Origin: a virus
Lineage: Duplodnaviria; Heunggongvirae; Uroviricota; Caudoviricetes
Reading direction: 5' to 3' (one strand)
Length of the DNA: 37,726 nt
IMG/VR virus record: IMGVR_UViG_2711768052_000002
Part shown: positions 1 through 37,726 of the stretch, one piece after another
How positions within the stretch are numbered: the first letter of the stretch is position 1
Layout of the letters: every line of letters begins with the position of its first letter
Made by a program: the position numbers and the translations under genes
Notes under the pieces: generated by a model
Told to the model about the DNA's origin: nothing
What the model saw: the letters and a program-made list of their open reading frames with translations, nothing else
Databases searched by the model: none

Positions 1-142
1 CATATTACGTGGGTAGGATCACGCAGGGGTCGGCCCATTTGAGCTTCAGATAGGAACGTTTGAATTCCTTTCACAAAATACATCACATACTGAACGTGAA
101 CATTCCCACTTTGATCTTAAGGCCAAAAAGTATGCAGGACTA

Positions 143-871
143 ATGATTTTTAGGGATAGCTTGAGAGTATTACCTTATGGTCGAGTAGATAATGATTTCT
201 TCCAGATAGAAGAAAGACGTTCATGGAATGCAGGGCGATATTATTGGTCTAATAGAAGGATTTTTGGTTATATTGGAATTACTCAATCCAGTAATAAAGA
301 GCTGAAAGATAAGTCGGGGAGAGAGGGATTCATAAGAAACCAGGCTGCAAGAGAACTGAAAACTATTATATCTAATTTGTTAACTGAACTTGCTGATAGA
401 TTTTTTGGTTCACGTTCTGATGACCGTAAAGAGCTTTTAGAACAAGTTAAGCGTGAAAAAGAGTTAAGAAAATCTGCTCAACAACAAGCTCGAAAATCAA
501 CACAAAAAAGTTTTTCAGAAGCTTTGAAGAATCAGACACCAGTTCTTGATGCTTCCTTGGAGGCTGTTAAAAGGCTGAAAACTAAGCTTGATAAAACTGA
601 TGGTTCGTTAGATTTAAACTATCTTAAAATTATAGACAGTGATCTTACAAACTTAGATGCGTTGCGCAGTGAAATTAAAACGCCTATCAAACCTCCAAAA
701 CTTGGAATGTATGAAGAGAAATATAGAGACTACAGAGATAAATTTAATGAGTTCTCTGCGTATATTCTACAAATGAAGTTAGCAATTAATAAACTTGATT
801 CTGAATTAAATAAACTTGAGCCTTCATTGTCAGCGAAAAATCACCTTGAAAAAAAATCAAGGTATTATTAA
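143..871 (+). CDS. N-terminal coiled-coil/sensor-like segment of a histidine-kinase-like protein (probably the 5' part of one gene continued in 816..1862 after a frameshift)
   Basis: ATG at 143 follows an in-frame stop at 14..16; Lys/Glu-rich heptad-like sequence (ELLEQVKREKELRKSAQQQARKS); ORF ends right after an A8 run (~848..855) while the downstream histidine-kinase frame is already open from ~810. Confidence 0.45.
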   Translation: MIFRDSLRVLPYGRVDNDFFQIEERRSWNAGRYYWSNRRIFGYIGITQSSNKELKDKSGREGFIRNQAARELKTIISNLLTELADRFFGSRSDDRKELLEQVKREKELRKSAQQQARKSTQKSFSEALKNQTPVLDASLEAVKRLKTKLDKTDGSLDLNYLKIIDSDLTNLDALRSEIKTPIKPPKLGMYEEKYRDYRDKFNEFSAYILQMKLAINKLDSELNKLEPSLSAKNHLEKKSRYY

Positions 872-1862
872 TTCTAAACTAACTAAGTTTAATAACACGA
901 TAGAGGAGAAGATACATTCTCTTTTAAAAAAATGGGCCGATGAAATAAAGGTTGATCGAAGTGATTATTATGCTAAAACTATATCAGTTGTTGATTCAAT
1001 AGATAATGATTCACAAATTGAAAATGTGTTTAATTTGCTCGATAGTTTATATGTTGAGTCAGTTGATACCCTAACTTTCAAATATCAATCAATAATAAAA
1101 GGTCTCGATAGATTATTTGAAGGTATAAACTTAGATTCAGCATTCTCATTATCTGAAGAAGAACGCTCATATTTTGAAGAAAAAGCTAAAAGTTTAAACG
1201 CGCTTGCACAGTTAGGTATTAGTGTTGAGATAATATCTCATGAACTTGAAGAAATGGATTCTATGGTAACCAGAGGACTAAACTCTCTTCCTACTTCTGT
1301 AAAAGAACACCCTGGTTTTTCATTGGCGTTAAATGCTCACAGATCGCTTACTCAACAAATACGTTTCTTATCACCTTTGAAAATATCAGGTTATCAATCC
1401 AGGCAGAGAATAACTGGAAAAAATATCATGGATTATGTCCTGAAGTTCTTTGGGGAGCGTTTCGAACGGCAACGAATAACTATTGAATTTAGTGAAGAGT
1501 TTAAGCAAATCGCAATAACAGATATACCATCAAGGATCTATCCTGTTTTTACTAATATTATCAACAATGCAATGTATTGGGTCAGTCTGTCAAATAATAG
1601 GCTCATAAAGATTGGTTTTGTGAATTCTTTGGTTATCATAGCAAATTCTGGTCCGGCAATTGATACCGATGATATCCCGCGACTATTTGAACTATTTTAT
1701 AGCAAAAGAGCAAATGGACATGGGGTAGGTCTGTATCTATGTCGAGAAAACCTTGCTGTTGCACATCATAAAATATGGTATTCAGAACCTGATGAAGGCG
1801 ATAACTATTTAATAAAAGATGGCGCTAATTTTGTGATCCAGTTCAATGGAGTGGAGTTCTAA
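816..1862 (+). CDS. histidine kinase catalytic core (HisKA-like H-box + HATPase_c/GHKL ATPase)
   Basis: H-box-like IISHELEEMDS; N-box-like FTNIINNAMYW; G1/F/G2 region ANSGPAIDTDDIPRLFELFYSKRANGHGVGLYLCRENL. Track start is a TTG; the first ATG in this frame is ~145 codons in, so the true N-terminus is probably supplied by ORF 143..871. Confidence 0.6.
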   Translation: MSLHCQRKITLKKNQGIINSKLTKFNNTIEEKIHSLLKKWADEIKVDRSDYYAKTISVVDSIDNDSQIENVFNLLDSLYVESVDTLTFKYQSIIKGLDRLFEGINLDSAFSLSEEERSYFEEKAKSLNALAQLGISVEIISHELEEMDSMVTRGLNSLPTSVKEHPGFSLALNAHRSLTQQIRFLSPLKISGYQSRQRITGKNIMDYVLKFFGERFERQRITIEFSEEFKQIAITDIPSRIYPVFTNIINNAMYWVSLSNNRLIKIGFVNSLVIIANSGPAIDTDDIPRLFELFYSKRANGHGVGLYLCRENLAVAHHKIWYSEPDEGDNYLIKDGANFVIQFNGVEF

Positions 1863-1863
1863 T

Positions 1864-3612
1864 ATGACAGTGGCAAATTATAATTCTCTTGTCCAGAAAA
1901 CTTTCTGCGAAAATGCAATTCGTTCCGTTGTCATGATTGATGACGATTTTCTGACGTATTCTGAATCAATCAGGGCGTTGAATAACGAAGTTGATTTAGA
2001 CTACAACAAAATTGACTCATCTAAACGAGCCGCTACTCTTGAGAGCTTTTTTCAATCTAAAAATATGATTTGTGATGTTGACAATGGTTCTGTTAATTTC
2101 GATGTGGATCGGATTAGAAAATCAGATCTTATTATTGTAGATTATCATCTTGATAATAATGCACCTGATAAAACACTTAAACCATTACAAGATTTGAAAG
2201 ACTCCGATCATTTAAATATGATTGTAATATATACTAGAGAGAATTTAGAAACGGTTTGGATGCAGATATCATCGACTCTCAAAGGTGCTCTGGATATCAA
2301 CAGCTTGATCATTGACTACGATAATGAAGATGTCCAAAGTTATTGGGAAGACGTTGTATTACCGAACTTAAATGATAATGGTAATAAAGCTCTCACAAGA
2401 GATGAAACAATAGCCTATATTAAAGACAGTAAGCCTTGTAGAAGAATTAAAAGATTAATACATGATGATGCTGTGTTGGAGGATCAAAAGGATAAAAACT
2501 TCATTGCAAAAATGATTGCAGAATATGCTGTGTCTAGAAATGCAATTATTTCTAGCAACACATCTGGCAATGTCATTCGGGGTGATGAAAGCGGAGTAAA
2601 ATGGATTCAATGTGGTAATATCTTTGTCTCCCTATTTCATAAGGTTCAAGATGATCATGAAAACGATGGAGATAGGATTTGGCAAACTCTCAATGATTCT
2701 CTCATTGAATGGAAACCATCTTATTATCAGTTAATAAAATCTGAAATTCAGAATGCAATCGAAGCTGAGGCTTTATCTTTTGTAAATCATTTGGCTAACG
2801 ATCATTACGGTCAAGCTGCGTGGTTAAATGAGATATTAAAATCAGACTCGCCTGATATTAGATGTAGAAATATTGACTTTGTATTTGGTAATTTATCAGA
2901 AGAGCTTTATCAAAGACTTAAAAATAATAATACGCTGGATGAATTTATCAAAAGTGTTTTTGATAGCTATTCAAATGAATACGCTAACAGCGGAGTTGCT
3001 GCATTGCTCCAATATTGCTCTTCAAAAATGGATCTGCCATCAAATAATGATACTTATCACGAAATGTATCATGCTTTAAATATGAATTTGTCTTCAAAGA
3101 ATTTTGAAGATGGTCATATTTCTACTGGCACTATTTTCTTTGATACAGAGTCGAACAAATGGTATTTATGTGTATCTGCGGCATGTGATTTGGTTCCTAC
3201 TCAGGGTAACGACCCTCACCATGTAAGATTAAGTCCGCACAGGCTCATTAAAGTTCTGGAGCTTTTTAACGCCAGTCAGAGTAAAGCATTGCCATTTGCT
3301 GAACATTCGAAATATATATATGTAATGCATAAAAATCAAAGAAAATATCTCTCTATTTTCGAAGGGGATAAAACGCTTCCTGTTGTTGATTATATGGTGG
3401 TGTTGAATCATGGAACAACAGTTGATGGCGAAGAAAAAAATATTATTTCTGCCGTGTTTTTAAGTAATATGGATGGCAACGTGCAAAATGTTCCTGTCCG
3501 ACTCAAACTTAAATCTCAACTGAGAACTGGTTATGCAGAAAGATATCAGGCTATAGCGTCTCAGTATAGCTCAAGGATTGGTGTGGATTATGTATCAATG
3601 ATGCTACCATAA
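1864..3612 (+). CDS. receiver (REC)-like domain protein with ~430-aa C-terminal domain of unknown function (candidate effector)
   Basis: N-terminal receiver-like motifs: VVMIDDDF (acidic pocket), DLIIVDYHLD (candidate phospho-Asp), MIVIYTREN (conserved Thr). Start placed at ATG 1864, just after the upstream stop with GGAG upstream; track alternative is ATG 1846. No recognisable motif in the C-terminal two thirds. Confidence 0.55.
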   Translation: MTVANYNSLVQKTFCENAIRSVVMIDDDFLTYSESIRALNNEVDLDYNKIDSSKRAATLESFFQSKNMICDVDNGSVNFDVDRIRKSDLIIVDYHLDNNAPDKTLKPLQDLKDSDHLNMIVIYTRENLETVWMQISSTLKGALDINSLIIDYDNEDVQSYWEDVVLPNLNDNGNKALTRDETIAYIKDSKPCRRIKRLIHDDAVLEDQKDKNFIAKMIAEYAVSRNAIISSNTSGNVIRGDESGVKWIQCGNIFVSLFHKVQDDHENDGDRIWQTLNDSLIEWKPSYYQLIKSEIQNAIEAEALSFVNHLANDHYGQAAWLNEILKSDSPDIRCRNIDFVFGNLSEELYQRLKNNNTLDEFIKSVFDSYSNEYANSGVAALLQYCSSKMDLPSNNDTYHEMYHALNMNLSSKNFEDGHISTGTIFFDTESNKWYLCVSAACDLVPTQGNDPHHVRLSPHRLIKVLELFNASQSKALPFAEHSKYIYVMHKNQRKYLSIFEGDKTLPVVDYMVVLNHGTTVDGEEKNIISAVFLSNMDGNVQNVPVRLKLKSQLRTGYAERYQAIASQYSSRIGVDYVSMMLP

Positions 3613-3684
3613 TTATTATATTTTAGGCGTGGTGATTTTTTTTTCGCCATGCCTATTTTATATTTATCATCACAATGATGTTGT

Positions 3685-4101
3685 TTATTTTTGTTTAAGT
3701 CTTCTAAGCTTCATGCATTCTAATGAGAATAATAATAGAGTTGTGCTGTATATAAAGCCAGAGTTAGTTAATAACTTTAAATTTAATGCTTCAGGATTTT
3801 CACTGAGAAAGTGAAAGGCATAAACTAAGTATACAGCTAAAGTAGCCGTTCCAATTGTTGGTCCAATATCGCCTTGATCATGAGGTTCAAGGTTTACATT
3901 GAACTTGAAGATTAGCCATTCAAATCCCCAAGTAAAAAAAACAACTAATATCATGGCTGCGAATAATTTCGCGATGTTATCTGCTGATGGATTCATCAGA
4001 ACAGATTGTTTCTGAAAAAATTCACAAAGTGAGAGTCCGAAAAAAATAAAAAAAAGTGGTCTGGAACTAAATTTTTCAAAAACTTTGAATAGGGTTTCCA
4101 T
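3685..4101 (-). CDS. small integral membrane protein, hypothetical
   Basis: 138-aa ORF with 3-4 hydrophobic stretches (LFFIFFGLSL, AAMILVVFFTWGFEWLIF, TATLAVYLVYAF, IYSTTLLLF); AT-rich; convergent with the kinase/receiver pair. Confidence 0.45.
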   Translation of the reverse strand: METLFKVFEKFSSRPLFFIFFGLSLCEFFQKQSVLMNPSADNIAKLFAAMILVVFFTWGFEWLIFKFNVNLEPHDQGDIGPTIGTATLAVYLVYAFHFLSENPEALNLKLLTNSGFIYSTTLLLFSLECMKLRRLKQK

Positions 4102-4139
4102 TTTCTTTACCTTCAGGATTATATTAGCTATTCTGATAC

Positions 4140-5411
4140 TTAGGCTACCAGAGCATTTGATCTTTGAGCTTGAACGTAATCACTCCACCATTGCATCAAA
4201 CTCTGTCGCTCTATCAGATATTCTGCACGATTGTATGCTGCGATAATTTCATCTTTTTTCGAGTGGGCAAGCGCTGCCTCAAGAACTTCAGCTCTGAATT
4301 TACCAGACTCCTCTGCCGCTGTTCGTGCAATAGAACGCATACCGTGAGCTACAAGCTCGCCTCCGAACCCCATTCGGATGATAGCTGCGTTGGCTGTTTG
4401 TTCATGCATATGATTAAGAGGCGCTTTTATGCTGGGGAAAACCCATTCTCTATGCCCACTTATTGATTTCATTAATTCAAGGATGCGCAAAGCTTCTTTA
4501 CTCAAAGGAACTTTGTGAAGCTTTTTCATTTTCATGAAATCAGCAGGAATGTTCCAAATGCTGTTGGTTGTATCAATATCAGACCACCTTGCGCGAACGG
4601 CTTCACCCGGACGAACCCATGTCAACAATTGCCATTCAATTAGCATACGTGTTTCCAACCGGATTGACGCATTCGTCAAAGATTCCATAAACCTTGGCAA
4701 TTCGCTTGGGGGAAGGGCAGGCATATTTTGCTTTTTTGGTTTACTGAATCTTTGACCAAGGTTGTCAGCCGGGTTGAACTCAATAAGTTCTTCAGTAGCT
4801 GCCCACCGGAAGATTTCATTCAGACGTGAAATGATACGGCGTAGAGTTTCCAATACGCCTCGTTGCTCAATAGGATCAAGGTGTTGTTTTAAGAGCTTAG
4901 GTCGGATCTCATTGATAGGGACATTACCCAGACCGGGAAAGACATTTCTCTCTAAGCTGCGCCAGATGTCTGCTGCATGGTCTTGTGAGATACCTGATGT
5001 CTTTACCTTCTCATCTAACCATTTCCGCGCTACGGCTTGGAGAGTGTGCTCAGTAGCACTCTTTAATGCCTTCGCCTTATCGTTGTTATGGATTTGGGGA
5101 TCAACACCATTTGCCAGAAAGGAGAGATATTCATCACGTAAGGCTCTGGCTCTTGCAAGGGTAAGGTGAGGATATGTCCCAAGGCTCATTTTGGTTCTTT
5201 TCTTGCTCACTGGTACTGCATACCTGAAATACCAATTTTTCTTGCCTCCTTTCGCCAAAGGAGCGATTCGTAGAATCAGACCATCACCGTCAAACAAGTT
5301 GATTTCTTTATCGGCTGGCTTGGTGCTTTTGATTTCAGTGTCAGTGAGCTTCTTAGCGATTTTTGCCATTTTGGGACCCTCGGTTTTTGGACCCTTCTTA
5401 GTGGGTCCCAT
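4140..5411 (-). CDS. int: tyrosine-type site-specific integrase, P4 family
   Basis: N-terminal arm-binding signature LTDTEIKSTKP...LFDGDGLILRI...KNWYFRY typical of P4/CP4-57 IntA-type integrases; C-terminal catalytic region (HGMRSIARTAAEESG, AAYNRAEY); sits next to the ssrA 3' fragment. Confidence 0.9.
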   Translation of the reverse strand: MGPTKKGPKTEGPKMAKIAKKLTDTEIKSTKPADKEINLFDGDGLILRIAPLAKGGKKNWYFRYAVPVSKKRTKMSLGTYPHLTLARARALRDEYLSFLANGVDPQIHNNDKAKALKSATEHTLQAVARKWLDEKVKTSGISQDHAADIWRSLERNVFPGLGNVPINEIRPKLLKQHLDPIEQRGVLETLRRIISRLNEIFRWAATEELIEFNPADNLGQRFSKPKKQNMPALPPSELPRFMESLTNASIRLETRMLIEWQLLTWVRPGEAVRARWSDIDTTNSIWNIPADFMKMKKLHKVPLSKEALRILELMKSISGHREWVFPSIKAPLNHMHEQTANAAIIRMGFGGELVAHGMRSIARTAAEESGKFRAEVLEAALAHSKKDEIIAAYNRAEYLIERQSLMQWWSDYVQAQRSNALVA

Positions 5412-5534
5412 TCAGGGTGCCATAACTCGTAGTTCTCAGCAATTCTCACTGGACGACAATAGACGTAAAAAAGCCCGCAGAGCTTGTGCTGTGTGGGCTT
5501 AGTAGACTTCATTGAACTTCAAACAACTAAAAAG

Positions 5535-5567
5535 TGGTGGAGCTGGCGGGAGTTGAACCCGAGTCCG
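5535..5567 (-). other. ssrA: 3'-terminal fragment of ssrA (tmRNA) - putative att core repeat
   Basis: Minus-strand reading CGGACTCGGGTTCAACTCCCGCCAGCTCCACCA matches the recalled 3' acceptor/T-arm end of E. coli tmRNA (one mismatch) including CCA; flanking sequence on the 5' side does not continue as tmRNA, so only the terminal ~33 nt are present. Confidence 0.75.
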
Positions 5568-5578
5568 AATTTTTTTAA

Positions 5579-6397
5579 CTATCTGTTTTTATTAAAATCA
5601 TGCTCATCCATAAAATCTGCGTAGCTTTTGCGTATCCTTTCTAGGACAACCTGTGTCCAACACTGTTTGGATGTGAAAAGAATATCTATGTCTAAAATTA
5701 GATCTAAGCCATTTCCGTAAAAAGATACGCTCTTAAATTCTGTTGTGAAAATTTTCTTTCTTTTCTTATTGTTTACATCTCTATATTCAAGGATAAGGTC
5801 CGGCCCTATAAACGATGAGATGGAGGTGGTTACAAGATAATTACCAATTAATTCTGGCACCAATGGGGGAAATGGTATGGTTGTTTTCTCTTTGTCTTTA
5901 ATATTCGGAGTTATAAATTCTATCAAAGTTCCTTTTTTTTGAAAGCTATTATGTTTTTGCGGACCTCTACCAAAAATATCAACATTCAAGAAGTTATTGT
6001 TGTCTTTGATTGTAAAAAACTCTTCATTTTGCAAAAATATCTCATGTGATTTTTGTGTGTTGTTATTATCTATTTTGAATTTGTTTATCTTAATATATTT
6101 CTCATACTCTTCAGACCAGTAGTGATTTATTTTTATAGCTGGGCCAAGACCTATGTTGAGAAGCTCTATATTCAAAGTGGTTGGTGATATTTCTATGTTC
6201 TTAAATAATTTCAAGTTATCTCTGTGCATCCATGTGAATTTTGTATTCTTAGGTAAAATTTGAGGTTTGTTTGAAATTATTCTTTGCTGCCATGTTTGGT
6301 ACATTGCAAAAAATGCAATTATGACACTTATTATGGCTATGAAGTCGGTAGTGGTAATTGAGTAACCTAACATTTTTATTAAATCTGTGTTATTCAT
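5579..6397 (-). CDS. hypothetical membrane-anchored protein (single N-terminal TM helix), AT-rich cargo gene
   Basis: 272-aa ORF; N-terminal hydrophobic helix FIAIISVIIAFFAMY then a Lys/Asn-rich soluble domain; located between the ssrA att fragment and the prophage integrase. Confidence 0.5.
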   Translation of the reverse strand: MNNTDLIKMLGYSITTTDFIAIISVIIAFFAMYQTWQQRIISNKPQILPKNTKFTWMHRDNLKLFKNIEISPTTLNIELLNIGLGPAIKINHYWSEEYEKYIKINKFKIDNNNTQKSHEIFLQNEEFFTIKDNNNFLNVDIFGRGPQKHNSFQKKGTLIEFITPNIKDKEKTTIPFPPLVPELIGNYLVTTSISSFIGPDLILEYRDVNNKKRKKIFTTEFKSVSFYGNGLDLILDIDILFTSKQCWTQVVLERIRKSYADFMDEHDFNKNR

Positions 6398-6436
6398 GTG
6401 AAATCTCTACTTCCAATCAGAAGTAGAGATTATCAT

Positions 6437-7612
6437 TTAATTAGTACAATTTATCAAATGATTGTGTGTGCTATTGTTATCATAATCTTTAAGATAACGG
6501 CCGTAATGCCTAAATAGCATTTCTGGTCCTTTATGCCCCATTTGAGCGGCTAACCAAAACAAATTAACACCTTGACTAATGTGTTTTGTAGCAAATGTAT
6601 GTCTAGTTTGATAAGGATTACGGTAACGGACTCCGGCTTTACGTAAAGTTGGCACCCATGCCTTCTTTCTTATGGCGTCTGCGCTGGCCCAAGGTTTATT
6701 GGTTTTTGGATCTTCAAAGACAGTCGCGTCCTTCATGAAAGTGAACGGTTTCTGATTTATTAGTGCAGACATTGCTTCATCTGTCAGTTCAACTTTTCGA
6801 GTACCTGCTTTTGTTTTGGTACCTTTGATTACACCAACAACACTGGCGCTCTGGACGTGGGCAGTCCTCCCTACAAAGTCAATATCACGCCATCTAAGGG
6901 CACATAATTCAGAACTACGCAGACCTGTATTTATAGCGAACCGGAACAGATTCTCCCATTGTTTGTTTCCGGCTGCTGCTAGTAATGCATCAACTTCTGC
7001 TGGTGATAGCGGATCAACCACGTAGCGGCTTTCTGCTTCTGACTTATCACTTTGGTAGCGCGAAGCAGTTACCAACGATACGGGGTTAATTTGAAGTACC
7101 CCATCGGTTACGGCTTCATCAAGTGCTGACCGCAGGAAAGATAACTGGTTGCGAATTGTTTTTAAGGTCGTTTTCTGGCTTTGAATCCACGCTTTCAGGA
7201 TTGCTGGTGTTAATTCACTTGCAGAGCAAATGTGGAGTGAGGCTAACGCACTACGGCATTTTTTATAACCACCAATCGTAGAGGGTGAAAGTTTTCTCGT
7301 TTCGCAGATTTCAAGGTATTCGTCCAAGTACATTTTTACCGTTTTGCCTGCAGCAGCATTACCAAAAATTTTCAAACGAGCAGAACGGGGAAAATATTCC
7401 GCATAAATGAATGTTCCCCTTTCGATCTTATTATGAATTTCACCGAGTGTGCGCTCGGCGTATTTTATGTTCTTTGGTGTTACTTCCAGATTGGAAAGAG
7501 GCTCACGACATTTAACTCCTTTGTAGGTGAAAGTTATATTGATCGTTTCGCCCTGGCGGTGTTTCCTGATTGTTACGCCGCGCGGTAGTTTGAGCAGTTT
7601 TGTCTGGCCCAT
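6437..7612 (-). CDS. int: tyrosine-type integrase, lambda family
   Basis: 391 aa; catalytic-domain motifs (GLRSSELCALRWRDID, HKGPEMLFRHYGRYL with catalytic Tyr context, RHTFATKHI); 5' end overlaps the upstream xis-like ORF as in lambda. Confidence 0.9.
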   Translation of the reverse strand: MGQTKLLKLPRGVTIRKHRQGETINITFTYKGVKCREPLSNLEVTPKNIKYAERTLGEIHNKIERGTFIYAEYFPRSARLKIFGNAAAGKTVKMYLDEYLEICETRKLSPSTIGGYKKCRSALASLHICSASELTPAILKAWIQSQKTTLKTIRNQLSFLRSALDEAVTDGVLQINPVSLVTASRYQSDKSEAESRYVVDPLSPAEVDALLAAAGNKQWENLFRFAINTGLRSSELCALRWRDIDFVGRTAHVQSASVVGVIKGTKTKAGTRKVELTDEAMSALINQKPFTFMKDATVFEDPKTNKPWASADAIRKKAWVPTLRKAGVRYRNPYQTRHTFATKHISQGVNLFWLAAQMGHKGPEMLFRHYGRYLKDYDNNSTHNHLINCTN

Positions 7613-7791
7613 TTTGCAACCTCACTAAGATCAATCCACCTCTCCTTAACGCCTTCAACCTTTAAAACCTGAACACCTTCACGCCAAACACCGCGCTGTA
7701 CACGTTTGTTTATTGCTTCAGGAGTTTCGCCAGTTTCTTTGCAATAAGTTGAGATTGGAACACAATCGAGGTTCAGCATATGTTTCTCCAC
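7573..7791 (-). CDS. xis: excisionase (Xis-like) / AlpA-type DNA-binding protein
   Basis: 72-aa basic protein directly upstream of and overlapping int; winged-helix-like segment ETPEAINKRVQRGVWREGVQ resembles the lambda Xis pattern. Confidence 0.6.
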   Translation of the reverse strand: MEKHMLNLDCVPISTYCKETGETPEAINKRVQRGVWREGVQVLKVEGVKERWIDLSEVAKWARQNCSNYRAA

Positions 7792-8348
7792 TTAGCCCGC
7801 TGCACACGGGCAGTAATATCAAATTTCAGTGCATCTTGTCGGAATAAACCTCTGCCAGATAGCAGAAACATATTTTGCCTGAGGGCGGGCATCAGCCAGA
7901 GCACCTCTGCAGGGGCGGTTAGTTTCTCCACAAAACAGAGAAGAACACCTGCGGTAGTCACTGCCGGATGGATTGGGTTATGAGCCCATCGTCCGGTGAT
8001 GCTCTTCTCTGTTTTGTAAAAATGATGGTACCAGCCGGAAGCAAGGGTACAAGCTGGTACCGCCAAGACTACACACAGCATAAAGTTGTGGTGCCGGGTG
8101 CCTCCCGGTGCCTGGCGAAGGTTGCACACCAGGCGGGTGGGTATCCACAGAAGGTCGACTGTCAGCCTCAACCTTAACCCGCGTGCGCTGAGCCGCATTC
8201 ACCACAACGCTAAGGATTCTCTCTGGTTGAAAATACTTAGCTGTTATGTGCCTGCTTTTAGCCACATCAGGCGAGGTGGACCTAGTTATTCCCCAACAAC
8301 AAGGATTCGGTTAATCTGGTTATCCCCAACAACGCAAAAGGAAAAGAA

Positions 8349-8783
8349 ATGTCCGGTAATATCTATACGCTGTACAAATCCCACTGTGAAAATGTTGGAA
8401 AGTATCGGGGCATTGAAATCAGTGGGGTAGTGTCATCAGTCGAAATAAGCAAAGTTGAATCAAGGGCAACATTACTTACTCTTTTGGACCTTGTCTTACA
8501 TGAGCACCGGAAGAAATTCGGCACTCCCTATAATCAGTTGAATGGGAAAAAGGCTCTGGTTCACCTTATTCTGATGAAGCATCACTGGATGCCAAAACAG
8601 ATTAATGAGATGAAATTTGATGAACTTCTTCTTTCAATTCAGGATGAACTCACACTTGATAAAATAAGCGTAACCGCCCAGAAATTTTTAGATTATCGAG
8701 ACTGGAGATCACAAATTCATCACTTTGATGATTTTGACGAAAATGAATGGGATCCTAATTTGTCTGCACAATATCTAAAGTAA
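8349..8783 (+). CDS. hypothetical protein (AT-rich, early-left region)
   Basis: 144-aa ORF starting 8 nt after a GGAAAAG purine-rich stretch; no recognisable motif. Confidence 0.45.
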   Translation: MSGNIYTLYKSHCENVGKYRGIEISGVVSSVEISKVESRATLLTLLDLVLHEHRKKFGTPYNQLNGKKALVHLILMKHHWMPKQINEMKFDELLLSIQDELTLDKISVTAQKFLDYRDWRSQIHHFDDFDENEWDPNLSAQYLK

Positions 8784-8976
8784 CATCCTGTGATAAAACC
8801 GTGATTTCCTGATCCAGTTTTTTTAAGGAGTCTATTGTTTCCTGTCGATAAGACAGCACTTCACGAAGCTGGTTTATAGCTGCCAGCTTCTTTGTCATCC
8901 ACTCATAAATTTCCTCATCTGTGTAGCCAGGCGCGACGATTTTGGGTTCTGTTTTGTGCATTTCACATCTCCTCAA
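8755..8976 (-). CDS. hypothetical small protein
   Basis: 73-aa ORF, convergent with 8349..8783, amphipathic/coiled-coil-like (LREVLSYRQETIDSLKKLDQEI); weak support. Confidence 0.3.
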   Translation of the reverse strand: MRRCEMHKTEPKIVAPGYTDEEIYEWMTKKLAAINQLREVLSYRQETIDSLKKLDQEITVLSQDVTLDIVQTN

Positions 8977-9018
8977 GTTATCAGTTACTTGTTGATGGGG
9001 ACCAGATTGTTAAAGAGC

Positions 9019-9044
9019 TAAGCGTCCTGTAGGGCGCTTTTTTG
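9019..9044 (+). terminator. putative intrinsic terminator hairpin with T-tract
   Basis: AGCGTCCT-GT-AGGGCGCT imperfect stem followed by TTTTTT; between the early-left small genes and the 3' end of cI. Confidence 0.35.
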
Positions 9045-9195
9045 TTGCTAACGAATCATCCTGGACTTCATATGCCCCAGGCGGCTACTTCGTGGGCGTC
9101 CTGCCTGTTCGTTGTTTCGCTTGGGTACATTATGTATCTCAAAGGTACATTGTCAAGTATAAAAAAACCTGCCGAAGCAGGTTCATAAACATTGA

Positions 9196-9870
9196 TTAGG
9201 CTTTGATTTTGTATCTTCTTGGTTTTCCTGAGAAAATCACTGTACCAATTATAGAGCAATTACCGTTGATCTTAATGTAAGGCTCAGGCCAGTTTGGGTT
9301 TAACGCTTTGAGATAACGCTGTGTCCCATCTTCTATCAACCTTTTGAAGGTGGTTTCGCCTGTATCGTGCATCAATGCAATAACGTCGTCACCGTGGCAG
9401 GCAGGTACTTCAGGATCGACAAAAATCATGTCTCCCGGGCGGTACTCATCAATCATTGAATCACCTATCACCCGCAAGATATAAGTCATTTCCCCACAGG
9501 GTACAGGGCAGGGATACGTTTCTGCTGTGCTCAAATCAACCTCAGAATATCCAACTTCTTTCCATGCTCCGGCCTGTACCCATGATATGACAGGGACTAA
9601 TGTGATTTGTTTATTAGTGATTGAAACATCAGGTTTTTTTGTGATGTTCGTTGTCTGGTGTTCTTGATCGAGCCATCCGACAGGCAGGTCGAAACATTTT
9701 TCGATGTGTCGTGCCATGCTGTCACCGATATTTTTAGTAGCACCATCTCCCATAAACCTGCTGGTCTGGGTTGGCTCGCGATCAATCATAGTGGCAAAGG
9801 AAGAATTCCCGCCAACACCATCTCTCAGTTTTCTGGCGTTAGACCGCCGGATGTCATGGATTGTTTTCAT
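9196..9870 (-). CDS. cI: CI-like phage repressor (N-terminal HTH, C-terminal LexA/S24 peptidase autocleavage domain)
   Basis: C-terminal S24 signature VIGDSM with downstream Lys-containing segment; N-terminal DNA-binding region; divergent from a cro-like gene across an operator-bearing intergenic region. Confidence 0.85.
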   Translation of the reverse strand: MKTIHDIRRSNARKLRDGVGGNSSFATMIDREPTQTSRFMGDGATKNIGDSMARHIEKCFDLPVGWLDQEHQTTNITKKPDVSITNKQITLVPVISWVQAGAWKEVGYSEVDLSTAETYPCPVPCGEMTYILRVIGDSMIDEYRPGDMIFVDPEVPACHGDDVIALMHDTGETTFKRLIEDGTQRYLKALNPNWPEPYIKINGNCSIIGTVIFSGKPRRYKIKA

Positions 9871-9885
9871 AACGAAATTAAAACC

Positions 9886-9955
9886 CTTGTACCGTTAAGG
9901 TACAAGTATCTTGAAGGTTCATTTCAATCATGTAATATGTACACCGGAGGTACAT
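9886..9955. promoter_or_regulatory. immunity-region operator/promoter (OR/PR-like)
   Basis: Two palindromes sharing a GTAC core: CTTGTACC-GTTAA-GGTACAAG (9886..9906) and ATGTAC-ACCGGAG-GTACAT (9937..9955); sigma70-like -35 TTGAAG (9911..9916) and -10 TAATAT (9933..9938) at 16-nt spacing, then GGAGG RBS and cro ATG at 9961. Confidence 0.55.
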
Positions 9956-9960
9956 ATTGT

Positions 9961-10161
9961 ATGAAAGCGTATTGGGACTCTTTAACCAAAGAACAGCAGG
10001 GCGAGTTGGCCGGAAAAGTTGGCTCAACACCTGGCTACTTACGGCTGGTTTTCAATGGCTATAAAAAAGCCAGTTTTGTGCTGGCTAAAAAACTTGAGCA
10101 ATGCACGTCAGGTGCAATTACGAAATCTGACTTAAGACCGGATATCTATCCGAAAGATTAG
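9961..10161 (+). CDS. cro: Cro-like HTH regulator
   Basis: 66-aa ORF divergent from cI with RBS GGAGG; HTH-like segment LAGKVGSTPGYLRLVFNG. The track's longer ORF (9658..10161) overlaps cI and is rejected. Confidence 0.6.
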   Translation: MKAYWDSLTKEQQGELAGKVGSTPGYLRLVFNGYKKASFVLAKKLEQCTSGAITKSDLRPDIYPKD

Positions 10162-10192
10162 CAGAACACTTTCAATTTTTAACCACAGAACG

Positions 10193-10756
10193 ATGAGGCT
10201 AACCGTGGGTAAGCATCACTGGAAAATAGAAAAACAGCCTGAGTGGTACGTGAAAGCTGTCAGAAAAACTATCGCGGCGTTGCCGGGTGGTTACGCTGAA
10301 GCGGCTGACTGGCTCGATGTAACAGAAAACGCTTTATTCAACCGCCTTCGTGCAGATGGCGATCAGATTTTCCCGCTGGGATGGGCAATGGTTTTACAGC
10401 GTGCTGGTGGCACTCACTTCATTGCTGATGCTGTGGCGCAGTCTGCAAATGGCGTCTTTGTGTCTCTTCCTGACGTGGAGGATGTGGACAACGCCGATAT
10501 CAACCAACGCCTGCTGGAAGTCATTGAACAGATCGGCAGTTATTCAAAACAGATTCGTTCAGCAATTGAAGACGGTGTAGTGGAACCGCATGAGAAGACA
10601 GCAATTAACGATGAGCTGTACCTCTCAATTTCGAAGCTGCAGGAGCATGCAGCACTGGTCTACAAAATCTTTTGCGTTTCAGAAAGTAGTGACGCCCGCG
10701 AGTGTGCAGCTCCGGGCGCCGTGGCGTGTCGTGACTGTGGAGAAACTAACGCATGA
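10193..10756 (+). CDS. phage regulatory protein, CII-like (phage 186 CP76-type pattern)
   Basis: Position directly after cro; central region [47 protein letters not shown] resembles the recalled CP76-family pattern; C-terminal Cys-rich tail. Confidence 0.45.
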
Positions 10757-11091
10757 ACAGTTTAACAACACACTACCGTCGCTCGCAACTGATTGCGCTT
10801 CCTGTACCGGGTGGAAAAGCGAAGGTGGAGTATTGCTATGCAGTAAATGTACCAGGTGACAGGGAAATTGTAACCCACAGCTTTGCAGAGTGGGCTGTGG
10901 GTGATTTCAACCGGCAGAAGGAGACAGTCCTTTGCGACAAGTTAACCGCTGGTTCAAAGATCACTACGGAGTGCCCGTCAGAGTCATTCGTTGGGAGCCG
11001 GAAACACAACGGGTTATCTACCTCTGTGAAGGCTATGAGCATGAGTGCTTCAGCCCGCTCGAACAGTTTCGTTGTAAATTCAGGGAAATAG
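10753..11091 (+). CDS. hypothetical protein
   Basis: 112-aa ORF with ATGA start/stop overlap with the upstream gene (translational coupling); no motif recognised. Confidence 0.35.
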
Positions 11092-11100
11092 AGGTCGGTC

Positions 11101-12042
11101 ATGAGCACTAAATTAACCGGCTATGTATGGGATGGTTGCGCTGCATCAGGCATGAAATTATCCAGCGTGGCAATTATGGCCCGCCTGGCTGATTTCAGTA
11201 ATGACGAAGGTGTGTGCTGGCCATCAATTGAAACCATTGCCCGTCAGATTGGCGCGGGGATGAGTACCGTCAGAACGGCTATCGCACGGCTGGAAGCAGA
11301 AGGCTGGTTAACGCGTAAGGCGCGTCGCCAGGGTAACCGCAATGCGTCGAATGTTTATCAGCTTAACGTTGCGAAGCTTCAGGCAGCGGCATTTTCTCAA
11401 CTGTCAGATTCTGACCCGTCAAAATCTGACGCATCAAAATCTGACCCGTCAAAATTTGATGCGTCGAAATCTGGCAAAAAAGCGGGTTTTCACCCGTCAG
11501 AATCTGGCGGGGATCCGTCAGTAAAATCAAAACATGATCCGTCAGATAAAAAAACTTCTCGTCCGGACGCTTCGCAACCGGACACGCAGACGGCTGAACA
11601 GGAGTTTTTAACTCGCCATCCTGATGCGGTTGTATTCAGCCCTAAAAAGCGCCAGTGGGGAACGCAGGATGATTTGACCTGCGCACAGTGGCTCTGGAAA
11701 AAAATCATCGCCCTGTACGAGCAGGCCGCCGAATGTGACGGCGAGGTGGTTCGTCCCAAAGAACCGAACTGGACAGCCTGGGCAAACGAAATTCGCCTGA
11801 TGTGTGTGCAGGATGGTCGTACTCACAAACAAATCTGCGAGATGTACAGCCGCGTCAGCCGCGATCCGTTCTGGTGCCGTAACGTGCTCAGCCCGTCGAA
11901 GCTGCGGGAAAAATGGGATGAGCTTTCCCTGCGCTTATCGCCGTCCGTCAGCATGTACACCGAAAAACGCGAAGACCCGTACTTCAAAGCCAGTTACGAC
12001 AATGTGGACTACAGCCAGATCCCGGCAGGATTCAGGGGGTGA
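11101..12042 (+). CDS. replication initiator, lambda O-like (N-terminal HTH DNA-binding domain, internal iteron-encoded linker)
   Basis: N-terminal HTH segment (IETIARQIGAGMSTVRTAIARLEAEGWL); central low-complexity SDPSKSDASKSDPSKFDASKS encoded by tandem iterons; position after cII-like gene. Confidence 0.7.
   Translation: MSTKLTGYVWDGCAASGMKLSSVAIMARLADFSNDEGVCWPSIETIARQIGAGMSTVRTAIARLEAEGWLTRKARRQGNRNASNVYQLNVAKLQAAAFSQLSDSDPSKSDASKSDPSKFDASKSGKKAGFHPSESGGDPSVKSKHDPSDKKTSRPDASQPDTQTAEQEFLTRHPDAVVFSPKKRQWGTQDDLTCAQWLWKKIIALYEQAAECDGEVVRPKEPNWTAWANEIRLMCVQDGRTHKQICEMYSRVSRDPFWCRNVLSPSKLREKWDELSLRLSPSVSMYTEKREDPYFKASYDNVDYSQIPAGFRG
11405..11555 (+). repeat. candidate replication-origin iterons inside the O-like gene
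   Basis: At least four tandem 15-bp units CTGAC(C/G)C(G/A)TCAAAAT (about 11411..11470), more degenerate copies (CCGTCAGAATCTGG, CCGTCAGTAAAATC, CCGTCAGATAAAAA), then an A-rich stretch. Confidence 0.5.
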
Positions 12043-12533
12043 TCATGAGTCTTTTGAATGACGTTCAGAAATTCATTGAAGCCCATCCGGGGTGTACTTC
12101 CGGAGACATTGCGGATGCTTTTGCAGGTTACTCACGACAGCGCGTTCTGCAGTCAGCAAGCAAGTTACGTCAGAGTGGGCGTGTGGCTCACCGTTGTGAA
12201 GGGGATACACGCAGACATTTCCCGCGCCTGACTGAGAGAGCGCAGGAGCCGGAACCACAACCAGTTCGTGAAACCAGACCTGTGCGCAATTTCTATGTCG
12301 GCACTAACGATCCCCGGGTGATTTTGTGCCTGACCCGCCAGGCTGAAGAACTGGAGTCAAGGGGCTTATACCGTCGTGCTGCAACCGTGTGGATGGCGGC
12401 ATTCCGTGAAAGCCACTCCCAGCCAGAACGAAACAATTTTCTGGCGCGTCGTGAGCGGTGCTTACGGAAAAGCAGCAAGCGCGCTGCATCGGGTGAAGAG
12501 TGGTATCTGTCAGGGAATTACGTGGGGGCTTAA
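12039..12533 (+). CDS. hypothetical basic protein (possible DNA-binding, follows replication initiator)
   Basis: 164-aa Arg-rich ORF beginning at GTG overlapping the O-like stop; no confident family assignment. Confidence 0.45.
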   Translation: MIMSLLNDVQKFIEAHPGCTSGDIADAFAGYSRQRVLQSASKLRQSGRVAHRCEGDTRRHFPRLTERAQEPEPQPVRETRPVRNFYVGTNDPRVILCLTRQAEELESRGLYRRAATVWMAAFRESHSQPERNNFLARRERCLRKSSKRAASGEEWYLSGNYVGA

Positions 12534-13186
12534 TGAGTAATAAATATTGCCAGGCGCTGGTGGAACTGCGGAACAAACCAGCCCATGAACTGAAGGAAGT
12601 GGGCGATCAGTGGCGCACGCCGGACAACATTTTCTGGGGAATTAACACCCTGTTTGGCCCGTTTGTTCTGGATCTGTTCACTGACGGTGATAACGCCAAA
12701 TGTGCTGCGTATTACACGGCGGAAGACAACGCGCTGGCGCATGACTGGTCAGAACGTCTTGCGGAGCTTAAAGGGGCTGCCTTTGGTAATCCCCCATACA
12801 GCCGCGCCAGTCAGCATGAGGGACAATACATCACCGGCATGCGTTACATCATGAAACATGCCAGTGCCATGCGTGATAAGGGTGGGCGCTATGTTTTCCT
12901 GATCAAAGCTGCCACCAGCGAAGTGTGGTGGCCGGAAGATGCAGATCATATTGCTTTTATTCGCGGGCGTATTGGTTTTGAACTGCCTGCCTGGTTTATC
13001 CCGAAGGATGAGAAGCAGGTGCCGACAGGCGCTTTCTTCGCTGGTGCTATTGCTGTTTTCGACAAGACCTGGAAGGGACCGGCAATCAGCTACATCGGGC
13101 GCGATGAACTTGAGGCATGTGGTGAGGCCTTTCTGGCGCAGGTTCGCCAGCAGGCGGAAAAACTGGTCAGGGAGATGGCGGCATGA
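12533..13186 (+). CDS. phage N6-adenine DNA methyltransferase (Dam-like, orphan)
   Basis: Catalytic motif FGNPPYS (NPPY/DPPY motif IV of N6-adenine methyltransferases); start placed at ATG overlapping the upstream stop (TAATG); no adjacent restriction endonuclease gene. Confidence 0.8.
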   Translation: MSNKYCQALVELRNKPAHELKEVGDQWRTPDNIFWGINTLFGPFVLDLFTDGDNAKCAAYYTAEDNALAHDWSERLAELKGAAFGNPPYSRASQHEGQYITGMRYIMKHASAMRDKGGRYVFLIKAATSEVWWPEDADHIAFIRGRIGFELPAWFIPKDEKQVPTGAFFAGAIAVFDKTWKGPAISYIGRDELEACGEAFLAQVRQQAEKLVREMAA

Positions 13187-13509
13187 CGACATTAACTCAA
13201 TGCCAGCAGCAGGTGCTGGATATGCTGATTTCTTATCAGAAAGAGCGTGGCTTTCCGCCAACCAATCAGGAGGTGGCAACCATGCTGGGATACCGTTCGG
13301 TGAATGCAGCGGTGGAGCATCTTCGCGCACTGGAGAAAAAAGGCGTCATCACGATAAAGCGTGGCGTGGCCCGGGGGATAACGCTTCATACCGCGGTGAA
13401 GGACGACGACAGCGAGGCGGTCGGGATTATCCGCGCACTGCTTGCCGGTGAGGAAAACGCAAGGCTGCGTGCAACCCACTGGTTACATGAGAGGGACCTG
13501 AAAGTATGA
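13183..13509 (+). CDS. LexA N-terminal DNA-binding-domain-like protein (no peptidase domain)
   Basis: TQCQQQVLDMLISYQKERGFPPTNQEVATMLGYRSVNAAVEHLRALEKKGVI parallels E. coli LexA residues ~1-70 (recalled ...[52 protein letters not shown]...); the ORF stops after 108 aa with no S24 motif. Confidence 0.65.
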   Translation: MTTLTQCQQQVLDMLISYQKERGFPPTNQEVATMLGYRSVNAAVEHLRALEKKGVITIKRGVARGITLHTAVKDDDSEAVGIIRALLAGEENARLRATHWLHERDLKV

Positions 13510-13895
13510 AGCTGATCCTGCCTTTTCCGCCCAGCGTGAACACGTACTGGCGACACCCCAACAAAGGGGCGTTTGCTGGTAAGAGCCTGATAAGCGCGGC
13601 GGGGCGAAAATTCCAGAGCGCGGCGTGCGCAGCAATAGTTGAGCAGTTACGTCGTCTGCCGAAACCAACGTCGGCACCTGCTTCAGTGGAGATCGTGTTG
13701 TTTCCTCCGGATAACCGGATCCGCGATCTTGACAACTATAACAAGGCGCTGTTTGACGCCCTGACCCACGCGGGTGTGTGGGAAGACGACAGTCAGGTGA
13801 AAAGAATGCTGGTGGAGTGGGGGCCGGTTATCCCGGAAGGGAAGGTCGAGATCACTATCAGTAAGTACGAGAAAACGGCGGGTGCAGCCGCCTGA
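13506..13895 (+). CDS. rusA: RusA-family Holliday junction resolvase
   Basis: Size 129 aa and conserved RusA pattern (LPFPPSVNTYWRH, catalytic-region DLDNYNKALFDALTHAGVWEDDSQV). Confidence 0.85.
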   Translation: MKLILPFPPSVNTYWRHPNKGAFAGKSLISAAGRKFQSAACAAIVEQLRRLPKPTSAPASVEIVLFPPDNRIRDLDNYNKALFDALTHAGVWEDDSQVKRMLVEWGPVIPEGKVEITISKYEKTAGAAA

Positions 13896-13914
13896 TTAAG
13901 AGGAGAAACGAAGT

Positions 13915-14712
13915 ATGAATAATCTGATGGTCATTGATGGTATTGAAGTTCGTCGTGATGCTTATGGGCGTTACAGCCTGAACGATCTGCACAGGGCTGC
14001 CGGTTCTCAGGATAAGCATAAGCCTGCATTCTGGCTCCGCAATGAGCAAACCGAACGTTTAATAAGCGAGTTGCAGATTTGCAACTCGGTCAATATAGAG
14101 CCAGTTAACGTTAGTCGTGGCGGAAATAACCAGGGGACGTATGTCTGCAAAGAACTGGTGTATGCCTATGCAATGTGGATCAGCCCGTCATTCCATCTGA
14201 AGGTGATCCGTACTTTCGATATGGTAACCAGCGCACCGGAAAAATTATCCGGGCAGGCTGCTGACAAGATGCAGGCTGGCGTGATTCTGCTGGACTTTAT
14301 GCGCCGGGAGTTAAACCTGTCTAACTCATCTGTGCTTGGGGCCTGTCAGAAACTCCAGGAGGCTGTTGGCTTACCGAATCTGGCACCACGCTATGCCATT
14401 GATGCTCCTGCTGACGCGCCTGATGGCTCAAGTCGCCCTACGCTGTCGCTGAGTGCACTGCTGAAACAGTATGGTATCCGCCTGACAGCTAATCAGGCAT
14501 ATCACCAGATGGCGAAGCTGGGGATCGTTGAACAACGCGAACGATACAGCCGTACCGCGATTAACAACATCAAAAAATTCTGGTCGCTGACGGCGAAAGG
14601 CTGCATGTTCGGCAAGAACATCACCAGTCCTGCAAATCCACGCGAGACGCAGCCGCATTTCTTCGAATCCCGATTCCCTGAGCTGTTAAAGCTGCTCGAT
14701 ACCGTTCATTGA
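13915..14712 (+). CDS. KilA-N domain protein (antirepressor-like)
   Basis: N-terminal KilA-N-like pattern (YSLNDLHRAAG...KPAFWLRNEQTERLI); strong RBS AGGAG upstream. Confidence 0.7.
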   Translation: MNNLMVIDGIEVRRDAYGRYSLNDLHRAAGSQDKHKPAFWLRNEQTERLISELQICNSVNIEPVNVSRGGNNQGTYVCKELVYAYAMWISPSFHLKVIRTFDMVTSAPEKLSGQAADKMQAGVILLDFMRRELNLSNSSVLGACQKLQEAVGLPNLAPRYAIDAPADAPDGSSRPTLSLSALLKQYGIRLTANQAYHQMAKLGIVEQRERYSRTAINNIKKFWSLTAKGCMFGKNITSPANPRETQPHFFESRFPELLKLLDTVH

Positions 14713-14713
14713 G

Positions 14714-15709
14714 GTGACCGTGAGAGCACTACTGACCCCTGAAATTGCCCCGCGTATGGGGATCGTATTGTTCAGACCAGGTTCAGAGCTGATGCCCCTG
14801 TTTATGCAGGGGCGTGTACTGCTGGAGCCTGAGCCGGAACGTTATTCATCTTTCGCCAGTGGTGCCGTTCCCGCGGCATCACAACCGCTGGCGGATGATC
14901 CTGCTGTTCGGGCCGTGTTCCGCAATGAGGCAGTGATCCGTCGTGCTGGTGGCGTGGAATGTCTTGAAAGCTGGTTACTTCGTGAAAAAGGCTGCCAGTG
15001 GCCTCATTCCGACTGGCACAGCGAGAACATGACCACAATGCGACACGCTCCGGGCGCAATCCGTCTGTGCTGGCACTGTGATAACCAGCTGCGCGATCAG
15101 TTCACGGAACGGCTGGAATCAATGGCAACGGATAACTGTGCCCGCTGGGTGTTGTCTGTTGTGCGTCGGGATCTCGGTTTTGATGATAGTCACGTTGTGA
15201 CAATGCCGGAACTGTGCTGGTGGCTGATTCGTAATGACCTGGCGGATGCCTTACCGGAAAGTGCAGCCCGTAAGGCACTGAGATTACCAAAGCCTGTTGT
15301 GCCGTCTGTCACCCGGGAAAGTGACCTTGTGCCTTCGGTTCCTGCCACCAGCATCATCCAGGATAAGGCAAAAAAGGTGCTGGCGCTGAAAGTGGATCCG
15401 GAGTCGCCGGAGTCTTTTATGTTACGCCCAAAACGTCGCCGCTGGGTTAATGAGAAGTACACGCGCTGGGTTAAGACACAGCCGTGTGCATGTTGTGGAA
15501 AGCCCGCTGATGATCCCCACCACCTGATAGGCCACGGTCAGGGGGGAATGGGTACAAAAGCGCATGACCTCTTTGTGTTGCCTTTGTGCAGAAAGCATCA
15601 CGACGAGCTGCATGCGGATACCGTGGCATTTGAAGAGAAGTATGGCTCCCAGCTGGAGCTGATATTTCGTTTTATCGATCGTGCGCTGGCAATTGGCGTG
15701 CTGGCCTGA
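14714..15709 (+). CDS. DUF968-like protein (C-terminal Cys/His zinc-binding, HNH-like)
   Basis: C-terminal CACCGKPADDPHHLIGHGQGGMGTKAHDLFVLPLCRKHHDELH; common in the nin region of lambdoid prophages. Confidence 0.5.
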   Translation: MTVRALLTPEIAPRMGIVLFRPGSELMPLFMQGRVLLEPEPERYSSFASGAVPAASQPLADDPAVRAVFRNEAVIRRAGGVECLESWLLREKGCQWPHSDWHSENMTTMRHAPGAIRLCWHCDNQLRDQFTERLESMATDNCARWVLSVVRRDLGFDDSHVVTMPELCWWLIRNDLADALPESAARKALRLPKPVVPSVTRESDLVPSVPATSIIQDKAKKVLALKVDPESPESFMLRPKRRRWVNEKYTRWVKTQPCACCGKPADDPHHLIGHGQGGMGTKAHDLFVLPLCRKHHDELHADTVAFEEKYGSQLELIFRFIDRALAIGVLA

Positions 15710-15726
15710 TTTGGTGGAGAAAGTTG

Positions 15727-16092
15727 ATGCGTGATATTCAGATGGTTCTTGAGCGTTGGGGAGCATGGGCGGCGAGTGATAGTTCAGGCGTTGACTATTC
15801 ACCTATAGCTGCTGGGTTTAAGGGACTTCTTCCCTATACCAGCAAGAAACGCTTGGCTTGTTCGGATAGTGATGCATTAATTATTGAAGGTTGTCTTGCT
15901 CGTCTAAAGCAAAAAAGACCTTATGAGCATTCGCTTCTTGTGGCACATTATTTATACAGAATATCCAAGCGTAAGATTGCAAAGGCGCGTGGAAAGGATG
16001 AGAAATTGATACGTATAGAAATACAGCTAGCCGAAGGATTTATTGATGGCTGCCTTTCCATGCTAGATCTAACATTAGATTTGGACGTTTAA
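15727..16092 (+). CDS. Q: late-gene antiterminator Q (phage 82/21 type)
   Basis: N-terminus MRDIQMVLERWGAWAA and overall size match the recalled phage-82-type Q family; ATG 15727 preferred over the track's TTG 15724. Confidence 0.8.
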   Translation: MRDIQMVLERWGAWAASDSSGVDYSPIAAGFKGLLPYTSKKRLACSDSDALIIEGCLARLKQKRPYEHSLLVAHYLYRISKRKIAKARGKDEKLIRIEIQLAEGFIDGCLSMLDLTLDLDV

Positions 16093-16093
16093 T

Positions 16094-16118
16094 AATACGC
16101 CCCATGCAGGGGCGTATT
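16094..16118. terminator. perfect hairpin between convergent Q and KAP-NTPase genes (possible bidirectional terminator)
   Basis: AATACGCCCC-ATGCA-GGGGCGTATT, 10-bp perfect arms; lies between the Q stop (16092) and the minus-strand stop at 16121. Confidence 0.45.
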
Positions 16119-16120
16119 AT

Positions 16121-17452
16121 TTACTGGATGAATGACATTTGATTAATATATTTTATCAATAACTCTCTGGGTGTAGTACTCCAAAAATTTAGGTGTTCAT
16201 AATCAGTATAAACATTGGTGAATTTTTTAAGTTCTTCATCACTTTTAGGGGCAAATCGCTCATTAAGAGTAATACTGTCTTTAATTATTCCGAAGAATAC
16301 AATAGATATTTCAGGAATTTGCGATCTTCTCTCATAAGAATAAGGTATTTCTTTTATGTTAAGCAGATCTGCTAAATGAGATATAGATTCTGCGGTAATT
16401 TCTTGTTTTAGTTTTTCCTTGTCACCAAAGCAATGTATGAAGACAGCTACGACAAAGATCTTATTTATTAAAGGATCACTGTTTTTGTACTCATCGTCGT
16501 TTAATAGTTGAAAAATGTTAAGATTGCGTGAAAAAGTTTGTGTTTCACGTAAGGATAAGTTGGTTCGTTGAATTAAATCACGGATAAATCTACCAGATAA
16601 ACTATTAATTTCATTTAATGATTTTGTCTTGTCTACAAGGTAATTCCAATATATAACAGATGTTTTACATACGACGTGACCATTTATTAAACATGTGTCT
16701 GGAAGCGTGATGGTATATTTTATAAACTTGTCAAGATACTTTTGTGAGTTAATACTATAACCATAAATATGATTTATCGATGCTTTTAATTGTTCTGTGT
16801 TTGTAACTAAAATAAAAAAGACATTATTGATGTCAAAAATGTGTTTTATTGTTTCAATGACATTTGTTGAAAAACTCGGCTTACATCGGTCTAATTCATC
16901 AATTATAATTACTATCTTTTGACTTTCTGAAATGCTTTCGATACAAGATTTAAGTGAATTTATGTTTTTCTCTGATTCCATATGGTCTTCAAGCAAATTT
17001 TCAATAGTCCCATCTATTGCTGCATTGCTTGCTTTCTTCATCGCATCTTGGAATTCTTCGGAAACTTCACTAGCCTCCTGTCGTAAAAACCAACCTGCAC
17101 CAGCTTTTAGTACCGTTTTTAAACCAAAGCGAATTGCAGGAAGAGATCTCTTAATGAAGTGTTGTTTTTCTTCCTCAGGTAAAATGCTGGCAATTGCAGA
17201 GGTTATGAGAAGTAATGGAGATTCTGCATGATCCCCTTTAAAGGCATCAATATAAACAACTTTAGATTCAGTTTCTTGCTCAATAATGAGATTTTTCAGT
17301 TTGATACTAAATTCTGTTTTCCCTGTTCCCCATGCGCCGTCTATTACCAGTGGTGAAATGTCTGCCTCTGGTTTTAGCAACTTGATGATATTTTCAGCGA
17401 TGTTTCTGCGTTGGAACTCGTCACGTTCAGTGAAAGATAGTGTATCTAACAT
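16121..17452 (-). CDS. KAP-family P-loop NTPase (moron cargo)
   Basis: Walker A in KAP form GAWGTGKTEF and Walker B IVIIIDELDRCKP (the DELDR signature typical of KAP NTPases); AT-rich; opposite strand to the phage operons; inserted between Q and the late terminator. Confidence 0.7.
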   Translation of the reverse strand: MLDTLSFTERDEFQRRNIAENIIKLLKPEADISPLVIDGAWGTGKTEFSIKLKNLIIEQETESKVVYIDAFKGDHAESPLLLITSAIASILPEEEKQHFIKRSLPAIRFGLKTVLKAGAGWFLRQEASEVSEEFQDAMKKASNAAIDGTIENLLEDHMESEKNINSLKSCIESISESQKIVIIIDELDRCKPSFSTNVIETIKHIFDINNVFFILVTNTEQLKASINHIYGYSINSQKYLDKFIKYTITLPDTCLINGHVVCKTSVIYWNYLVDKTKSLNEINSLSGRFIRDLIQRTNLSLRETQTFSRNLNIFQLLNDDEYKNSDPLINKIFVVAVFIHCFGDKEKLKQEITAESISHLADLLNIKEIPYSYERRSQIPEISIVFFGIIKDSITLNERFAPKSDEELKKFTNVYTDYEHLNFWSTTPRELLIKYINQMSFIQ

Positions 17453-17575
17453 AATATAAACCTATTAACTCCTACAGTAAAAAACGAATAATACGACTTT
17501 GGGATTAAAAATCATTAACGCGGTCCGCAAAAATTCTTGTAATCTGTTAAGAGTGGTTACTTCGCCACACAGCTT

Positions 17576-17608
17576 AAACCCGCCGTCGAGCGGGTTTTGT
17601 CGTTTTTG
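17576..17608 (+). terminator. tR'-like intrinsic terminator upstream of lysis genes (expected Q antitermination target)
   Basis: AAACCCGC-CGTCGA-GCGGGTTT stem followed by TGTCGTTTTTGTT; located ~140 nt upstream of the holin gene. Confidence 0.5.
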
Positions 17609-17748
17609 TTGCTGGGGATTCGTTGGGCCTGGCCTATCCCGCAATTATCCATTGGTTCGGCTCTTTGACGTTTCCGCTTCTGATTTGCGGTACATGATGT
17701 TCCCTCAATTTGCACCTGCTGTATCAGCGAGGTGAGAGATAACTACAA

Positions 17749-18075
17749 ATGCCTCATAACCCAAATACCTGGTTGGAGTTGGTCCAGAGCTGGTGGCGTG
17801 GAGACACACCGCTGGGCGCAGTGATTATGTCGATTGTTATGGCTGGCTTGCGCATTGCATATTTTGGCGGTGGTGGGGGCTGGAAACGAAAAACGCTCGA
17901 GATTTTGCTCTGTGGTGCTCTGACTCTGACTTTTGCATCCGCTCTTGAGTATGTCGGATGGCCTAAATCTCTTTCTGTTGCCATTGGTGGCGGCGTTGGG
18001 CTAATCGGGGTCGATGCTATTCGTGGGGCTGCAATGAGAGTAATCGGTAATAAGTTTGGTGGCTCTAAGGAGTAA
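17749..18075 (+). CDS. S: holin, lambda S family
   Basis: 108 aa with hydrophobic helices and pattern parallel to lambda S (GAVIMSIVMAGLRIAYFGGGG..., C-terminal charged tail); immediately precedes the endolysin. Confidence 0.7.
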   Translation: MPHNPNTWLELVQSWWRGDTPLGAVIMSIVMAGLRIAYFGGGGGWKRKTLEILLCGALTLTFASALEYVGWPKSLSVAIGGGVGLIGVDAIRGAAMRVIGNKFGGSKE

Positions 18076-18078
18076 TTT

Positions 18079-18555
18079 ATGCAGGTACTAAATTCCCAGC
18101 GTAAAGCTTTCCTCGATATGGTGGCATGGTCAGAAGGAACGGATAACGGGCGACAACCGACACGTAATCACGGTTATGATGTTATTGTTGGCGGCGAACT
18201 GTTTACTGATTACTCTGATCACCCTCGCAAACTTGTCACGCTAAACCCCAAACTCAAATCAACAGCCGCCGGACGTTATCAGCTTCTTTCACGCTGGTGG
18301 GATGCCTACCGTAAGCAGCTTGCTCTGAAAGACTTCTCCCCCAAAAGCCAGGATGCTGTGGCACTGCAACAGATTAAAGAGCGTGGCGCTTTACCGATGA
18401 TTGATCGCGGTGATATTCGTCAGGCTATCGACCGTTGCAGCAATATCTGGGCGTCGTTACCCGGTGCAGGTTATGGTCAGTATGAACATAAAATCGGTGA
18501 TTTGATTGCCCGGTTTAAAGAGGCTGGTGGGGTGGTAAATGAAGCTGAGCTATAA
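18079..18555 (+). CDS. R: endolysin, lambda R-type lytic transglycosylase
   Basis: Near-identity over long stretches to recalled lambda R (NQRKAFLDMVAWSEGTDNGRQ.TRNHGYDVIVGGELFTDYSDHPRKLVTLNPKLKST.AGRYQLLSRWWDAYRKQL...). Confidence 0.9.
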   Translation: MQVLNSQRKAFLDMVAWSEGTDNGRQPTRNHGYDVIVGGELFTDYSDHPRKLVTLNPKLKSTAAGRYQLLSRWWDAYRKQLALKDFSPKSQDAVALQQIKERGALPMIDRGDIRQAIDRCSNIWASLPGAGYGQYEHKIGDLIARFKEAGGVVNEAEL

Positions 18556-18919
18556 GCTGGTTATCGTTGGTTTCTTCGTTACTGTCATTGGTTCTTTCAT
18601 CTGGTCGGCCAACCACTACTACAGCAAATATCAGCACGAAAAGAAACGTGCTGATGAGGCTGTACAAAATGCTGAATCTGCAACAGCCATTACCCGTAAC
18701 GTCCTGCAATCACTGCAAATCGTCAATACAGTTATAGAGGTTAACCAGCATGCAAAACAGCAGATCGCACTGGAGTCACAGAGAACCCAGAAAGATATCA
18801 AAGTGGCTGTGGCGGATGATGGTTGTGCTGCACGCCTTGTGCCTGCTGCCGCTGCTGAGCGGTTGCGGAAGTACGCGGACAGTTTACGTGAGCACTCCGG
18901 CTACAACATTACCGACTAG
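18539..18919 (+). CDS. Rz: i-spanin Rz
   Basis: N-terminal TM anchor (LVIVGFFVTVIGSFIW), coiled-coil periplasmic domain; overlaps the R stop; contains the Rz1 start in the +1 frame. Confidence 0.75.
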   Translation: MKLSYKLVIVGFFVTVIGSFIWSANHYYSKYQHEKKRADEAVQNAESATAITRNVLQSLQIVNTVIEVNQHAKQQIALESQRTQKDIKVAVADDGCAARLVPAAAAERLRKYADSLREHSGYNITD

Positions 18920-19073
18920 TCTGACTTCTGAAACACCTGTACCGTTCATACCAAATCCTCTGACTTATGGTGCCAGCCTGGAGCTGAATGTGAGTCTGTT
19001 GTCTGCACTGGCTAACTGCAATCGGGATAAAGCTGATATTCGTAAAATAGATGCAGAGAGAACTAACCATTAA
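18816..19073 (+). CDS. Rz1: o-spanin Rz1 (outer-membrane lipoprotein)
   Basis: Signal peptide with lipobox LLSGC, then a Pro/Thr-rich short mature protein; starts inside Rz in the +1 frame and extends past the Rz stop. Confidence 0.6.
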   Translation: MMVVLHALCLLPLLSGCGSTRTVYVSTPATTLPTSLTSETPVPFIPNPLTYGASLELNVSLLSALANCNRDKADIRKIDAERTNH

Positions 19074-19094
19074 GCAATAAAATTGTCAAATTAA

Positions 19095-19721
19095 TCAGTT
19101 GTCAAATGAATATACGTTAAAGGTATATGTCGACATAATTTCACCAAGTACCTCAATACATATACTTTTTTTATGAAAGATACTGGGGAAGGAACTTAGC
19201 TCTTCAAGGCATTGCACATAAGTGCTGATATCACTTGCATCACGTTCAAGGAATTTCACTTGGCCAAAAGAAGGAGTATTAATCCTAGTTCTTTGCTGGA
19301 TTATATGGATAAAATGTGTAGTTGGTGAAACTATTACTCTTGAAATATCGGAAATGATGTCTTCTTGAACTTGCCGATAAAGTAAATCCTTTGGGTAATG
19401 GTGTTTGATCTCGATGGTTGCAACATTGCCATTATGTTCAGACGTTAATATCGACTGGTTATAAAGTGATATGTCAACAGCGCCGATACCGAGTTTTGGA
19501 TGCTCACTTAAAGCAGTTAGTGTGCTGATTTGATTGAGAATAACAACTAACTCATCACGTATTTGAGTTTCATGTTTGCGATTGTAGAAGTAGCAATTCA
19601 GTTCATTTAACTTTTTATGCATCCTATCGTGACTAATTGCTTCGATCAGTAAATCCTGAATCATACTTTTCTCTAGGTAATCCGAACGGTTGTAAGTGAC
19701 AGTATTGTGCTGGCATGTCAT
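19095..19721 (-). CDS. hypothetical protein, possible PD-(D/E)xK-type nuclease (moron cargo)
   Basis: 208-aa AT-rich ORF on the strand opposite the phage late genes; GAVDIS...(~20 aa)...VATIEIKHH fits a D...E-x-K nuclease arrangement (tentative). Confidence 0.5.
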   Translation of the reverse strand: MTCQHNTVTYNRSDYLEKSMIQDLLIEAISHDRMHKKLNELNCYFYNRKHETQIRDELVVILNQISTLTALSEHPKLGIGAVDISLYNQSILTSEHNGNVATIEIKHHYPKDLLYRQVQEDIISDISRVIVSPTTHFIHIIQQRTRINTPSFGQVKFLERDASDISTYVQCLEELSSFPSIFHKKSICIEVLGEIMSTYTFNVYSFDN

Positions 19722-19764
19722 TAGTATGTAAAGGTATTGTGAATGCCAGCAAGATAACGAAGTA

Positions 19765-20118
19765 TCATCGATAGAAAAACTTTACGGCCCACTCGTAAAC
19801 CGCTTTGTAAATCGGTTCATGGTAAATACTATCGATACTATTCAGATGTGCGATCATCGCCTCCACAGTTGTAGTGGTTGTTTCTAATATTTCGATTATT
19901 GCAGGGCGGTCATCATCTTCATCGAAGTATTCGAACAGCAGTACAGGTTTACCATGCCATTCAGCATCTGAGACTCTAAGGTTACAACTACCGCTCAACT
20001 CAAAGTGAATTTTGTAATTACCTTCTACAGAATGGCCTACGGGGAAAAAGCATAGGGTGTCATCTTTGTTTAAAAGCCATTCCCATTCATAACTATTCAT
20101 TTGTGAACTCCTGTTCAT
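19765..20118 (-). CDS. hypothetical small acidic protein (moron cargo, upstream partner of 19095..19721)
   Basis: 117-aa AT-rich ORF with RBS GGAG before the ATG; acidic stretch EYFDEDDDRPAIIEILETTTTT; co-oriented and tightly spaced with the downstream 208-aa ORF. Confidence 0.5.
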   Translation of the reverse strand: MNRSSQMNSYEWEWLLNKDDTLCFFPVGHSVEGNYKIHFELSGSCNLRVSDAEWHGKPVLLFEYFDEDDDRPAIIEILETTTTTVEAMIAHLNSIDSIYHEPIYKAVYEWAVKFFYR

Positions 20119-20250
20119 TGAGTTTCAACAACTATCAACTACATCCAGCGAAGCATAAAAGATCGTTTATGGCAAAACCGGAGTGGAGTGCGATTCGATT
20201 CTGAGAAGGATGCCACGTATCGCACGCGAACCATCCAAGAGGATTATGCA

Positions 20251-20601
20251 ATGCCACCACGAACCCCAAAAGCCTGCCGCGTTCGCGGCTGCCCCCATAC
20301 CACCACTGACTCGTCAGGCTACTGCGAAAGCCACAAAAGCGAAGGCTGGAAGCAATACAAGCCGGGCCAGTCCCGCCATCAGCGTGGTTATGGTTCGAAG
20401 TGGGACGGTATCCGCGCGCGTGTCCTGAAGCGTGACAAAGGTCTGTGTCAGTTATGTCTGCGTGATGGTGTGGTGCACGAGGCGAAAACCGTTGACCACA
20501 TCATCCCTAAAGCGCATGGCGGCACTGATGCCGACTGTAATCTGCAGAGTCTGTGCTGGCCGTGTCATAAGGCGAAGACGGCCCGTGAACGGCTGAAGTG
20601 A
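20251..20601 (+). CDS. HNH endonuclease (terminase-associated)
   Basis: Cys-rich zinc-finger/HNH motifs (CRVRGCPH...CESH; DHIIPKAHGGTDADCNLQSLCWPCHKAKT); located immediately upstream of terS as in HK97-like packaging modules. Confidence 0.8.
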   Translation: MPPRTPKACRVRGCPHTTTDSSGYCESHKSEGWKQYKPGQSRHQRGYGSKWDGIRARVLKRDKGLCQLCLRDGVVHEAKTVDHIIPKAHGGTDADCNLQSLCWPCHKAKTARERLK

Positions 20602-20726
20602 TAATGATTCTCAACCGCCAGAGGGGAGGGGCGGGTCAAATCTCTGTGACCTGACGCCTTCAGGACTGCCCGCCCCATCGTTTTTTTATACCCGCGAAAA
20701 ATGAAATTTAACCAGGAGTGCCGCAT

Positions 20727-21221
20727 ATGGCTGGAACGGCGGGGCGTTCCGGGCGTCGCCCCAAGCCAACGGCGCGCAAGGCGCTGGCCGGAAACCCCGG
20801 CAAGCGAGCCCTGAATAAAGATGAACCTGTTTTTACGCCCATCAAAGGTGTTGAGCCACCGGAGTGGTTCGCTGAAGAAGATCTCCCTCTCGCCACGATC
20901 ATGTGGCAACTGACAACCAAAGAACTCTGCGGTCAGGGCCTGCTGTGCGTGACTGACCTCGCGGTGCTTGAGCGGTGGTGCGTGGCCTATGAGTTCTGGC
21001 GACGTGCCGTGAAAAATATTGCCAGCCAGGGCAACACCATTACCGGTGCAATGGGCGGTATGGTCAAAAACCCGGAGCTGACCGCCAAGAAAGAACAGGA
21101 GTCCGAGATGAGCAGCACGGGGGCAATGCTCGGACTCGACCCCAGCAGCCGCCAGCGTCTGATTGGCCTGGCGGGGCAGAAGAAAGCCACTAACCCGTTT
21201 CTGAAAATCATCGAGTCATGA
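20727..21221 (+). CDS. terminase small subunit (P27-family-like)
   Basis: N-terminal basic segment ([29 protein letters not shown]) typical of P27-type small terminases; AGGAG RBS 10 nt before ATG 20727; overlaps terL start. Confidence 0.8.
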
Positions 21222-22951
21222 GCCGGAAATCTTACCCCAACGTAAATGCTGCCAATCAGTATGCCCGGGATGTCGTGCGCGGAAAGATTGTTGCCTGCCA
21301 GTTTGTGATTCAGGCCTGCCAGCGCCATCTTGATGACCTGATGGCGGAAAAAAGTAAGTCGTTTCGTTACCGCTTCGACAAGGACCTGGCTGAACGGGCT
21401 GCGAAATTTATTCAGCTGTTGCCGCACACCAAGGGTGAGTGGGCATTCAAACGGATGCCCATCACGCTGGAGCCGTGGCAGCTATTTGTGATCTGCTGTG
21501 CGTTTGGCTGGGTCAATAAAGGCACCCGGTTGCGCCGCTTCCGGGAGGTGTATACCGAAATCCCCCGTAAGAACGGCAAATCAGCAATCTCTGCCGGTGT
21601 TGCCCTGTATTGTTTTGCCTGTGATAACGAGTTTGGCGCGGAAGTGTATTCCGGTGCCACGACAGAGAAACAGGCGTGGGAAGTCTTTCGCCCGGCGCGA
21701 CTGATGTGTAAACGCACACCCATGCTGACGGAAGCGTTCGGGATTGAGGTTAACGCCTCAAACATGAACCGTCCGGAGGATGGCGCGCGGTTTGAACCGC
21801 TGATCGGCAACCCCGGTGATGGTTCATCACCCCACTGTGCCGTGGTTGATGAATATCACGAGCATGCCACCGATGCGCTTTATACCACAATGCTTACCGG
21901 GATGGGGGCGCGACGTCAGCCACTGATGTGGGCCATCACCACCGCCGGGTACAACATTGAGGGGCCGTGCTACGACAAGCGGCGGGAAGTCATCGAGATG
22001 CTCAACGGCTCGGTGCCTAACGATGAACTGTTCGGGATCATCTATACCGTTGATGAAGGTGACGACTGGACCGACCCGCAGGTGCTGGAAAAAGCCAATC
22101 CAAATATTGGCGTGTCGGTTTATCGCGAATTTTTGTTAAGTCAGCAGCAGCGTGCGAAAAATAACGCCCGTCTGGCAAACGTCTTTAAAACAAAACACCT
22201 CAATATCTGGGTGTCGGCGCGTTCGGCGTATTTCAACCTGGTGAGCTGGCAGAGCTGCGAGGATAAATCACTGACCCTTGAGCAGTTCGAGGGGCAGCCG
22301 TGCATTCTGGCCTTTGACCTGGCGCGTAAGCTGGATATGAACAGCATGGCGCGACTTTATACCCGCGAGATTGACGGTAAAACGCATTACTACAGTGTGG
22401 CCCCGCGCTTCTGGGTACCGTATGACACGGTGTACAGCGTCGAGAAAAATGAAGATAGACGGACAGCCGAACGCTTTCAGAAATGGGTGGAAATGGGCGT
22501 CCTGACCGTTACCGATGGTGCAGAGGTGGATTATCGCTACATCCTCGAGGAGGCCAAAGCGGCGAACAAAATCAGCCCGGTCAGTGAGTCACCCATCGAC
22601 CCCTTCGGGGCGACCGGGCTGTCACATGACCTTGCTGATGAAGATCTGAATCCCGTCACTATCGTCCAGAACTTCGCCAATATGTCCGATCCGATGAAAG
22701 AGCTGGAAGCAGCGATTGAATCGGGACGCTTTCATCATGACGGCAATCCCATCATGACCTGGTGTATCGGCAATGTGGTCGGCAAAAACATGCCAGGTAA
22801 CGATGATTTAGTGAAGCCCGTCAAGGAGCAGGCGGAAAACAAAATCGATGGTGCGGTTGCACTGATTATGACGATCGGTCGGGCAATGCTCAAAGAACCT
22901 GACGATTTCCTCTCATCTCTTGATCCGGACGATGATCTCTTAATTCTATGA
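21218..22951 (+). CDS. terminase large subunit
   Basis: 577 aa; ATPase Walker A-like region ([18 protein letters not shown]) and Walker B/nuclease acidic motifs ([21 protein letters not shown]); position after terS. Confidence 0.9.
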
Positions 22952-23098
22952 AATCACTAATTGCTGATGTTATCGGGCTGGCTGGTTTTGGCCTGCTTAC
23001 GTGCGGGGTTTACCTGCAGTTTGGTATGGCTCCGGCTCTGATTTTGTCCGGTGCTTTACTGCTGGTGGGCGCACTGGCTATGGCCAGAAGGGGGACGC

Positions 23099-24325
23099 GT
23101 GCTGCTTGATGCTCTGTTCAGAAGTAAATCACTGGAGAATCCTTCCACCCCGATAACCGGGGATGCCGTTGATACTGATGGGCTGTTCCGGGCAGACGTT
23201 TATGTCAGTCCTGAGACTGCGATGAAACTGGCTGCGGTGTATTCCTGTATCTATGTCCTGTCTTCCAGCCTTGCCCAGATGCCGTTGCATGTTATGCGCA
23301 GGCACAAGGGGAAGGTTGAACCCGCACGCGATCATCCTGCGTTTTATCTGGTTCATGATGAGCCCAATACCTGGCAAACCAGCTACAAATGGCGCGAACT
23401 GAAGCAACGTCACATCCTTGGCTGGGGGAATGGGTATACCTGGGTGAAACGTAATCGTCGCGGTGAAGTCATATCCCTGGATTGCTGTATGCCGTGGGAA
23501 ACGACGCTGATGAATACTGGTGGCCGATATACCTACGGTTTGTACAACGAATATGGGGTGTTTGCGATCAGTCCGGACGATATGATCCACATCCGTGCGC
23601 TGGGTAATAATCAGAAGATGGGGCTGAGTCCGATTATGCAACATGCCGAAACAATAGGCATGGGGATGAGCGGTCAGAAGTACACAGAAAGCTTCTTCAG
23701 CGGTAATGCCCGTCCGGCGGGGATAGTATCCGTTAAAAGCGGACTCAATAAGGAAAGCTGGGGCTGGCTTAAAGATCAGTGGCAGAAGGCATCGCAGGCG
23801 TTACGCCGCCAGGAAAACAAAACCATGCTGCTGCCAGCCGATCTGGATTACAAGGCACTGACTGTGTCGCCAGTTGACGCTCAGATCATTGACATGATGA
23901 AGCTGAACCGTTCAATGATCGCCGGTATTTTCAATATTCCTGCGCACATGATTAATGACCTCGAAAAAGCCACCTTCTCCAATATTTCTGCGCAGGCGAT
24001 TCAGTTTGTCCGCTACACGATGATGCCGTGGGTGACGAACTGGGAGCAGGAGCTTAACCGTCGCTTGTTTACCCGCGCTGAGTTAGCTGCCGGGTATTAC
24101 GTCAGGTTCAATCTGACGGGGCTTTTACGCGGAACTCCGCAGGAGCGCGCGCAATTCTATCACTTCGCTATTACCGATGGATGGATGAGCCGTAATGAGG
24201 CCCGCGCATTCGAGGATATGAATCCGGTTGAAGGGCTGGACGAGATGCTGGTAAGCGTGAATGCTGCTAACCCGGCAGGAGATTTTAAGCCCCCAAAAAA
24301 CGATGAGGGAAAAACCAATGAATGA
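23099..24325 (+). CDS. portal protein (HK97 family)
   Basis: Size and position between terL and prohead protease; start placed at GTG 23099 preceded by strong RBS AAGGGGGA (track start 23051 lacks an RBS). Confidence 0.85.
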   Translation: MLLDALFRSKSLENPSTPITGDAVDTDGLFRADVYVSPETAMKLAAVYSCIYVLSSSLAQMPLHVMRRHKGKVEPARDHPAFYLVHDEPNTWQTSYKWRELKQRHILGWGNGYTWVKRNRRGEVISLDCCMPWETTLMNTGGRYTYGLYNEYGVFAISPDDMIHIRALGNNQKMGLSPIMQHAETIGMGMSGQKYTESFFSGNARPAGIVSVKSGLNKESWGWLKDQWQKASQALRRQENKTMLLPADLDYKALTVSPVDAQIIDMMKLNRSMIAGIFNIPAHMINDLEKATFSNISAQAIQFVRYTMMPWVTNWEQELNRRLFTRAELAAGYYVRFNLTGLLRGTPQERAQFYHFAITDGWMSRNEARAFEDMNPVEGLDEMLVSVNAANPAGDFKPPKNDEGKTNE

Positions 24326-24920
24326 CCGTGAAATCCGTTGTTACAGCGGTGAGGTGCGTGCTGAGCGGCATGACGATAACCCGGCGCACATTATCGGTTA
24401 TGGATCGGTGTTTGACTGTCGTTCTGAGCTGATATTCGGTTCATTCCGCGAAATCATCCGGCCCGGCGCTTTTGACGATGTGCTTGGTGATGATGTACGC
24501 GCACTGTTTAACCACGATCCTAATTTTATTCTTGGGCGTAGTGCAGCAGGCACGCTGAATCTTTCAGTTGATGAGCGCGGATTGCGCTATGACATCCAGG
24601 CTCCGGAGACACAGACCATTCGTGATCTGGTGCTGGCCCCGATGCAACGTGGAGATATTAACCAGTCATCTTTCGCTTTCCGTGTCGCCCGTGACGGTGA
24701 GGAGTGGTATCAGGATGAGGACGGGGTTGTTATTCGCGAGATAACCCGCTTTTCCCGTCTGCTGGATGTCAGTCCTGTGACATATCCTGCCTATCAGGAG
24801 GCTGACTCGGCTGTTCGCTCCATGAAAGCATGGAAGGAGGCGCGCAACAGTGGCGCGCTACAGAAAGCCATTAATCAACGTATGGCGCGTGAACGCGTCC
24901 TGACCCTTCTTAACGCGTAA
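24318..24920 (+). CDS. prohead protease (HK97 family, peptidase U35)
   Basis: Start overlaps portal stop with RBS GAGGGA; conserved HK97-protease-like N-terminal region (HIIGYGSVFD...GAFDD...LFNHD); immediately precedes the major capsid gene. Confidence 0.85.
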   Translation: MNDREIRCYSGEVRAERHDDNPAHIIGYGSVFDCRSELIFGSFREIIRPGAFDDVLGDDVRALFNHDPNFILGRSAAGTLNLSVDERGLRYDIQAPETQTIRDLVLAPMQRGDINQSSFAFRVARDGEEWYQDEDGVVIREITRFSRLLDVSPVTYPAYQEADSAVRSMKAWKEARNSGALQKAINQRMARERVLTLLNA

Positions 24921-24930
24921 AGGAAACATC

Positions 24931-26160
24931 ATGAAACTGCATGAACTGAAACAGAAACGTAATACTATCGCAACTGACATGCGCGCCCTGAATGAAAAAA
25001 TTGGTGATAACGCATGGACGGAAGAGCAGCGCACTGAGTGGAACAAAGCAAAATCCGAACTGGAAGCGCTTGATGAACGAATTGCACGCGAAGAAGAACT
25101 GCGTCGTCAGGATCAGGCGTACATTGAAAGCAATGAGGAAGAGCAGCGTCAGAATCTTGATCCGGAAAACAATCCGCAACAGGATGAGAAACGAGCTCAG
25201 GTTTTTGATAAGTGGATGCGTCACGGTGCCAGTGAGCTGACATCAGAAGAACGAAAGGCGTTGCGTGAACTTCGTGCCCAGGGTGTAGCTCAGGATGAAA
25301 AGGGCGGATATACCGTACCAGAAACATTCCTGGCGAAAGTTGTTGAGAAGATGAAATCCTACGGTGGCATCGCCAGTGTGGCGCAGATTCTGACCACTTC
25401 TGACGGTCGCACTATGGAGTGGGCAACAGCTGATGGTACTTCCGAAGTTGGTGTTCTGCTGGGCGAAAATGAAGAAGCCGGTGAAGAAGACACCGATTTC
25501 GGTATGGGAAGTCTTGGGGCGCTCAAAATGACATCGAAAATCATTCGTGTGTCTAATGAGTTGCTGCAGGACAGCGCGATCGATATGGAAGCTTATCTTG
25601 CCCGTCGCATTGCTGAACGTATTGGTCGTGGTGAAGCCCGTTATCTGATTCAGGGGACGGGTGCTGGTACGCCTAAACAACCCAAAGGGCTGGTCGCATC
25701 TGTGACCGGCACAACACAGACTGCCGCGGCAAATACGGTGAAGTGGCAGGAAATTCTGGCTCTGAAACACAGCATTGATCCTGCATATCGTCGCGGGCCG
25801 AAATTCCGCCTGGCGTTTAACGATAATACGCTGAAACTGATCAGTGAGATGGAAGACGGTCAGGGACGCCCTTTATGGTTGCCGGATATTGTTGGTGTGG
25901 CACCTGCTTCAGTGTTGAATGTACCGTATGTCATTGATCAGGAAATTGATGATATCGGGGCGGGTAAAAAATTCATGTTCTGTGGTGACTTTGATCGCTT
26001 CATTATCCGTCGTGTGCGATACATGATTCTTAAACGTCTGGTTGAGCGTTACGCGGAATATGATCAGACCGGTTTTCTGGCCTTCCATCGTTTTGACTGT
26101 ATCCTGGAAGACACCTCTGCCATTAAAGCGCTGGTGGGGAAAGGTAGCGTTGGTGGTTGA
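24931..26160 (+). CDS. major capsid protein (HK97 fold) with N-terminal delta/scaffold domain
   Basis: 409 aa; N-terminal ~120 aa charged coiled-coil (delta domain) then capsid core; canonical protease-capsid order; hairpins follow the stop. Confidence 0.9.
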   Translation: MKLHELKQKRNTIATDMRALNEKIGDNAWTEEQRTEWNKAKSELEALDERIAREEELRRQDQAYIESNEEEQRQNLDPENNPQQDEKRAQVFDKWMRHGASELTSEERKALRELRAQGVAQDEKGGYTVPETFLAKVVEKMKSYGGIASVAQILTTSDGRTMEWATADGTSEVGVLLGENEEAGEEDTDFGMGSLGALKMTSKIIRVSNELLQDSAIDMEAYLARRIAERIGRGEARYLIQGTGAGTPKQPKGLVASVTGTTQTAAANTVKWQEILALKHSIDPAYRRGPKFRLAFNDNTLKLISEMEDGQGRPLWLPDIVGVAPASVLNVPYVIDQEIDDIGAGKKFMFCGDFDRFIIRRVRYMILKRLVERYAEYDQTGFLAFHRFDCILEDTSAIKALVGKGSVGG

Positions 26161-26238
26161 TTAGTCTTTTTACGTAATACAGCACGCCGCGTAATGCGGT
26201 TTTTTTGTGCCCGCGTTCTGGCGGGCACAGGAGGTTTT

Positions 26239-26562
26239 ATGCTGTTAAAAATGGAAGAGATTAAGCTTCAGCTCCGTCTGGATGATGATTTCTCTGATGA
26301 AGATGAGTTGCTTGAACTGCTTGGTAAGGCCGCTCAGAGTCGTACGGAAAACTTCCTTAACCGTAAGTTGTATGCAACCGCAGATGACAGGCCTGCGGAT
26401 GATCCTGATGGGCTTGTGATATCTGATGATGTGAAGCTGGCGCTTCTGCTACTTGTCAGCCATTTCTACGAAAACCGCTCAACGGTTACAGACGTTGAGA
26501 AAATGGAGTTGCCAATGAGTTTTAACTGGTTGGTTGTTCCTTATCGCCTTATACCACTATGA
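26239..26562 (+). CDS. head-tail connector protein (gp6-like)
   Basis: Small acidic protein with RBS AGGAGG before ATG 26239; the track's upstream extension to 26194 runs through terminator-like hairpins and is rejected. Confidence 0.65.
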   Translation: MLLKMEEIKLQLRLDDDFSDEDELLELLGKAAQSRTENFLNRKLYATADDRPADDPDGLVISDDVKLALLLLVSHFYENRSTVTDVEKMELPMSFNWLVVPYRLIPL

Positions 26563-26969
26563 AAATTCGTCAGGCGCAGACCAGCGCAACCTACATTCTG
26601 CCGGATCCCGGCGAACTTAATAAACGCGTCCTGATCCGCCAGCGGGTGGATATGCCCGCGGATAACTTTGGCGTGGAGCCTCAATACCCGGTTGCGTTCC
26701 GGGCATGGGCGAAGGTTATCCAGACCAGTGCCACCACCTGGCAGGAAACCGCGCAGATCGGAGACGCCATCACCCATTACATCACCATTCGCTACCGCCG
26801 GAGGATCACTGCTGATTATGAGGTGGTCTGTGATGACAGTGTGTACCGGGTGAAACGTCAGCGTGATCTGAACGGGGCGCGGCGCTTTCTGCTGCTGGAG
26901 TGTACGGAACTGGGTGCCGAAGAACAAATGGGAGGACGCAGTGGAGCAGACAGCATTTTTACACGTTGA
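26559..26969 (+). CDS. head closure / head-tail adaptor protein
   Basis: 136 aa, overlapping start/stop with the connector gene; typical position and size. Confidence 0.6.
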   Translation: MKIRQAQTSATYILPDPGELNKRVLIRQRVDMPADNFGVEPQYPVAFRAWAKVIQTSATTWQETAQIGDAITHYITIRYRRRITADYEVVCDDSVYRVKRQRDLNGARRFLLLECTELGAEEQMGGRSGADSIFTR

Positions 26970-27465
26970 TTTCAAACAACCGGAGGAGATGGAGTTTAAT
27001 CGTGCCAGGCTCCGAAGGGCATTTGTTCAAATCGGGCGTGTCTATATGCGTGATGCCCGGCGGCTGGTGATGCGACGTGGTCGGTCTGCTCCAGGTGAAA
27101 ACCCCGGCTATCAGACCGGACGACTTGCGCGCTCTATAGGTTATTACGTCCCCCGTAAAAGCTCCCGTCGTTCTGGCCTGATGGTCAGGATCTCCCCTAA
27201 CCAGAAAAACGGGCAGGGTAACCGGCGTTTTCCTGAAGGTTCTGCGTATTATCCGGCGTTTCTGTATTACGGTGTGCGTCATGCCGCATACGGGATGAGC
27301 AAAAAGGATAAGCGCCAGAAAAAGCAGCATTCATCCCGCTGGCGGCTGGCACCACGTAATAACTTTATGGCTGATGTCATCGACCAGCGTCGTTACTGGA
27401 CACAAAAGTTACTGTCCCGTGAGTTACAGCGGTCATTACGTCCTGTAAGAAGGAAAAAAACATGA
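26941..27465 (+). CDS. HK97 gp10-like neck/tail component
   Basis: Start at GTG 26941 with RBS GGGAGG 6 nt upstream; basic protein in neck-module position. Confidence 0.5.
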   Translation: MEQTAFLHVDFKQPEEMEFNRARLRRAFVQIGRVYMRDARRLVMRRGRSAPGENPGYQTGRLARSIGYYVPRKSSRRSGLMVRISPNQKNGQGNRRFPEGSAYYPAFLYYGVRHAAYGMSKKDKRQKKQHSSRWRLAPRNNFMADVIDQRRYWTQKLLSRELQRSLRPVRRKKT

Positions 27466-28022
27466 AACTGACGCCTGTTATTGCTGCGCTGCGTGCCCGC
27501 TGCCCGTATTTTGAAAACCGGGTGGCAGGCGCGGCCCAGTTCAAAAATCTGCCGGAGGTCGGAAAGCTGAAACTCCCGGCGGCATATGTGGTACCGGGGG
27601 ATGATTCTCCGGGAGAAAACAAAAGCCAGACCGACTACTGGCAGGAGCTGAAAGAGGGCTTCTCCGTGGTTGTCATACTGAGTAACTGGCGTGATGAGCG
27701 CGGTCAGTTTGCCTCGTATGATGTGGTGGACGATGTCCGGCAGATGCTCTTTAAGGCCCTGCTGGGCTGGAACCCGGAAGCGTGCGGTAACCCGATTACC
27801 TATGACGGCGGCACGCTGCTGGATCTGAATCGTCATGAGCTGATTTATCAGTTCGATTTTTCGGTCATCAGCGAGCTGACCGAAGACGATACCCGCCAGC
27901 AGGATGAGCTGAACAGTCTGGATGAACTGCGAACGCTGGCGATTGATGTTGATTATCTCGATCCCGGTAACGGGCCTGACGGCGATATCGAACATCACAC
28001 CGAAATAACCCTTCCTTCCTGA
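27462..28022 (+). CDS. tail completion/neck protein (Mu gp37-like, tentative)
   Basis: 186 aa between head-closure genes and the sheath gene; family assigned by position only. Confidence 0.45.
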   Translation: MKLTPVIAALRARCPYFENRVAGAAQFKNLPEVGKLKLPAAYVVPGDDSPGENKSQTDYWQELKEGFSVVVILSNWRDERGQFASYDVVDDVRQMLFKALLGWNPEACGNPITYDGGTLLDLNRHELIYQFDFSVISELTEDDTRQQDELNSLDELRTLAIDVDYLDPGNGPDGDIEHHTEITLPS

Positions 28023-28030
28023 GAATCTTC

Positions 28031-28201
28031 ATGTTTGTGAAACCTGTTAAAGAGCGGTCAGTGCCTGACCCTGCCCGCGGTGACCTTTTGCCCACCGAAG
28101 GGCGAAATGTTGACGAGAACAACTACTGGCTGCGCCGTGAAGCAGCGGGAGATATCCGGCGCGTGAATAAAAAGGTGAACACCGATGACGATGAGCTTTA
28201 A
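28031..28201 (+). CDS. small conserved protein upstream of the sheath gene (DUF2635-like, tentative)
   Basis: 56-aa ORF (MFVKPVKERSVPDPARGDLLPTEGRN...) not in the track because under 60 aa; overlaps the sheath start; similar small ORFs precede sheath genes in Mu-like tail modules. Confidence 0.35.
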   Translation: MFVKPVKERSVPDPARGDLLPTEGRNVDENNYWLRREAAGDIRRVNKKVNTDDDEL

Positions 28202-29681
28202 CACCATTCCGTCGAATACGCTGGTTCCGCTGTTTTATGCGGAAATGGATAACCAGGCGGCGAATACTGCACAGGACAGCGGAGCATCGCTGCTGATTGG
28301 TCATGCCAATAACGGTGCAGAGATTGTTGCCAACAGTCTGGTGCTGATGCCATCGGCAGACTATGCACGCCAGATTTGTGGTGCGGGAAGTCAGCTGGCG
28401 CGTATGGTCGAGGCTTATCGCCAGACCGACCCGTTTGGCGAGCTGTATGTGATTGCCGTTCCTGAATCCACGGGCGCGGCAGCAACAGTTACGCTGACGG
28501 TGACCGGGGCGGCAACCGAAACCGGCACGGTGAATGTTTATGTGGGACGTACCCGCGTGCAGGCACCGGTGACCAATGGCGATAACGTCGCGACGATTGC
28601 CAGCAGTATCCAGGATGCCATCAATGCCGTTCCGGCCCTGCCGTTTACGGCCTCATCTTCGGCAGGCGTGGTCACACTGACCGCGCGTCATAAGGGGCTT
28701 TGCGGGAATGAAATTCCTGTCAGCCTCAATTACTACGGCTTTGGTGGGGGCGAAGTGCTGCCTGCGGGCGTACAGATTGCCGTGGCGACGGGGACCGCCG
28801 GAACGGGCTCTCCTGTTCTCACTGGCGCGGTGGCTGCAATGGCGGATGAGCCGTTTGATTATATCGGCCTGCCGTTCAACGACACGGCCTCCGTTAACAC
28901 GCTGGTGACCGAGATGAACGATACCAGCGGTCGCTGGAGCTATGCGCGTCAGCTGTATGGTCATGTGTATACGGCAAAGACCGGCACACTGTCAGAACTG
29001 GTGAACGCAGGTGACCAGTTTAACCAGCAGCACATCACCCTGGCGGGGTACGAAAAAGAGACCCAGACGCCTGCCGACGAGCTGGCGGCAAGCCGTACCG
29101 CCCGCGCAGCAGTGTTTATCCGCAACGATCCGGCACGTCCCACGCAGACCGGTGAGCTGGTGGGTATGCTGCCTGCGCCGAAGGGGAAACGGTTCACGAT
29201 GACCGAGCAGCAGACCCTGCTGTCTCATGGCGTGGCAACGGCGTATGTCGAAAGCGGGGTGCTGCGCATTCAGCGTGATGTCACCACGTACAGGAAAAAT
29301 GCTTACGGGGTTGCGGATAACAGCTACCTCGACAGCGAGACGCTGCATACCAGTGCGTATGTACTGCGCAAACTGAAATCCGTCATTACCAGTAAGTACG
29401 GGCGTCACAAGCTTGCCAGCGACGGTACCCGCTTTGGTCCCGGTCAGGCGATTGTCACCCCGGCGGTGATCAAAGGGGAACTGCTGGCAACCTACCGTCA
29501 GCTTGAGCGTGCGGGGATCGTGGAAAACTACGAACTGTTTAAGCAGTACCTGGTTGTGGAGCGTGATGCCAGCGATCCGAACCGCCTGAACACGCTGTTC
29601 CCGCCTGACTATGTTAACCAGTTGCGTGTCTTTGCCGTGGTTAACCAGTTCCGTCTTCAGTATTCAGAGGAGTCTGCATAA
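28185..29681 (+). CDS. contractile tail sheath protein
   Basis: 498 aa immediately upstream of tube, chaperone and tape-measure genes (myovirus order). Confidence 0.8.
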   Translation: MTMSFNTIPSNTLVPLFYAEMDNQAANTAQDSGASLLIGHANNGAEIVANSLVLMPSADYARQICGAGSQLARMVEAYRQTDPFGELYVIAVPESTGAAATVTLTVTGAATETGTVNVYVGRTRVQAPVTNGDNVATIASSIQDAINAVPALPFTASSSAGVVTLTARHKGLCGNEIPVSLNYYGFGGGEVLPAGVQIAVATGTAGTGSPVLTGAVAAMADEPFDYIGLPFNDTASVNTLVTEMNDTSGRWSYARQLYGHVYTAKTGTLSELVNAGDQFNQQHITLAGYEKETQTPADELAASRTARAAVFIRNDPARPTQTGELVGMLPAPKGKRFTMTEQQTLLSHGVATAYVESGVLRIQRDVTTYRKNAYGVADNSYLDSETLHTSAYVLRKLKSVITSKYGRHKLASDGTRFGPGQAIVTPAVIKGELLATYRQLERAGIVENYELFKQYLVVERDASDPNRLNTLFPPDYVNQLRVFAVVNQFRLQYSEESA

Positions 29682-30037
29682 TGGCCCGTATCGGGGGAAC
29701 CTGTTATTTCAAAATTGACGGTCAGCAGCTATCGCTGACTGGCGGCATTGAGGTGCCCATGAACAGGACGGTCAATGATGACATCATCGGCCTGGACGGT
29801 TCAGTGGACCGCAAGGAAACTCACCGTGCGCCCTATGTCAAAGGGACCTTCAAGGTGCCGAAGAATTTTCCGGTGAGCAAAATCACCTCGTCTGATGAGA
29901 TGACCATCACTGCCGAGCTGGCGAACGGTCAGGTCTATGTACTGTCGTCTGCCTGGCTGCACGGCGAAGCGAACCATAATGCCGAAGAAGGCACGGTTGA
30001 TCTTGAGTTCCACGGTGAAGAAGGGGATTACCAGTGA
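29681..30037 (+). CDS. tail tube protein
   Basis: 118 aa directly after the sheath gene with overlapping stop/start; Mu gp40-like position. Confidence 0.7.
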   Translation: MARIGGTCYFKIDGQQLSLTGGIEVPMNRTVNDDIIGLDGSVDRKETHRAPYVKGTFKVPKNFPVSKITSSDEMTITAELANGQVYVLSSAWLHGEANHNAEEGTVDLEFHGEEGDYQ

Positions 30038-30357
30038 TTGAGCTTGTACTTAAAAAACCGATCATCGCCCACAAAGAAACACTGCATGTGCTGGAAATAC
30101 GTGAGCCTACGTATGACGAGATTGAGGCGCTGGGGTTCCCTTTCTCTGTTTCACCTGATGGTGGTATGAAAATGGACAGTCAGGTAGCGCTGAAATATAT
30201 CCCGCTTCTGGCCGGGATCCCGCGCTCGTCTGCAGCGCAGATGACGAAGCTGGATATTTTCAAGGCAGGCATGATTGTAATGCGTTTTTTTACCGGCTTG
30301 GAGACGGAAGAGACCTCCGGAAGCGATTCTACAATGTCGCGTGGTTCTGGAAATTAA
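30034..30357 (+). CDS. tail assembly chaperone (Mu gp41-like)
   Basis: 107-aa ORF between tube and tape-measure genes. Confidence 0.55.
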   Translation: MIELVLKKPIIAHKETLHVLEIREPTYDEIEALGFPFSVSPDGGMKMDSQVALKYIPLLAGIPRSSAAQMTKLDIFKAGMIVMRFFTGLETEETSGSDSTMSRGSGN

Positions 30358-30441
30358 ACCCCCTTGAACTTCGCCGGACGGCTATTTCCCACTTTGCTGA
30401 TCTGGAGGCAGAGGCCGTCCGTATAAATGAGGAGATGAAGC

Positions 30442-32349
30442 ATGGCTGATAATTTTCAGCTGAAAGCCATCATCACCGCCGTTGACAGGCTGTCCGGCCC
30501 GCTTAAAGGTATGCAGCGTCAGCTTAAGGGGTTTCAGAAAGAAGTCTCCAGCCTTGCTCTGGGCGCTGCCGGGGCGGGTACTGCAATAATGGGGGCACTG
30601 GCACTCCCTGTAAAATCAGCCATCACCCTTGAATCGAAGATGGCTGATGTCCGCAAAGTGGTGGACGGTCTGGATACGCCGGATGCGTTTAAGGCCATGA
30701 CGGAGCAGGTACGCGCTTTGTCTACTGAGCTTCCCATGTCTGCAGACGGGATCGCGGAAATTGTGGCGGCTGGCGGTCAGGCCGGGATTGCACGTGATGA
30801 ACTGATGCAGTTTGCCACTGATGCGGTGAAGATGGGCGTGGCCTTTGATACCACGGCTGAAGAGTCCGGGCAGATGATGGCCCAGTGGCGTACTGCGTTT
30901 AATATGACGCAGGATGAAGTGGCCGGGCTGGCTGACAAAATCAACTACCTTGGTAATACCGGCCCGGCGAATGCGAAGAAAATCTCCGATATTGTTACGC
31001 GTATTGGTCCTTTAGGTGGTGTTGCAGGTGTGGCTTCCGGCGAAATCGCGGCAATGGGGGCAACCATTGCCGGGATGGGCGTGGAGTCAGAAATTGCCGC
31101 CACAGGGATCAAGAACTTCATGCTTTCCCTGACCGCGGGAAATTCCGCGACAAAATCGCAGAAACAGGCATTACGTTTTCTGCGGATCAATCCGAAGAAA
31201 TTAGCTGCTGATATGCAGAAAGATGCCCGGGGAACCATGCTGTCTGTACTGGATGCGATGGCTAAAGTGCCCAAAGAAAAACAGGCAGCTGTGCTGAATG
31301 CCCTGTTCGGGAAAGAGTCTCTGGGCGCGATAGCACCTCTGCTGACTAACCTTGATTTGTTGCGTACCAACTTCAGGCGGGTTGCGGATTCCCAGCAGTA
31401 TGGCAGTTCGATGCAGAAGGAATATGCTTCGAGGGCAGCGACGACGGAAAACCAGCTTTTACTTCTGCAAAATCAACTTGATGCCATTTCTTCCACGCTG
31501 GGGGAAACGTTTCTTCCTGAGGTTAATGATGGTCTTGAAGCGGTAAAACCGCTCCTTGAGGAAGTGAGAACGTTTGTCCGTGAAAACCCGGAGCTCGTTA
31601 AGACCATTGCTAAAATCGGTCTGGCCTTACTGACGGTGGGAGCCGCTGCAGGCTCTTTGTCCAGAATTATGAAAGTTCTCGGCGGTGTGATGAATATGAC
31701 GCCTGCTAAGGGGCTGATTGCTCTTCTGGTTGGTGGCGCTTACCTCATTATTGATAACTGGGAAACCGTAGGTCCTGTCATAAAAAAAGTCTGGCACGTG
31801 GTGGATGAAACGGCGCAGGCGATGGGGGGATGGGAAACTGTTCTGAAAGCGATTGCCCTGTTTATGGCAACCAAATGGGTTGCTGACGTTACCAAATCCA
31901 TTACCGCAGTGACCAGAGAGATGCGTACGCTGGGGAAGGTATCGGCAGAAACGGGATTGATGGGGAAAGGCCGCGGCTTTATCGGGAAGGCCGGGGTATA
32001 TGGTTTTCTGGGAACCCTGATGTATGAGCCGGTTAAAGATACTCTGGAAAGTGTTGTTCCTGAAGATACGGTTAACTGGCTGGATAATAAAGGGCTGTTT
32101 CTGGCTTCAGACTGGACGCCTTTTTTTGATCGTAAAGAGTACGAGCAGTATCAGGCCAGCCTGAGTCAGTACAAACCCAATGTTCCGCTGTTGAATCCAT
32201 CTTCTTCCATGACACAGCACAGCGAGCTGAAAGTCACGTTCGAGAATGCTCCGCCAGGTATGAAGATAATTGATGTACCGGGCAAAGCCGATCCCCTGAT
32301 GAAAATCACGCACGATGTGGGGTATTCCCCTTTTCGTTTTCCACGATAA
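30442..32349 (+). CDS. tail tape measure protein
   Basis: 635 aa, Ala/Gly-rich with predicted helical and hydrophobic segments (LALLTVGAAAGSL, LIALLVGGAYLII); canonical position between chaperone and baseplate genes. Confidence 0.85.
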   Translation: MADNFQLKAIITAVDRLSGPLKGMQRQLKGFQKEVSSLALGAAGAGTAIMGALALPVKSAITLESKMADVRKVVDGLDTPDAFKAMTEQVRALSTELPMSADGIAEIVAAGGQAGIARDELMQFATDAVKMGVAFDTTAEESGQMMAQWRTAFNMTQDEVAGLADKINYLGNTGPANAKKISDIVTRIGPLGGVAGVASGEIAAMGATIAGMGVESEIAATGIKNFMLSLTAGNSATKSQKQALRFLRINPKKLAADMQKDARGTMLSVLDAMAKVPKEKQAAVLNALFGKESLGAIAPLLTNLDLLRTNFRRVADSQQYGSSMQKEYASRAATTENQLLLLQNQLDAISSTLGETFLPEVNDGLEAVKPLLEEVRTFVRENPELVKTIAKIGLALLTVGAAAGSLSRIMKVLGGVMNMTPAKGLIALLVGGAYLIIDNWETVGPVIKKVWHVVDETAQAMGGWETVLKAIALFMATKWVADVTKSITAVTREMRTLGKVSAETGLMGKGRGFIGKAGVYGFLGTLMYEPVKDTLESVVPEDTVNWLDNKGLFLASDWTPFFDRKEYEQYQASLSQYKPNVPLLNPSSSMTQHSELKVTFENAPPGMKIIDVPGKADPLMKITHDVGYSPFRFPR

Positions 32350-32373
32350 CGCAGTCCTTTTTGAGGTCAGTCT

Positions 32374-33750
32374 ATGGATTTATCCTCATTTCCCACCCGA
32401 CCTTCATTACTTTCGTCGTCTTCAGGCTGGCGTGACAGACTTCAGGACGCGTCATTTCGCGGCGTGCCGTTTAAGGTTGAAGAAGAAAGTGCGGGAACCG
32501 GTCGCCGTGTGGAAACACATGAATACCCGAACCGCGACAAACCCTATACCGAAGACCTGGGGAAAATCACTTTTCGCCCGTCCATCACGGCTTATGTGGT
32601 GGGAGATGACTGCTTTGACCAGCGCGATCGCCTGATTGACGCGCTGAATAAACCCGGTCCCGGCACGCTTGTCCATCCGACATACGGTGAGCTGAAAGTC
32701 TGTGTTGACGGAGAAGTTCGGGTCAGCACATCGAAGAGTGAAGGGCGTATTGTCCGCTTTGACCTGAAGTTTGTCGAAGCGGGAGAACTCTCTTACCCCA
32801 CTTCAGGTGCGGCGACGGCGCAGACGCTGATGTCATCCTGTTCTGCACTGGATGACTGCATCAGTGACAGCTTCAGAGGTTTCAGTATCGATGGCGTGGC
32901 GGATTTCGTGCAGAACGACGTCGTTGGTAATGTCAGCACAATGCTTGGGTATGTTTCTGATGCGATGAAAGTGGTGGATTCTGCCGTATCGGATGCTGCC
33001 AGGCTGTTGCAGGGGGATATCTCGGTACTTCTGCCGCCACCATCGTCAGGCAAAAATCTCGTTGAGCAGGTGCAGAAAATGTGGCGTACCGGGAAACGCC
33101 TTTATGGTAACGCCAGCGACCTGGTCACCATGATCAAAACGCTTTCCGGTGTCAGCCTCGGCAGCGATCTGCAACCGCGCGGCGTCTGGAAAACGGACAG
33201 TAAAACCACCGCCACGGCGACGCATCAGCGTAACGAGGTTGCCAGTACCCTTCGTACGACCGCAATCAGCGAAGCGGCGTATGCCGTCACCCGATTGCCT
33301 GCGCCAACAACTTCCGCGGTGATGCAGAATGCCGCAGTGGGGCAGTCAACAACACCTGCGCAGAGCACTGGCTGGCCTTCCGTCACGCATCCGGCACTGA
33401 ACAATGCACCGGCGGTGAAAAACACGGTTGACCTGCCAACGTGGGAAGAACTGACTGACATTCGCGACACACTGAATACGGCAATTGATAAGGAGTTGTC
33501 CCGTACAACCAGTGATGCGCTGTTTCTGGCACTGCGCCGGGTGAAAGCAGATCTGAATGCGGATATCAACACGCGCCTTGAACAGTCTGCACGGATCATT
33601 CAGCGCACACCGGATGAGGTTTTACCCGCGCTGGTGCTGGCGGCGACCTGGTTTGATAACGCGGCGCGTGATGCGGACATTATCCGGCGTAATGCCATTA
33701 CGCATCCCGGCTTTGTGCCGGTGATCCCTCTGAAGGTGCCAGTGCAATGA
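32374..33750 (+). CDS. Mu gp43-like DNA circulation / tail protein
   Basis: 458 aa directly after the tape measure gene; N-terminal region RLQDASFRGVPFKVEEESAGTGRRVETHEYPNRDKPYTEDLG resembles the recalled Mu gp43 N-terminal pattern. Confidence 0.7.
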   Translation: MDLSSFPTRPSLLSSSSGWRDRLQDASFRGVPFKVEEESAGTGRRVETHEYPNRDKPYTEDLGKITFRPSITAYVVGDDCFDQRDRLIDALNKPGPGTLVHPTYGELKVCVDGEVRVSTSKSEGRIVRFDLKFVEAGELSYPTSGAATAQTLMSSCSALDDCISDSFRGFSIDGVADFVQNDVVGNVSTMLGYVSDAMKVVDSAVSDAARLLQGDISVLLPPPSSGKNLVEQVQKMWRTGKRLYGNASDLVTMIKTLSGVSLGSDLQPRGVWKTDSKTTATATHQRNEVASTLRTTAISEAAYAVTRLPAPTTSAVMQNAAVGQSTTPAQSTGWPSVTHPALNNAPAVKNTVDLPTWEELTDIRDTLNTAIDKELSRTTSDALFLALRRVKADLNADINTRLEQSARIIQRTPDEVLPALVLAATWFDNAARDADIIRRNAITHPGFVPVIPLKVPVQ

Positions 33751-34826
33751 ACGACAATGTCACGCTACGGGTAAATGGCCGGGAGTGGAATGGCTGGACA
33801 TCGGTGCGCATCGGTGCCGGTGTTGAACGACTGGCGCGGGATTTCAGTGTGGAGATCACCCGCCAGTGGCCGGGTGATGAGGGTATCACCACGCTTCAGC
33901 CGCGCATTAAAAACGGTTCAAAAGTGGAGGTGCTGATTGGTGATGAGCTGGTGATCACCGGCTGGGTGGAGGCGACGCCCGTTCGTTACGATGCCCGTTC
34001 GGTCAGCACCGGTATTGCCGGACGCAGTCTGACCGCTGACCTGATTGATTGTGCAGCTGAACCGACACAGTTTAACGGACGATCACTGGTACAGATTGCG
34101 CAGGCGCTTGCTGCGCCCTTCGGCATTGAGGTGGTGAACAGCGGTGCGCCGTCGGGTGTTATTCCTGATGTCCAGCCTGATCACGGTGAAACGGTGATCG
34201 AGGTGATTAACAAAATACTCGGTCAGCAGCAGGCGCTGGCTTATGACGACCCGCACGGCAGGCTGGTGATTGGCGGTATTGGCTCAACGCGGGCACATAC
34301 CGCGCTGGTACTCGGGGAAAACATCCTTTCCTGCGATACGGAGAAGAGTATCCGGGAGCGGTTTTCTGTTTACCAGGTGGCGGGGCAGCGTGCCGGAAAC
34401 GACGATGATTTCGGTGAGGCCACCACAACTGCGCTGCGGGCCCGCACAGAGGACGCATTTATTGCCCGTTACCGTCCGATGTATATCAGGCAGACAGGGC
34501 AGGCTACGGGGGCAGGCTGTATTGCGCGTGCTGACTTTGAAGCCCGACAACGGGCGGCGCGGACGGATGAAACCACCTATGTGGTGCAGGGCTGGCGACA
34601 GGGTAACGGTACGCTGTGGCAGCCCAACCAGCGGGTGATTGTCTTCGATCCGGTCTGTGGTTTCGACAATACCGAACTGCTTGTCTCGGAAGTCACGTTT
34701 ACTCAGGACCAGAATGGCACCCTGACGGAAATCCGTGTCGGCCCACCTGATGCTTATCTGCCTGAACCCGAAGCCCCCGGCGCGCGGAAAAAGAAAAAAG
34801 CCAGAGTACAGGAGGACCCGTTCTGA
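33747..34826 (+). CDS. baseplate hub protein (Mu gpP/gp44-like)
   Basis: 359 aa, overlapping start with the upstream gene; position before the gpV-like spike. Confidence 0.7.
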   Translation: MNDNVTLRVNGREWNGWTSVRIGAGVERLARDFSVEITRQWPGDEGITTLQPRIKNGSKVEVLIGDELVITGWVEATPVRYDARSVSTGIAGRSLTADLIDCAAEPTQFNGRSLVQIAQALAAPFGIEVVNSGAPSGVIPDVQPDHGETVIEVINKILGQQQALAYDDPHGRLVIGGIGSTRAHTALVLGENILSCDTEKSIRERFSVYQVAGQRAGNDDDFGEATTTALRARTEDAFIARYRPMYIRQTGQATGAGCIARADFEARQRAARTDETTYVVQGWRQGNGTLWQPNQRVIVFDPVCGFDNTELLVSEVTFTQDQNGTLTEIRVGPPDAYLPEPEAPGARKKKKARVQEDPF

Positions 34827-35374
34827 TGAAGGCGATTGAAGCCATGCAGCGACAACTCCTCGGCCTGATTGGGCGGGCGGTGGTGAAAAGCATCAGTGCC
34901 GCCACGAAATGTCAGACCGTGGATGTGTCCCTGATTGCCGGTGAACCCAAAGCCGGGGTTGAACATCTTGAACCCTACGGTTTTACCGCAAGGGCAAACA
35001 GCGGTGCGGAAGCGGTGGTGTTGTTTCCGGATGGTGACCGTTCTCATGCGGTGGTTGTTACGGTGTCGGACCGGCGCTACCGCCTGAAAGGGCTGCAGAC
35101 GGGTGAGGTGGCTGTCTATGACGATCAGGGGCAGTCCGTGACGCTGACCCGGGAGGGGATCGTGGTGGACGGTGCAGGTAAAACGATCACGTTTCGCAAT
35201 TCACCTAAAGCACGTTTTGAAATGGACCTGGAAGTGACAGGACAGGTGAAAGACCTGTGCGACTCCAGCGGCACCACCATGTCAGCGATGCGGCTTGCCT
35301 ATAACGGGCATCGTCACAGAGAGAACGATCAGGGCAGTAACACCGACAAACCTGATAAAGCGATGGAGGCATGA
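34826..35374 (+). CDS. baseplate spike/assembly protein V (Mu gp45-like)
   Basis: 182 aa; OB-fold-like N-terminal region with GxVxV patterns (GEVAVYDDQGQSVTLT); position. Confidence 0.7.
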   Translation: MKAIEAMQRQLLGLIGRAVVKSISAATKCQTVDVSLIAGEPKAGVEHLEPYGFTARANSGAEAVVLFPDGDRSHAVVVTVSDRRYRLKGLQTGEVAVYDDQGQSVTLTREGIVVDGAGKTITFRNSPKARFEMDLEVTGQVKDLCDSSGTTMSAMRLAYNGHRHRENDQGSNTDKPDKAMEA

Positions 35375-35799
35375 TGGAACTGTGGCTGACGGTGAACGGT
35401 AAACGCACCTGCGCCAGCGCACCGCTGGATCCGCTGACCCGCGCCGTGGTGATTTCCCTGTTTACCTGGCGGCGGGCGGAGCCTGATGACAACGCCGACG
35501 TCCCGATGGGATGGTGGGGGGATACCTGGCCTGCGGTACAGAATGACCGTTACGGCTCCCGACTGTGGCTGCTTCAGCGCAGCAAACTGACCAATCAGCT
35601 GGTGCAGACGGTAAGGGGGTATATCCGCGAATGCCTGCAATGGATGATTGATGACGGCGTGGTGTCCCGTATTGATCTGGATATCCGCCGCACCGGGATT
35701 AATGAACTGGGTAACAGTATCACTCTCTGGCGTCGTGACGGACCGGTAATGATTTCTTTTGATGATCTGTGGAGTGCGATAACGCATGGCGGACAGTGA
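35371..35799 (+). CDS. GP46-family baseplate protein (gpW-like)
   Basis: 142 aa between the gpV-like and gpJ-like genes. Confidence 0.65.
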   Translation: MMELWLTVNGKRTCASAPLDPLTRAVVISLFTWRRAEPDDNADVPMGWWGDTWPAVQNDRYGSRLWLLQRSKLTNQLVQTVRGYIRECLQWMIDDGVVSRIDLDIRRTGINELGNSITLWRRDGPVMISFDDLWSAITHGGQ

Positions 35800-36844
35800 A
35801 TTTCAACGCCCGACGCTGGCAGAAAATATCAGTATGCTCCGTAACGATTTATTCGCCAGGCTGGACGTCAGCGACACGCTCCGGCGCATGGATGAAGACG
35901 TGCGGGCAAAGGTGTATGCGGCGGCGCTGCATACGGTTTACGGTTACATCGATTATCTGGCAATGAACATGCTGCCTGACCTGTGCGATGAGTCCTGGCT
36001 GGCGCGACATGCTGCGATGAAACGGTGTCCGCGCAAGGGGGCCACGGCTGCCAGCGGGTATATGCGCTGGGAAGGTGTCAGCGATGGCCTGAAGGTGACC
36101 GCCGGGAGTGTTATTCAGCGCGATGACCTGGTTCAGTACACGGCAACTGCCGATGCAACCAGCTCCGGTGGTGTCCTGCGCGTGCCGATCGCCTGCTCAA
36201 GTGCAGGTGCGGTCGGTAACGCTGACGACGGTACGGCATTAATCCTGGTCACGCCGGTGAATGGTCTGCCGTCTTCCGGTGTGGCTGACACCCTTACAGG
36301 CGGATTTGATACTGAAGAGCTGGAAACGTGGCGCGCCCGCGTCATTGAGCGGTATTACTGGACGCCGCAGGGCGGGGCTGACGGGGACTATGTCGTCTGG
36401 GCTAAAGAAGTGCCCGGCATTACCCGCGCATGGACATACCGTCACTGGATGGGAACGGGAACTGTCGGTGTGATGATTGCCAGCAGTGACCTGATTAATC
36501 CCATTCCGGAAGAATCAACGGAAACGGCGGCAAGACAACATATCGAGCCACTGGCCCCGGTGGCAGGCTCTGATTTGTATGTATTCAGGCCGGTGGCGCA
36601 TACGGTGGATTTTCATATCCGCGTGATGCCGGACACACCGGAAATACGGGCTGCCATCACCGCGGAGTTGCGTTCGTTTCTTCTGCGTGATGGTTATCCG
36701 CAGGGAGAACTGAAGGTATCGCGTATCAGTGAGGCGATTTCCGGTGCGAACGGGGAATATAGCCATCAGTTGCTTGCACCGGCAGACAATATCTCCATTG
36801 CGAAAAATGAACTGGCGGTTCTGGGGACGATTTCATGGACGTGA
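35786..36844 (+). CDS. baseplate J-like protein (Mu gp47-like)
   Basis: 352 aa; position and size consistent with baseplate wedge protein J. Confidence 0.75.
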
Positions 36845-37419
36845 CAAACGATGATTACATCCGTCTGTTGTCGGCACTGTTGCCCCCCGGTCCGGCGTGG
36901 TCAGCCGGCGATCCGGCGATTGCCGGTGCGGCACCGTCATTAACCCGCGTTCATCAGCGTGCGGATGCCCTGATGCGGGAGCTGGATCCGCGCACAACCA
37001 CCGAACTGATAAACCGCTGGGAGCGTCTGTGCGGCCTGCCGGATGAATGTATTCCGGCAGGGACGCAGACCCTTCGCCAGCGTCAGCAACGGCTGGATGC
37101 GAAGGTTAATCTGGCGGGCGGCATCAATGAGGATTTTTACCTTGCACAGCTTGCTGCCCTGGGCAGACCAGACGCCACCATCACGCGATACGACAAAAGC
37201 ACGTTCACCTGCTCATCTGCCTGTACTGACGCGGTGAATGCGCCGGAATGGCGGTATTACTGGCAGGTCAACATGCCAGCCGCCACCAACACCACCTGGA
37301 TGACATGTGGCGATCCCTGTGATTCCGCACTGCGTATCTGGGGCGACACCGTAGTCGAGTGTGTGCTTAACAAACTCTGCCCGTCGCATACCTACGTAAT
37401 TTTTAAATATCCGGAGTAA
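36835..37419 (+). CDS. Mu gp48-like tail protein (DUF2313-type)
   Basis: 194 aa following the J-like gene and preceding the tail fibre gene. Confidence 0.6.
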
Positions 37420-37422
37420 TCC

Positions 37423-37726
37423 ATGCATCGTATAGACACGAAAACCGCGCAGAAGGATAAGTTCGGCGCGGGTAAGAACGGTTTTACCCGTGGTAACCCC
37501 CAGACCGGCACGCCTGCCACCGATCTGGATGATGACTACTTTGACATGTTGCAGGAGGAGCTTTGCAGCGTTGTGGAGGCATCCGGTGCCAGCCTGGAGA
37601 AGGGGCGGCATGACCAGCTGCTTACCGCGCTTCGTGCGCTGCTGTTAAGCCGCAAGAATCCGTTTGGCGATATCAAATCGGATGGCACGGTGAAAACAGC
37701 TCTCGAAAACCTTGGTTTGGGAGAAG
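37423..37726 (+). CDS. tail fibre protein, N-terminal part (3' end outside window)
   Basis: N-terminus [56 protein letters not shown] matches the conserved N-terminal pattern of enterobacterial phage tail fibres; RBS GGAG upstream; ORF runs to the window edge. Confidence 0.65.

Follow-up and report, generated by a model that had tools for sequence, protein, structure and literature searches.

Overview of the locus

The window, i.e. the whole 37,726-nt stretch of viral DNA that was analysed (IMG/VR record IMGVR_UViG_2711768052_000002), opens with two co-oriented genes. The first (22–1862, +) encodes a kinase core made up of a DHp domain (Pfam HEF_HK) and a HATPase_c domain, and the second (1864–3612, +) encodes a protein with a Response_reg_2 receiver domain. 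A terminator-like hairpin with a run of nine T residues (eight in other genomes) is located directly 3′ of the receiver gene (3624–3655, +). It is followed by a gene for a small hydrophobic protein of 138 aa (3685–4101, −; phrog_6556, 1e-70), which is convergent with the pair, is kept beside related cassettes in enterobacterial relatives and lies downstream of the receiver gene in loci L005–L008 and L011. A P4-type tyrosine integrase with Arm-DNA-bind_3, Phage_int_M and Phage_integrase domains is encoded at 4140–5411 (−) and is also annotated in L001, an E. coli locus that carries the same gene pair. At 5535–5569 (+) lies a 35-nt copy of the ssrA 3′ end with one mismatch, an att remnant which is the single match found against 0 expected by chance. 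The alignment to L001 ends inside ssrA. Beyond the remnant, the ssrA site is taken up by a second prophage, a tailed one, and the window does not contain a complete tmRNA gene. The GC content is 0.33–0.35 across positions 1–4000, so the first-pass annotation was right to describe the pair as AT-rich and as lying beside a P4-type integrase/ssrA boundary.

The kinase-like gene

The kinase-like gene is truncated at its 5′ end and corresponds to residues ~405–994 of an intact paraMORC/histidine-kinase-like protein of ~990 aa. Its open frame reaches back to nt 17, and similarity to the intact protein of locus L004 sets in at about nt 23, at the motif DAGVGPFE. The remnant was matched by phmmer to the HK_mid and HK_C parts of the intact protein and not to its GHKL head; the N-terminal HATPase_c_3 (GHKL) domain is absent from the window, where the gene opens at an IS3 junction. 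In L001–L003, RefSeq annotates an unbroken 572-aa ‘ATP-binding protein’ from an ATG at position 143, an annotated start which is an internal methionine of the ancestral protein.

In the window this gene is split by one extra A into two overlapping ORFs, 143–871 and 816–1862. Blastn alignment to L001 places the shift in a homopolymer of eight A residues (849–856, +), where every other copy compared directly, including the closest genome, MIN6, has seven. The frameshift may be a homopolymer sequencing error. The full kinase core read earlier in ORF 816–1862 is borne out by Pfam, while the ORF itself is only a part of the gene, which runs from 22 to 1862 and is both truncated and frame-split. The DHp/phospho-acceptor domain (HEF_HK, PF19191, 3e-6; 1209–1385, +) contains the H-box SHELEE and covers residues 132–190 of that ORF, with 28.1 bits against a cut-off of 24.1. 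The catalytic ATP-binding domain (HATPase_c, PF02518, 1.2e-11; 1527–1802, +) spans residues 238–329 and contains the N, F and G2 boxes. Among 42 full-length homologues, the H-box histidine is kept in at least 90% and the ‘sHE’ motif is conserved, as are the N-box (NNxxYW), the F box and the G2 box (GhGVGLYL). In the G1 box of these homologues Asn mostly replaces Asp, and most members have N-x-G-P as compared to the canonical D-x-G-x-G. Judged from its sequence, the protein is a soluble histidine-kinase-like protein.

The receiver gene

The ATG of the receiver gene lies 1 nt past the stop codon of the kinase-like gene. The encoded protein (582 aa, annotated by RefSeq as WP_000214996) shares 99% identity with cluster P0001 (1966 member sequences). 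The receiver fold expected at its N-terminus was recovered as a Response_reg_2 domain (PF19192, 4e-30; 1918–2646, +) with a helical insertion of ~100 aa between β4 and β5. The acidic pair (D26/D27), the phospho-acceptor Asp (D93), the Thr/Ser position (T124) and the Lys (K260) of a canonical receiver are all present, and these five residues together with the H-box histidine of the kinase are invariant or nearly so across the homologues.

The remainder of the protein (2647–3609, +) forms a family-specific C-terminal output domain, in which a helical bundle is followed by a β barrel and an invariant RIGVD tail. These last ~320 residues have no match in Pfam, NCBIfam, PADLOC or PDB sequences, and no HTH or other DNA-binding output was detected in the receiver protein by Pfam, HMM or fold search, so this part is as unrecognisable and as non-DNA-binding as had been noted at first. 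Neither a PD-(D/E)xK, HNH, GIY-YIG or PLD signature or fold nor a PNP or other known effector family or fold was found in the domain. The barrel bears a weak resemblance to the MazF/CcdB toxins, which is not significant in Foldseek. Taken together, we regard the anatomy and family assignment of the kinase/receiver remnant as highly secure.

Truncation at an IS3 element

The first 21 bp of the window (1–21) are the last 21 bp of an IS3 element, comprising its terminal inverted repeat, and mark a deletion junction; the same 21 bp precede the junction in L001, where the annotated IS3 transposase stops 30 bp upstream of it. The sequence CATATTACGTGGGTAGGATCA corresponds, in reverse complement, to the right inverted repeat of IS3. 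Upstream of the remnant in L001–L003 lie IS3 and a truncated amylase gene. An IS3-associated deletion has taken out a methylase gene together with ~405 codons from the start of the kinase-like gene. The junction is common to all four truncated E. coli copies inspected, and the remnant, at least 99% identical, is carried by 560 of 5426 complete genomes (~10%). Strains without IS3 show extra deletions which differ slightly from one another, and the IS3-bearing form is therefore ancestral. The methylase and GHKL head of the remnant's own lineage are absent from every complete E. coli genome searched.

The dN/dS values against the intact L004 copy are 0.05 for the kinase part and 0.085 for the receiver, which argues that both genes were constrained for most of their history and that the loss of the head is recent. 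No promoter-like site was found between IS3 and the ATG at 143, and promoter matches over positions 1–4200 were not above those in shuffled sequences.

We assign a probability of roughly 0.7 to the reading that positions 1–3612 are what is left, at its 3′ end, of a mobile cassette of three genes borne by a P4-integrase island at ssrA. The remnant is probably inactive in its original role, and we infer that the copy in the window is a non-functional relic from which methylase and sensor head have gone. The working anti-phage module envisaged by the first-pass annotation is therefore not supported for the window, as the methylase and GHKL head were deleted next to IS3 and the ORF is frameshifted. 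Some residual function may persist, since the 572-aa and 582-aa ORFs are annotated whole in L001–L003 and identity is at least 99% over the 560 genomes.

Intact relatives and the linked methylase

The intact cassette consists of a C5 DNA cytosine methyltransferase, a ~990-aa kinase-like protein and a ~590-aa receiver protein. In the soluble ~990-aa protein, a MORC-like GHKL ATPase head is joined to a conserved middle part with a coiled coil, the DHp domain (HEF_HK) and the kinase ATP-binding domain. In L004 and L005 the order is DNA_methylase, a HATPase_c_3-HEF_HK-HATPase_c protein (991–998 aa) and Response_reg_2, with the genes overlapping or 1 nt apart. The L004 receiver is 86% identical to that of the window, and a P4 integrase and smpB also adjoin this cassette. 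Intact cassettes are found in E. coli as well, for example in CE0026f and SE15.

Among 44 related loci with readable flanks, drawn from many phyla, 42 have a C5 methyltransferase directly beside the pair. The conserved unit is therefore not the two-gene, two-component module first proposed; it has three genes, with the methyltransferase and an N-terminal GHKL ATPase. The HATPase_c_3 head is present in L004, L005 and 42 others, its ATP-binding motifs are conserved in the intact relatives, and it matches a PADLOC (REBASE-derived) type II REase model (1.6e-9). Vsr genes near 14 loci are consistent with real m5C production by the linked methylase. Accessory HNH or NgoMIV-type nuclease genes were seen at only a minority of loci, most loci being without a separate nuclease, and no restriction endonuclease domain was recognised in the three core proteins. 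The neighbourhoods of the family are those of defence and restriction-modification (R-M) genes, and the cassettes travel on islands and satellites.

Comparison with known systems

The HEF_HK/Response_reg_2 pair is already known, both as Pfam models and from a 2021 publication (Bellieny-Rabelo, Pretorius & Moleleki, Genome Biol Evol, PMC8011034) that described its linkage to methylases and R-M genes. The kinase/receiver pair defines PF19191 and PF19192, E. coli members were included in that study, an N-terminal HATPase_c_3 was reported in 83% of HEF_HK members and a regulatory role was proposed. Furthermore, both proteins appear among the predicted defence genes of DefensePredictor (2026, Table S5), the 572-aa truncated kinase as WP_000577254.1 (log-odds 6.6) and the receiver as WP_000214990.1 (log-odds 12.0), a RefSeq variant from the same locus in L002. 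The suggestion of an undescribed variant thus has to be withdrawn. The remnant resembles the published family in that both Pfam domains score above their thresholds as set by the curators, the two genes lie side by side in one orientation, and a soluble kinase-like protein is paired with a receiver that carries no other known domain; the linkage of its relatives to C5 methylases, Vsr and HNH also agrees. It differs in lacking HATPase_c_3 and the upstream methylase and in being frameshifted. The window copy would fit the minority ‘group 2’ architecture of that paper (PMC8011034), but as a deletion product and not as a natural variant.

As a concept, a cytoplasmic histidine kinase signalling to a receiver fused to a non-transcriptional effector recalls Detocs (Rousset et al. 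2023, bioRxiv 10.1101/2023.01.24.525353), which has a TPR sensor (DtcA), a stand-alone buffer receiver (DtcB), usually a PNP ATP-nucleosidase effector (DtcC) and no methylase. The cassette, in contrast, has a GHKL/MORC ATPase sensor, an orphan effector domain and an obligate C5 methylase. Detocs is ruled out, as had been suspected, by the lack of a TPR match, a DtcB-type gene and a PNP effector. No DtcB-type ORF lies between the two genes, given their 1-nt spacing, or beside them, where the neighbours are IS3 and the small membrane protein, and PADLOC models gave no match to the remnant pair.

The HATPase_c_3 head of the intact relatives is shared with the paraMORCs of R-M systems and with GHKL-Shedu (Iyer et al. 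2008, PMC2292703; VcSduA, PMC12137116), and linkage to a C5 methylase and Vsr and lateral mobility are further shared features. However, the paraMORCs described so far have S5, nuclease or TIR modules at their C-terminus, whereas the HEF_HK family ends in DHp and catalytic domains and is predicted to signal to a separate receiver. From MazF/Kid/CcdB the output domain differs in lacking sequence similarity and conservation of the MazF catalytic Arg and Thr; its barrel sits behind a helical bundle and has no paired antitoxin. An analogy with type III R-M and BREX, where target recognition depends on the methylase, may be drawn from the presence of a methylase in one operon with large ATPase proteins and from a methylase-less construct reported to be neither toxic nor defensive, but the cassette has no helicase, PglZ or Res-type nuclease. 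Unlike a canonical two-component system, the window has a response regulator without a DNA-binding or other standard output domain. No other case is known to us of a MORC-like GHKL ATPase joined to a histidine-kinase module that is coupled, under a DNA methylase, to an orphan domain gated by a receiver.

Proposed mechanism and alternatives

For the intact family we tentatively propose a phosphorelay-gated, methylation-linked defence mechanism. The methylase would mark host DNA, and the GHKL/MORC head would serve as a DNA clamp or sensor driven by ATP, perhaps with methylase-aided recognition as in type III R-M/BREX. Sensing would lead to autophosphorylation of the DHp histidine and transfer of the phosphoryl group to Asp93 of the receiver. 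The C-terminal domain with its weakly MazF/CcdB-like barrel would then be freed and might target nucleic acid or halt the cell or invader in some other way. A stronger version, which we consider doubtful, is a new immune class in which the DNA-clamping MORC ATPase reads the marks of its own C5 methylase and signals through a His-Asp phosphorelay to an orphan MazF/CcdB-like effector. If true, the intact family would be a phosphorelay-gated restriction-modification or abortive-infection hybrid. Still more remotely, the headless remnant of E. coli may have been exapted as a sensor-less module.

In the sole wet-lab test found, a paralogous kinase and receiver pair of E. coli (WP_000236931 and WP_000886597) placed under pBAD was rated non-defensive, with no report of toxicity. 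The construct left out both the neighbouring methylase and the HNH gene located downstream. Since only two of the three conserved genes were cloned, this negative should not close the question, and under the new-class reading it would be explained by the omission of the methylase (and HNH gene). The replacement of the canonical Asp of the G1 box by Asn and the non-defensive paralogue test both count against the proposal.

It is unlikely that the family is an ordinary cytoplasmic two-component regulator which, as the 2021 authors proposed (PMC8011034), controls the expression or activity of neighbouring R-M genes, and is not itself an effector system. The canonical His and Asp chemistry is conserved, a methyltransferase always adjoins the genes, and the occasional Vsr, HNH or NgoMIV-type nucleases are possible targets. 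However, Pfam, HMM and fold searches revealed neither an HTH nor any other DNA-binding output in the receiver protein, and in most loci there is no separate nuclease to control. The tight operon coupling with the methylase, the travel on islands and satellites and the MORC-type ATPase of the kinase, typical of R-M and Shedu machinery, also speak against such a role.

Somewhat less probable still is that the truncated pair works as a methylase-independent two-component anti-phage module, in which the headless DHp and catalytic domains phosphorylate the receiver-effector upon infection. Neither the kinase nor the receiver has lost any catalytic residue, the ORFs are annotated intact in L001–L003 and conserved over 560 of 5426 genomes, and the ssrA island site lies beside other mobile and defence cargo, but the pair is devoid of its sensor head and of the methylase that nearly all relatives have as a partner, translation would start at an internal Met with no promoter-like site after IS3, and the divergence between copies is too small to show selection. 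The kinase ORF is moreover frameshifted in the window, and a full-length paralogous kinase and receiver without methylase gave no defence. The DefensePredictor log-odds of 12.0 and 6.6 fit this view, but they mirror sequence features of the family and not the integrity of the system.

Very improbable is a classical R-M system in which the C-terminal domain of the receiver protein is a divergent restriction endonuclease and the His-Asp chemistry is vestigial: the obligate C5 methyltransferase, the REBASE-derived match of the GHKL head and the role of paraMORCs as known R-M components would suit it, but the domain shows no PD-(D/E)xK, HNH, GIY-YIG or PLD signature or fold, the phosphorelay His, Asp, Thr and Lys do not vary from phylum to phylum, a constancy that speaks for their use, and listed MG1655 strains carry the methylase-less pair, unexpected for an unguarded restriction enzyme if it is expressed.

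As a decayed copy of a known family already flagged in E. coli by a 2026 machine-learning screen, the window locus itself carries little weight, and the widespread E. coli remnant should not count as an intact system in defence censuses. The headless kinase and effector pair of E. coli could nevertheless serve as a ready-made construct for phosphotransfer assays.

Kinase-like and receiver genes at the left end of the window

The GC content is 0.33-0.35 in the leftmost 4 kb and mostly 0.50-0.59 in the prophage section. The mechanical ORF list contains three plus-strand ORFs in this AT-rich part (143-871, 816-1862 and 1846-3612), followed by a small ORF (3685-4101) and an integrase gene (4140-5411), both on the minus strand. 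The first-pass annotation had read kinase and receiver motifs in this region, and these are real: in Pfam, the 816-1862 ORF matches HATPase_c (1.2e-11) and the DHp domain HEF_HK (3e-6), while the 1846-3612 ORF matches Response_reg_2 (4e-30) at residues 25-181. With both domains present, the pair belongs to the HEF_HK/Response_reg_2 family. The remaining ~400 residues of the 1846-3612 ORF had zero Pfam matches, and the window proteins, when scanned with PADLOC and NCBIfam, yielded no specific match.

The genomic setting was also read correctly. The integrase has the P4-type architecture (Arm-DNA-bind_3, Phage_int_M and Phage_integrase), and alignment to a related E. coli chromosome identified window 5535-5569 as the last 35 nt of ssrA, at which the homology ends and the tailed prophage starts. 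A whole ssrA/tmRNA gene was not found in the window by tmRNA/tRNA and Rfam scans; the intact gene must lie beyond it.

In related E. coli genomes RefSeq annotates a single 'ATP-binding protein' of 572 aa and, after a 1-nt gap, a 'response regulator receiver domain' protein of 582 aa. In the window, an extra A at 849-856 (A8 vs A7) creates two overlapping ORFs, and an extra T is present at 3636-3644 (T9 vs T8). Both runs are A7 and T8 in the closest genome (MIN6); the 5.5 kb aligned with other genomes showed these two homopolymer length differences. These changes are private to the window; they may be homopolymer sequencing errors and suggest long-read assembly errors in its source.

The intact cassette contains a C5 methylase

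A database search recovered 111 relatives of the receiver protein. The closest of them outside E. coli (L004, 86% identity) lies on an island between a P4-type integrase gene and smpB, in a tightly packed operon of three genes which encode a C5 DNA methyltransferase (393 aa; PF00145, 3e-61), a kinase-like protein (994 aa; HATPase_c_3 at 31-142, HEF_HK at 778-836 and HATPase_c at 884-987) and, third, the receiver protein. The same arrangement is seen in a second relative, L005, beside a P4-like satellite (11041-14068) with a SIR2_2 and HerA (DUF87) pair, which places the L005 cassette in a defence hotspot.

We fetched 50 further loci, one genome per species, and scored their ORFs by phmmer. A C5 methyltransferase gene directly adjoins the kinase-receiver pair in 42 of the 44 loci with both sides readable, usually upstream, overlapping or at most 130 bp away, and sometimes just downstream; the two exceptions are L023, with no methyltransferase, and L031, where it is 3.5 kb off. 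The conserved unit is therefore the methylase, the GHKL/kinase protein and the receiver protein. Vsr genes are present near 14 loci, HNH-type nuclease genes near about nine and an NgoMIV-type enzyme near one.

The pair itself is already known and defines Pfam PF19191 and PF19192, published in 2021, and so the suggestion of an undescribed variant does not stand. Bellieny-Rabelo et al. 2021 (PMC8011034) reported 91.6% linkage of the pair across 644 regions, HATPase_c_3 + HEF_HK + HATPase_c as the predominant architecture, enrichment of C5 methylases, Vsr and HNH_2 nearby, and a relationship of the family to paraMORC ATPases, which have been considered components of restriction-modification (R-M) systems since Iyer et al. 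2008 (PMC2292703). The two genes thus co-occur as the first-pass annotation had asked, but the unit is of three genes. The locus is not Detocs, a distinction which that annotation had already drawn.

A 138-aa hydrophobic protein (phrog_6556, 1e-70) is encoded at 3685-4101(-), convergent with the cassette. Relatives from Citrobacter, Erwinia and Serratia (L005-L008 and L011) also have its gene 3' of that for the receiver protein, but L004 lacks it there; the gene is a possible accessory of the enterobacterial cassette lineage.

IS3-associated truncation and spread in E. coli

Window 1-3612 is best read as what an IS3-associated decapitation left of this known three-gene cassette. The terminal inverted repeat of IS3 makes up window 1-21, and in the E. 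coli genome L001 the transposase is annotated immediately upstream; further upstream come a truncated pseudogene for an amylase and, beyond it, the core gab/csiD region. The kinase-like frame is open from nt 17 of the window and the annotated ATG at 143 is therefore an internal Met; a promoter scan between IS3 and this ATG was uninformative. In the alignment to the L004 protein, the fragment starts at about residue 405. The deletion explains why the window has neither the GHKL head nor the linked methylase, both of which are typical of the family. The first-pass annotation had recognised the right kind of system, but one that is not new and in a copy that is not intact.

The window DNA is E. 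coli: 613 of 5426 complete E. coli genomes match window 1-4200, 560 of them with at least 80% query coverage at 99% identity or more. IS3-less strains share the same junction with slightly different extra deletions, which indicates that the IS3-bearing state is ancestral and that the copies in L001, L002, L003 and MIN6 derive from one event. The methylase and GHKL head of this lineage were found in none of the 5426 genomes. Compared with the intact L004 genes, dN/dS is 0.05-0.085, which shows long-term constraint on the kinase-like and receiver genes; with more than 99% identity among the E. coli copies, it cannot reveal whether constraint was relaxed after the deletion. A cluster of 453-aa variants (P0008, 1605 members) resembles a common truncation of the receiver protein and may consist of contig-end partial sequences.

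Two paralogous intact cassettes are present in E. coli, one of the CE0026f type (L056, 5809-11769) in 7 and the other of the SE15 type (L058, 6102-13294) in about 212 of the 5426 genomes. In SE15, the methylase gene lies 94 bp upstream of the kinase-receiver pair and a gene for an HNH-type (HNH_2-like) 'phosphorothioated DNA-binding restriction endonuclease' 245 bp downstream.

C-terminal domain of the receiver protein

The full-length receiver model matched nothing but receiver domains in a fold search, and residues 262-582 were therefore modelled separately. The model of these C-terminal 320 residues (pLDDT 82.6) predicts a bundle of six helices, then a beta barrel and a short helix, with an invariant R-I-G-V-D tail at the end. 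Invariant or nearly invariant residues are H403, N406, G422, C436, C441, D442, P445, R460, Q552, R554, Y557, R571, G573 and D575. The first-pass annotation had recognised no motif here, and this was borne out: Foldseek found no significant PDB match for the C-terminal model, and HMM searches with the whole protein and with the domain found nothing in PDB sequences or Pfam. A toxin-like fold is a lead here, not a finding; MazF catalytic residues are not conserved. Neither fold nor motif supports a PD-(D/E)xK, HNH or PUA/SRA-like reader domain.

The domain profile matched 671 of 1.84 billion representative proteins searched. In the best 150 of these 671, the domain is always located at about residues 260-600 of ~600-aa proteins and no other architecture occurs, indicating that it is found only behind the Response_reg_2 receiver.

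Proposed function of the cassette

In the intact system, the methylase would mark self DNA and the MORC-like GHKL head would sense the DNA state; the DHp/CA module might then autophosphorylate and pass the phosphate to D93 of the receiver, thereby unleashing the orphan C-terminal domain. Joint loss of methylase and sensor head by a single deletion could put such a system out of action and leave the host alive. Literature searches found no paper showing phosphotransfer, methylation or defence for any family member, and no experimentally named defence system with the methylase/GHKL-kinase/receiver architecture.

Less probably, the remnant is a still-active two-gene module that is independent of the methylase. 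DefensePredictor (Science 2026) lists among its 'predicted novel defense genes' the truncated 572-aa kinase (WP_000577254.1, log-odds 6.6) and WP_000214990.1 (log-odds 12.0), a RefSeq variant of the receiver protein which is the version of L002 at the same locus. In that study, MG1655 strains were also built with the paralogues WP_000236931 and WP_000886597 (TUs 2CM2 and 2CMP) but without their methylase, and were scored as non-defensive; the methylase and HNH-type genes which flank this pair in SE15 were both outside the tested unit. By analogy with type III R-M and BREX, the result agrees with a design where recognition requires the methylase, and it would agree just as well with a construct that was inactive or not expressed.

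A purely regulatory two-component system is a further, also less probable alternative, and is close to the proposal of Bellieny-Rabelo et al. (PMC8011034) of a regulatory system linked to R-M. The last and least likely alternative, a classical R-M system in which the phosphorelay residues are vestigial, has to be set beside the conservation of these residues across 42 full-length kinase-like proteins, in which the H-box His-Glu and the N, F and G2 boxes are conserved and the G1 box is mostly N-x-G-P. The same proteins conserve the N-terminal GHKL motifs ELWKNAxDA, DxGxGM and QGxKGIGRLS, and strongly conserve a middle block, RDxLRVxPYGR ... NKELKDKSGREG, which is kept in the window. According to a 2026 preprint, PF19191 is without the Thr/Asn phosphatase motif. 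The GHKL head of the L004 protein (5025-8009, residues 16-139) matches the PADLOC/REBASE 'type II restriction enzyme' model PDLC03419 (1.6e-9), and this ATPase head is therefore common to some REBASE enzymes.

Neighbouring prophage

The tailed prophage (5570-37726) lies at the ssrA site, arranged in tandem with the old P4-type island, and carries an integrase gene (6437-7612, minus strand), an S24 repressor-like gene (9196-9870, minus strand), a terminase gene (21218-22951) and a tape measure gene (30442-32349). An AT-rich ORF of 272 aa (5579-6397, minus strand; phrog_7259), with no match in Pfam or PADLOC, separates the prophage integrase gene from the ssrA att remnant, a position typical for prophage cargo. 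A low-GC ORF of 208 aa (19095-19721, minus strand) likewise had zero Pfam or PADLOC matches. An AT-rich moron (16121-17452, minus strand; GC ~0.30) encodes a KAP-family P-loop NTPase (Pfam, 6e-70) which hits PDC-S20, a candidate defence model of PADLOC (7.6e-177), and has a weaker match to PifA; it is likely a prophage-borne defence gene.

Follow-up and report, generated by a model that had tools for sequence, protein, structure and literature searches.

The closest described relatives of the locus considered here belong to the HEF_HK / Response_reg_2 family, which Bellieny-Rabelo et al. (2021; PMC8011034) linked to C5 methylases and paraMORC ATPases, with no function tested. About 83% of the HEF_HK family members carry a HATPase_c_3 domain, and a "group 2" architecture without it (their figure 6) accounts for 34 of 222 sequences; the E. 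coli protein WKA_RS00445 served as a structural representative (PMC8011034). No experimental characterisation of the intact C5 methylase/paraMORC-histidine kinase/receiver operon was found in the literature searched.

Three other kinds of loci serve for comparison. Simple-sequence contingency loci are exemplified by the phase-variable restriction-modification genes of Haemophilus, Neisseria and Helicobacter, and ordinary frameshift pseudogenes are those flagged by PGAP. Genes that make use of transcriptional slippage are the third kind: Baranov et al. (2005) saw selection against slippage-prone runs in many bacteria from a length of about 9 nt, and took a run length conserved among homologues as a sign of purposeful slippage use (PMC1088944).

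The window, meaning the whole stretch of DNA analysed, corresponds to contig CXXR01000064.1 (37,726 bp) in its entirety, from the draft E. coli assembly GCA_001268205.1. Near its left end a histidine kinase gene is split by a run of eight A residues, for which a first-pass annotation had proposed a sequencing or assembly error, a genuine inactivating mutation or a phase-variable switch of a costly system. The A8 allele is probably a genuine and recurrent slippage frameshift in an already truncated gene, and so a case of ordinary pseudogene decay, not a genetic switch.

The split kinase gene and its surroundings

The window begins within an IS3 element. The remains of an ssrA-integrated island follow (22-5569), comprising the kinase remnant, a receiver gene, a 138-aa ORF and a P4-type integrase (Table 1), and a second element, an e14/Mu-tail-like prophage with its own integrase, extends from 5569 onward. 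No tmRNA gene is present anywhere in the window.

Table 1. Window features and homopolymer tracts. The allele counts in the last six rows come from looking up the exact products that +/-1 changes would give; they count contigs, not events or rates, clonal lineages inflate them, and only identical sequences are counted.
Feature	Position	Strand	Remarks
IS3 right inverted repeat, final 21 bases	1..21	+	Alignment to the end of the 1258-bp IS3 at L001 4764-6021; contig begins within the IS
paraMORC-type histidine kinase, 3' remnant	22..1862	+	Codons 377-988; 612 of 988 codons left; also frameshifted at A8
ORF1, 242 aa	143..871	+	ATG encodes Met 417, an internal residue of the 988-aa protein
ORF2, 348 aa	816..1862	+	TTG start, no Shine-Dalgarno; HEF_HK ~1209-1385, HATPase_c ~1527-1802
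Perfect 7-bp inverted repeat, ACCTTGA / TCAAGGT	843..863	+	A run in the loop; DNA fold -5.2 kcal/mol, z = -3.1
A8 run	849..856	+	+1 insertion in an A7 tract, codons GAA AAA AAT (E-K-N)
Response_reg_2 protein, 582 aa, intact	1864..3612	+	Cognate receiver partner; C-terminal ~400 aa uncharacterised
Terminator-like hairpin	~3624-3655	.	Loop is the intergenic T9 run 3636..3644; between the convergent receiver and 138-aa genes
138-aa hypothetical island protein	3685..4101	-	Kept beside the system in intact islands
P4-type tyrosine integrase of the ssrA island	4140..5369	-	NCBIfam NF007246, 440.6 bits; Pfam Arm-DNA-bind_3 + Phage_integrase
ssrA 3' end copy, 35 nt (attachment site)	5535..5569	-	Match to single-island genomes ends at 5569
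Kinase tract, A7	849		A6 on 105 contigs, A8 on 95, A9 on 0
Kinase tract, A7	926		A6 on 117 contigs, A8 on 6
Kinase tract, A6	504		A5 on 22 contigs, A7 on 3
Kinase tract, A6	1418		A5 on 8 contigs, A7 on 0
Kinase tract, T6	401		T5 on 2 contigs, T7 on 0
Receiver-gene tract, A7	3434		A6 on 6 contigs, A8 on 2

The run of eight A reported by the first-pass annotation is real, but it occupies 849-856, one base to the right of the interval (about 848 to 855) first given. The upstream frame does end just past it, as had been described: the TAA stop of ORF1 (869-871) lies 13 nt beyond the run, and its last five codons (KSRYY) are out of frame. The kinase-core frame (+1) had been said to be open from about 810 with a TTG start and no ATG for some 145 codons; it stays open from about 807 onward, with the TTG at 816 as its first start codon and the first ATG (1254) 146 codons in. 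This ATG lies 3' of the codon for the phospho-acceptor His, and a product begun there would be without the His. Removal of one A yields a 572-aa ORF with the junction ...NHLEKNQGIINSKLTKF..., annotated in E. coli as an "ATP-binding protein". The single protein of about 570 aa that had been expected is thereby recovered, but it is itself a 5'-truncated remnant, residues 417-988 of 988.

A relative with the frame unbroken is at hand in strain CFSAN061769. Across window positions 1-4200 only the A8/A7 difference and a T9/T8 difference (3636-3644) distinguish the two, the rest being identical; one further mismatched base lies at the island edge. CFSAN061769 annotates a single CDS, WP_000577254.1, across both ORFs. 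ORF1 and ORF2 are thus consecutive portions of a single protein and do not lie side by side by chance.

The two halves differ in content. ORF1 is a linker in which Pfam finds no family even at E <= 1. ORF2 holds HEF_HK (PF19191, 26.2 bits against a cut-off of 24.1) with the H-box ISHELEE, and HATPase_c (PF02518, 44.7 bits), whose sequence matches those of solved histidine kinases, 3a0r and 3a0t among them. A PDB sequence search with the receiver protein gave no match at E <= 1. NCBIfam yielded only sub-threshold matches for the kinase and none for the receiver protein, and no significant family match for the 138-aa protein emerged from the NCBIfam, Pfam and PADLOC models. Among the PADLOC models the kinase found no match and the receiver protein only an insignificant one (E = 0.0027), while the methylase of the intact islands matches the generic type II, Druantia and DISARM methylase models. 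From this outcome, the system is not among the catalogued defence systems of PADLOC 2.0.

The sequence around the tract is rich in A and T without being exceptional in its runs: the island is 66% A+T, and its seven A/T runs of at least 7 nt compare with 4.1 +/- 2.0 expected under a first-order Markov model (P = 0.11), which is no enrichment. The A run sits in the loop of a perfect inverted repeat. This repeat is probably dictated largely by the conserved L-E/D-K-N-Q-G peptide, judging from the sequence, and it might play a part in slippage. A shorter inverted repeat, CTTGAT/ATCAAG, is kept in orthologues of 83% identity.

The prophage (5535-37726) lies in tandem with the island at the ssrA attachment site and is e14-like with a Mu-type tail module. 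It encodes a LexA-like repressor (9196-9870) and an integrase of its own (6437-7612). A KAP-family P-loop NTPase (236 bits; 16121-17452, minus strand) lies between the Q antiterminator and the lysis genes, and a 272-aa ORF without a Pfam match (5579-6397, minus strand) adjoins the attachment site; both positions are typical for accessory cargo genes. Overlapping prophage ORFs at 12500-13509 were considered as further frameshifts and rejected, their sizes being those of normal annotated genes in XH990.

The IS3 junction and the intact operon

Homology to an intact Salmonella island (L010) begins at window position 21/22, equivalent to L010 position 9127 and to codon 377 of the kinase, directly beside IS3. 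Orthologues of 988 aa are 99% identical across all 612 remaining residues. In such a 99%-identical orthologue the HATPase_c_3 (paraMORC) domain occupies residues 28-137; the window has no HATPase_c_3 because its coding sequence begins at codon 377, beside IS3. Homologues of 988-997 aa carry HATPase_c_3, HEF_HK and HATPase_c, with a Dcm-type methylase upstream. In Salmonella, Klebsiella and Serratia the Dcm-type C5 methylase gene overlaps the start of the kinase gene, and the kinase and receiver genes follow. This intact operon resides on mobilisable ssrA islands with a relaxase and the same integrase, the methylase being present in the intact islands L010-L013. Neither the window nor any of the E. 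coli loci examined has the upstream C5 cytosine DNA methylase.

Where IS3 is present it lies at the deletion junction (window 1-22; L001:4730-6040). No 3-bp target duplication surrounds it (TTATCT / IS3 / CGCAGG), as expected if the IS stands at a deletion junction. Genomes without IS3 show two scars, GAGATG/CGCAGG and GAGATGCG/CGCAGG (L002:6150-6250; L026:2140-2240), which suggests imprecise loss of IS3 after the deletion. On this comparison of sequences, an IS3-associated deletion took the C5 methylase and the first 376 codons of the kinase, and did so before the A was inserted. The 572-aa ORF is the longest ATG-initiated ORF left. A promoter scan at the IS3-kinase junction returned 18 sites against 18.0 expected.

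Could a protein of 572 aa nonetheless be a natural form, as annotations in other species would have it? This was considered and rejected. Two loci, L014:3993-6983 (Salmonella, GCA_009468465.1) and L015, have a kinase with an annotated length of 572 aa, counted from the internal Met at which the E. coli remnant also begins. The L014 ORF is 98% identical to a 994-aa orthologue. It is open for 996 codons, so the 572-aa annotation is a start-site artefact. Other 572-aa entries, in Pectobacterium, Klebsiella, Yersinia and Morganella, may be the same artefact, possibly spread from the abundant E. coli protein.

Tract length among strains and the readings of A8

The first-pass annotation had suggested comparing tract length in orthologous loci and looking for fused and split versions in databases. 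Both versions exist, with A7 as the normal state and A8 as a rare derived allele. Among 5,426 complete E. coli genomes, 613 match the region and 561 contain the tract segment. An A7 query is exact in 530 of these 561, the remainder being mostly one substitution away, whereas an A8 query is exact in only two, CAU16175 and PEC240; A7 and A8 are thus not both common. In both A8 genomes PGAP has already marked the gene as a "frameshifted" pseudogene in RefSeq, where the allele is therefore already known as such, in keeping with the earlier suggestion of a genuine inactivating mutation. The split arrangement occurs in less than 1% of complete genomes; the orthologues are one continuous ORF. The intact 988-aa orthologues (99% identical; Salmonella, Klebsiella, Serratia) have A7, and orthologues of about 83% identity have an interrupted tract, GATAAAAAT (A5). 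Together with the dominance of A7, these observations indicate that A7 is ancestral and that the tract has not been maintained over evolutionary time.

These data suggest the following course of events. A methylase / paraMORC-histidine kinase / receiver operon first lost its methylase and 376 kinase codons, including HATPase_c_3, in the IS3-associated deletion. Slippage during replication would then have added one A to the A7 tract (GAA AAA AAT), a heritable +1 change that cuts the leftover 572-codon ORF after codon 237. The domain-less 242-aa linker is so parted from the DHp (HEF_HK) and HATPase_c domains, which have no credible start codon, and function is presumably lost. A8 is one of many homopolymer frameshift alleles segregating in the remnant.

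The tract has a varied history. A6, A7 and A8 are all present among related strains, which thus differ in tract length and in whether the ORF is on or off. Several haplotype backgrounds that are otherwise mostly A7 include the exact 242-aa product of A8. A8 is seen whether or not IS3 is present, and whether site 2183 or site 2408 reads C or T, and A7 is seen on all the same backgrounds. In four-gamete tests that paired the A run with site 2183, with site 2408 and with IS3 presence, all four gametes are found in each. Either the tract length changed repeatedly, therefore, or recombination shuffled the tract. Core-gene SNPs downstream (smpB to bamE) were too few to assign the A8 contigs to lineages.

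Nor is this run alone in the gene. The look-up counts in Table 1 reveal frameshift alleles at every run examined, commoner at the longer runs, and this multi-tract pattern is that expected of plain replication slippage in little-constrained DNA. Other lesions accompany A8 in its lineages: PEC240 carries the nonsense change L301*, and L005 a 1-bp deletion at 1875 (window-equivalent) near the receiver-gene start, as a result of which that gene is called 18 codons shorter. Independent disabling mutations segregating at the locus thus include frameshifts at five kinase tracts and one receiver-gene tract, L301* and IS insertions. In a small sample, the kinase remnant shows 8 non-synonymous and 5 synonymous substitutions, the receiver gene 5 and 3. 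The nonsense change in PEC240 arises at the second kinase A7 run (926-932), which T925A lengthens to A8 while creating the stop. The A8-carrying L020 has an in-frame 3-bp insertion near the receiver-gene end (window-equivalent 3586). Both ORFs stay open in more than 94% of genomes. Weak purifying selection may be acting on the truncated kinase, or the remnant may simply be young, as copies differ by only about 0.1%.

Decay of this kind might also be favoured by selection, if the truncated kinase, deprived of its sensor/ATPase half and its partner methylase, were deregulated and mildly harmful and so knocked out repeatedly at its homopolymers, where mutation comes most easily. Several independent inactivating kinase alleles (A6 and A8 at 849, A6 at 926) each occur on about 100 contigs, and the receiver-gene A7 tract has far fewer, 6 and 2. 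However, this comparison of kinase with receiver is biased, an exact match over 532 aa on one haplotype being far stricter than one over 242 aa, and the great majority of genomes (about 94-99%) keep the 572-codon ORF open. A toxin-like fold was not confirmed by Foldseek. Adaptive loss is therefore unlikely, and the tract-length alleles appear to behave as neutral slippage products.

A homopolymer error in a draft contig from a strain that is truly A7 would leave a similar trace. The sole differences from CFSAN061769 within 1-4200 are indeed two homopolymer lengths, each one base longer (A8/A7 and T9/T8), as such an error would give. However, the exact 242-aa product of A8 is found on 95 public contigs (NCBI, ENA and Logan assemblies) and indexed in 170 collection blocks, and the exact 348-aa product on 38 contigs. 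In L016 and L018, which come from unrelated, independent samples, A8 stands on a haplotype identical or nearly so to that of the window. T9 at 3636-3644 is itself a common natural allele, exact in 50 of 561 complete genomes, with T8 in most others and T7 in L019. The prophage ORFs of the contig match the sizes of intact annotated CDSs, with no frameshifts and no homopolymer-error pattern across the contig. Taken together, these points make a private error unlikely, and the proposal of a sequencing or assembly error loses most of its force.

Could the run instead be a switch? Under the phase-variation proposal, slipped-strand mispairing would turn the kinase-receiver module on at A7 and off at A6 or A8. 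A6 and A8 do both exist, changes are recurrent or reversible across haplotypes, and the tract lies in a hairpin loop. Against this, A8 is confined to 2 of 561 complete genomes, A7 dominates, and the tract is a mere 7 nt, has A9 on no contig and is interrupted (A5) in orthologues of 83% identity. The island shows no excess of A/T runs, other runs in the gene act likewise, and polymorphism is greater at the intergenic T8/T9 run (T9 in 50 of 561). The tract also lies mid-gene, in a remnant that has neither methylase nor sensor domain. The idea of a phase-variable switch of a costly system is accordingly very unlikely. A bolder variant, in which the sensor-less kinase phosphorylates the intact receiver and A6/A7/A8 form a low-frequency switch, or a target of selection, for a toxin-like effector without its methylase, is a long shot. 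If true, a phosphorelay linked to restriction-modification would have been domesticated as a stochastic switch in many E. coli strains with the locus.

Programmed recoding, in which a full-length product would be regained by slippage of RNA polymerase on A8 or by a +1 frameshift of the ribosome, is the least probable reading, though some low-level rescue by the polymerase may occur. A/T runs are known sites of RNA-polymerase slippage (PMC1088944), and an mRNA with one A fewer would be back in frame. However, the split is not conserved (<1% of complete genomes), the run of 8 nt falls short of the roughly 9 nt at which selection against slippage-prone runs becomes evident, and run length, whose conservation among homologues is the mark of purposeful use (PMC1088944), is not conserved here. 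Frame restoration requires a +1 shift or an mRNA one A shorter. A slip of the ribosome by -1 on A_AAA_AAA was rejected, since it leads into the wrong frame and to a stop 10 codons later.

Comparison with known systems

On the reading preferred here, that of slippage in a decaying remnant, the frameshift itself matters little and behaves like neutral slippage. More consequential is that the 572-aa "ATP-binding protein" so widespread in E. coli is a deletion remnant, whose abundance seems to have spread wrong starts onto intact orthologues of 994-996 codons in other species. The worthwhile target for work on phage defence would be the intact three-gene operon, not the broken E. coli copy.

The locus resembles the contingency loci in having a coding mononucleotide run, in that a change of run length turns the ORF off and in belonging to a gene family associated with restriction-modification. 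Unlike them, it has a short tract of 7 nt that is not conserved in orthologues, the off state is rare and other runs behave alike. The likeness to ordinary PGAP-flagged frameshift pseudogenes is closer: a one-base change in a run splits an ORF that is intact in relatives, and nothing essential sets the window gene apart, save that it had already been 5'-truncated. As in the "pseudo-pseudogenes" of transcriptional slippage (PMC1088944), an A run stands at the junction of two ORFs and slippage could in principle restore the frame; unlike those genes, the run here is 8 nt and not at least 9, and neither its length nor the split is conserved in homologues.

With the HEF_HK / Response_reg_2 family (PMC8011034) the window shares HEF_HK and HATPase_c followed directly by a Response_reg_2 gene. 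Unlike the family, it has neither the methylase nor the HATPase_c_3 half, because of the deletion, and its kinase gene is frameshifted as well. The intact orthologues, like the family at large, show the predominant arrangement of HATPase_c_3, HEF_HK and HATPase_c with an upstream C5 methylase. The published group 2 class may include deletion remnants and mis-started annotations, and the E. coli remnant may inflate this short-architecture class; compared with group 2, the E. coli form is a deletion remnant and not a natural short form.

Follow-up and report, generated by a model that had tools for sequence, protein, structure and literature searches.

How a short copy of the 3′ end of ssrA, the gene for tmRNA, came to lie between two dissimilar integrase genes is the question raised by the virus-derived DNA analysed here (IMG/VR record IMGVR_UViG_2711768052_000002; its full 37,726 nucleotides are referred to as the window). 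An earlier note had read the arrangement as two elements stacked in tandem at the ssrA attachment site. At positions 5535–5567 the plus strand reads tggtggagctggcgggagttgaacccgagtccg and the minus strand CGGACTCGGGTTCAACTCCCGCCAGCTCCACCA, and 32 of the 33 minus-strand bases are identical to the last 33 nt of Escherichia coli ssrA (cggacGcgggttcaactcccgccagctccacca; strains K-12, KSC1031 and 503025). The sole mismatch is a T instead of a G at window position 5562, and the identity with this one mismatch continues to 5569, giving 35 nt in total. The 26-mer GGGTTCAAC...CCACCA occurs once in the window and in none of 100 shuffles.

The tmRNA body that would belong to this 3′ end is absent, as the earlier note had stated. 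ARAGORN found no tRNA or tmRNA in the whole window, and an Rfam scan of the same sequence at the gathering threshold gave no RNA family match, which excludes an intact tmRNA gene; a permissive Rfam scan returned a tmRNA (RF00023) match at 5535–5609 of 22 bits, below the gathering score of 47. A complete tRNA-like domain, both acceptor strands, the tag frame, the pseudoknots and a score above the family threshold are thus all missing, and the 3′ 33–35 nt are what is present. Judged from the tRNA-like domain of tmRNA, the T at 5562 would abolish the first base pair of the T-stem, without consequence in a relic that is not transcribed. Survival of the 3′ end alone, the sub-threshold match and the T-stem mismatch are also in keeping with a decaying ssrA pseudogene left by a deletion instead of a duplicate made by integration. 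The features of the fragment itself and to its right are as follows.

5535–5559, minus strand: 25-bp attachment core GGTTCAACTCCCGCCAGCTCCACCA, the ssrA 3′ end, the same as the attP/attB core of phage ΦNP
5560–5569, minus strand: imperfect ssrA extension on the phage side, TTCGGACTCG, with the T at 5562 replacing the ssrA G
5579–6397, minus strand: variable cargo gene orf272, encoding 272 aa with an N-terminal transmembrane helix, between int and attR
5616–5659, minus strand: conserved motifs of the phage P arm, a tandem of AAARGnnmCGC at 5616–5640 and GGACAC at 5651–5659
6437–7612, minus strand: ΦNP-type tyrosine integrase (Pfam Arm-DNA-bind_2, SAM_5 and Phage_integrase)
7573–7791, minus strand: excisionase (phrog_2917, E 1.6e-45; annotated as xis in ΦNP)
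7792–37726, plus strand: body of an SfV/ΦNP-like myovirus prophage, running off the right end of the window

ΦNP is a temperate phage of Citrobacter rodentium (Petty et al. 2011, PMC3072379; Magaziner et al. 2019, PMC6456863) for which a 25-bp attP, identical to the attB at the ssrA 3′ end, was defined experimentally, and its integration in E. coli K-12 lysogens, with an intact ssrA reconstituted, was confirmed by sequencing (PMC6456863). The prophage-derived ΦNP record both starts and ends with the same 25-mer. The core of this ΦNP-type ssrA attachment site, TGGTGGAGCTGGCGGGAGTTGAACC, matches the window exactly at 5535–5559, and the cognate integrase and excisionase adjoin it, as such an attachment site requires. 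The integrase is 91% identical to ΦNP Int and its stop codon lies 870 bp from the fragment, so that the identification of the fragment as an att core in the earlier note is borne out. That note had also placed a lambda-type int/xis pair about 900 bp away; the pairing, the arm binding and the distance stand, but the N-domain is Arm-DNA-bind_2 (DUF3596) of the ΦNP type and not that of lambda Int, and the term lambda-type is therefore true only loosely. Int/Xis-dependent excision and integration at the core have been demonstrated experimentally for ΦNP itself only (PMC6456863).

Besides the core and the integrase, the window shares with ΦNP the order xis, int, cargo, core, a homologous P′ arm (seen in the E. 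coli relatives discussed below) and the myovirus type with a contractile tail. It differs from ΦNP in the cargo next to int, which is an AAA ATPase gene plus an unannotated 1-kb stretch there and a membrane-protein ORF here, in head and tail genes that are closer to those of Shigella phage SfV and E. coli phage vB_EcoM-720R4 (96–98% identity), and in carrying a different substitution on the phage-side flank of the core. Within the prophage body the early region is e14-like, the head is of the HK97 type and the contractile tail is Mu-like; lysis genes are also present, and on the right the window stops inside the tail-fibre region. Two minus-strand features of this body are side observations. 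One is a gene of 443 aa with a GC content of 0.30 (16121–17452), which separates the Q antiterminator from the lysis genes; among the PADLOC families it matches the candidate defence family PDC-S20 (E 7.6e-177) and, more weakly, PifA and QatA. The other consists of two low-GC ORFs of 208 and 117 aa (19095–20118) that lie, in opposite orientation, where the lysis genes give way to the terminase genes; they had no PADLOC match.

The sequence just 5′ of the 25-mer varies between strains (the window has T, strain 3985 AT and KSC1031 AGAA, and ΦNP shows a G-to-T change), while the 25-mer itself is invariant across the strains compared. Since the flank is variable and the block invariant, we infer that the flank derives from attP and that strand exchange took place inside the invariant block; the imperfect extension at 5560–5569 was thus probably inherited from attP.

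On the other side of the core, the window holds a different set of genes.

1–4139: remainder of a decayed islet, with a HEF_HK/HATPase gene, a Response_reg_2 gene and a 138-aa membrane ORF
143–1862, plus strand: HEF_HK/HATPase gene, frameshifted at 849
1846–3612, plus strand: Response_reg_2 gene, assigned by Pfam
3685–4101, minus strand: 138-aa membrane ORF
4140–5369, minus strand: P4/IntA-type tyrosine integrase of the ssrA islet (Pfam Arm-DNA-bind_3, Phage_int_M and Phage_integrase)
5467–5499, minus strand: terminator-like stem (5485–5471) plus T-run, downstream of the core, in the arm of the P4-type islet

The P4-type integrase gene directly follows the 3′ end of ssrA, shares its strand and is transcribed away from the core fragment, in agreement with the earlier note. 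Its reading frame extends as far as an ATG at 5411 (4140–5411), but the alignment with IntA of the K-12 element CP4-57, with which it shares 48% identity, begins at residue 15 and the start is therefore likely at 5369. The ORF is intact in the window and frameshifted in KSC1031. Window positions 1–5569 align without a break, at 99.91% identity and straight through the core, to E. coli strain 503025, where the order is smpB, ssrA, P4-type int, 138-aa ORF, Response_reg_2, HEF_HK/HATPase, IS3, truncated ygaQ and glaH. Two 1-nt indels separate the sequences: an inserted A at 849, which splits the HEF_HK/HATPase gene into ORFs 143–871 and 816–1862 and is either a frameshift or a sequencing error, and an intergenic indel at 3636. 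The plus-strand cargo at 143–3612 forms a two-component-like pair, for which PADLOC gave no match; such HEF_HK/HATPase and Response_reg_2 modules have been associated with restriction-modification systems and paraMORC ATPases (bioRxiv 10.1101/2020.08.26.268516 / PMC8011034).

The islet measures about 5.5 kb and terminates at the IS3 that also truncates ygaQ; position 1 of the window lies about 10 nt from this IS3 as placed in strain 503025. As an aside, the window is bounded by this insertion point on one side and by an invertible tail-fibre region on the other, both repeat-rich, which suggests that it is a draft-assembly contig bounded by repeats.

How common the junction between ssrA and the islet is was assessed with a chimeric 400-nt query, in which the last 200 nt of K-12 ssrA were joined to the 200 nt of the window next to the core on the islet side. 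Of 5426 complete E. coli genomes, 978 matched this query in a single piece, and in many of these the identity was 100%. Given this and the collinearity of strain 503025, a prophage-free state in which the islet abuts intact ssrA exists and is common. In such strains, the hairpin at 5467–5499, which is homologous to the K-12 sequence downstream of ssrA, would terminate ssrA transcripts.

The same counts bear on whether both integrases could be parts of a single composite element, mobile as a whole, in which the core would be an internal relic. The two int genes are 1 kb apart on the same strand, and many E. coli genomes as well as a Citrobacter koseri contig also have them side by side, as a composite would lead one to expect. 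Against it, the islet stands alone beside ssrA in the 978 genomes, and ΦNP-type phages without the islet are found in the ΦNP genome itself and at loci in Klebsiella, Enterobacter and C. braakii (L009, L010 and L012). The islet also has no distal att copy, so that a joint excision product would be without its second boundary, and we regard a composite element as extremely improbable.

This missing boundary defines the state of the P4-type element as well. Neither the complete islet of strain 503025 nor KSC1031 contains a distal repeat of the ssrA end; in a gapped local alignment the best score in the islet was 10, equal to background, and the known K-12 repeat psaA was recovered with a score of 15. 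Among the islet ORFs (five submitted to Pfam, the ATPase gene being counted split) there was no AlpA-type excisionase or regulator, and those other than int matched only HEF_HK/HATPase and Response_reg_2 or had no match. The P4-type element is a truncated remnant and not a second intact mobile element. Tandem integration as proposed in the earlier note is supported by the islet junction in the 978 genomes and by the ΦNP core, but one of the two stacked elements has decayed.

The opposite end of the prophage can be viewed in related genomes. The nearest E. coli relatives for window positions 1–25000 are UTAK-10 and KSC1031, with 81–82% coverage at about 97.6–97.7% identity. In KSC1031 the homologous prophage borders at its int end on the core fragment, beyond which lie the P4-type int and the islet, and its far end carries tail fibres, pinE and a BRO-N gene and then the intact ssrA with smpB; the arrangement in UTAK-10 is the same. 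In both genomes ssrA is oriented on what corresponds to the minus strand of the window, and a second copy of the core completes the intact gene at this other prophage end, a position that lies outside the window here. The sequence directly 3′ of ssrA in both (ATCATGATTGGACGGTGTAAGGACAAC...) is homologous to the ΦNP P′ arm and is therefore phage DNA. By analogy with these two genomes, which uphold the expectation of an intact ssrA beyond the right end of the window, the gene should be found about 6–7 kb past position 37726, predictably joined to a ATCATGATTGGACGG-type P′ arm at the tail-fibre/pin end of the prophage, although the prophage could be truncated or rearranged past the window end; in strains C7 and C3 the two junctions are megabases apart.

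An ssrA tail joined in one piece to a ΦNP-type P′ arm occurs in 2527 of the 5426 E. coli genomes, and both junction types, that with the ΦNP-type arm and that with the islet, are commonplace in E. coli. A pseudogene left by deletion is hard to reconcile with these data. The break in the ssrA identity coincides exactly with the published 25-bp core and with the point where a ΦNP-type int/xis module ends, homologous genomes keep ssrA intact at the opposite prophage end, and the prophage-free state is common; we consider such an origin scarcely credible.

Instead, we conclude with high confidence that the fragment is the attR of a ΦNP-like (SfV-type) prophage whose insertion separated ssrA from an older and decayed integrase islet. 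Before the phage arrived, ssrA would have been directly abutted by the roughly 5.5-kb islet, in the order int, small membrane ORF and HEF_HK/Response_reg_2, ending at IS3. The ΦNP-type Int would then have recombined attP with the 25-bp ssrA end that already carried the islet, in a crossover of the tyrosine-recombinase kind. On the attL side, outside the window to the right, ssrA body and core would be joined to the phage P′ arm with its own terminator, so that ssrA would stay functional; attR, in the window, would consist of the core flanked by the phage P arm and by the sequence that formerly lay downstream of ssrA. The original ssrA 3′ end would thereby have been displaced by about 39 kb, still joined to the islet and now with the P arm, cargo, int and xis on its other side. 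If the G-to-T difference at 5562 represents phage-derived sequence 5′ of the crossover, strand exchange would fall within the invariant 25–27 nt. Having neither promoter nor tmRNA body, the fragment would give rise to no tmRNA, and it would serve solely for recombination with attL during excision of the prophage by Int and Xis. Direct support covers the sequence identities and gene content, both configurations in other genomes (prophage-free and full) and the published ΦNP att site; from there we infer the order of arrival, the crossover position and the ability of this prophage to excise.

An insertion of this kind predicts how many copies of the core a genome should hold. The earlier note had expected copies at the boundary of each element, an expectation that fails because the islet lacks its distal copy in strain 503025 and KSC1031. 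Within the window, searches with the 26-mer (up to 3 mismatches) and a 14-mer (up to 2 mismatches) each found the fragment once and no further copy. KSC1031 has two copies 39 kb apart and no third in 90 kb. A ladder of three copies is ruled out by these counts together with the islet's lack of even a degenerate distal repeat, and since the P4-type islet is a remnant without its distal core copy, two copies and not three are to be expected in the source genome.

The order of arrival may also be questioned, since the prophage could have been the resident and the P4-type islet the later arrival, inserted at the distal (attR) copy of the core. A P4-type Int could in principle use any core copy, and the order of elements can differ, for K-12 has CP4-57 proximal and a ΦNP-like P′ arm remnant distal. 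However, the islet with its fixed boundary at IS3 and truncated ygaQ is 99.9% identical in about one fifth of E. coli genomes without the phage, whereas the prophages found here differ in both cargo and sequence. A near-identical islet combined with diverse prophages implies that phages inserted repeatedly and recently into an older site already bearing the islet, and a late arrival of the islet is very improbable.

The K-12 locus merits description in its own right. CP4-57 (ssrA-intA ... psaA) resembles the islet in having a P4-type int immediately 3′ of ssrA on the same strand and in an element arm that supplies a terminator-like hairpin. It differs in being 22 kb long, in encoding AlpA and in ending with the distal 14-nt ssrA repeat psaA, in contrast to an islet of about 5.5 kb with an IS3 end, no distal repeat and no AlpA-like gene found. 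Right after psaA (L005, 23473–23560), K-12 carries sequence homologous to the ΦNP-type P′ arm (ATCATGATTGGACGGTGTAAGGACAAC...), which is a relic of a ΦNP-like phage that occupied ssrA before CP4-57, and which may be connected with the pinH pseudogene further on. At the loci in Klebsiella, Enterobacter and C. braakii mentioned above, the ΦNP-type attR is followed by AAATTCTCCATCGGTGATTACCAGAGTCATCCGATGAA..., identical to the sequence between ssrA and intA in K-12. No P4-type integrase was found near the attR of these three loci, and AAATTCTCCATCGGTGATTACCAGAGTCATCCGATGAA... is either ancestral chromosomal DNA or a widespread arm of P4-type elements.

As Williams is said to have set out in 2003 under the title "Traffic at the tmRNA gene", different integrase families target the 3′ end of ssrA and build up tandem arrays there; successive insertions reportedly leave a ladder of 3′-end fragments, with the newest element adjoining the intact gene. 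The reverse order of arrival in K-12, where CP4-57 is next to ssrA and the P′ arm remnant follows psaA, fits this rule of the newest arrival next to the gene. In the window, distinct integrases lie on either side of an ssrA 3′-end fragment that is oriented like the intact gene, and we see no essential difference from the tandem arrays of Williams (2003), of which this locus is one more instance.

The junction also resembles, in part, the Salmonella Typhimurium island-encoded small RNA IsrM (STM2762/STM2763; PMC2330248, PMC3174252). The first ~20 and last ~76 nt of its Rfam model align to 5467–5544 on the minus strand, the 5′ end of the model falling on the ssrA tail and its 3′ end on the arm of the P4-type islet with the terminator-like hairpin. 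Unlike in IsrM, the central 253 nt are missing here (53 bits against a gathering score of 376), and an IsrM gene in the window is ruled out because the two model ends alone match. The resemblance suggests that IsrM may have arisen at an equivalent junction of an ssrA fragment and an integrase in Salmonella.

Between the core and int, the phage P arm and a cargo gene share the same DNA. The AAARGnnmCGC tandem and GGACAC are kept in eight P arms, about 50–100 nt from the core, and recur in three P′ arms in the same orientation, which makes them candidate arm-type sites for Int, or sites for an accessory protein, of a ΦNP-type attP. The 13-mer AAGGATACGCAAA has a single copy in the window and a single copy in 45 kb of KSC1031, the latter lying 91 nt 3′ of ssrA; the position of the conserved arm motif was also noted at L002 21583–21595. 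Exact AGGACA repeats were rejected as arm-type sites: they occur on the P′ arms of KSC1031 and ΦNP, but the P arms hold only one reverse-strand copy, in the window. Common to both arms are the shorter GGACAC and the AAARGnnmCGC tandem.

The last ~24 codons of orf272 overlap the P arm and contain these arm motifs. Neither Pfam nor PADLOC nor a fold search gave an assignment for the protein, whose family is rare and comprises 14 clusters; the 13 homologue clusters are 24–33% identical except for one relative at 93%. Across Escherichia, Klebsiella, Enterobacter and Citrobacter prophages the C-terminal tail of the family, IRKSYADFMxEHDFNKNR, is nonetheless almost invariant, and it is encoded by the DNA with the conserved arm motifs. 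Four homologues were located, in prophages of the last three genera, and in each of them the cargo gene stands between int and the core, with xis preceding int. The TAG at which orf272 stops, 11 nt from the core, also ends the unrelated cargo gene of strain 3985, and in other strains the slot between int and attR is filled by DarTG, RloB/AAA or ParA/YfdQ. It is conceivable, though doubtful, that the int-proximal attP arm of about 100 nt is embedded in the 3′ end of whichever cargo gene fills the slot, under a dual constraint in which recombination-site DNA also serves as coding sequence, and that the slot is a hotspot of cargo exchange. The orf272 membrane protein could be an undescribed exclusion or defence factor.

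The phenomenon as such is already known from ΦNP, CP4-57 and the tandem arrays at tmRNA genes, and the core fragment itself offers nothing new; its relevance is mainly one of annotation. The left boundary of the prophage is now fixed at 5535–5559, the position of the intact ssrA in the source genome is predicted, and the side-by-side integrases are explained, with the P4-type integrase belonging to a stranded remnant and not to a mobile island. The locus adds a further documented case to the ssrA insertion hotspot in E. coli, where the ΦNP-type arm and the islet are found in 2527 and 978 of 5426 genomes, respectively, and the slot between int and attR is a reasonable place to seek new phage-borne defence or exclusion genes.

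Follow-up and report, generated by a model that had tools for sequence, protein, structure and literature searches.

A candidate anti-phage membrane protein encoded between int and attP of an ssrA-integrating lambdoid prophage, with a coding sequence that runs through putative integrase arm-type sites

The window analysed here is the whole 37,726-nt stretch of phage DNA, on which all coordinates are numbered. Its attachment region comprises an att core flanked by two integrase genes and, between the core and the integrase of the lambdoid prophage, a gene for a 272-aa protein, here called ORF272. The features of this region are:

4140..5411 (-), P4-type integrase of a neighbouring AT-rich island, left of the att core and sharing the ssrA core
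5535..5569 (-), att core, duplicating 35 nt of the ssrA (tmRNA) 3' end, of which 27 nt match exactly and the other 8 nt with one mismatch
5579..6397 (-), coding sequence of the 272-aa, predicted membrane-anchored protein, PHROG 7259 family, identical to RefSeq WP_021574737.1 'hypothetical protein'
5582..5652 (-), last ~24 codons of ORF272, C-terminal helix …WTQvvLeRIRKSYADFMDEHDFNKNR, encoded by the int-proximal attP arm
5617..5639 (-), tandem 11-bp direct repeat AAGGATACGCA-AAAGCTACGCA, putative Int arm-type sites, encoding R-I-R-K-S-Y-A
6137..6157 (-), codons 81-87 of ORF272, invariant N-I-G-L-G-x-A beta-hairpin motif
6290..6349 (-), codons ~17-36 of ORF272, predicted transmembrane helix in which the small-residue face S24, A28 is kept
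6399..6435 (-), stem-loop between the int stop and the ORF start, MFE -18.4 kcal/mol, z = -4.5
6429..6457 (-), sigma-70-like promoter TTGATA-17 nt-GATAAT straddling the int stop, a pattern recurrent at this position in most loci that carry the family
6437..7612 (-), lambdoid tyrosine integrase of 391 aa, ssrA-specific, with Arm-DNA-bind_2, SAM-like and catalytic (Phage_integrase) domains
7573..7791 (-), excisionase, phrog_2917, upstream of int on the same strand

The att core postulated in the original prediction is real. Positions 5535-5561 are the exact reverse complement of the 3' end of E. coli ssrA (…GGGTTCAACTCCCGCCAGCTCCACCA), and the match runs to 5569. In hundreds of E. coli genomes, the segment 5440-5572 matches places annotated 'ssrA: transfer-messenger RNA'. 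The second, P4-type integrase across the core implies that two elements are integrated in tandem at ssrA and that the core is their junction, with the lambdoid prophage on its right and the P4-integrase island on its left. To the right of xis follow lambdoid immunity and replication genes and then head and tail genes. As had been claimed, ORF272 adjoins the prophage integrase and occupies the interval between int and the att core; it is separated from the int stop by 39 nt, and the core lies 9-17 nt past its own stop. The same order, xis-int-gene 31-attP, is found in the viable lambdoid phage LLS, in which gene 31 is a homologue with 26% identity and the att site is annotated as attP / tmRNA pseudogene. 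In the LLS study (PMC12315714), the phage was deduced to integrate at the ssrA 3' end, and gene 31 received no discussion. In the E. coli and Klebsiella contigs and in phage LLS, the geometry of the family is fixed: int, ~40 nt, the ORF, 9-20 nt and the ssrA core. It recurs in all 13 IMG/VR contigs that extend past the ORF, and the other four of the 17 contigs end at or near its stop.

ORF272 begins with ATG, ends with TAG and has 272 codons. At its GC content, the per-codon stop probability is ~0.078, and by our own estimate an open run of this length would arise by chance with a probability of ~1e-10. Its GC content of 0.310 compares with 0.430 for int, 0.457 for xis and 0.537 for one late gene, so that the description of its composition as sharply unlike that of the integrase is borne out. 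The protein is rich in isoleucine (12.9%), lysine (9.9%) and asparagine (9.6%). The Lys/Asn richness pointed out in the original prediction is largely a by-product of the 31% GC content.

A Kyte-Doolittle scan of the full protein revealed a single hydrophobic segment at about residues 14-36 (mean 2.13 in a 19-residue window from residue 14) and no second one. Structure prediction, which had been proposed along with the claim of a single N-terminal transmembrane helix, yielded a confident fold with a mean pLDDT of 76 and a pTM of 0.68, based on a shallow alignment of 36 sequences. The AlphaFold model agrees with the claim: a continuous N-terminal helix (residues 3-42) is followed by a beta-rich body (47-243) with one internal helix (179-191) and by a C-terminal helix (247-266). 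The stretches 61-71 and 108-124 are disordered in the model. No convincing fold neighbour was found for the family, and no enzymatic or pore-forming signature was found in ORF272.

The orientation in the membrane was predicted from the distribution of charges, with the positive-inside rule as its sole basis. Among 228 relatives, the number of K/R residues within 15 residues of the helix averages 0.39 before it versus 3.56 after it, and the C-terminal flank is the more positive one in 218 of them. By this rule, ORF272 is predicted to have an N-out/C-in topology, with a short periplasmic N-terminus and a beta-rich domain of ~230 aa in the cytoplasm.

The only library match of ORF272 is PHROG 7259 (function unknown), with E = 1.2e-35 and residues 17-272 aligned to positions 13-277 of the 277-position profile. 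Word-indexed searches returned 35 clusters from Enterobacteriaceae and Bordetella, every one of them labelled 'hypothetical'. An exhaustive profile search extended the family to 1,542 representatives at 50% identity with E <= 1e-3, 737 of them with E <= 1e-10; its named members come from Shewanella, Vibrio, Methylomonas, Burkholderia and others. Most of the 1,542 relatives have ~240 aa and align to profile positions 1 to ~235 only, and this wider family mostly does without the C-terminal tail of ORF272. ORF272 is a real, conserved gene, and profile comparison places it both in PHROG 7259 and in a larger unnamed family.

The signature of this family is present in ORF272. It consists of the N-terminal hydrophobic helix, Q-R…S-Y-K-P, the N-I-G-L-G-x-A hairpin, W, P and D-I-G-G. 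R39 and N81-I-G-L-G-x-A87 are invariant, the hairpin being found as N-x-G-x-G-x-A in 169 of 176 relatives, and S24, A28, Q38, P45, W94, P177, D207 and G210 (D207-x-x-G) are near-invariant. At the protein level, conservation is best in the helix with the juxtamembrane stretch (Q38-R39…P45) and in the NIGLGxA hairpin, and residues 46-75, 100-150 and 211-240 are highly variable. The small-residue face of the helix hints at helix–helix packing, either through oligomerisation or through docking on a membrane partner.

Searches for an assigned relative gave little. Pfam returned only sub-threshold noise for ORF272 (Phage_TAC_8, DUF4280), and NCBIfam and a PDB sequence profile gave nothing usable for the family. 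In PADLOC-DB v2.0.0, ORF272 matched 0 families at E <= 0.1, and 90 relatives gave four isolated weak matches, none of them recurrent. No 'superinfection exclusion' family of PHROG was matched, and no homology of ORF272 to any experimentally characterised defence or exclusion protein was found. Homology to a housekeeping or structural protein, named in the original prediction as the finding that would speak against it, was likewise not found with Pfam, PHROG, PADLOC, NCBIfam or the PDB profile. Judged by these profiles, ORF272 is outside SNIPE, the classical Sie/Imm proteins, all PADLOC families and the pilins. A type IV pilin or archaellin-like identity was rejected, as the protein does not have a class III signal peptide. 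A CARDB or Ig-like beta-sandwich was suggested by two of 90 relatives (E ~0.012) and was also rejected, the scores being below the gathering score; the resemblance of the NxGxGxA hairpin to this fold may be taken as a lead only. No paper on the RefSeq accessions or on PHROG 7259 was found in the literature, no family member was found on a plasmid, and no distant member was found in sequenced phages.

The interval between int and attP can be regarded as a cargo slot. For a survey of its contents, 69 species-level loci encoding relatives of the integrase were fetched, 65 of which were usable. The slot is empty in 38 of the 65, with the int stop 41-161 nt from the ssrA core. Elsewhere, it holds AbiLi and AbiLii (E = 1.6e-103 and 4.3e-29; locus L027), DarT with NADAR-DarT1 (E = 1.4e-18 and 8.7e-91; L072, L074 and several E. 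coli genomes such as L004) or an 819-aa STAND NTPase with a weak TPR match (L045). Further occupants are a DUF4760 membrane protein (L049), a multi-TM protein of 268-272 aa (L038, L051 and L075, with a 91-aa ORF beside it in L038) and a pair of 255 and 112 aa (L056). The original prediction had called this position a frequent location for lysogenic-conversion, superinfection-exclusion or abortive-infection genes; the AbiLi/AbiLii, DarT1-NADAR and STAND NTPase cargo supports that view of the locus, and ORF272 can be regarded as a membrane-anchored accessory ('moron') gene within it.

Defence hotspots between int and att have been documented for P2 and PICI (PMC13586616), and no description of such a hotspot in an ssrA-integrating lambdoid lineage was found in the literature consulted. 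In related elements, the slot described here is alternately empty or filled with validated defence systems, and the conclusion stands that the ssrA-integrating lambdoid lineage adds another int-att defence hotspot. The inference from location to function is only probabilistic, since several other types of slot cargo are of unassigned function. ORF272 is not the dominant occupant, because its family is absent from all 69 species-representative loci (with a positive control run) and the exact gene occurs in only three of 5,426 complete E. coli genomes. Judged from the pattern of matches, a divergent allele of the family (e.g. that of L003, with 259 aa and 28% identity) is apparently commoner than the exact gene in E. 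coli. A BLAST survey of what the slot contains in E. coli was uninformative, yielding nothing beyond short matches to ssrA.

The family-bearing ssrA-phage loci differ in how strongly their neighbouring genes have diverged. Identity is 83-95% between their integrases and only 27-45% between the adjacent ORFs, and the two measures are incongruent: the window and L003 share 95% in int but 31% in the ORF, and L005 and LLS share 85% in int but 45% in the ORF. This is what an arms race or the shuffling of cassettes would leave behind, a conflict gene that is exchanged and diverges fast, and not what one expects of a core gene in co-evolution. In the loci inspected, the distant relatives are always accessory cargo. 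In L013, the neighbour is an integrase of the integron type; in L015, the relative shares an island with Mrr, resolvase and Fic; in L016, a PAAR toxin-immunity module and lysis genes of a prophage are close by; L011 belongs to a conjugative element; and in L009 the relative follows a decayed P4-type integrase. One distant relative lies near a SymE toxin.

Anti-phage cargo in the slot, conflict-like alleles, accessory relatives and the architecture of a constant helix with a variable domain point in the same direction. The reading they favour is that ORF272 may be an anti-phage or exclusion protein of a new kind, encoded by a single gene and working at the membrane's inner face; we give this most likely explanation a probability of about one half.

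A different benefit for the lysogen is conceivable. ORF272 could be a lysogenic-conversion or fitness factor unrelated to defence, which from its membrane anchor alters host physiology, such as envelope stress, transport, signalling or colonisation. The int-att interval of Shigella and P22-like phages carries gtr/oac O-antigen modification genes, and an AT-rich foreign cargo gene with its own promoter and no homology to the defence families in PADLOC would suit such a role. However, all identifiable cargo in the slot is anti-phage (AbiL, DarTG, STAND NTPase), and alleles that diverge so extremely next to a conserved integrase are seen more typically in conflict genes. ORF272 also has no glycosyltransferase, acyltransferase or other envelope-modifying domain, and the predicted cytoplasmic location of its globular domain speaks against surface modification. 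A conversion factor is therefore considered unlikely.

The C-terminal tail of ORF272 has a peculiar position, as it is encoded by the attP arm. When 15 distinct loci are aligned on the core, the DNA columns at positions -90 to -20 show an identity of 0.83-0.93, versus ~0.5 beyond -95. The conservation of the tail region covers synonymous sites too and starts abruptly at ~95 nt from the core. In phages with an empty slot, an equivalent tandem repeat directly follows the int stop at the same distance from the core. Depending on the integrase subfamily, the arm repeat in these empty-slot loci reads AAGGAGCCGTA-AGGGAGCCGCA, AAGGAGCCACA-AAGGATACGCG or AATGCACGCCC-AATGCACGCAA, and the repeat types that covary with the subfamily are GAGCCGCA, GATACGCA or ATGCACG. 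Phage LLS carries AAGGATACGCA-AAGGAGCCGCG on the other arm as well. The case for arm sites is positional and comparative, not count-based, the genome-wide counts of the 11-mer being not above chance.

The repeats at 5617-5639 bear the hallmarks of Int arm-type sites of attP and are regarded as putative sites of this kind: they are tandem, keep a conserved distance from the core and covary with the integrase, as in arms of the lambda type. A functional protein motif as the explanation of the invariant tail (IRKSYADF...) was rejected in view of the synonymous-site conservation, its abrupt start and the repeats in empty-slot phages. Constraint at the DNA level is also indicated by the wider family, which lacks the tail. 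On this comparative evidence, the last ~24 codons are not primarily under protein constraint; rather, the ORF reads through putative arm-type sites. The simplest history would be a single capture in which the ORF was fused in frame into the arm, after which everything but the arm diverged or was shuffled. Overprinting of putative arm sites by the ORF explains the otherwise puzzling invariance of the C-terminus. It also calls for caution, since invariant protein motifs near att sites need not be functional protein motifs.

Such an intimate association with attP may raise the possibility that ORF272 serves the phage's own life cycle, in integration or excision at attP, in the lysis–lysogeny decision or in DNA entry or exit. 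The strictly conserved position next to int, the overlap with the putative arm-type sites and the intertwining of hairpin and promoter with the 3' end of int would all be in keeping with this. Nevertheless, the same integrase family occurs with 38 empty slots or with unrelated cargo, so that ORF272 is dispensable for integration. Relatives outside phages (in the integron-like array, the conjugative element and genomic islands) and the dissimilarity of a membrane-anchored beta-domain protein to known recombination directionality factors make a role of this kind improbable.

The region upstream of ORF272 carries its own signals. A -35 TTGAnn, a 17-nt spacer and a -10 rATAAT are found at the same position in eight of 14 loci, while three others have weaker variants (TTGCAT, TTTGCA-18); the remaining three loci are off-register, as their coordinates refer to the start of the match and not to the start codon. 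The promoter is kept even though its surroundings, among them the final dozen or so codons of int, vary between loci, and this conserved sigma-70-like element argues for an expression of ORF272 that may be independent of int. In the stem-loop downstream of it, seven of 12 pairs are kept by compensatory changes across five loci of differing sequence, and the 3' arm carries Shine-Dalgarno-like purines. No Rfam family was found in the window at gathering thresholds.

Strong hairpins that sequester the ribosome-binding site are common in genes for toxic membrane peptides, and ORF272 might instead be a membrane-acting toxin or addiction determinant that stabilises the prophage by post-segregational killing and is regulated by the hairpin or by a small RNA. 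The slot also holds systems of the toxin-antitoxin type such as DarTG, and SymE is found near one distant relative. With 39 nt before ORF272 and ~10 nt after it, however, there is no room for an antitoxin ORF, and the empty Rfam result also counts against a small-RNA regulator. A protein of 272 aa with a large folded domain is, moreover, unlike the small hydrophobic type I toxins, and we regard this explanation as very improbable. That ORF272 is a chance or decaying reading frame in non-functional, AT-rich DNA between int and att, as the atypical composition and the uniform label 'hypothetical protein' in every record might suggest, is effectively refuted by the length of the open frame, full-length homologues at 25-45% identity with conserved motifs, ~1,500 clusters and the confident fold prediction.

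If ORF272 is an anti-phage protein, a mechanism can be outlined. The gene would be transcribed in the lysogen from its own sigma-70-type promoter overlapping the end of int. Transcripts initiated at this promoter would begin within the hairpin's 5' arm, and their ribosome-binding site would stay accessible, while read-through transcripts from int would fold the hairpin, hide the ribosome-binding site and remain untranslated. The protein would then protect the lysogen against other phages from the inner face of the cytoplasmic membrane. Its constant module would be the transmembrane and juxtamembrane helix with the small-residue packing face, which may oligomerise or dock on a membrane partner, and the hypervariable cytoplasmic domain would be the specificity module that recognises a component of the incoming phage. 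The outcome may be blocked genome entry or abortive infection at the level of the membrane. With one helix per protomer, however, the protein would be a weak effector unless it oligomerises.

A bolder version, which we offer as a tentative and on balance doubtful proposal, extends this mechanism to the whole family. It would be a hitherto unnoticed, widespread single-gene anti-phage system free of enzymatic domains, in which the conserved transmembrane helix serves as effector or docking element and the hypervariable cytoplasmic beta-domain reads phage proteins at genome entry, in the manner of a nuclease-free, SNIPE-like guard. In the ssrA-phage lineage, its gene would have been fused into attP, so that the DNA doubles as arm sites and coding sequence. 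If this proposal holds, the int-attP slot may also be a source of further new systems, such as the pair of a multi-TM 268-272-aa and a 91-aa protein, the pair of 255 and 112 aa and the DUF4760 protein.

Should ORF272 protect lysogens, it would represent a new defence family of ~1,500 clusters without Pfam, NCBIfam or PADLOC annotation or a known fold, with a range covering prophages, an integron-like array, a conjugative element and genomic islands. The combination of a constant helix with a hypervariable domain would then make phage arrest without a catalytic domain directly testable by swaps of alleles and domains. The int-attP slot is a compact and easily mined discovery locus that contains defence systems along with several uncharacterised gene families.

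Several features of the locus are shared with known systems. In phage lambda, the P' arm next to int contains the tandem arm-type Int sites P'1-P'3 and is non-coding. The repeats described here are likewise in tandem, with a phase of ~11 bp, and lie 55-80 bp from the core on its int-proximal side, and the integrase has an N-terminal arm-binding domain (Arm-DNA-bind_2). Unlike the lambda arm, however, this arm is coding and supplies the last ~24 residues of a cargo protein.

The defence hotspots of P2, P4 and PICI resemble the slot in that their position is fixed and often empty or else occupied by interchangeable defence systems (DarTG, AbiL, STAND NTPases), and in that the cargo genes are AT-rich and, compared with the core genes, shuffled. 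They differ in the type of element, which here is a lambdoid, ssrA-integrating phage lineage, and in the place of insertion: the present slot lies inside attP, between the int stop and the putative arm sites, and the cargo ORF reads through the recombination site.

P22 SieA, HK97 gp15 and T4 Imm are superinfection-exclusion membrane proteins that are thought to act within the membrane or on its periplasmic side. ORF272 is comparable as a phage-encoded accessory protein of the inner membrane that is presumably expressed in the lysogen. In contrast to them, its predicted orientation is towards the cytoplasm, and it shows no sequence relationship to them in PHROG, where 7259 is the only family matched.

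SNIPE, also known as PD-lambda-1, is a membrane-bound nuclease of E. coli that cleaves phage DNA during injection (PMC13190303). Fusions to PhoA and LacZ-alpha verified that its short N-terminus is periplasmic and that a single transmembrane helix leads to a body in the cytoplasm; part of the protein has diversified to match phage proteins, and its N-terminal membrane region is the least conserved (PMC13190303). A similar single-gene, N-out, single-pass layout is predicted for ORF272 from the charge distribution in 218 of 228 relatives. In contrast, neither ORF272 nor 90 of its relatives have DUF4041, a GIY-YIG nuclease domain or a match to the PADLOC PD-lambda-1 family, and the membrane region, least conserved in SNIPE, is the most conserved part of the ORF272 family. 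SNIPE is thus an analogue in predicted topology only and is otherwise unrelated. Defence cargo carried by a prophage in a hotspot follows a known logic; what is unusual about ORF272 is that it has no recognisable effector domain and that its coding sequence doubles as putative arm sites.

The C-terminal ~12 residues of the lambdoid integrase vary by locus (window 6437-6475; equivalents in L003, L005, L007 and L012). The variable termini include …NNSTHNHLINCTN and …NSTSNTSLKKNLI, against 83-95% identity over the remainder of the integrase. Because these variable last ~12 codons contain the -35 element of the cargo promoter, the exchangeable cassette seems to have its left edge inside the 3' end of int.

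In other comparison loci, the slot between int and attP carries other cargo, as follows.

L038:7406-8491, L051:2813-3631 and L075:7671-8489: uncharacterised multi-TM protein of 268-272 aa (in L038 next to a 91-aa ORF)
L056:7197-8314: convergent pair of 255 and 112 aa
L049:7504-8442: DUF4760 membrane protein of 312 aa

None of the slot cargo of these five loci has a PADLOC match; these uncharacterised genes are candidates for further defence genes. In the IMG/VR contig L100 (2305-4116), the match is limited to the arm-encoded tail (residues 242-272 of the 272-aa cargo protein of the window) and lies downstream of a partial integrase match. This contig probably represents a slot with different or disrupted cargo, in which the translated arm sequence was kept.

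The arm-type 11-mer occurs a third time, as AAAGATACGCT with 2 mismatches, at window 5721-5731 (+), in inverted orientation and ~90 nt inside the ORF. It could be an extra Int site or a chance occurrence; the 11-mer count across the window is at chance level.

The ssrA locus is occupied in tandem by a P4-type integrase island and the lambdoid prophage (window 4140-5569). Their integrases are unrelated, and the junction of the two elements is a single 35-nt core common to both. The left-hand partner varies by strain, being a ParB/recombinase island in L001 and L003 and a CP4-57-like ypjA in L002. In the window, an AT-rich island (143-4101, GC 0.28-0.38) adjoins the P4-type integrase and encodes the following.

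Within 143-4101: 242-aa protein with a weak PD-T4-6-like PADLOC match
816..1862: histidine-kinase-like ATPase, HEF_HK/HATPase_c
1846..3612: Response_reg_2 protein, 588 aa
3685..4101 (-): hydrophobic protein, 138 aa

As arranged, these genes resemble a predicted conflict system; E. coli KSC1031 (L004) has the same genes flanking its ssrA core.

On the other side of int, xis nearly abuts an ECs1072-family gene (8349..8783), leaving window 7792-8348, at the equivalent of which the closely related prophages L001 and L002 carry several early-left genes (yfdR, yfdQ, yfdP and others). Matches to other E. coli genomes are confined here to window 7903-8400, and the ORFs of a GC-rich patch (7801-8200, GC 0.54) are all unsupported. 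Window 7792-8348 looks like a deletion or a mosaic joint.

In Shewanella algae (L013:4720-8855), a distant member of the cargo family lies next to an integron-type integrase of 320 aa, the two genes pointing away from each other. It is the first gene on that side of the integrase, and a series of small genes on the same strand comes after it. The region looks like a candidate chromosomal integron cassette array.

Follow-up and report, generated by a model that had tools for sequence, protein, structure and literature searches.

Positions 7792-8348 of the window, i.e., of the 37,726-nucleotide stretch of Caudoviricetes DNA analysed here (IMG/VR record IMGVR_UViG_2711768052_000002), are a composite which is read on the minus strand and consists of a structured RNA, a leader hairpin and the end of an exonuclease gene (Table 1). 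An earlier note on this DNA had located the stretch between xis and the early-left genes; xis is indeed its left neighbour, while on the right ORF144 and ORF73 are found instead, and the usual early-left genes are deleted from this prophage. Consistent with the description as GC-rich, the G+C content (300-nt windows) is 0.55 at 7850-8149 and 0.53 at 8000-8299, and thus higher than in both flanks (0.39 at 7250-7549 and 0.37 at 8450-8749). Likewise, the open reading frames of the gap are short and overlap one another, as had been noticed: frames of 141 aa (7773..8198, minus strand), 95 aa (7978..8265, minus strand) and 114 aa (8086..8430, plus strand), together with two further ones of 69 and 67 aa, gave zero family matches in Pfam and PHROG.

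Table 1. Features of the stretch and its neighbours, from right to left in the window.
Feature	Position	Strand	Remarks
ORF73	8755..8976	-	right neighbour; acidic; phrog_1744, of unknown function
ORF144	8349..8783	+	right neighbour; phrog_5286, function not assigned
Divergent intergenic region upstream of ORF144	8280..8348		outside the RNA
Upstream motif, 37 nt	8243..8279	-	CCACCTCGCCTGATGTGGCTAAAAGCAGGCACATAAC; contains hairpin GCCUG-N13-CAGGC
Structured RNA, ~220 nt	~8238 to 8016	-	main feature of the stretch
Putative 5' leader of the RNA	8209..8238	-	8238 is the start of the Rfam STnc100 model match
RNA core, pseudoknotted, 124 nt	8085..8208	-	P1, H1, P2, H4, H5 and pseudoknot
P1	8208-8200 with 8093-8085	-	closes the core
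Junction AAU	8199-8197	-	core
H1	8196-8181	-	core; only 3-4 pairs here
P2	8180-8178 with 8137-8135	-	core
Pseudoknot	8175-8169 with 8124-8118	-	AAGGUUG with CAACCUU in the H4 loop
H4	8133-8127 with 8117-8111	-	core
H5, invariant hairpin	8108-8094	-	CCGGG-AGGCA-CCCGG
Linker, single-stranded, 18 nt	8067..8084	-	UUUAUGCUGUGUGUAGUC; between P1 and terminator; unpaired in MFE and centroid folds
Intrinsic terminator	8016..8066	-	stem GGUACCAGC (8061-8053) / GCUGGUACC (8035-8027)
Leader hairpin, irregular, 88 nt	7930..8017	-	outer arms form a perfect 15-bp repeat, ACAAAACAGAGAAGA / UCUUCUCUGUUUUGU
Truncated leader end and deletion junction	7903..7929	-	GGAGAAACUAACCGCCCCU...; junction at ~7903-7910
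DnaQ-like 3'-5' exonuclease remnant	7819..7902	-	last 27 codons, ALADARPQAKYVSAIWQRFIPTRCTEI; stop 7821-7819
Intergenic stretch before xis	7792..7818	-	small hairpin GCCCG-UGUGCAG-CGGGC (7811-7795)
xis	7573..7791	-	left neighbour of the stretch

The inverted repeats quoted in the note are present as well: GGTACCAGC-N17-GCTGGTACC lies at 8027-8035/8053-8061, and GCCTCCCGGTGCC (8100-8112, plus strand) is the plus-strand image of hairpin H5. Two strong inverted repeats were missing from that list, namely 8085-8093/8200-8208 (9/9 complementary), which is helix P1, and 7930-7954/7993-8017 (25 nt, 84% complementary), the outer part of which is perfect over 15 nt. In agreement with the failure to match the region to a tRNA or tmRNA, none was found in the stretch by ARAGORN or the Rfam tRNA/tmRNA models, and ARAGORN gave zero tRNA/tmRNA in the whole window and in six related loci. 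The sole tmRNA-like match of the window in the Rfam scan is partial and lies at 5535-5609, beyond int. Two homologous loci (L004 and L005) have a T-arm-like GGTTCGATTCC upstream of the core, which is no tRNA according to ARAGORN.

Three interpretations had been offered, and each fits a different part of the stretch or none. A structured non-coding RNA is right for the main part (~8016-8238, minus strand), in which helices supported by covariation are combined with a pseudoknot and an intrinsic terminator. A degraded gene is present at 7819-7902 only, in the form of the exonuclease end, and not in the GC-rich core, over which the ymfH frame annotated in K-12 is not conserved. A recombination site, be it att or another site-specific target, is not supported; the att signature is the partial tmRNA match beyond int.

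Apart from the RNA, the rest of the stretch is debris of the deletion that took the early-left genes. The 88-nt hairpin represents the conserved 5' leader of an early-left gene of the SfV orf32 type, a gene absent from this prophage; the module 7903-8066 stands directly upstream of orf32 in SfV, mEp460, Stx2 phages and others, and in ST64B the hairpin carries one compensatory change (G-C to A-U). Leader homology stops at the deletion junction and exonuclease-gene homology sets in from 7902 (tblastn E 6e-12; 78% nucleotide identity to genes annotated as '3'-5' exonuclease'), a decayed gene of the kind for which a BLAST search had been proposed. In 614 E. coli genomes, matching exonuclease copies are adjacent to the xis/PrtN gene. 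The Shine-Dalgarno sequence of xis (GGAG, 7789-7786) lies just outside the intergenic stretch in front of it, with a probable ATG at 7779. Besides the junction at ~7903-7910, mosaic homology boundaries at ~8066 and 8279 fall inside the stretch. Homology to SfV/e14-type loci does not extend to the right of 8279, and the region beyond contains two direct repeats TCCCCAACAAC at 8290-8300 and 8323-8333. The loss of the early-left genes in one deletion has thereby left the RNA gene abutting xis-int.

Structure and conservation of the minus-strand RNA

The minus-strand RNA 8213..8012 folds with -82.4 kcal/mol (z = -2.59), a stability reached by 0/200 shuffles, while the plus strand of the region gave z = -1.63. 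Across homologues, 95.8% of the cells are paired compared to 76.8% in shuffles, and the covariation analysis recommended in the earlier note revealed compensatory changes in 21 of the 27 nested pairs, with a covariation score of 0.443 versus 0.125 for shuffles (reached by 0/500) and at most 0.083 for slid controls. Pair counts were taken from a model-based alignment (A5) in place of a MAFFT superfamily alignment (A3), which was dropped for this purpose because H4 was too poorly aligned. For the pseudoknot, about 30 different pairs of complementary sequences occur, all at the same place in the core, e.g., AAGGUUG/CAACCUU in the window, AAGGCUGG/UCAGCCUU in phiES15 or AGACUGACAAA/UUUGUCAGUCU in a further locus (L019), and the mean duplex reaches 5.75 bp with the own loop compared to 4.1 bp with swapped and 3.98 bp with shuffled loops. 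Invariant in the family are GGUGAAU (8203..8197 in the window), the GCG of the H1 loop and the whole H5 hairpin; the K-12 copy is changed at two H5 positions which are invariant elsewhere.

Downstream of the core, copies from E. coli, Salmonella (ST64B, sal3) and Cronobacter (phiES15) have the linker stretch UGCUGUGUG(U/A)AGUCUU in common, although their terminators are wholly unlike; mEp460_4F5 features a different linker allele. The linker is a candidate seed or Hfq-contact region, and a target search within the window matched its own locus alone. The stem of the terminator is extended by 8065-8063/8025-8023 and followed by a U-run of five U only (8022-8018). A simple terminator scan misses 8066-8016 because the loop comprises 17 nt. 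Among homologues, a hairpin with U-run is kept at this position with unrelated sequences, e.g., CGGCGUCC...GACGCCG then UUUUU in ST64B or GCCCGCUUUCGGGCGGGC then UUUUUUU in phiES15. Riboswitch-like switching of P1/H5 versus the terminator was considered by eye, no complementary segment was seen, and the idea was dropped since terminator stems vary wholly while P1 and H5 are invariant.

Upstream of the RNA, the 37-nt motif is kept in almost all members of the early-left subfamily, including phiES15 and sal3, where 25-115 nt of unrelated sequence lie between motif and core. It may represent a promoter region or another signal. A sigma-54 reading of TGGCTAAAAGCAGGCA was also considered by eye and dropped, the spacing being GG-N10-GC in the window and N11 in the SfV-type variant.

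Homology to STnc100 and distribution

The Rfam search which the earlier note had called for was productive: STnc100 (RF02076) aligns over the full model (positions 1-206 to 8238..8015, minus strand) with 38.3 bits and an E-value of 1.7e-6 in a 1.2-kb scan or 5.3e-5 in the whole-window scan. At gathering thresholds Rfam gave no match in the window, 47 bits being needed for STnc100. Between 7500 and 8700, STnc100 was the only family at E < 1, with known ribozyme, riboswitch or other families absent. Other early-left copies score 30.5-43.4 bits and one canonical copy 131.4 bits, and the K-12 copy is missed by the STnc100 model at E < 0.01. In the reverse direction, a covariance model from seven early-left copies picks up canonical copies at 33-65 bits. 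Our own model R1 gave 167.3 bits on the minus and 20.9 bits on the plus strand of the window, in which no second copy was found with R1 (filters off) or with the 21-mer ACCGGGAGGCACCCGGCACCA at up to three mismatches.

This 21-mer has a single, exact occurrence in the window (8109..8089; 0 expected) and is common to at least 120 viral contigs of IMG/VR, all with GGUGAAU, H1, a variable middle, H4, H5 and P1; GGUGAAU and the 21-mer features are likewise common to 89 unique core sequences from fetched loci. The window RNA has the architecture of the superfamily throughout, i.e., P1 of the form UGGUG...CACCA, the GAAU junction, H1 with GCG in the loop, P2, H4, a pseudoknot between the post-P2 strand and the H4 loop, CCGGG-AGGCA-CCCGG abutting the P1 3' strand and, after a short unpaired linker, an intrinsic terminator. 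A 174-nt query of leader, core and linker is found in 1878/5426 complete E. coli genomes, K-12 included; of the 1882 records with a match, 1289 reach an identity of 99% or more. At the corresponding position, the Stx2a/mEp460 sequence retains GUUGUGGUGAAU...ACCACAAC (our own model gave 23.5 and 30.6 bits); being no more stable than shuffles (z = +0.39), it was left out of the evidence.

The element is therefore very probably a structured RNA homologous to STnc100. The assignment of the GC-rich centre to the prophage sRNA superfamily STnc100 / EcOnc27/sRNA103 / PasD, as a divergent subfamily of the early-left operon, is well supported.

Operon position and possible roles

All seven annotated records examined (SfV, ST64B, 118970_sal3, phiES15, mEp460_4F5, Kati and K-12 e14) have the element downstream of a cI-like repressor gene on the early-left strand; here as in these relatives, the repressor gene lies to one side of it and the early-left genes or xis to the other. 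A late-region context, from Q/late promoter or stx to the lysis genes, was found neither here nor in the seven relatives; canonical copies are located between Q and the holin gene. Those of one locus (L071) stand in tandem and look like independent genes, every unit having one or two terminators and an AT-rich, promoter-like sequence. Promoter prediction was another of the proposed checks: the sigma-70 scan found a PL candidate (TTGACA-16-CATAAT, 9156..9129) as its sole hit and no consensus promoter upstream of the RNA on the minus strand, the motif at 8243..8279 included, which makes independent transcription putative. Scans of ST64B and SfV were equally uninformative regarding an own promoter. 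In K-12, AZT induces the homologous 'ymfH' locus along with ymfJ, xisE and intE, and this induction depends on LexA cleavage (PMC11228462).

Taken as a whole, we consider it probable that the stretch harbours an RNA gene related to STnc100 whose product acts as an Hfq-associated, trans-acting sRNA, with deletion debris beside it. The Hfq-dependent role in trans, for which the terminator with its U-run, the conserved unpaired linker and the Hfq data on relatives speak indirectly, has by itself an even to slightly better chance of being correct. The analysis establishes homology, structure, terminator, strand, non-coding character and genomic position; binding of Hfq, targets in trans, the promoter and the role of the core are inferred, and could be combined as follows. 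Leftward transcription would start from a repressor-controlled PL-type promoter, such as the candidate mentioned, from a weak own promoter, or from both, and the transcript would end at its own terminator as a stable sRNA. Hfq would be contacted by the U-tail and by the U-rich linker, the latter also pairing with target RNAs, while the pseudoknotted core could serve as nuclease-resistant scaffold or as platform for a protein partner. Given the location of the locus behind PL, a sharp increase of the RNA is expected when the prophage undergoes SOS induction.

The invariant GGUGAAU, the GCG of the H1 loop, H5 and the pseudoknot exceed the needs of a simple base-pairing sRNA. Such invariance hints at an additional or different function of the RNA. 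A core with near-invariant junction and loop and invariant P1-H5 nucleotides is common to early-left and late-operon copies in well over 100 phage contigs. Possible, if rather unlikely, is that the pseudoknotted core is a functional RNA domain itself, beyond a scaffold for the seed, with RNA polymerase or a protein of the host or of a defence system as potential binding partner. If so, it could represent e.g., an RNA-only read-through element for phages without N or, alternatively, the real agent behind the reported 'ymfH' triggering of the retron-Sen2 toxin, and K-12 ymfH would be an RNA gene with defence- or transcription-related activity.

An alternative option is a cis-acting leader element of the early-left operon, the core of which acts on the transcribing polymerase or on the transcript, be it as put-like processive antiterminator, as attenuator with its own terminator or as processing or stability element. 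Such an element would set how much PL transcription reaches orf32...xis-int (here xis-int directly). Its position is in line with this idea, since long phage operons always have the element in untranslated sequence near the promoter, with early-left copies 0.45-1 kb downstream of PL and canonical ones between Q and the lysis genes (PMC7873438), with a terminator directly following it between PL and xis-int. Moreover, an N-like protein is not evident (ORF73, an acidic protein, falls into phrog_1744), a convincing own promoter did not emerge from the sigma-70 scan, invariant loop and junction nucleotides plus a pseudoknot resemble macromolecule-binding RNA, and in K-12 e14 xisE and intE are still strongly induced by DNA damage past the same terminator (PMC11228462). 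However, the window contains a single copy only, with the PR and late operons free of it, unlike putL and putR of HK022, whose immunity region is without similarity to the model (best 7.1 bits), and put RNAs comprise ~70 nt with two stems (PMC9378689). Terminator sequences differ freely among homologues whereas P1 and H5 stay constant, so that a conserved alternative pairing for antitermination is not visible. Canonical units, furthermore, occur in tandem arrays, each with own terminators and promoter-like sequence, and the relatives are discrete Hfq-bound sRNAs (PMC7873438; PMC8550237). A role in cis hence appears unlikely.

A decoy or trigger RNA for a host or defence protein, with an active core and Hfq/seed features being secondary, is quite improbable. 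In this context, overexpression of K-12 'ymfH' was reported among the prophage-derived triggers of the retron-Sen2 toxin RcaT (bioRxiv 10.1101/2020.06.22.160242), and given the lack of conservation of the ymfH frame, the effect could conceivably stem from the RNA; the near-identity of the E. coli records described above would also fit. Against this stand that the single screen hit was not followed up in that study and that the clone could make a peptide, that the K-12 copy deviates at two otherwise invariant H5 positions, and that there is no known partner protein.

An intact or decayed gene of a YmfH-like protein over the GC-rich core, as suggested by the RefSeq labels of the homologous stretch ('protein YmfH' in K-12, 'hypothetical protein' in other E. 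coli) and the minus-strand ORFs of 95 and 141 aa, is highly improbable. The K-12 'ymfH' ORF begins 3 nt into P1 and extends over core, terminator and leader hairpin, and it is not a conserved reading frame: it is broken or shifted between close homologues, with 1-nt and 10-nt indels, and it stops after 75, 100, 103, 19 or 27 codons depending on the homologue. Substitutions track base-pairing rather than codon positions, conservation begins and ends at helix boundaries, and Pfam and PHROG gave zero matches. A DNA-level site (attP, other recombinase target, origin or operator cluster), which the adjoining xis and int, the several inverted repeats and the homology breakpoints at ~7903, 8066 and 8279 might suggest, can practically be dismissed, given the att-side signature beyond int, the G-U pairs in helices, the strong strand asymmetry (167 vs. 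21 bits, z -2.59 vs. -1.63), the maintenance of pairing rather than sequence by compensatory changes and the occurrence of the same element far from int in other phages.

The favoured reading as STnc100-type sRNA has several implications. In about one third of complete E. coli genomes, K-12 included, the element is annotated as a protein, and its recognition as RNA corrects this annotation. The STnc100/EcOnc27/PasD family gains a second operon context, the SOS-inducible early-left operon, and is extended below the Rfam threshold. A covariation-supported pseudoknot is added to the family structure, which provides concrete mutants for asking whether the RNA is a simple Hfq sRNA or more. Finally, an RNA-based reinterpretation of the reported retron trigger (ymfH) can be offered.

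Comparison with known systems

In terms of operon context, a parallel is DicF of the defective lambdoid prophage Qin, an Hfq-dependent sRNA which ends at an intrinsic terminator and is embedded in dicB, a repressor-controlled operon equivalent to the early-left one. The window RNA would share Hfq dependence (here inferred) and shares the repressor-controlled early-left operon and the intrinsic terminator. In contrast, DicF comprises ~53 nt without a structured core and has no sequence or structure relation to it; in the Rfam scan of the window, DicF was absent at E ≤ 0.1.

With putL/putR of HK022 it has in common a structured RNA in the PL-operon leader of a lambdoid phage without evident N, upstream of terminators. 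However, put RNAs form a PL/PR pair of ~70-nt elements with two stems (PMC9378689), whereas the window RNA is a single 124-nt, five-helix pseudoknotted core. Neither the put-type size and two stem-loops, nor PL/PR copies, nor similarity to putL/putR was found for it, and our own model had no hit in HK022 at 27.5-33.5 kb and 20-30 kb.

The likeness to STnc100 (RF02076) includes the P1-closed multi-helix core with GGUGAAU junction, H1 with loop GCG, P2 and H4, the identical H5 and P1 3' strand (ACCGGGAGGCACCCGGCACCA), a linker, an intrinsic terminator, the full-length covariance-model alignment and the prophage-borne nature of both. Differences concern the score (38.3 bits here vs. a gathering score of 47 and 131 for a canonical copy), H1 (UGCG...CGCG here vs. 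CCCCC...GGGG(G) in canonical copies), the central domain, the pseudoknot sequence and the linker. Moreover, the location is early-left after the repressor gene, as opposed to Q/stx to the lysis genes in canonical copies (PMC12370729; PMC7873438). The STnc100 prediction downstream of stx2B overlaps in part with EcOnc27 (Sakai)/sRNA103 (EDL933), which was seen by Hfq-CRAC and Northern blot (PMC7873438; PMC12711010).

PasD1/PasD2 of EPEC E2348/69 are, by description, structural homologues of STnc100 (bioRxiv 10.64898/2026.05.13.724894) with a 3' terminator, Hfq-dependent stability and RIL-seq targets (PMC8550237). They differ in having Q and LpxR as neighbours, in the late region, and the seeds of PasD and STnc100 are reported to be unlike. 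By analogy, the functional class of PasD1/PasD2 is the one expected for the window RNA.

An STnc100 relative in the early-left region

The stretch at 7792-8348 of this lambdoid prophage had been described in an earlier note as GC-rich and without a convincing ORF. This description holds: its G+C content reaches 0.53–0.55 over 7850-8300 versus 0.37–0.47 in the flanks, and the gap holds only overlapping ORFs of 67–141 aa without Pfam or PHROG match. Likewise, no tRNA or tmRNA was found in the flagged stretch, and the quoted inverted repeats were located at 8027-8061 (GGTACCAGC-N17-GCTGGTACC) and 8100-8112 (GCCTCCCGGTGCC), along with further ones at 8085-8093/8200-8208 and 7930-7954/7993-8017. 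The suggested Rfam search, here run at E-value thresholds, gave one meaningful match, STnc100 (RF02076), on the minus strand (8238..8015, full model, E = 1.7e-6 in a 1.2-kb scan and 5.3e-5 over the whole window), whose 38.3 bits lie below the gathering score of 47 bits; nothing in the window reaches the Rfam gathering thresholds. The match takes in the GGTACCAGC hairpin as terminator stem, followed by AUCAUUUUUAC.

The element is widespread. The 21-mer ACCGGGAGGCACCCGGCACCA, occurring once in the window versus 0 times expected by chance, is present in at least 120 IMG/VR contigs, and the 557-nt stretch, used as query, found matches in 2785 of the 5426 complete E. coli genomes as well as in 58 phage records. 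A 174-nt query of leader, core and linker matched 1878 E. coli genomes of the 5426 searched, with 1289 of 1882 matching records at least 99% identical. Over this match, the annotation reads “hypothetical protein” in E. coli genomes and YmfH in the K-12 prophage e14. One in three E. coli genomes carries the element under a mistaken protein label. All early-left copies (those downstream of the repressor gene) score 30–43 bits with Rfam STnc100 and the K-12 copy escapes detection at E < 0.01, which explains why pipelines give them no RNA annotation.

Features of the window, the common RNA plan and related loci
Feature	Position	Strand	Remarks
Integrase	6437..7612	-	
xis	7573..7791	-	Probable start ATG at 7779
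Flagged gap	7792-8348		Between xis and ORF144
ORF144	8349..8783	+	phrog_5286, function unknown
ORF73	8755..8976	-	phrog_1744
Terminator after repressor gene	9184-9165	-	
Promoter TTGACA-16-CATAAT	9156..9129	-	Near-consensus, points leftward; likely PL
LexA-like (Peptidase_S24) repressor	9196..9870	-	Rightward early genes beyond
P1			(A/G)UGGUG with CACCA(U/C), extended by covarying pairs
Junction			AAU after P1 5' strand
H1			Hairpin, GCG in loop of every copy
P2			Short helix, then variable central domain
H4			Hairpin between variable central domain and H5
H5			Invariant hairpin, abuts P1 3' strand
Pseudoknot, window	8175-8169 with 8124-8118	-	AAGGUUG with CAACCUU
Pseudoknot, phiES15			AAGGCUGG with UCAGCCUU
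Pseudoknot, related locus L019			AGACUGACAAA with UUUGUCAGUCU
Pseudoknot, many canonical copies			CCAGUC with GACUGG
C4/isrK, related locus L002	409-597		
C4/isrK, related locus L004	269-457		
C4/isrK, related locus L005	48-124		isrK only
C4/isrK, related locus L006	226-414		

Phage SfV has the same pair of promoter and terminator next to the repressor gene. ORF144 and ORF73 are convergent with a 29-nt overlap (8755-8783), so that leftward transcription from PL would pass antisense through ORF144 before reaching the RNA; a terminator-like plus-strand hairpin lies within ORF73 (8865-8890). On the far side of int, beyond an AT-rich ORF, partial Rfam matches to IsrM (5467-5544, minus strand, 53 bits, E 5.7e-12) and tmRNA (5535-5609, minus strand, 22 bits, E 3.8e-5) were observed, and the attachment site is probably ssrA (tmRNA). 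Between the att side and int, a 272-aa ORF (5579-6397, minus strand) in a block of G+C 0.28–0.31 looks like foreign cargo. C4 and/or isrK antisense-RNA genes exceed Rfam thresholds on the rightward side of related phages, near antirepressor genes; the Rfam scan found none in the window.

Covariation and pseudoknot

On sequence grounds, the loci bearing the 21-mer form one superfamily with a single plan, which was derived by sorting the flanks of the 21-mer matches. H1 occurs in three types: the canonical CCCCC...GGGG (about 90 copies), the GCGGC type of the window (27) and a CCUUUC type (8). A covariance model (R1, from our alignment A4) built on seven early-left copies found 89 matches from 68 sources, among them canonical copies with scores of 33–65 bits. 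In the resulting alignment, which is itself fitted to the R1 structure, 95.8% of cells hold standard pairs (76.8% shuffled, 39.0–52.1% in slid controls), 21 of 27 pairs show compensatory changes (shuffled mean 15.3, slid controls 6–11) and the covariation score is 0.443 versus 0.125 for shuffled alignments (0/500 as high) and at most 0.083 for slid controls.

Moreover, the comparison supports a pseudoknot between the strand just 3' of the 5' strand of P2 and the H4 loop. The complementarity is present in nearly every copy, via about 30 different sequence pairs, and the mean duplex is 5.75 bp with a copy's own loop versus 4.1 bp when loops are swapped between copies and 3.98 bp when shuffled. 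The RNA clearly lies on the minus strand, as seen from fold z-scores (-2.59 versus -1.63 for the plus strand) and R1 scores (167 versus 21 bits). In the e14 copy (L001 3990-4301), H5 departs from the other copies at two otherwise invariant sites, having lost 1 nt from its loop and changed G to A in its stem.

Of the three options raised in the earlier note, a structured ncRNA is thus borne out for the centre of the stretch by STnc100 homology, covariation across homologues, pseudoknot and terminator, while an att-type recombination site is rejected on strand asymmetry and pairing-preserving covariation. The third, a degraded gene remnant, applies to an exonuclease C-terminus from 7902 and fails for the core, where the ymfH frame is not kept.

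Flanking remnants and the ymfH frame

Stx2, mEp460 and cdtI phages also carry the segment 7903-8066, comprising the terminator and an 88-nt hairpin, there without the core. Because an SfV orf32-type gene follows it in all of these, the segment can be identified as the leader of that gene. It breaks off at about 7903-7910 in the window; on the minus strand, 7902 onwards encodes ALADARPQAKYVSAIWQRFIPTRCTEI and a stop codon, by similarity (tblastn E 6e-12; 78% nucleotide identity) the C-terminal end of a DnaQ-like 3'-5' exonuclease. In 614 E. coli genomes, the xis/PrtN gene is immediately preceded by this exonuclease gene. A single deletion thus took out everything from orf32 to near the end of the exonuclease gene. 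Through a perfect 10-nt inverted repeat (7778-7787/7864-7873), AUAUGUUUCU in the exonuclease remnant can pair, in the minus-strand RNA, with AGAAACAUAU, which takes in the spacer that follows the xis Shine-Dalgarno sequence as well as the first two bases of the probable ATG start; such pairing could occlude xis translation.

On the other side, a conserved 37-nt motif (8279-8243) precedes the RNA, and 8280-8348 is the upstream region of ORF144. The latter holds two exact TCCCCAACAAC direct repeats (8290-8300 and 8323-8333, plus strand, 33 nt apart), which recur in related loci L012, L052 and L093 and may be regulator sites.

The K-12 ymfH start is a GUG within P1, and its frame spans core, terminator and downstream hairpin. 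Due to 1-nt and 10-nt indels, its length in codons varies: 75 (the window, Kati, SfV), 100 (mEp460_4F5), 103 (K-12, with the C-terminal half in another frame), 27 (phiES15) and 19 (ST64B, 118970_sal3). A protein gene over the core was rejected on this broken frame and the lack of a Pfam/PHROG match. Triggers of the retron-Sen2 toxin RcaT are reported to include “ymfH” overexpression (bioRxiv 10.1101/2020.06.22.160242); speculatively, that clone would express this RNA.

Mode of action and canonical relatives

What the early-left strand carries is an RNA that is conserved, contains a pseudoknot and ends in a terminator. EcOnc27/sRNA103 and PasD, to which it is related, are discrete sRNAs bound by Hfq (PMC7873438, PMC8550237, bioRxiv 10.64898/2026.05.13.724894). 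Copies from E. coli, Salmonella and Cronobacter have kept the 18-nt unpaired linker (8084-8067), while their terminators vary. We infer from this that the RNA most likely acts as an Hfq-associated trans-acting sRNA, with the linker as the putative seed for pairing. Transcription would start at the repressor-controlled leftward promoter; a sigma-70 scan found no consensus promoter of the RNA's own upstream on the minus strand. A start at the leftward promoter fits the K-12 locus, where strong, LexA-cleavage-dependent induction upon DNA damage was described along with ymfJ, xisE and intE (PMC11228462).

A cis-acting leader function, e.g., put-like read-through, attenuation or processing, appears less likely. 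The position of element and terminator between PL and xis-int, the lack of an evident N-like gene in the window and the continued induction of e14 xisE and intE would suit it; however, the window holds a single copy, nothing similar was found in the HK022 immunity region, the terminator shows no conserved alternative pairing, and canonical units resemble independent genes.

The finding is real and mostly ordinary, namely a prophage sRNA gene with deletion debris, and the sRNA gene is an unrecognised variant: sub-threshold in Rfam, in a new operon context, pseudoknotted and with a strictly conserved core. Its early-left position recurs in SfV, ST64B, 118970_sal3, phiES15, mEp460_4F5, Kati and e14: in each, the element follows the repressor gene on the early-left strand, in a gap with no other annotation. 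A far more diverged version occupies the same position in Stx2a (L004 2846-3000; R1 23.5 bits) and mEp460 (L008 2851-2995; 30.6 bits), retaining GUUGUGGUGAAU...ACCACAAC with a different H5; the L004 copy folds no better than shuffles. In L004 (~2740-2800) and L005, a T-arm-like sequence, CTGGTTCGATTCCAG, at which ARAGORN found no tRNA, is part of an inserted module that separates the conserved upstream motif from the core.

Among canonical copies, one (L011, 131 bits) follows three tRNA genes, and STnc100 was described downstream of stx2B at a distance of 75 nt, in partial overlap with EcOnc27, with Hfq-binding sRNA dyads between late promoter and lysis genes (PMC12370729, PMC12711010, PMC7873438). 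In locus L071, four units in tandem (4375-5465) occupy the gap from a Q-like gene to the holin gene. Every unit has an AT-rich stretch resembling a promoter, one or two terminators of its own and a different linker. Arrays of 3–4 STnc100-type units also occur in L017 (2320-3356), L026 (368-994) and L034 (1721-2340), with a spacing of about 260 nt in L071, L026 and L034. Canonical STnc100 copies are found in the late region, whereas the element of the window belongs to the early-left operon.

Follow-up and report, generated by a model that had tools for sequence, protein, structure and literature searches.

Why should a lambdoid prophage encode the DNA-binding half of LexA as a protein of its own? 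The question is raised by a reading frame for a protein of 108 amino acids in IMG/VR record IMGVR_UViG_2711768052_000002 (Caudoviricetes), the 37,726-nucleotide stretch of DNA analysed here and referred to as the window. It has to be asked whether this frame is a working gene, when its product would be made and which DNA that product would bind. The gene and its immediate surroundings are as follows.

13183..13509, plus strand: stand-alone LexA DNA-binding-domain gene, ATG start, 108 aa (open reading frame list, PF01726, PHROG 362)
13170..13174, plus strand: Shine-Dalgarno-like GGGAG, 8 nt 5' of the ATG, read from the sequence
12533..13186, plus strand: upstream gene, phage Dam-type N6-adenine methyltransferase (PF05869, E 1e-45; PGAP annotation of the identical locus)
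13506..13895, plus strand: downstream gene, RusA Holliday-junction resolvase (PF05866)

The frame is a genuine gene: purifying selection acts on it, and its translation is coupled to that of both dam and rusA. Its ATG at 13183 overlaps the TGA of dam in an ATGA (13183-13186), and its stop codon (13507-13509) overlaps the ATG of rusA in a second ATGA (13506-13509). Comparison of the window gene with the Shigella copy gave a dN/dS of 0.06. Together with the Shine-Dalgarno-like sequence and a conserved hairpin tail of 38 amino acids described below, these ATGA overlaps and the low dN/dS indicate that the frame is not a fragment; the preliminary description had raised an untranslated fragment as an objection, which the coupled junctions, the ribosome-binding sequence and the selection signature answer. 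The protein matched PHROG 362 over its full length (residues 1-108 against profile positions 1-106 of 106, E 3.8e-59), and a 100% identical gene is annotated in E. coli NZ_CP080080. It is an already known protein, PHROG 362 being the 'LexA family transcriptional regulator' of RefSeq, where the 108-aa product carries this label under entries of the WP_000210155.1 type. That the gene should be a functionless, decaying remnant of a captured lexA is scarcely credible. Such decay would account for a short frame, for the loss of the catalytic half and for broken copies in the databases, but it is already contradicted by the dN/dS value, by the Shine-Dalgarno sequence, the coupled start and stop and the full-length PHROG match, and by the persistence of an intact frame, tail and synteny in relatives at 38-48% identity.

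As a sequence feature the gene is ordinary, annotated in thousands of genomes and assigned a PHROG of its own. It was found in 2233 of 5426 complete E. coli genomes (41%), and proteins 95-100% identical to its product are encoded at the dam-rusA position in phages SfII, SfV (orf42), SfIV, cdtI and mEp460 and in Stx2a and Stx2c phages. Its function matters for this reason of prevalence and for the medical relevance of the Stx2a, Stx2c, cdtI, SfII, SfV and SfIV phages. The family has been catalogued, for example as pham 237 (PMC8136144), and full-text literature searches on phage LexA-like proteins turned up only catalogue entries for the PHROG 362 protein. A genome-wide scan for relatives yielded 12 loci. 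The gene occupies a fixed place in the early-right operon, in the order rep-PerC-Dam-LexA_DBD-RusA-KilA-N-DUF968-Q, and its nin-type location 5' of rusA and Q was seen in the window, in the E. coli locus L001, in loci L002-L005, L006 and L008, and in SfV. This gene order was conserved in relatives at 43-48% identity, with rusA as the neighbour that varied least among family members. Frameshifted or fused copies of the gene were also present among database entries.

The architecture of the protein was derived from profile matches, alignments and an AlphaFold model of the monomer (pLDDT 83.6, pTM 0.57), and comprises the following parts.

13183..13386, plus strand: winged helix-turn-helix domain, residues 1-68 (AlphaFold secondary structure, 3jso match, Pfam)
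13297..13338, plus strand: codons of S39 and recognition helix alpha-3, SVNAAVEHLRALEK (alignments to LexA)
13387..13404, plus strand: flexible linker, residues 69-74 (pLDDT below 50 for residues 71-74)
13405..13491, plus strand: C-terminal helical hairpin, helices 75-88 and 93-103 (pLDDT about 90 in the block)

The likeness of the first ~70 residues to LexA, which had been noticed by eye, was borne out by every comparison made. Residues 1-65 matched Pfam PF01726 (LexA_DNA_bind) end to end, at profile positions 1-65 of 65, with 69 bits (E 2.9e-19) against a cutoff of 23.7 bits. The DNA-binding domain of E. coli LexA (1lea) was matched by phmmer against the PDB (E 6e-16), and BLASTP gave 43% identity to E. 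coli LexA over 90 residues (E 1e-21). In the model the winged-helix domain consists of helices 6-22, 28-35 and 40-52 and a beta-wing of strands 56-58 and 66-68, and Foldseek superimposed it on the LexA-DNA complex 3jso with an rmsd of 1.0 Å over 68 residues at 50% identity. The protein therefore shares the winged-helix fold of the E. coli LexA N-terminal domain (residues 1-84; 1lea, 3jso) at 43-50% identity.

The protease half of LexA is absent, as the preliminary description had also stated. The 108-aa protein gave no match to the S24 peptidase profile PF00717 in the Pfam scan, its match to the lexA model TIGR00498 (70.6 bits, under the cutoff of 110.95) covered only model positions 1-91 of 203, and the next frame 3' of the gene encodes RusA rather than an S24 domain. 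RecA*-driven self-cleavage of the LexA type is impossible because the S24 domain is missing. The last 38 residues, judged by alignment and model, are not a leftover of LexA; they are a conserved, confidently predicted helical hairpin that defines the subfamily, which extends down to ~40% identity. Whereas the length and sequence of the linker vary across the family alignment, linker and hairpin together form a tail conserved in relatives at 38-48% identity, and A97 and L101 were invariant and A93 nearly so in the alignment of 23 sequences (A2). No solved structure was matched by the hairpin in Foldseek. From the monomer model we propose that it is a dimerisation element.

Within this tail, A88-G89 aligns with A84-G85 of LexA in HMMER and BLASTP (LLAGE versus VAAGE). 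A role as a pseudo-substrate or cleavage site was considered and rejected, the AG being replaced in relatives by AN, VG, TR, SG, DD and others. Nor does A88-G89 resemble a LexA-type cleavage loop, since the AlphaFold model places it with confidence within a helix. With the S24 domain absent and the AG pair neither conserved nor predicted to be in an extended loop, the description of the protein as non-cleavable stands.

In lacking both the protease and the dimerisation domain, the phage protein resembles the N-terminal fragment left by LexA cleavage. The new ...VAA end of that fragment is said to be a signal for ClpX, a finding attributed to Neher et al. in 2003. Unless it is degraded by ClpXP, the LexA fragment still binds SOS boxes and represses to some extent (PMC10584840). 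In contrast to the fragment, the phage protein is the product of its own gene rather than of cleavage, is phage-encoded within a lytic operon, and ends in a 38-aa linker and hairpin instead of at a cleaved site.

When the protein would be made is suggested by its place in the prophage, in which the CI role is filled by another gene.

9196..9870, minus strand: prophage CI repressor, YmfK-like, with an S24 domain (PF00717, E 1.5e-26)

A ymfK-like 'LexA family protein' stands at the CI-equivalent position in locus L001 too. The LexA-like gene studied here lies on the opposite strand, 3.3 kb from CI, and has no S24 domain. Cro-like and CII-like proteins and Q (PF06530) are also encoded by the prophage. 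No promoter was predicted upstream of the LexA-like gene, whose gene module contains no non-coding stretch of its own. In SfV a promoter (TTGCGC / TACGGA) is annotated for dam; it was considered and set aside, being weak and having an altered -35 element in the window. Lacking a private promoter and coupled in translation to its neighbours in the early-right operon, the gene should be expressed only after CI inactivation or a new infection. On the same grounds its product is unlikely to act as a dominant repressor in the lysogen, the first of two roles suggested for it earlier.

The second suggested role was that of an antirepressor linking induction to SOS; it was considered here as an antirepressor or decoy that would titrate LexA, CI or RecA*. 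Nothing direct favours it beyond the KilA-N and ANT-type genes found nearby in this phage group, and it has no structural basis: the LexA C-terminal domain, with its dimer interface, catalytic cleft and RecA* contacts, is wholly absent, and the LLAGE/VAAGE resemblance is not conserved and is predicted to be helical. Moreover, an S24 domain of its own allows the prophage CI to be inactivated directly in a RecA*-dependent way, and expression of the LexA-like gene would follow derepression rather than precede it. We consider this role very improbable.

The residues through which LexA helix 3 contacts DNA are S39, N41, A42, E44 and E45 (PMC3091678). Four of these five (S39, N41, A42 and E45) are retained in the phage protein when aligned to E. 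coli LexA, whereas E44 of LexA is replaced by V; the wing residues R64-G65 are the same as in E. coli LexA. The recognition helix follows S-x-N-A-A-x-E-H-L in most subfamily members, even at ~40% overall identity, and E44 was kept in no member of the family alignments. Because four of the five base-contact residues are kept, the helix likely reads a CTGT-type half-site. In three diverged members, however, E45 is lost and A42/A43 are changed (NTITGH in Citrobacter, NTVFIH and NAVLLH). The SOS box of the Citrobacter host, with its enterobacterial LexA, is presumably the same as that of E. coli. If so, the changed helix in Citrobacter suggests that the target may drift with the phage and is not a fixed host box.

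The window was examined for target sites, SOS-box-like sites in the prophage having been suggested as a place to look. The exact box CTGT-N8-ACAG was absent from the window (0 versus 0.66 expected), and boxes with one mismatch numbered 16 versus 11.9 +/- 3.8 expected. From 20 E. coli SOS boxes a weight matrix was made, whose best site lay at 3744-3763, in a neighbouring island, with a score of 15.4; this site was rejected as a target, the 95th percentile of the best scores in 50 shuffles being 16.1. Neither CTGT/ACAG palindromes (spacings 0-24, both orientations) nor clusters of CTGTA half-sites rose above expectation in the window. ACTGTA occurred 6 times versus 18 expected from a shuffle that did not preserve dinucleotides, so that its apparent depletion is given no weight. 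The inverted repeats in 7600-18000 were cI/cro operators, rep-gene iterons and terminators only, with no candidate phage operator among them, and the stretch from Q to the lysis genes likewise offered no conspicuous candidate palindrome. The iterons, at 11403-11465 in the rep gene, are unlike CTGT sites.

These searches bear on the main rival explanation, in which the protein acts as a transcription factor specific to the phage, whether activating or repressing, through a private, non-SOS operator. Its precedent is gp6 of GIL01, a tectivirus of Bacillus thuringiensis, which is the only characterised truncated LexA homologue of a phage and is not a user of LexA boxes. Expressed early in lytic development, gp6 binds GaCACAC GTGTGaC at -43.5 of the late promoter P3 and activates it, so that a LexA DNA-binding domain alone acts on its own palindrome (PMC6182141). 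Both proteins are phage-encoded and carry PF01726, and gp6 is essentially the LexA DNA-binding domain alone. Furthermore, the recognition helix is variable within the subfamily, with E44 replaced throughout, and many phage groups commonly encode LexA-domain proteins of the stand-alone kind. Nevertheless, the two proteins gave no BLASTP alignment at E <= 100, and orthology was rejected for want of pairwise similarity; this suggests that the two truncations arose independently and from different LexA lineages. At 66 aa, gp6 has no tail, whereas the phage protein has 108 aa and a hairpin tail, and the gp6 recognition helix (SHKTAHRYLMQL) is unlike that of E. coli LexA, to which helix 3 of the phage protein is close. 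The regulatory settings differ as well: GIL01 encodes no repressor and relies on host LexA together with gp7, with tandem LexA boxes at its promoters, whereas the prophage has an S24-type CI, Cro, CII-like and Q proteins and no SOS boxes. Late control is already supplied by Q and immunity by the CI, Cro and CII-like genes, and a private operator is also disfavoured by the inverted repeats of 7600-18000, by the lack of enrichment of CTGT palindromes and clusters, and by a gene module devoid of non-coding DNA. An identical protein was in addition found with differing immunity, replication and late modules, and such movement argues against a linked cis site. A private operator is a real possibility all the same, though one that we regard with some reserve. 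If it exists, the protein would be the second instance, independent of GIL01 gp6, in which a phage has turned the LexA DNA-binding domain into a regulator of its own.

The constancy of the neighbours invites another explanation, in which the protein is a DNA-binding accessory of phage replication, methylation or recombination, for example aiding rep at the origin or guiding RusA or Dam. The gene is always flanked by the replication gene (or dam) on one side and by rusA on the other, with translational coupling to both, its winged helix weakly matched an O-like replication PHROG (E 0.009) and DnaD_N (E 0.16), and no helicase loader was found among the annotated or Pfam-scanned genes from the rep gene to Q. 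However, the similarity of the protein is specifically to LexA (E about 1e-19) and not to replication initiators, the iterons have no likeness to its expected half-sites, and the synteny shared by related mosaic phages can stem from common descent. RusA and Dam of other phages are not known to need a partner of this kind, which also counts against it. An accessory role is thus unlikely, if clearly more plausible than decay or antirepression.

The gene is best explained as encoding a sequence-specific DNA-binding protein, predicted to combine a LexA winged helix of the proteobacterial type with a linker and a two-helix hairpin. As to its role, our best guess, a tentative one, is a RecA-proof mimic of LexA made after induction. 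The hairpin would pair two chains and so replace the C-terminal dimer of LexA, and the near-LexA recognition helix would bind CTGT-type half-sites. Indestructible by RecA*, the mimic could then re-occupy LexA-controlled operators after cleavage of host LexA, and SOS functions that could harm the developing phage would be held down, among them SOS-induced toxins, the lysis genes of colicins and rival elements with LexA-controlled antirepressors. Since SOS boxes are missing from the prophage itself, the mimic would find its targets elsewhere, in the chromosome of the host or on another element. The benefit of LexA mimicry to the phage is conjecture. Several observations point away from the mimic, namely that E44 is never kept, that the helix drifts in three members and that gp6 is an activator that makes no use of LexA boxes. 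The specific and complete form of the proposal, that a gene of ~40% of complete E. coli genomes, found also in Stx2, cdt and Shigella serotype-converting phages, encodes a hairpin-dimerised, RecA-proof LexA mimic that re-represses the host SOS regulon and the LexA-controlled genes of rivals after induction, is doubtful as a whole.

Binding to SOS boxes would make the protein a phage-encoded SOS off-switch acting exactly when host LexA is gone, with a bearing on mutagenesis, on toxin and colicin release and on competition between co-resident prophages. Under the complete proposal, induced prophages would shut off SOS mutagenesis, colicin release and the induction of competitors in a cell about to lyse.

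LexA(Ind-) alleles block SOS. The variants G85D and S119A (1jhf, 1jhh) offer a functional analogy only, in that these proteins and the phage protein would all be RecA*-resistant binders of the LexA type and so would keep SOS genes silent under DNA damage. As dimers of full length, the Ind- proteins bind operators with native affinity, whereas the phage protein has a different, putative dimer module. Extra positive charge was considered as compensation for the lost LexA dimer and was rejected, the DNA-binding domains of the phage protein and of LexA both carrying a net charge of +4.

The ORF finder placed a 108-codon ORF, beginning with ATG, at 13183..13509 on the + strand; its translation was identical to that quoted in the preliminary description. 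The gene is joined to both neighbors by ATGA junctions, its ATG (13183) overlapping the TGA of the upstream gene and its stop codon (13507-13509) overlapping the ATG of the next, and GGGAG is located 8 nt 5' of its own ATG. Comparison with the Shigella flexneri prophage copy gave a dN of 0.008 and a dS of 0.14 (ratio 0.06). The possibility of an untranslated fragment was contradicted by this ratio and by the C-terminal tail and the position within the prophage, both retained in relatives with just 38-48% identity; the ORF is a gene. A dead remnant of lexA was excluded by the same selection signature.

The likeness of the first ~70 residues to LexA, initially proposed from the sequence alone, held up in alignments and is far beyond chance. 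The Pfam LexA_DNA_bind profile was covered entirely (E 2.9e-19; score 69 bits, curated cutoff 23.7). A phmmer search of PDB sequences retrieved the DNA-binding domain of E. coli LexA (E 6e-16), and BLASTP gave 43% identity to E. coli LexA over 90 residues. An AlphaFold model with 23 family sequences as input (mean pLDDT 83.6) superimposed on DNA-bound LexA (3jso) at 1.0 Å over 68 residues, with 50% identity. The S24 peptidase domain was indeed absent: the Pfam scan found no Peptidase_S24 match in the 108-aa protein, the NCBI lexA equivalog model scored 70.6 bits, below its 110.95-bit cutoff, over only the first 91 of 203 positions, and the next downstream ORF encodes the RusA resolvase. Of the earlier interpretation, the LexA domain without a RecA*-responsive half was therefore retained. 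The suggested role as an antirepressor linking induction to SOS is highly unlikely, because the C-terminal domain for LexA-LexA and LexA-RecA* contacts is missing; LLAGE, considered as a counterpart of the LexA cleavage site VAAGE, was neither conserved nor extended in conformation.

Databases already list this very common gene, which is functionally unstudied and does not represent a new kind of element. Among 5426 complete E. coli genomes, 2233 carry the 327-bp sequence at ≥95% identity (PGAP names: 'LexA family transcriptional regulator' and 'LexA family protein'); it was also present in 54-63 sequenced phages including SfII, SfV (orf42), SfIV, cdtI, mEp460, Ayreon, Stx2a_1447 and Stx2c phages. 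The SfII copy is annotated 'LexA DNA binding domain protein', and PHROG 362 ('transcriptional repressor') matched over the whole length (E 3.8e-59). A survey of Stx phages has 'pham 237, LexA family transcriptional regulator, pfam01726' as a catalogue entry for 15 phages (PMC8136144), and no experiments on the 108-aa protein came up in full-text literature searches for phage LexA-like proteins. Several records give this protein a wrong name, 'SOS-response repressor and protease LexA' or 'RecA-mediated autopeptidases', and RefSeq phage entries wrongly call the adjacent Dam methylase 'phosphoadenosine phosphosulfate reductase'. Viral proteomes frequently contained stand-alone LexA domains (65-150 residues). 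A large protein library contained 4611 cluster representatives at E ≤ 0.001, including many short ones and some in which the domain is doubled in tandem. Four metagenomic proteins of 140-220 aa (P0130, P0131, P0156 and P0159) carried two tandem LexA DNA-binding domains and no S24 domain, a predicted covalent 'pseudo-dimer', an alternative use of the LexA domain that dispenses with the LexA dimer module.

The prophage in the window is lambdoid, SfII/SfV-like, and has a Mu-like contractile tail; its features are as follows:

6437-7612, -, integrase
9196-9870, -, CI with S24 domain
9658-10161, +, ORF of a Cro-like protein, YdaS-type domain in the last ~50 residues
10193-10756, +, CII-like CP76 protein
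11101-12042, +, replication protein, iterons at 11403-11465
12039-12533, +, PerC/YfdN
12533-13186, +, Dam
13183-13509, +, LexA-like gene
13506-13895, +, RusA
13915-14712, +, KilA-N
14714-15709, +, DUF968/HNH
15724-16092, +, Q

Distant relatives showed the order S24-type CI, Cro, CII-like, DUF4222, replication protein, (PerC), (Dam), LexA_DBD, RusA, (ANT or KilA-N), DUF968 and Q. Given these neighbors, a role as a DNA-metabolism accessory tied to Rep, Dam or RusA was also considered, at a rather low probability. No promoter-like site was predicted directly upstream of the LexA-like gene and non-coding DNA was absent on both flanks, and it is therefore placed among the delayed-early genes of the rightward operon. 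By this inferred timing, it should be expressed after derepression or infection and be silent in the quiescent lysogen. The replication gene contains about four iteron-like repeats (GTCAGATTCTGAC, GTCAAAATCTGAC and similar), presumably the phage origin by analogy with lambda O.

In the AlphaFold model, a floppy linker (residues 71-74, pLDDT <50) leads into a tail of two helices (75-88 and 93-103, pLDDT ~90). A97 and L101 were invariant and A93 nearly so in a 23-sequence alignment, and the last 38 residues, as modeled, are not junk. C-terminal AA signals are recognized by ClpX, and the ...RRGSAA ends of P0126 and P0129, two members of the subfamily sharing this tail, resemble such signals in sequence; the window protein ends in ...RDLKV, without an AA-type ending.

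Helix 3 of LexA contacts DNA through Ser39, Asn41, Ala42, Glu44 and Glu45 (PMC3091678), and the outer bases of the SOS box are read by Asn41 and a hydrophobic pocket (PMC5999292). In the phage protein, SVNAAVEHLRALEK aligned with the 14-residue LexA segment carrying these contacts, of which four of five were identical, as was R64-G65 of the wing; E44 was replaced by V. Within the subfamily S39 was invariant, N41 nearly so, E45 usually retained and E44 never. The kept residues favor a CTGT-like half-site as the sequence read by the phage protein. Changed recognition helices in three diverged members, including a Citrobacter prophage copy (~66% identity; NTITGH or NTIAGH in two sequenced variants), speak against a fixed host target, and a phage-specific regulator with an unrecognized operator is a serious candidate, nearly as likely as a LexA mimic. 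The prophage itself has no visible target by motif search. No exact SOS box (CTGT-N8-ACAG) occurred in the window, one-mismatch matches were at chance level, and CTGT/ACAG palindromes at other spacings were not enriched, with half-sites unclustered. The best weight-matrix site, TGCTGTATATAAAGCCAGAG at 3744-3763 in the neighboring island, scored 15.4 versus 16.1 for the 95th percentile of best scores in 50 shuffles. Inverted repeats of the early region were cI/cro operators, replication iterons and terminators.

Two precedents come from known truncated LexA proteins. The N-terminal fragment of LexA still binds SOS boxes and represses to some extent, and full SOS induction therefore needs its removal by ClpXP (PMC10584840). 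In GIL01, a truncated LexA is re-used as the phage's own regulator: gp6 (66 aa) is an activator of the late promoter, acting alongside host LexA, and its binding site is the palindrome GaCACAC GTGTGaC at -43.5 of that promoter (PMC6182141). The window protein is unrelated to gp6 beyond the common Pfam domain, and unlike in that case its prophage has a full lambdoid control set of CI, Cro, CII-like protein and Q. The identical protein was found with differing immunity, replication and late modules. These varied modules, the host-LexA-like helix, the lack of a visible private operator and the absence of anything RecA* needs therefore place a RecA-insensitive LexA mimic first, as a tentative choice held at less than even confidence for the full chain. 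Synthesized following induction, the mimic would dimerize by its helical hairpin, bind SOS boxes and re-occupy LexA-controlled operators after host LexA cleavage, and the resulting damping of SOS would benefit the phage. Only if this is true is the gene of wider interest, as a widespread prophage gene through which the phage turns off the SOS response.

A separate integrated element at 143-5411 adjoins the prophage integrase; PADLOC gave no match for any of its genes:

within 143-5411, unassigned 242-aa ORF
816-1862, histidine-kinase-like ATPase with HEF_HK domain
1846-3612, Response_reg_2 protein, 588 aa
138-aa ORF whose 3' end contains the 3744-3763 site
4140-5411, -, P4-type integrase

The interval from Q to the lysis genes contains, in reverse orientation to them, a gene for a 443-aa KAP-family P-loop NTPase (16121-17452, -), followed by a bidirectional terminator (16091-16121). 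It matched the PADLOC candidate defense system PDC-S20 (E 8e-177) and, more weakly, PifA and QatA, and is probably a prophage-borne anti-phage moron. In the window it replaces a DNA methyltransferase moron (SfV orf48), located between Q and the holin gene, whose codons 3-9 are spanned by a strong SOS box, TACTGTAAAAATAAACAGTG, in an E. coli locus (L001, 18987-19006) and in SfV (34170-34189). The weight-matrix score of this box (22.4) exceeded every shuffle maximum, which suggests a LexA-controlled moron in these sister phages. Near-consensus boxes also occurred in two related prophages carrying the LexA-like gene, from Shigella (L006, 5103-5122; TACTGTATATAAAAACAGTA on the coding strand) and Citrobacter (L008, 1865-1884; one spacer change). 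Both are embedded in codons for the linker of a cI allele (HTH + S24, 230 aa) that differs from the window's allele, in which no such box occurs. Between the two loci CTGT-N8-ACAG is retained and the codons around it differ, and host LexA may bind this predicted site inside the cI gene.

Follow-up and report, generated by a model that had tools for sequence, protein, structure and literature searches.

A KAP-family P-loop NTPase gene, a candidate single-protein anti-phage defence, carried as a prophage moron between the antiterminator gene Q and the late promoter

Our analyses of a 37,726-nucleotide stretch of DNA (IMG/VR record IMGVR_UViG_2711768052_000002; referred to here as the window), which derives from an E. 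coli lambdoid prophage with a contractile tail, have identified a gene for a KAP-family P-loop NTPase located between the antiterminator gene Q and the late-promoter block. We consider it reasonably probable that the prophage expresses this gene in the lysogen and that its product acts as a single-protein anti-phage defence. The positions of the gene, of the different parts of its product and of the neighbouring phage features are summarized in Table 1.

The preliminary description of this DNA had reported an AT-rich minus-strand gene coding for a 443 aa protein of the KAP/P-loop type, and the gene is present exactly in this form. Its GC content is 0.325 (GC3 0.26); the corresponding GC values are 0.556 for the DUF968 gene upstream of Q, about 0.52-0.55 for nearby sequences and 0.485 for the window. 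The Pfam profile KAP_NTPase (PF07693) matches the ORF with E = 6.2e-70 and 236.2 bits (profile positions 1-292 of 293), far above the curated gathering cutoff of 20 bits for this profile. An intact Walker A motif (GxxxxGK[ST]) and an intact Walker B motif (hhhhDE), by which membership in the KAP NTPase family is judged, are both found in the protein. In an alignment of 50 homologues, residues G39, W41, G42, T43, G44 and K45 of Walker A and residues D185, E186, L187, D188, R189 and C190 of Walker B are invariant, as are many other residues of the family core. The catalytic NTPase core of this protein is conserved and intact.

Table 1. Features of the KAP locus and its surroundings (positions are those of the window).
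Feature	Position	Strand	Basis or details
Q antiterminator gene, 122 aa, convergent with the KAP gene	15724..16092	+	Pfam Phage_antitermQ, E = 2.3e-51; RefSeq annotation in near-identical E. coli prophages
Likely bidirectional intrinsic terminator hairpin	16091..16121	.	Perfect inverted repeat; RNA folding
KAP-family P-loop NTPase gene, PADLOC candidate family PDC-S20	16121..17452	-	ORF of 443 aa, ATG start; Pfam and PADLOC profile matches
Variable all-alpha C-terminal domain, residues 318-443 (126 aa)	16124..16501	-	Homologue identity; profile search
KAP NTPase domain, residues 15-317	16502..17410	-	Pfam PF07693
Walker B VIIIDELDRC, residues 181-190	16883..16912	-	Regular expression on translation
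Conserved helical insert between Walker A and Walker B, residues 93-177 (~85 aa)	16922..17176	-	Homologue identity; model
Walker A GAWGTGKT, residues 39-46	17315..17338	-	Regular expression on translation
KAP upstream region	17453..17506	-	Candidate -10 TATTAT at 17493->17488
Conserved late-promoter block, inferred PR'/QBE/tR'	17507..17607 (inferred PR'/QBE/tR' 17507-17598)	+	Conservation; terminator scan
Lambda-type holin	17749..18075	+	Pfam Phage_holin_3_1, E = 5.7e-25; RefSeq annotation
GH24 endolysin (lysozyme)	18079..18555	+	RefSeq annotation

Most prokaryotic KAP NTPases typically contain transmembrane (TM) helices. In agreement with the earlier remark that no obvious TM insert is visible, no TM segment was found in the KAP protein (the best 19-residue Kyte-Doolittle mean is 1.35) and no signal peptide was detected, and the protein is predicted to be soluble. 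The TM-helix feature is not universal among KAP NTPases, PifA being an example of a protein that lacks it. The gene is carried by 50 of 5426 complete E. coli genomes, in every one of which it is full length, and its dN/dS in comparison with the Salmonella orthologue is 0.13 (in Salmonella LT2 the orthologue may be STM2238, which PMC2653508 lists as a "putative phage protein"). These two observations argue against neutrality, and the gene appears to be functional and under purifying selection. An AT-rich gene of this kind could be silenced in vivo.

The proposal in the preliminary description that the gene represents a moron inserted between Q and the late terminator and lysis genes agrees with our comparisons of related phages, and its placement can now be refined, the gene lying upstream of both the late terminator and the late promoter. 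In PhiR5_1, the Q stop codon directly adjoins the block that begins at position 17507 in the window; the site is empty in this phage and in three further phages, in which the span is ~498 bp, and the slot is also empty in L111. Because related phages that lack the segment have the Q stop codon abutting the late block, the ~1.4 kb from 16093 to ~17506, consisting of the hairpin, a single gene and a short upstream region, is a self-contained moron inserted upstream of PR'. Of the characteristics by which morons are recognized in the definition of Hendrix and colleagues, insertion between sites that are adjacent in relatives, deviant GC content and a terminator of its own (here a putative one) are found for this segment, and for a promoter of its own a candidate -10 element is present. 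The same slot contains other cargo in other elements: a DUF6731 gene together with a small ORF in phage cdtI and two E. coli prophages, and, in a third prophage of E. coli, a gene for a serine protease of the SDH family. All of the slot cargo found is convergent with Q. Foreign composition of the cargo, the splitting of genes that are adjacent in relatives and the variability of the occupants are features that this slot shares with known prophage morons and defence hotspots (viz. the P2/P4 hotspots and lambda rexAB), of which those of P2 and P4 phages were reportedly described by Rousset et al. in 2022. PADLOC and Pfam searches of the alternative slot cargo, and of the small ORFs located next to the P2-type copies of the KAP gene, gave no defence match except a marginal one to PDC-S48 (1e-4), so that the KAP gene is the one occupant on which the claim of this slot as a defence hotspot is founded; no paper describing the slot as such was found in the literature. 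The sequence running from Q to the lysis genes is shared between the window and ETEC H10407 at 99.9% identity, and the two prophages differ elsewhere.

The perfect hairpin that had been noted between the KAP gene and Q is indeed present. Its arms (16091-16103 and 16109-16121) are 13 bp in length, 100% complementary and separated by a 5-nt loop, and they overlap the stop codons of both genes. The folding energies on the two strands are -20.9 and -21.4 kcal/mol (z of -5.1 and -6.0), none of 200 shuffled sequences folds as well, and the Salmonella and Citrobacter loci also have a hairpin at this place. This hairpin is likely a terminator for both Q and KAP; the terminator scan overlooked it because the T-run rule was applied after the full 13-bp stem, and it was assessed by folding instead. 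On the other side of the KAP gene, the late block contains a -35 element TTAACG (17515-17520) and a -10 element TGTAAT (17538-17543) of a putative PR', an invariant GCGGTCCGC at 17520-17528, which is a candidate Q-binding element, and a tR'-like terminator stem (17576-17597) followed by a T-run, as detected in the terminator scan. The block is retained in PhiR5_1, in cdtI and in the Salmonella, Citrobacter, Klebsiella and Cronobacter loci, and we infer that 17507-17598 represents PR'/QBE/tR'.

An independent minus-strand promoter for the KAP gene, a prospect raised in the preliminary description, can only be proposed: a candidate -10 element is present (Table 1), the GTATTAT motif that includes it being common to the window, Salmonella and Klebsiella, and no convincing -35 element was found in the KAP upstream region. 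The sole minus-strand match upstream of KAP in a consensus promoter scan, TTTACT-17-TATATT, abuts the ATG and was rejected as the KAP promoter. The scan as a whole gave 8 matches and shuffled sequences gave 7.3, i.e. there is no excess. No match was obtained with Rfam for positions 15600-18200 or with a tRNA scan of the window.

The distribution of the family provides the main contextual evidence regarding its function. The possibility had been allowed for that homologues would occur only in housekeeping contexts; they are found in prophage cargo slots, in Type I restriction-modification (R-M) operons and in a satellite-like element. Among 80 IMG/VR loci of the family, 51 are convergent with Q and 26 are in a cI-KAP(-int) arrangement of P2/186-like phages, in which the KAP gene lies on the same strand as cI and int. 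The Q-linked arrangement is present in six genera (viz. Escherichia, Salmonella, Citrobacter, Klebsiella, Cronobacter, and Enterobacter), across which KAP identity falls to 45% and Q identity remains at least 74%. The nearest alleles are those of ETEC H10407 and of a Salmonella prophage remnant, where the gene lies beside an LRR-NEL effector gene. A sister clade occupies a cI-int slot equivalent to that of P2-related Vibrionaceae phages, which has been published as a hotspot of antiviral genes (PMC9122126). In more distant relatives, which are full-length and 36-46% identical, the gene lies within Type I R-M operons, some of them marine, in the order hsdM-hsdS-KAP-hsdR; the extended order hsdM-hsdS-KAP-hsdR-YgjP is seen at about 7-8 of the 20 distant loci, and the 91 neighbour proteins of these relatives include 12 Methylase_S, 8 N6_Mtase and 7 HSDR_N proteins. 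One further clade is found in a satellite-like integrase-primase-Ash element. No close homologue was found among the isolated phage genomes of the phage collection, and a single full-length homologue was detected in 72,556 plasmid records by tblastn, a search that at 1e-6 failed to recover PifA. A partner gene was considered and rejected: no partner gene or antitoxin-like neighbour is conserved across the contexts compared. No paper tying the family by name to R-M embedding was found in the literature. The family thus appears to sit almost only where defence genes accumulate, and a defence function for it is strongly suggested by this genomic context.

Comparison with defence-system catalogues, as the preliminary description had recommended, yielded a full-length match to one PADLOC candidate family and weaker matches, confined to the NTPase core, to PifA and QatA. 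The PDC-S20 model PDLC04956 matches residues 3-442 of the KAP protein (model positions 4-449 of 450) with E = 7.6e-177, and three further PDC-S20 models match it with E values of 4e-51 to 9e-29. The PDC systems are, according to their authors, untested candidates (Payne et al., 2024 preprint, 10.1101/2024.01.29.577857); the literature yielded no paper that mentions PDC-S20, and the string is absent from the text supplements of that preprint. PDC-S20 is, like the KAP gene, a single-gene unit with relatives embedded in Type I R-M operons, an embedding that our analyses have independently confirmed. The "guilt by embedding" (in BREX, DISARM or Type I R-M) by which PDC-S20 is defined holds for the distant Type I R-M relatives, whereas the copy in the window is prophage cargo of the slot between Q and PR' and is not R-M-embedded.

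Among the characterized systems, the PADLOC model for PifA matches residues 7-252 of the KAP protein (E = 1.1e-17; model positions 13-255 of 720). PifA, a KAP NTPase of the F plasmid that aborts T7 infection, resembles the KAP protein in possessing a KAP core, in being devoid of TM helices and in acting as a single protein borne on a mobile element. However, only the NTPase core aligns, full-length homology is absent and the C-terminal two-thirds of PifA have no counterpart in the KAP protein. Four other single-gene KAP NTPases (EF_KAP and three metagenomic proteins), with C-terminal regions of unknown fold, protected E. faecalis, and protection by EF_KAP was dependent on its C-terminal region and on the integrity of Walker B (PLoS Biol 2026, PMC13552941). 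KAP defences that have been validated possess TM helices as well as a C-terminal region of ~320 aa (PMC13552941); in EF_KAP, which is of Gram-positive origin, there are two TM helices and the C-terminal region is 322 aa long, whereas the KAP protein studied here is predicted to be soluble and to have a family-private C-terminal domain of 126 aa. No sequence similarity to RdrA of RADAR or to BrxC of BREX could be detected, the likeness to RdrA being at the level of fold only. The solved RdrA chains, of ~780-850 residues, are roughly double the length of the KAP protein, and RdrA pairs with the deaminase RdrB and BrxC with other BREX proteins, whereas no such partner is located next to the KAP gene. 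QatA and Tmn (a YobI-type transmembrane NTPase) are, like the KAP protein, P-loop NTPases, and both are used in anti-phage defence. The PADLOC match to QatA (E = 6e-12) covers the region around Walker B; the NCBIfam QatA equivalog NF041923 scores 35.3 bits against a cutoff of 600 bits, and there is no qatBCD near the KAP gene, whose neighbours are Q and the PR'/holin region. PADLOC gave no match to the Tmn model, the TM helices of which are also absent, or to any Avs model of the STAND type, and no repeats or effector domain are found in the 443 aa of the KAP protein.

Two regions of the KAP protein figure in the mechanism proposed below. The insert at residues 93-177, with a mean identity of 56% across homologues, is located where canonical KAP NTPases carry their TM helices, but its hydrophobicity is too low for a membrane span. 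Residues 99-116 within it form a predicted cationic amphipathic helix (hydrophobic moment 0.58, net charge +5), and residues 112-154 are a poorly modelled stretch with pLDDT <50. The C-terminal domain has a mean identity of 24%, vs 54-61% in the remainder of the protein, and appears to be fast-evolving. A profile of this domain matched only 66 cluster representatives among 1.84 billion; in every case the match lay at the C-terminal end of a protein of ~440-495 aa or in a shorter fragment. The domain is private to this particular family. Searches of 23 members against Pfam, relaxed to E<=1, gave scattered single matches, none of them consistent, and no recognizable enzymatic effector domain was found in the protein. 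We regard the C-terminal domain as a putative specificity or sensor domain. A PDB sequence search with the family profile gave no match at E<=0.01, and what it gave at E<=10 was noise; the closest solved fold to the model of the protein is RdrA, with the TM-scores of the structural matches being low (0.35-0.45).

From these observations we infer, for the KAP protein, expression in the lysogen, a role in defence, sensing by the C-terminal domain, oligomerization and an effector step. The C-terminal helical domain would recognize a component of an infecting phage. On the analogy of RdrA, BrxC and STAND-like ATPases, this recognition would convert the conserved NTPase core into an oligomer that depends on NTP and that would then abort or block the infection. 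Because the protein has no recognizable effector domain, the outcome that we favour is a PifA-like one, in which the membrane or its energy state may be perturbed via the cationic amphipathic insert, or a phage complex may be sequestered or remodelled in an ATP-driven manner; the lack of both an effector domain and a partner gene makes this killing or blocking step a guess. A more elaborate joint reading, which we hold to be unlikely as a whole, is that of a minimal KAP immune protein whose NTPase module is itself the weapon: the insert 93-177 would be a degenerate remnant of the KAP TM hairpin that drives an NTP-dependent, PifA-like collapse of membrane or energy after C-terminal sensing of a phage protein; the KAP promoter would lie back-to-back with PR'/QBE, so that Q-loaded RNA polymerase would shut the defence off in the prophage's own lytic growth; and the slot between Q and PR' would be an undescribed Enterobacterales defence hotspot, in which new defence genes would be represented by the DUF6731 pair and the serine protease of the SDH family.

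Other explanations for the gene need to be weighed against a defensive role. The KAP NTPase could serve the cycle of the prophage itself, in Q-dependent late transcription, the lysis-lysogeny decision or DNA transactions, and the tight linkage of KAP to one Q/PR' type in six genera, with Q far better conserved than KAP, and the back-to-back arrangement of the KAP upstream region and the conserved PR' block are consistent with such a role. However, relatives with a homologous Q and the same PR' block either lack KAP or carry unrelated cargo in the slot, the family is also present in the P2/186-like cI-int slot, in Type I R-M operons and in the satellite-like element, all without Q, and the composition of the gene is foreign to the phage backbone; a phage-internal role is for these reasons quite improbable. 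A lysogenic-conversion gene with an effect on host physiology or virulence, or a neutral passenger that has no selected function, is an equally improbable reading. Conversion genes such as stx are classically located between Q and the lysis genes, and the nearest alleles, in an ETEC strain and beside a Salmonella effector gene, point in the same direction. Cargo of the stx type is located downstream of PR'/tR' and co-oriented with the late genes, whereas the slot described here is upstream of PR', right behind the stop codon of Q, and all of its cargo is convergent with Q. The absence of a signal peptide and of a TM segment, the dN/dS value together with the intactness of the gene in its E. 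coli carriers, and a distribution extending to marine Type I R-M operons, which is at odds with a role in virulence, speak against the conversion or hitch-hiker reading.

A conflict gene that is not aimed at phages, acting in exclusion of plasmids or mobile elements or as an addiction or stabilization module, is unlikely, if somewhat less so than the two preceding readings. In its favour are the confinement of the family to mobile or defence-type loci, the one plasmid-borne full-length homologue and the original proposal, as cited in PMC13552941, that KAP NTPases act in restriction of foreign DNA. Against it, no cognate antitoxin-like partner is conserved beside KAP, the family is rare on plasmids, and its embedding between hsdS and hsdR and its occupancy of prophage slots match known anti-phage systems best. 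Hence, single-protein anti-phage defence expressed in the lysogen is the explanation that we prefer for the KAP gene.

If the gene is not a defence gene, it is an ordinary annotated prophage accessory gene. If a defence role is confirmed, it would provide the first functional evidence for the PADLOC candidate PDC-S20 and, in a host that is genetically tractable, a KAP NTPase defence that is compact, soluble and made up of a single protein. With no TM helices, partner or recognizable effector, the protein would be a good minimal model for how KAP NTPases proceed from phage sensing to protection, a question that is unsettled even for PifA. The slot between the Q stop codon and PR' holds three or more alternative convergent cassettes, of which two are wholly uncharacterized, and it could be mined for further defence genes, as the P2/P4 hotspots were.

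Our analyses have established that the ORF located between the Q antiterminator gene and the lysis genes of this prophage (the KAP gene) encodes a bona fide KAP NTPase and is a member of PDC-S20, a phage-defence candidate family of PADLOC. The Pfam model KAP_NTPase (PF07693) matches residues 15-317 (E=6.2e-70) and is covered practically in its entirety, and the PDC-S20 model PDLC04956 spans the entire protein (E=7.6e-177). PADLOC models of PifA (E=1e-17, confined to the NTPase core) and QatA (E=6e-12) match far more weakly, the NCBIfam QatA model reaches 35 bits where its cutoff is 600, and the protein is an orthologue of none of PifA, QatA, RdrA, Tmn or Avs. RefSeq already labels it 'KAP family NTPase'. 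The gene is AT-rich (GC 0.325, GC3 0.26), compared with 0.556 for the DUF968 gene two genes upstream and 0.485 for the entire window, and a lambda-type holin gene followed by a GH24 endolysin gene lies beyond it on the plus strand. The protein lacks a transmembrane segment, since the Kyte-Doolittle mean stays at or below 1.35 throughout (19-residue windows). The preliminary description had recognised the AT-rich minus-strand ORF adjoining Q, both Walker motifs, the lack of an obvious transmembrane insert and the perfect hairpin separating the gene from Q; all of these were recovered, and the Pfam and PADLOC matches agree with its reading of a KAP NTPase with a possible role in defence.

Across Enterobacterales, the homologues group tightly and measure about 440–447 aa. 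An alignment of 50 members contains 56 invariant columns, which include Walker A, the DELDRC Walker B, the LSLRE region (L301, R302) and R309. Mean identity to the query is 54–61% for residues 1-315 and only 24% for residues 316-443; a profile of this C-terminal region retrieved no more than 66 of 1.84 billion cluster representatives, always as the C-terminus of proteins of ~440–495 aa or as shorter fragments, and no consistent Pfam match was found for it. Hence, the C-terminal domain is private to the family and fast-evolving. Purifying selection acts on the gene, the dN/dS between the window allele and a 92%-identical Salmonella allele being 0.13 overall (N-terminal part 0.12, C-terminal part 0.22). 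That Salmonella allele (locus L003, S. Typhimurium contig AAYVPS010000009.1) represents a cluster of 2139 members and is located in a degraded prophage, beside genes for an LRR-NEL effector and an Acyl_transf_3/SGNH acyltransferase; we take the locus to resemble the sspH2-oafA remnant of LT2, in which case the allele may be STM2238. The AlphaFold2 model built from the 50-sequence alignment (mean pLDDT 80.6, pTM 0.76) predicts a P-loop core and a C-terminal domain made up entirely of helices, with a further helical stretch inserted between Walker A and B (residues 93-177; pLDDT <50 for 112-154). Within this insert, a cationic amphipathic helix is predicted for residues 99-116 (FIKRSLPAIRFGLKTVLK; hydrophobic moment 0.58, net charge +5); its position corresponds to that of the TM helices in canonical KAP proteins, which is a lead only. 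A sequence search of the PDB revealed no detectable relative, and the best Foldseek matches in the PDB are the RdrA rings of RADAR (E down to 8e-6, TM-scores 0.35–0.45).

The gene was acquired within the interval from the Q stop codon to the inferred late promoter PR' (the Q|PR' slot). In PhiR5_1 the homologous Q gene stops right at the block equivalent to 17507-17598, as it does in 3 further phages whose matching span is only ~498 bp, and this block is also retained in phage cdtI and in Salmonella, Citrobacter, Klebsiella and Cronobacter loci. Its sequence and conservation suggest that it is the PR' region. The extra segment therefore covers ~16093-17506, comprising the hairpin, the KAP gene and the 54 bp 5' of its ATG. 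The earlier placement of a moron between Q and the late terminator and lysis genes stands as regards the insertion, the site being empty in relatives, and is refined in that the insert lies upstream of the late promoter as well. The KAP upstream region stands back-to-back with the PR' block. Alignment of the upstream regions from five genera revealed GTATTAT in three of them and no convincing -35; a consensus promoter scan gave no more hits than shuffled sequence, and its sole minus-strand hit 5' of the gene was rejected because it ends one base before the ATG. The Q/KAP hairpin (~ -21 kcal/mol on either strand) is more stable than 200/200 shuffles. The 9-mer AATAATACG occurs four times in the window (0.22 expected); it makes up both hairpin arms (16091-16099, 16113-16121) and is found again at the opposite end of the insert (17487-17495), overlapping the candidate -10 there. 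Its recurrence could be junction microhomology left by the insertion event, or chance.

Principal features of the window and of comparison loci
Feature	Position	Strand	Remarks
Island ORF	143..871		no Pfam match
Island ORF	816..1862		HEF_HK + HATPase_c
Island ORF	1846..3612		N-terminal Response_reg_2 (PF19192); C-terminus of ~400 aa of unknown type
P4-type integrase	4140..5411	-	
272-aa ORF	5579..6397	-	GC ~0.29; between both integrases
Second integrase	6437..7612	-	within 5579-7612 region
Q antiterminator gene	15724..16092		convergent with KAP gene; Phage_antitermQ E=2e-51
Q/KAP hairpin	16091-16121		perfect 13-bp inverted repeat, 5-nt loop; fills 28-bp gap between both stop codons
KAP gene	16121..17452	-	ATG start; 443 aa
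Walker A	residues 39-46		GAWGTGKT
Walker B	residues 181-190		VIIIDELDRC
Candidate KAP -10	17493->17488	-	within GTATTAT (3/5 genera)
Inferred PR' -35	17515-17520		TTAACG
Invariant motif	17520-17528		GCGGTCCGC; in inferred late promoter block
Inferred PR' -10	17538-17543		TGTAAT
tR'-like terminator	17576-17597		followed by T-run; terminator scan
Cargo pair member	19095..19721	-	208 aa
Cargo pair member	19765..20118	-	117 aa
Alternative Q|PR' slot cargo (other prophages/phages)	L002 1914-3302; L108 3405-4817; L110 3390-4778; L109 3571-4566		convergent with Q

Other cargo also occupies the Q|PR' slot, always convergent with Q. Phage cdtI and two E. coli prophages carry a 313-aa DUF6731 protein together with a small ORF (122–149 aa), another E. 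coli prophage carries a 331-aa SDH-family Clp-fold serine protease, and in one further E. coli prophage the slot is empty. None of this alternative cargo matched PADLOC models; the DUF6731 pair and the protease are candidate accessory or defence genes, as yet uncharacterised. The literature searched does not describe this slot as a cargo hotspot. Among 5426 complete E. coli genomes, a Q of the same type (≥80% of its length matched) is present in 619 and the KAP gene in 50, in all cases full length, 96–99.8% identical and chromosomal. The best full-length match to the Q-KAP-lysis segment is in ETEC H10407 (99.9%). The window is a mosaic prophage, its first 25 kb being covered to at most 82% by any single genome.

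Further AT-rich cargo is present in the window. An island at 1-5411 (GC 0.31–0.37) beside the P4-type integrase includes an unusual kinase-receiver pair on an integrative element (816..1862 and 1846..3612); its ORFs have no PADLOC match, and the 272-aa ORF has none in Pfam or PADLOC. The second integrase is most likely the prophage's own, and the arrangement looks like a tandem integration of two mobile elements. Another minus-strand pair (19095-20118) separates the Rz/Rz1 lysis genes from the HNH/terminase genes, comparable in position to the Tai defence genes of phi80, just 5' of the packaging module (PMC11364771). Neither ORF matches Pfam, NCBIfam or PADLOC, a tblastn search of the phage collection with the 208-aa ORF gave no match, and the ETEC H10407 prophage has other, plus-strand genes at this position.

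Members of the family are found in four genomic contexts. Lambdoid prophages of Escherichia, Salmonella, Citrobacter, Klebsiella, Cronobacter and Enterobacter carry DUF968, Q, KAP (convergent with Q) and lysis genes in that order; the lysis cassettes vary, and across these loci the KAP proteins diverge from 92% down to 45% identity, Q only from 92% to 74%. In P2/186-like prophages of E. coli and Yersinia, cI, KAP and int share one strand, and the co-orientation with the repressor gene suggests that KAP would be expressed in the lysogen; in P2-related Vibrionaceae phages the cI-int slot is an antiviral hotspot (PMC9122126). The Yersinia loci of this type (P2-like prophage, L013/L014, 6494-6976) have an extra 160-aa ORF between cI and KAP, with a marginal PADLOC PDC-S48 match (E=1e-4), which is missing from most of the corresponding E. 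coli loci. The third context is a satellite-like element of Enterobacter (integrase-primase-AAA_25-KAP-Ash). The fourth consists of Type I R-M operons of Shewanella, Alteromonas, Aliidiomarina and marine metagenome-assembled genomes, where full-length relatives (36–46% identity) lie in a same-strand, operon-like run that gene size and Pfam family indicate to be hsdM-hsdS-KAP-hsdR-YgjP. The 91 neighbour proteins of distant relatives include Methylase_S (12), N6_Mtase (8), HSDR_N (7), HsdM_N (7), YgjP-like (6) and Abi_2 (2). Among 80 IMG/VR loci, 51 are Q-convergent, 26 are cI-KAP(-int) and 3 are at a contig edge or elsewhere. No close homologue was found in the isolated phage genomes searched, and the literature searched does not describe the family's confinement to two prophage slots in enterics.

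These observations bear on what the gene does. A phage-internal role tied to Q is improbable, as the family also occurs in contexts without Q and relatives with the same Q and PR' lack KAP. An anti-plasmid or addiction role is unlikely, if slightly less so: no partner gene conserved over all contexts was found, and close homologues are nearly absent from plasmids. That the gene serves virulence or is neutral is again improbable in view of the purifying selection and the R-M contexts of its relatives. Context, composition, selection and catalogue match all agree, and the KAP gene is hence most likely a single-gene, anti-phage conflict module.

E. faecalis is protected by KAP NTPases whose C-terminal regions are uncharacterised, and protection by EF_KAP required the C-terminal region and an intact Walker B motif (PMC13552941). 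PifA, according to the summary in PMC13001434, is a KAP NTPase without TM helices; it makes T7 infection abortive, the membrane being depolarised and nucleotides leaking out. Based on these precedents, we propose that the private C-terminal domain would sense a phage component, that the NTPase core would then adopt an oligomeric state, and that the outcome may either resemble that of PifA, with perturbation of membrane or energy, or be a direct interference driven by ATP. The main weakness of this mechanism is that the protein has no effector domain. The PDC systems are 145 candidates from a 'guilt-by-embedding' screen, labelled untested by their own authors (Payne et al., 2024; 10.1101/2024.01.29.577857); our literature searches found no paper naming PDC-S20 and no functional test of the family. 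The KAP gene would be flagged by current PADLOC models.

Follow-up and report, generated by a model that had tools for sequence, protein, structure and literature searches.

We conclude that two neighboring genes in an AT-rich insert of an e14/SfV-like prophage, located where the lysis cassette gives way to the packaging genes, are probably two independent single-gene morons stacked in one slot, of which the first (gene A) would be a stand-alone anti-phage nuclease, and the second (gene B) a separate gene. The window, i.e. the whole stretch of 37,726 nucleotides of the virus record IMGVR_UViG_2711768052_000002, is 100% identical in its DNA to a prophage of E. coli strain 100181 (locus L001), with a difference in the Q-to-holin slot. 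In that strain the prophage is integrated beside yejO and comprises e14/SfV-like regulatory genes, HK97-type head genes and Mu-like contractile-tail genes.

The insert extends from the stop codon of Rz1 to the start codon of the HNH gene (19074..20250), and in relatives of the phage the slot is found empty or differently occupied. Its conserved left boundary is the last lysis gene, a Rz1/LysC-like spanin ORF (18750..19073, plus strand) that is convergent with A, while its conserved right boundary is the HNH endonuclease gene (20251..20601, plus strand), located 5' of a P27-family terS and terL. The initial annotation had placed two co-oriented, AT-rich minus-strand ORFs (19095-19721 and 19765-20118) here, inside the plus-strand late region, with Rz1 ending on one side at 19073 and HNH and the packaging genes beginning on the other at 20251, and all of this is correct. 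The sizes of 208 and 117 aa given for them describe the extents of the ORFs but not the proteins. The true starts of both genes are almost certainly internal to the longest ORFs, because PGAP annotates products of 189 and 111 aa in the identical prophage, because the alignment to the PHROG profiles phrog_12494 and phrog_14397 sets in at residues 20 and 7, respectively, and because the diverged homologs all begin at the corresponding methionine (MIQ.../MN...). Thus, A would start with the ATG at 19664 and encode 189 aa (19095..19664, minus strand; WP_000613841.1, phrog_12494), and B would start with the ATG at 20100, preceded by an AGGAG ribosome-binding site (RBS), and encode 111 aa (19765..20100, minus strand; WP_001089762.1, phrog_14397), which leaves a gap of 100 nt between them. 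The GC content is 0.356 for A, 0.402 for B and 0.381 for the entire insert, as compared to 0.489 for the lysis genes and 0.553 for the HNH-terL region; along the insert it remains within 0.33-0.40, against 0.49-0.58 on either side. Protein-level homologs at 38-72% identity are present in other Enterobacterales genera, and on these grounds of sequence conservation we regard both A and B as genuine genes.

The product of A is a soluble protein composed of a single domain (pI 5.9, no hydrophobic segment). The stretch GAVDIS...VATIEIKHH, in which a D...E-x-K arrangement typical of nucleases had been suspected, is indeed found in A, and no family member departs from its D, E and K residues: when 31 sequences were aligned, the most divergent at 19% identity, K30, E32, D64, E85 and K87 were the only columns without any change. 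An AlphaFold2 model built on the family alignment (pLDDT 83.9, pTM 0.84) exhibits the succession of elements H29-46, E50-53, E65-68, E80-89, H97-108 and E117-127, which is the canonical α-β-β-β-α-β core of the PD-(D/E)xK nucleases. When the invariant residues are placed on this model, E32 falls in helix α1, D64 directly before β2, and the E85-x-K87 pair in β3. The model argues strongly for the PD-(D/E)xK (restriction endonuclease-like) fold, and together with the alignment it leads us to predict, confidently though with some reservation, that A is an active nuclease of this fold, with K30, E32, D64, E85 and K87 as the putative catalytic residues.

The relationships of A to characterized nucleases are distant. 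Its best structural matches are Type II restriction endonucleases (REases) of the EcoRV-like branch (SwaI, BglI, EcoRV, HincII and MspI). Against the assignment stands that Foldseek returned nothing significant for A in the PDB and BFVD, and that the profile of A gave no match to the PDB sequences. The earlier remark that no family could be recognized for either protein was confirmed for A and B alike, as neither matches any entry in Pfam, NCBIfam or PADLOC; among the 31 relatives of A just one, a distant member, matches the Pfam family HSDR_N (E 1.4e-4). When 1.84 billion representatives were searched exhaustively with a HMMER profile, 42 clusters came up at E<=1e-3, hence the family is small. 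The homologs retrieved by a word-index search come from Enterobacterales only, with at least 58% identity, and A is kept at 50-72% identity over at least five genera in the same phage slot. Neither the literature open to searching nor the supplements of DefensePredictor contain the accession numbers of A and B or their PHROG identifiers. The fold of A is very well known and its genomic niche is of a familiar kind, but the family itself is small and undescribed.

B is a small acidic protein, as had been noted before (pI 4.56, 20 D+E versus 8 K+R residues), it has no hydrophobic segment, and it is cytoplasmic. Structure prediction had been suggested for both proteins; for A it provided the confident nuclease-like fold described above, while the AlphaFold2 model of B, with a β-rich N-terminal part and two C-terminal helices, has a pLDDT of 53 and is too unreliable to be used. 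No significant match of B was found in the PDB; the similarity of its residues ~47-109 to the CPR-C4 cysteine protease (PDB 7ob6), with the common stretch '...PIYK.V.E.A...F', is non-significant (E 0.17). About 25 full-length sequences were found for the alignment of B, and its family members in Hafnia, Serratia, Citrobacter and Pantoea (38-64% identity) are all annotated as hypothetical.

The initial annotation had interpreted the two genes as a possible toxin-antitoxin (TA), abortive-infection or nuclease-immunity module; on this reading B would restrain the nuclease A until infection. In its favor, A and B are adjacent and co-oriented, with a small acidic protein encoded upstream of a nuclease candidate, and their linkage is stable in ~75 E. 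coli genomes and ~30 IMG/VR contigs. We carried out a census of 112 loci, which were gathered by looking up the exact proteins and by back-translated scans across the genomes of IMG/VR and GTDB, and all of which were searched by tblastn with both proteins. Adjacency of A and B is confined to loci whose two genes share at least 96% identity with the window, all of them copies of the same E. coli cassette. B is absent from all 35 loci with diverged A (50-71% identity; Enterobacter, Citrobacter, Yersinia, Proteus and metagenomic phages), and A is absent from all 17 loci with diverged B (50-72% identity), to which three more, likewise solitary, B loci in Pantoea and Serratia can be added. Homologs of B stand alone in the same slot of other prophages. 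Even within E. coli (L079/L080) A is found at 96% identity with a 151-aa gene in the place of B; this gene is unrelated to B and runs in the other direction. No gene besides A separates Rz from terS or its neighbor in Citrobacter, Yersinia and several IMG/VR phages.

An arrangement that could represent a swapped partner is that of the Enterobacter prophages (L002-L007 and L109), where a 72-77-aa acidic ORF (e.g. L002, 5677-5910) is located directly upstream of A, in the position of B. This ORF has no family match and no sequence relation to B, nothing of that kind is present upstream of A in Yersinia, and no recurrent small neighbor was seen among the distant relatives of A. The neighbor of one distant relative (in L113) was considered as a tandem paralog and rejected, as it exhibits no BLASTP similarity. 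A scan of positions 15500-21000 against Rfam for an RNA antitoxin or other non-coding RNA returned nothing, and neither A nor B matches the TA models or those of PADLOC. On the basis of the co-occurrence census and the gene tables we rejected the TA/immunity pair, which we now consider very improbable, and the two-gene system as originally proposed is not supported; since the pair is not co-conserved, which the initial annotation had itself named as an outcome speaking against its module, it is highly probable that A and B are independent. The earlier interpretation is thus supported in part, for the nuclease motif and not for the module, and the case illustrates that adjacency within a hotspot is not equivalent to functional pairing.

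The DNA upstream of B carries a trace of a separate origin of this gene. Next to the 68 nt that precede B, at about 20169-20196 (also delimited as about 20155-20196), there is a scar of the start of a Terminase_2-type terS, comprising approximately its first 9 codons and the RBS (the upstream region and the scar together span 20101..20196 on the minus strand, as defined by alignment with loci in which B abuts a real terS). The scar, roughly 30 nt long, sits before the resident HNH gene; the plus strand reads ATGGCAAAACCGGAG.... The window has the sequence CCGGTTTTGCCATAAA here, whose opposite strand gives the start of a terS (ATG GCA AAA CCG GAG...) with its RBS, and both this sequence and the 68-nt spacing recur in phages where B abuts a genuine terS (MAKPDW...). 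Taken together, the scar and the spacing indicate that B entered separately, as a module of another lambdoid phage, which also speaks against joint acquisition of A and B as a TA or immunity unit; its upstream region and a piece of a foreign terS came along with it. As for transcription signals, the conserved ...GCCATGTATAATCC... located upstream of A in other genera was considered as a promoter of A and rejected, since it is where the divergent terS has its start codon and RBS, and the promoter-like sites in the region of the window are weak (TTTACA-17-CACAAT upstream of A) and do not exceed those in shuffled sequence.

The slot between the lysis and packaging genes is a variable cargo hotspot. 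In otherwise different phages, A and the last lysis gene (Rz/Rz1) converge at each of the loci inspected, and B and the first packaging gene diverge without exception. The full cassette is present in 73-75 of 5426 complete E. coli genomes; a 1401-base query matched at least in part 572 genomes, and a 2061-base query with deeper flanks matched 1231, mostly in the flanks only. In strain EC7 (L129) the slot is empty, with 26 nt between Rz1 and HNH. In further E. coli prophages that have these same flanks it is occupied by other genes: in E. coli LD91-1 (L122, 842-2029) by an antisense gene for a ClpP-like protease subunit (PF00574, 2e-12) together with one for a 182-aa hypothetical protein, in L123 by a 169-aa gene in the sense orientation, in L124 by an antisense 83-aa gene, and in L125 by a gene of the GrlR family. 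Neither the ClpP-like nor the 182-aa gene is represented in PADLOC, and the two may constitute another uncharacterized cargo module.

Among the occupants of the cargo slots in this phage lineage there are defense genes, which lends contextual support to a defense role of A. In Proteus prophages (L104, 2823-5723; also L020 and L105) a complete Lamassu system, with LmuA (Cap4/DUF4297 nuclease, 2e-148) and the LmuB ATPase (5e-237), is located immediately upstream of the A homolog in the lysis-to-HNH slot. In the window itself, the Q-to-holin slot (16121-17452, minus strand) harbors an antisense gene for a 443-aa KAP-family P-loop NTPase with a GC content of 0.325, which matches the PADLOC candidate PDC-S20 at 7.6e-177 and, more weakly, PifA and QatA; strain 100181 has genes for a caspase-family and a TIR-domain protein in the same slot instead (L001, 17171-18548). 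A function in defense is what we tentatively propose for A, with a little less than even confidence.

The slot corresponds to the position of bor in lambda, where antisense cargo is located just downstream of Rz/Rz1. Morons of the bor type share with A and B the orientation against the late operon, the deviant composition and the variable occupancy of a site between conserved modules, but the products of A and B are unrelated to Bor. Defense hotspots in prophages have been described for P2/P4 (PMC9122126), and the logic of the slot is the same, except that the P2/P4 hotspots are found at other positions and in other phage families. In the library searched we found no literature that names the slot described here, in e14/SfV-like or HK97-like prophages, as a defense hotspot.

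If A is a nuclease, it is a solitary one. No methyltransferase was found next to it in the window, in the E. coli relatives, in other genera or among the distant relatives, and a Type II restriction-modification system was accordingly rejected. From the EcoRV-like Type II REases A differs by the lack of detectable sequence similarity and of an adjacent cognate methyltransferase. In one Yersinia prophage (L008, 4276-5722 and 9875-10816) ParB_N-like and Mom-like genes are present upstream of A, and a gene for a D12-class methyltransferase lies ~3.3 kb from A, on the far side of the lysis genes. They serve the phage in DNA modification and do not recur as partners of A.

Small solitary nucleases of the PD-(D/E)xK fold that are tolerated without a methyltransferase, because they stay inactive until licensed, are exemplified by MutH and its relationship to Sau3AI; A has no sequence relation to MutH and no known activator, thus the parallel is an analogy only. 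With Shedu (SduA, a PD-(D/E)xK nuclease of the DUF4263 family), Mrr-type Type IV enzymes and HepS, A has in common the character of a solitary nuclease effector, carried as mobile or prophage cargo without a modification enzyme. However, A is much smaller than Shedu and possesses no additional sensor domain or reader of modified bases. A search of PADLOC-DB v2.0.0 (including Shedu, Mrr-like systems, Lamassu, PD-T4/T7/lambda and the PDC candidates) gave no match for A or B at E<=1, and hence none of the Shedu or Mrr type for A, while the neighboring KAP NTPase served as a positive control with its PDC-S20 match. HepS is a partner-less, prophage-borne HEPN nuclease that remains latent until it is activated by a phage protein (PMC13043305). 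It differs from A, for which the PD-(D/E)xK fold is predicted, in its fold (HEPN) and in that it cleaves tRNA.

The missing methyltransferase would also be accounted for if A were a free-standing homing endonuclease of temperate phages, which would cut a long target at the lysis-terminase junction of relatives devoid of A and spread by recombinational repair. Homing endonucleases with the PD-(D/E)xK fold do exist, e.g. I-Ssp6803I, and several features would fit: A is a solitary nuclease candidate without a partner, its distribution among near-identical prophages is patchy, and it always takes the same place, converging with Rz/Rz1 directly ahead of the packaging genes, in otherwise different phages of E. 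coli, Enterobacter, Citrobacter, Yersinia and Proteus. However, many unrelated genes occur in the same slot, so the position of A is explained by a general cargo hotspot. The flanks of the carriers are heterogeneous, with P27 or Terminase_2 terS, HNH, ParB/Mom, Lamassu or B on the upstream side and differing spanins on the downstream side, and neither a conserved target nor homology arms are evident in the loci compared. Besides, A is antisense to the late operon, whereas homing requires expression during co-infection, and some of the distant relatives of A are located among chromosomal housekeeping genes, e.g. RecJ/TusA and CopC/CopD. We therefore regard homing as the main function of A as improbable.

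It could also be argued that A is an orphan or degenerate Type II REase, or a domesticated DNA-binding relic, and that both genes are neutral, hitch-hiking cargo. The best structural matches of A are, as mentioned above, to Type II REases, no methyltransferase is adjacent to A, truncated copies of A exist, and the family is small (42 clusters). On the other hand, the catalytic constellation is invariant down to 19% identity, which argues for catalysis retained under purifying selection rather than for a relic, and the conservation of A across genera in one and the same slot does not suggest neutral cargo. This explanation, too, we consider unlikely to be correct.

Returning to A and B as independently mobile morons in the lysis-to-packaging slot of an e14/SfV-like prophage, we envisage the following mechanism. 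A would be a small, soluble, single-domain, metal-dependent PD-(D/E)xK endonuclease with E32, D64, E85 and K87 as catalytic residues; it would be expressed from the prophage, against the direction of the late operon, and would cut the DNA of an incoming or replicating foreign phage without the help of any other protein. As there is neither a methyltransferase nor a recurrent partner, A is tolerated alone, and sparing of self DNA would have to be achieved by another route. First, the specificity of A could be directed to modified or structured DNA, or to a long and rare site. Second, the enzyme could remain latent until it receives a cue from the phage, as in the case of MutH or HepS. Third, its expression could be so low as to be harmless. 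That a 189-aa enzyme of the restriction fold would leave its host uncut although no methyltransferase accompanies it poses a mechanistic problem, modest but concrete. In a more speculative version, which we judge rather unlikely, A would be the founder of a new single-gene anti-phage system, namely a minimal, ~190-aa enzyme of the REase fold that would protect lysogens although it has neither methyltransferase nor partner nor sensor domain, with discrimination between self and non-self built in, either by recognition of modified or structured phage DNA or by activation through a phage protein. As a variant, A may double as a homing or marker-exclusion nuclease directed against the lysis-terminase junction of rival temperate phages.

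Should A prove to be active and to protect lysogens, a very small single-gene effector would join the defense repertoire of prophages, and the junction between lysis and packaging genes in e14/SfV-like, HK97-like and lambdoid prophages, where Lamassu lands as well, would be a slot for defense cargo worth mining. For the purpose of annotation, we suggest 'PD-(D/E)xK nuclease-like, solitary' for PHROG 12494/WP_000613841.1 and 'independent moron' for PHROG 14397, rather than the description of the two as an operon.

Finally, A has decayed in some E. coli prophages: in some of them (L044-L046 / L110-L112) only its first 38 codons are kept, next to an intact B, and in others (L028 / L082) the match to A stops at residue 173. 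Judging from these decayed copies, A appears to be dispensable.
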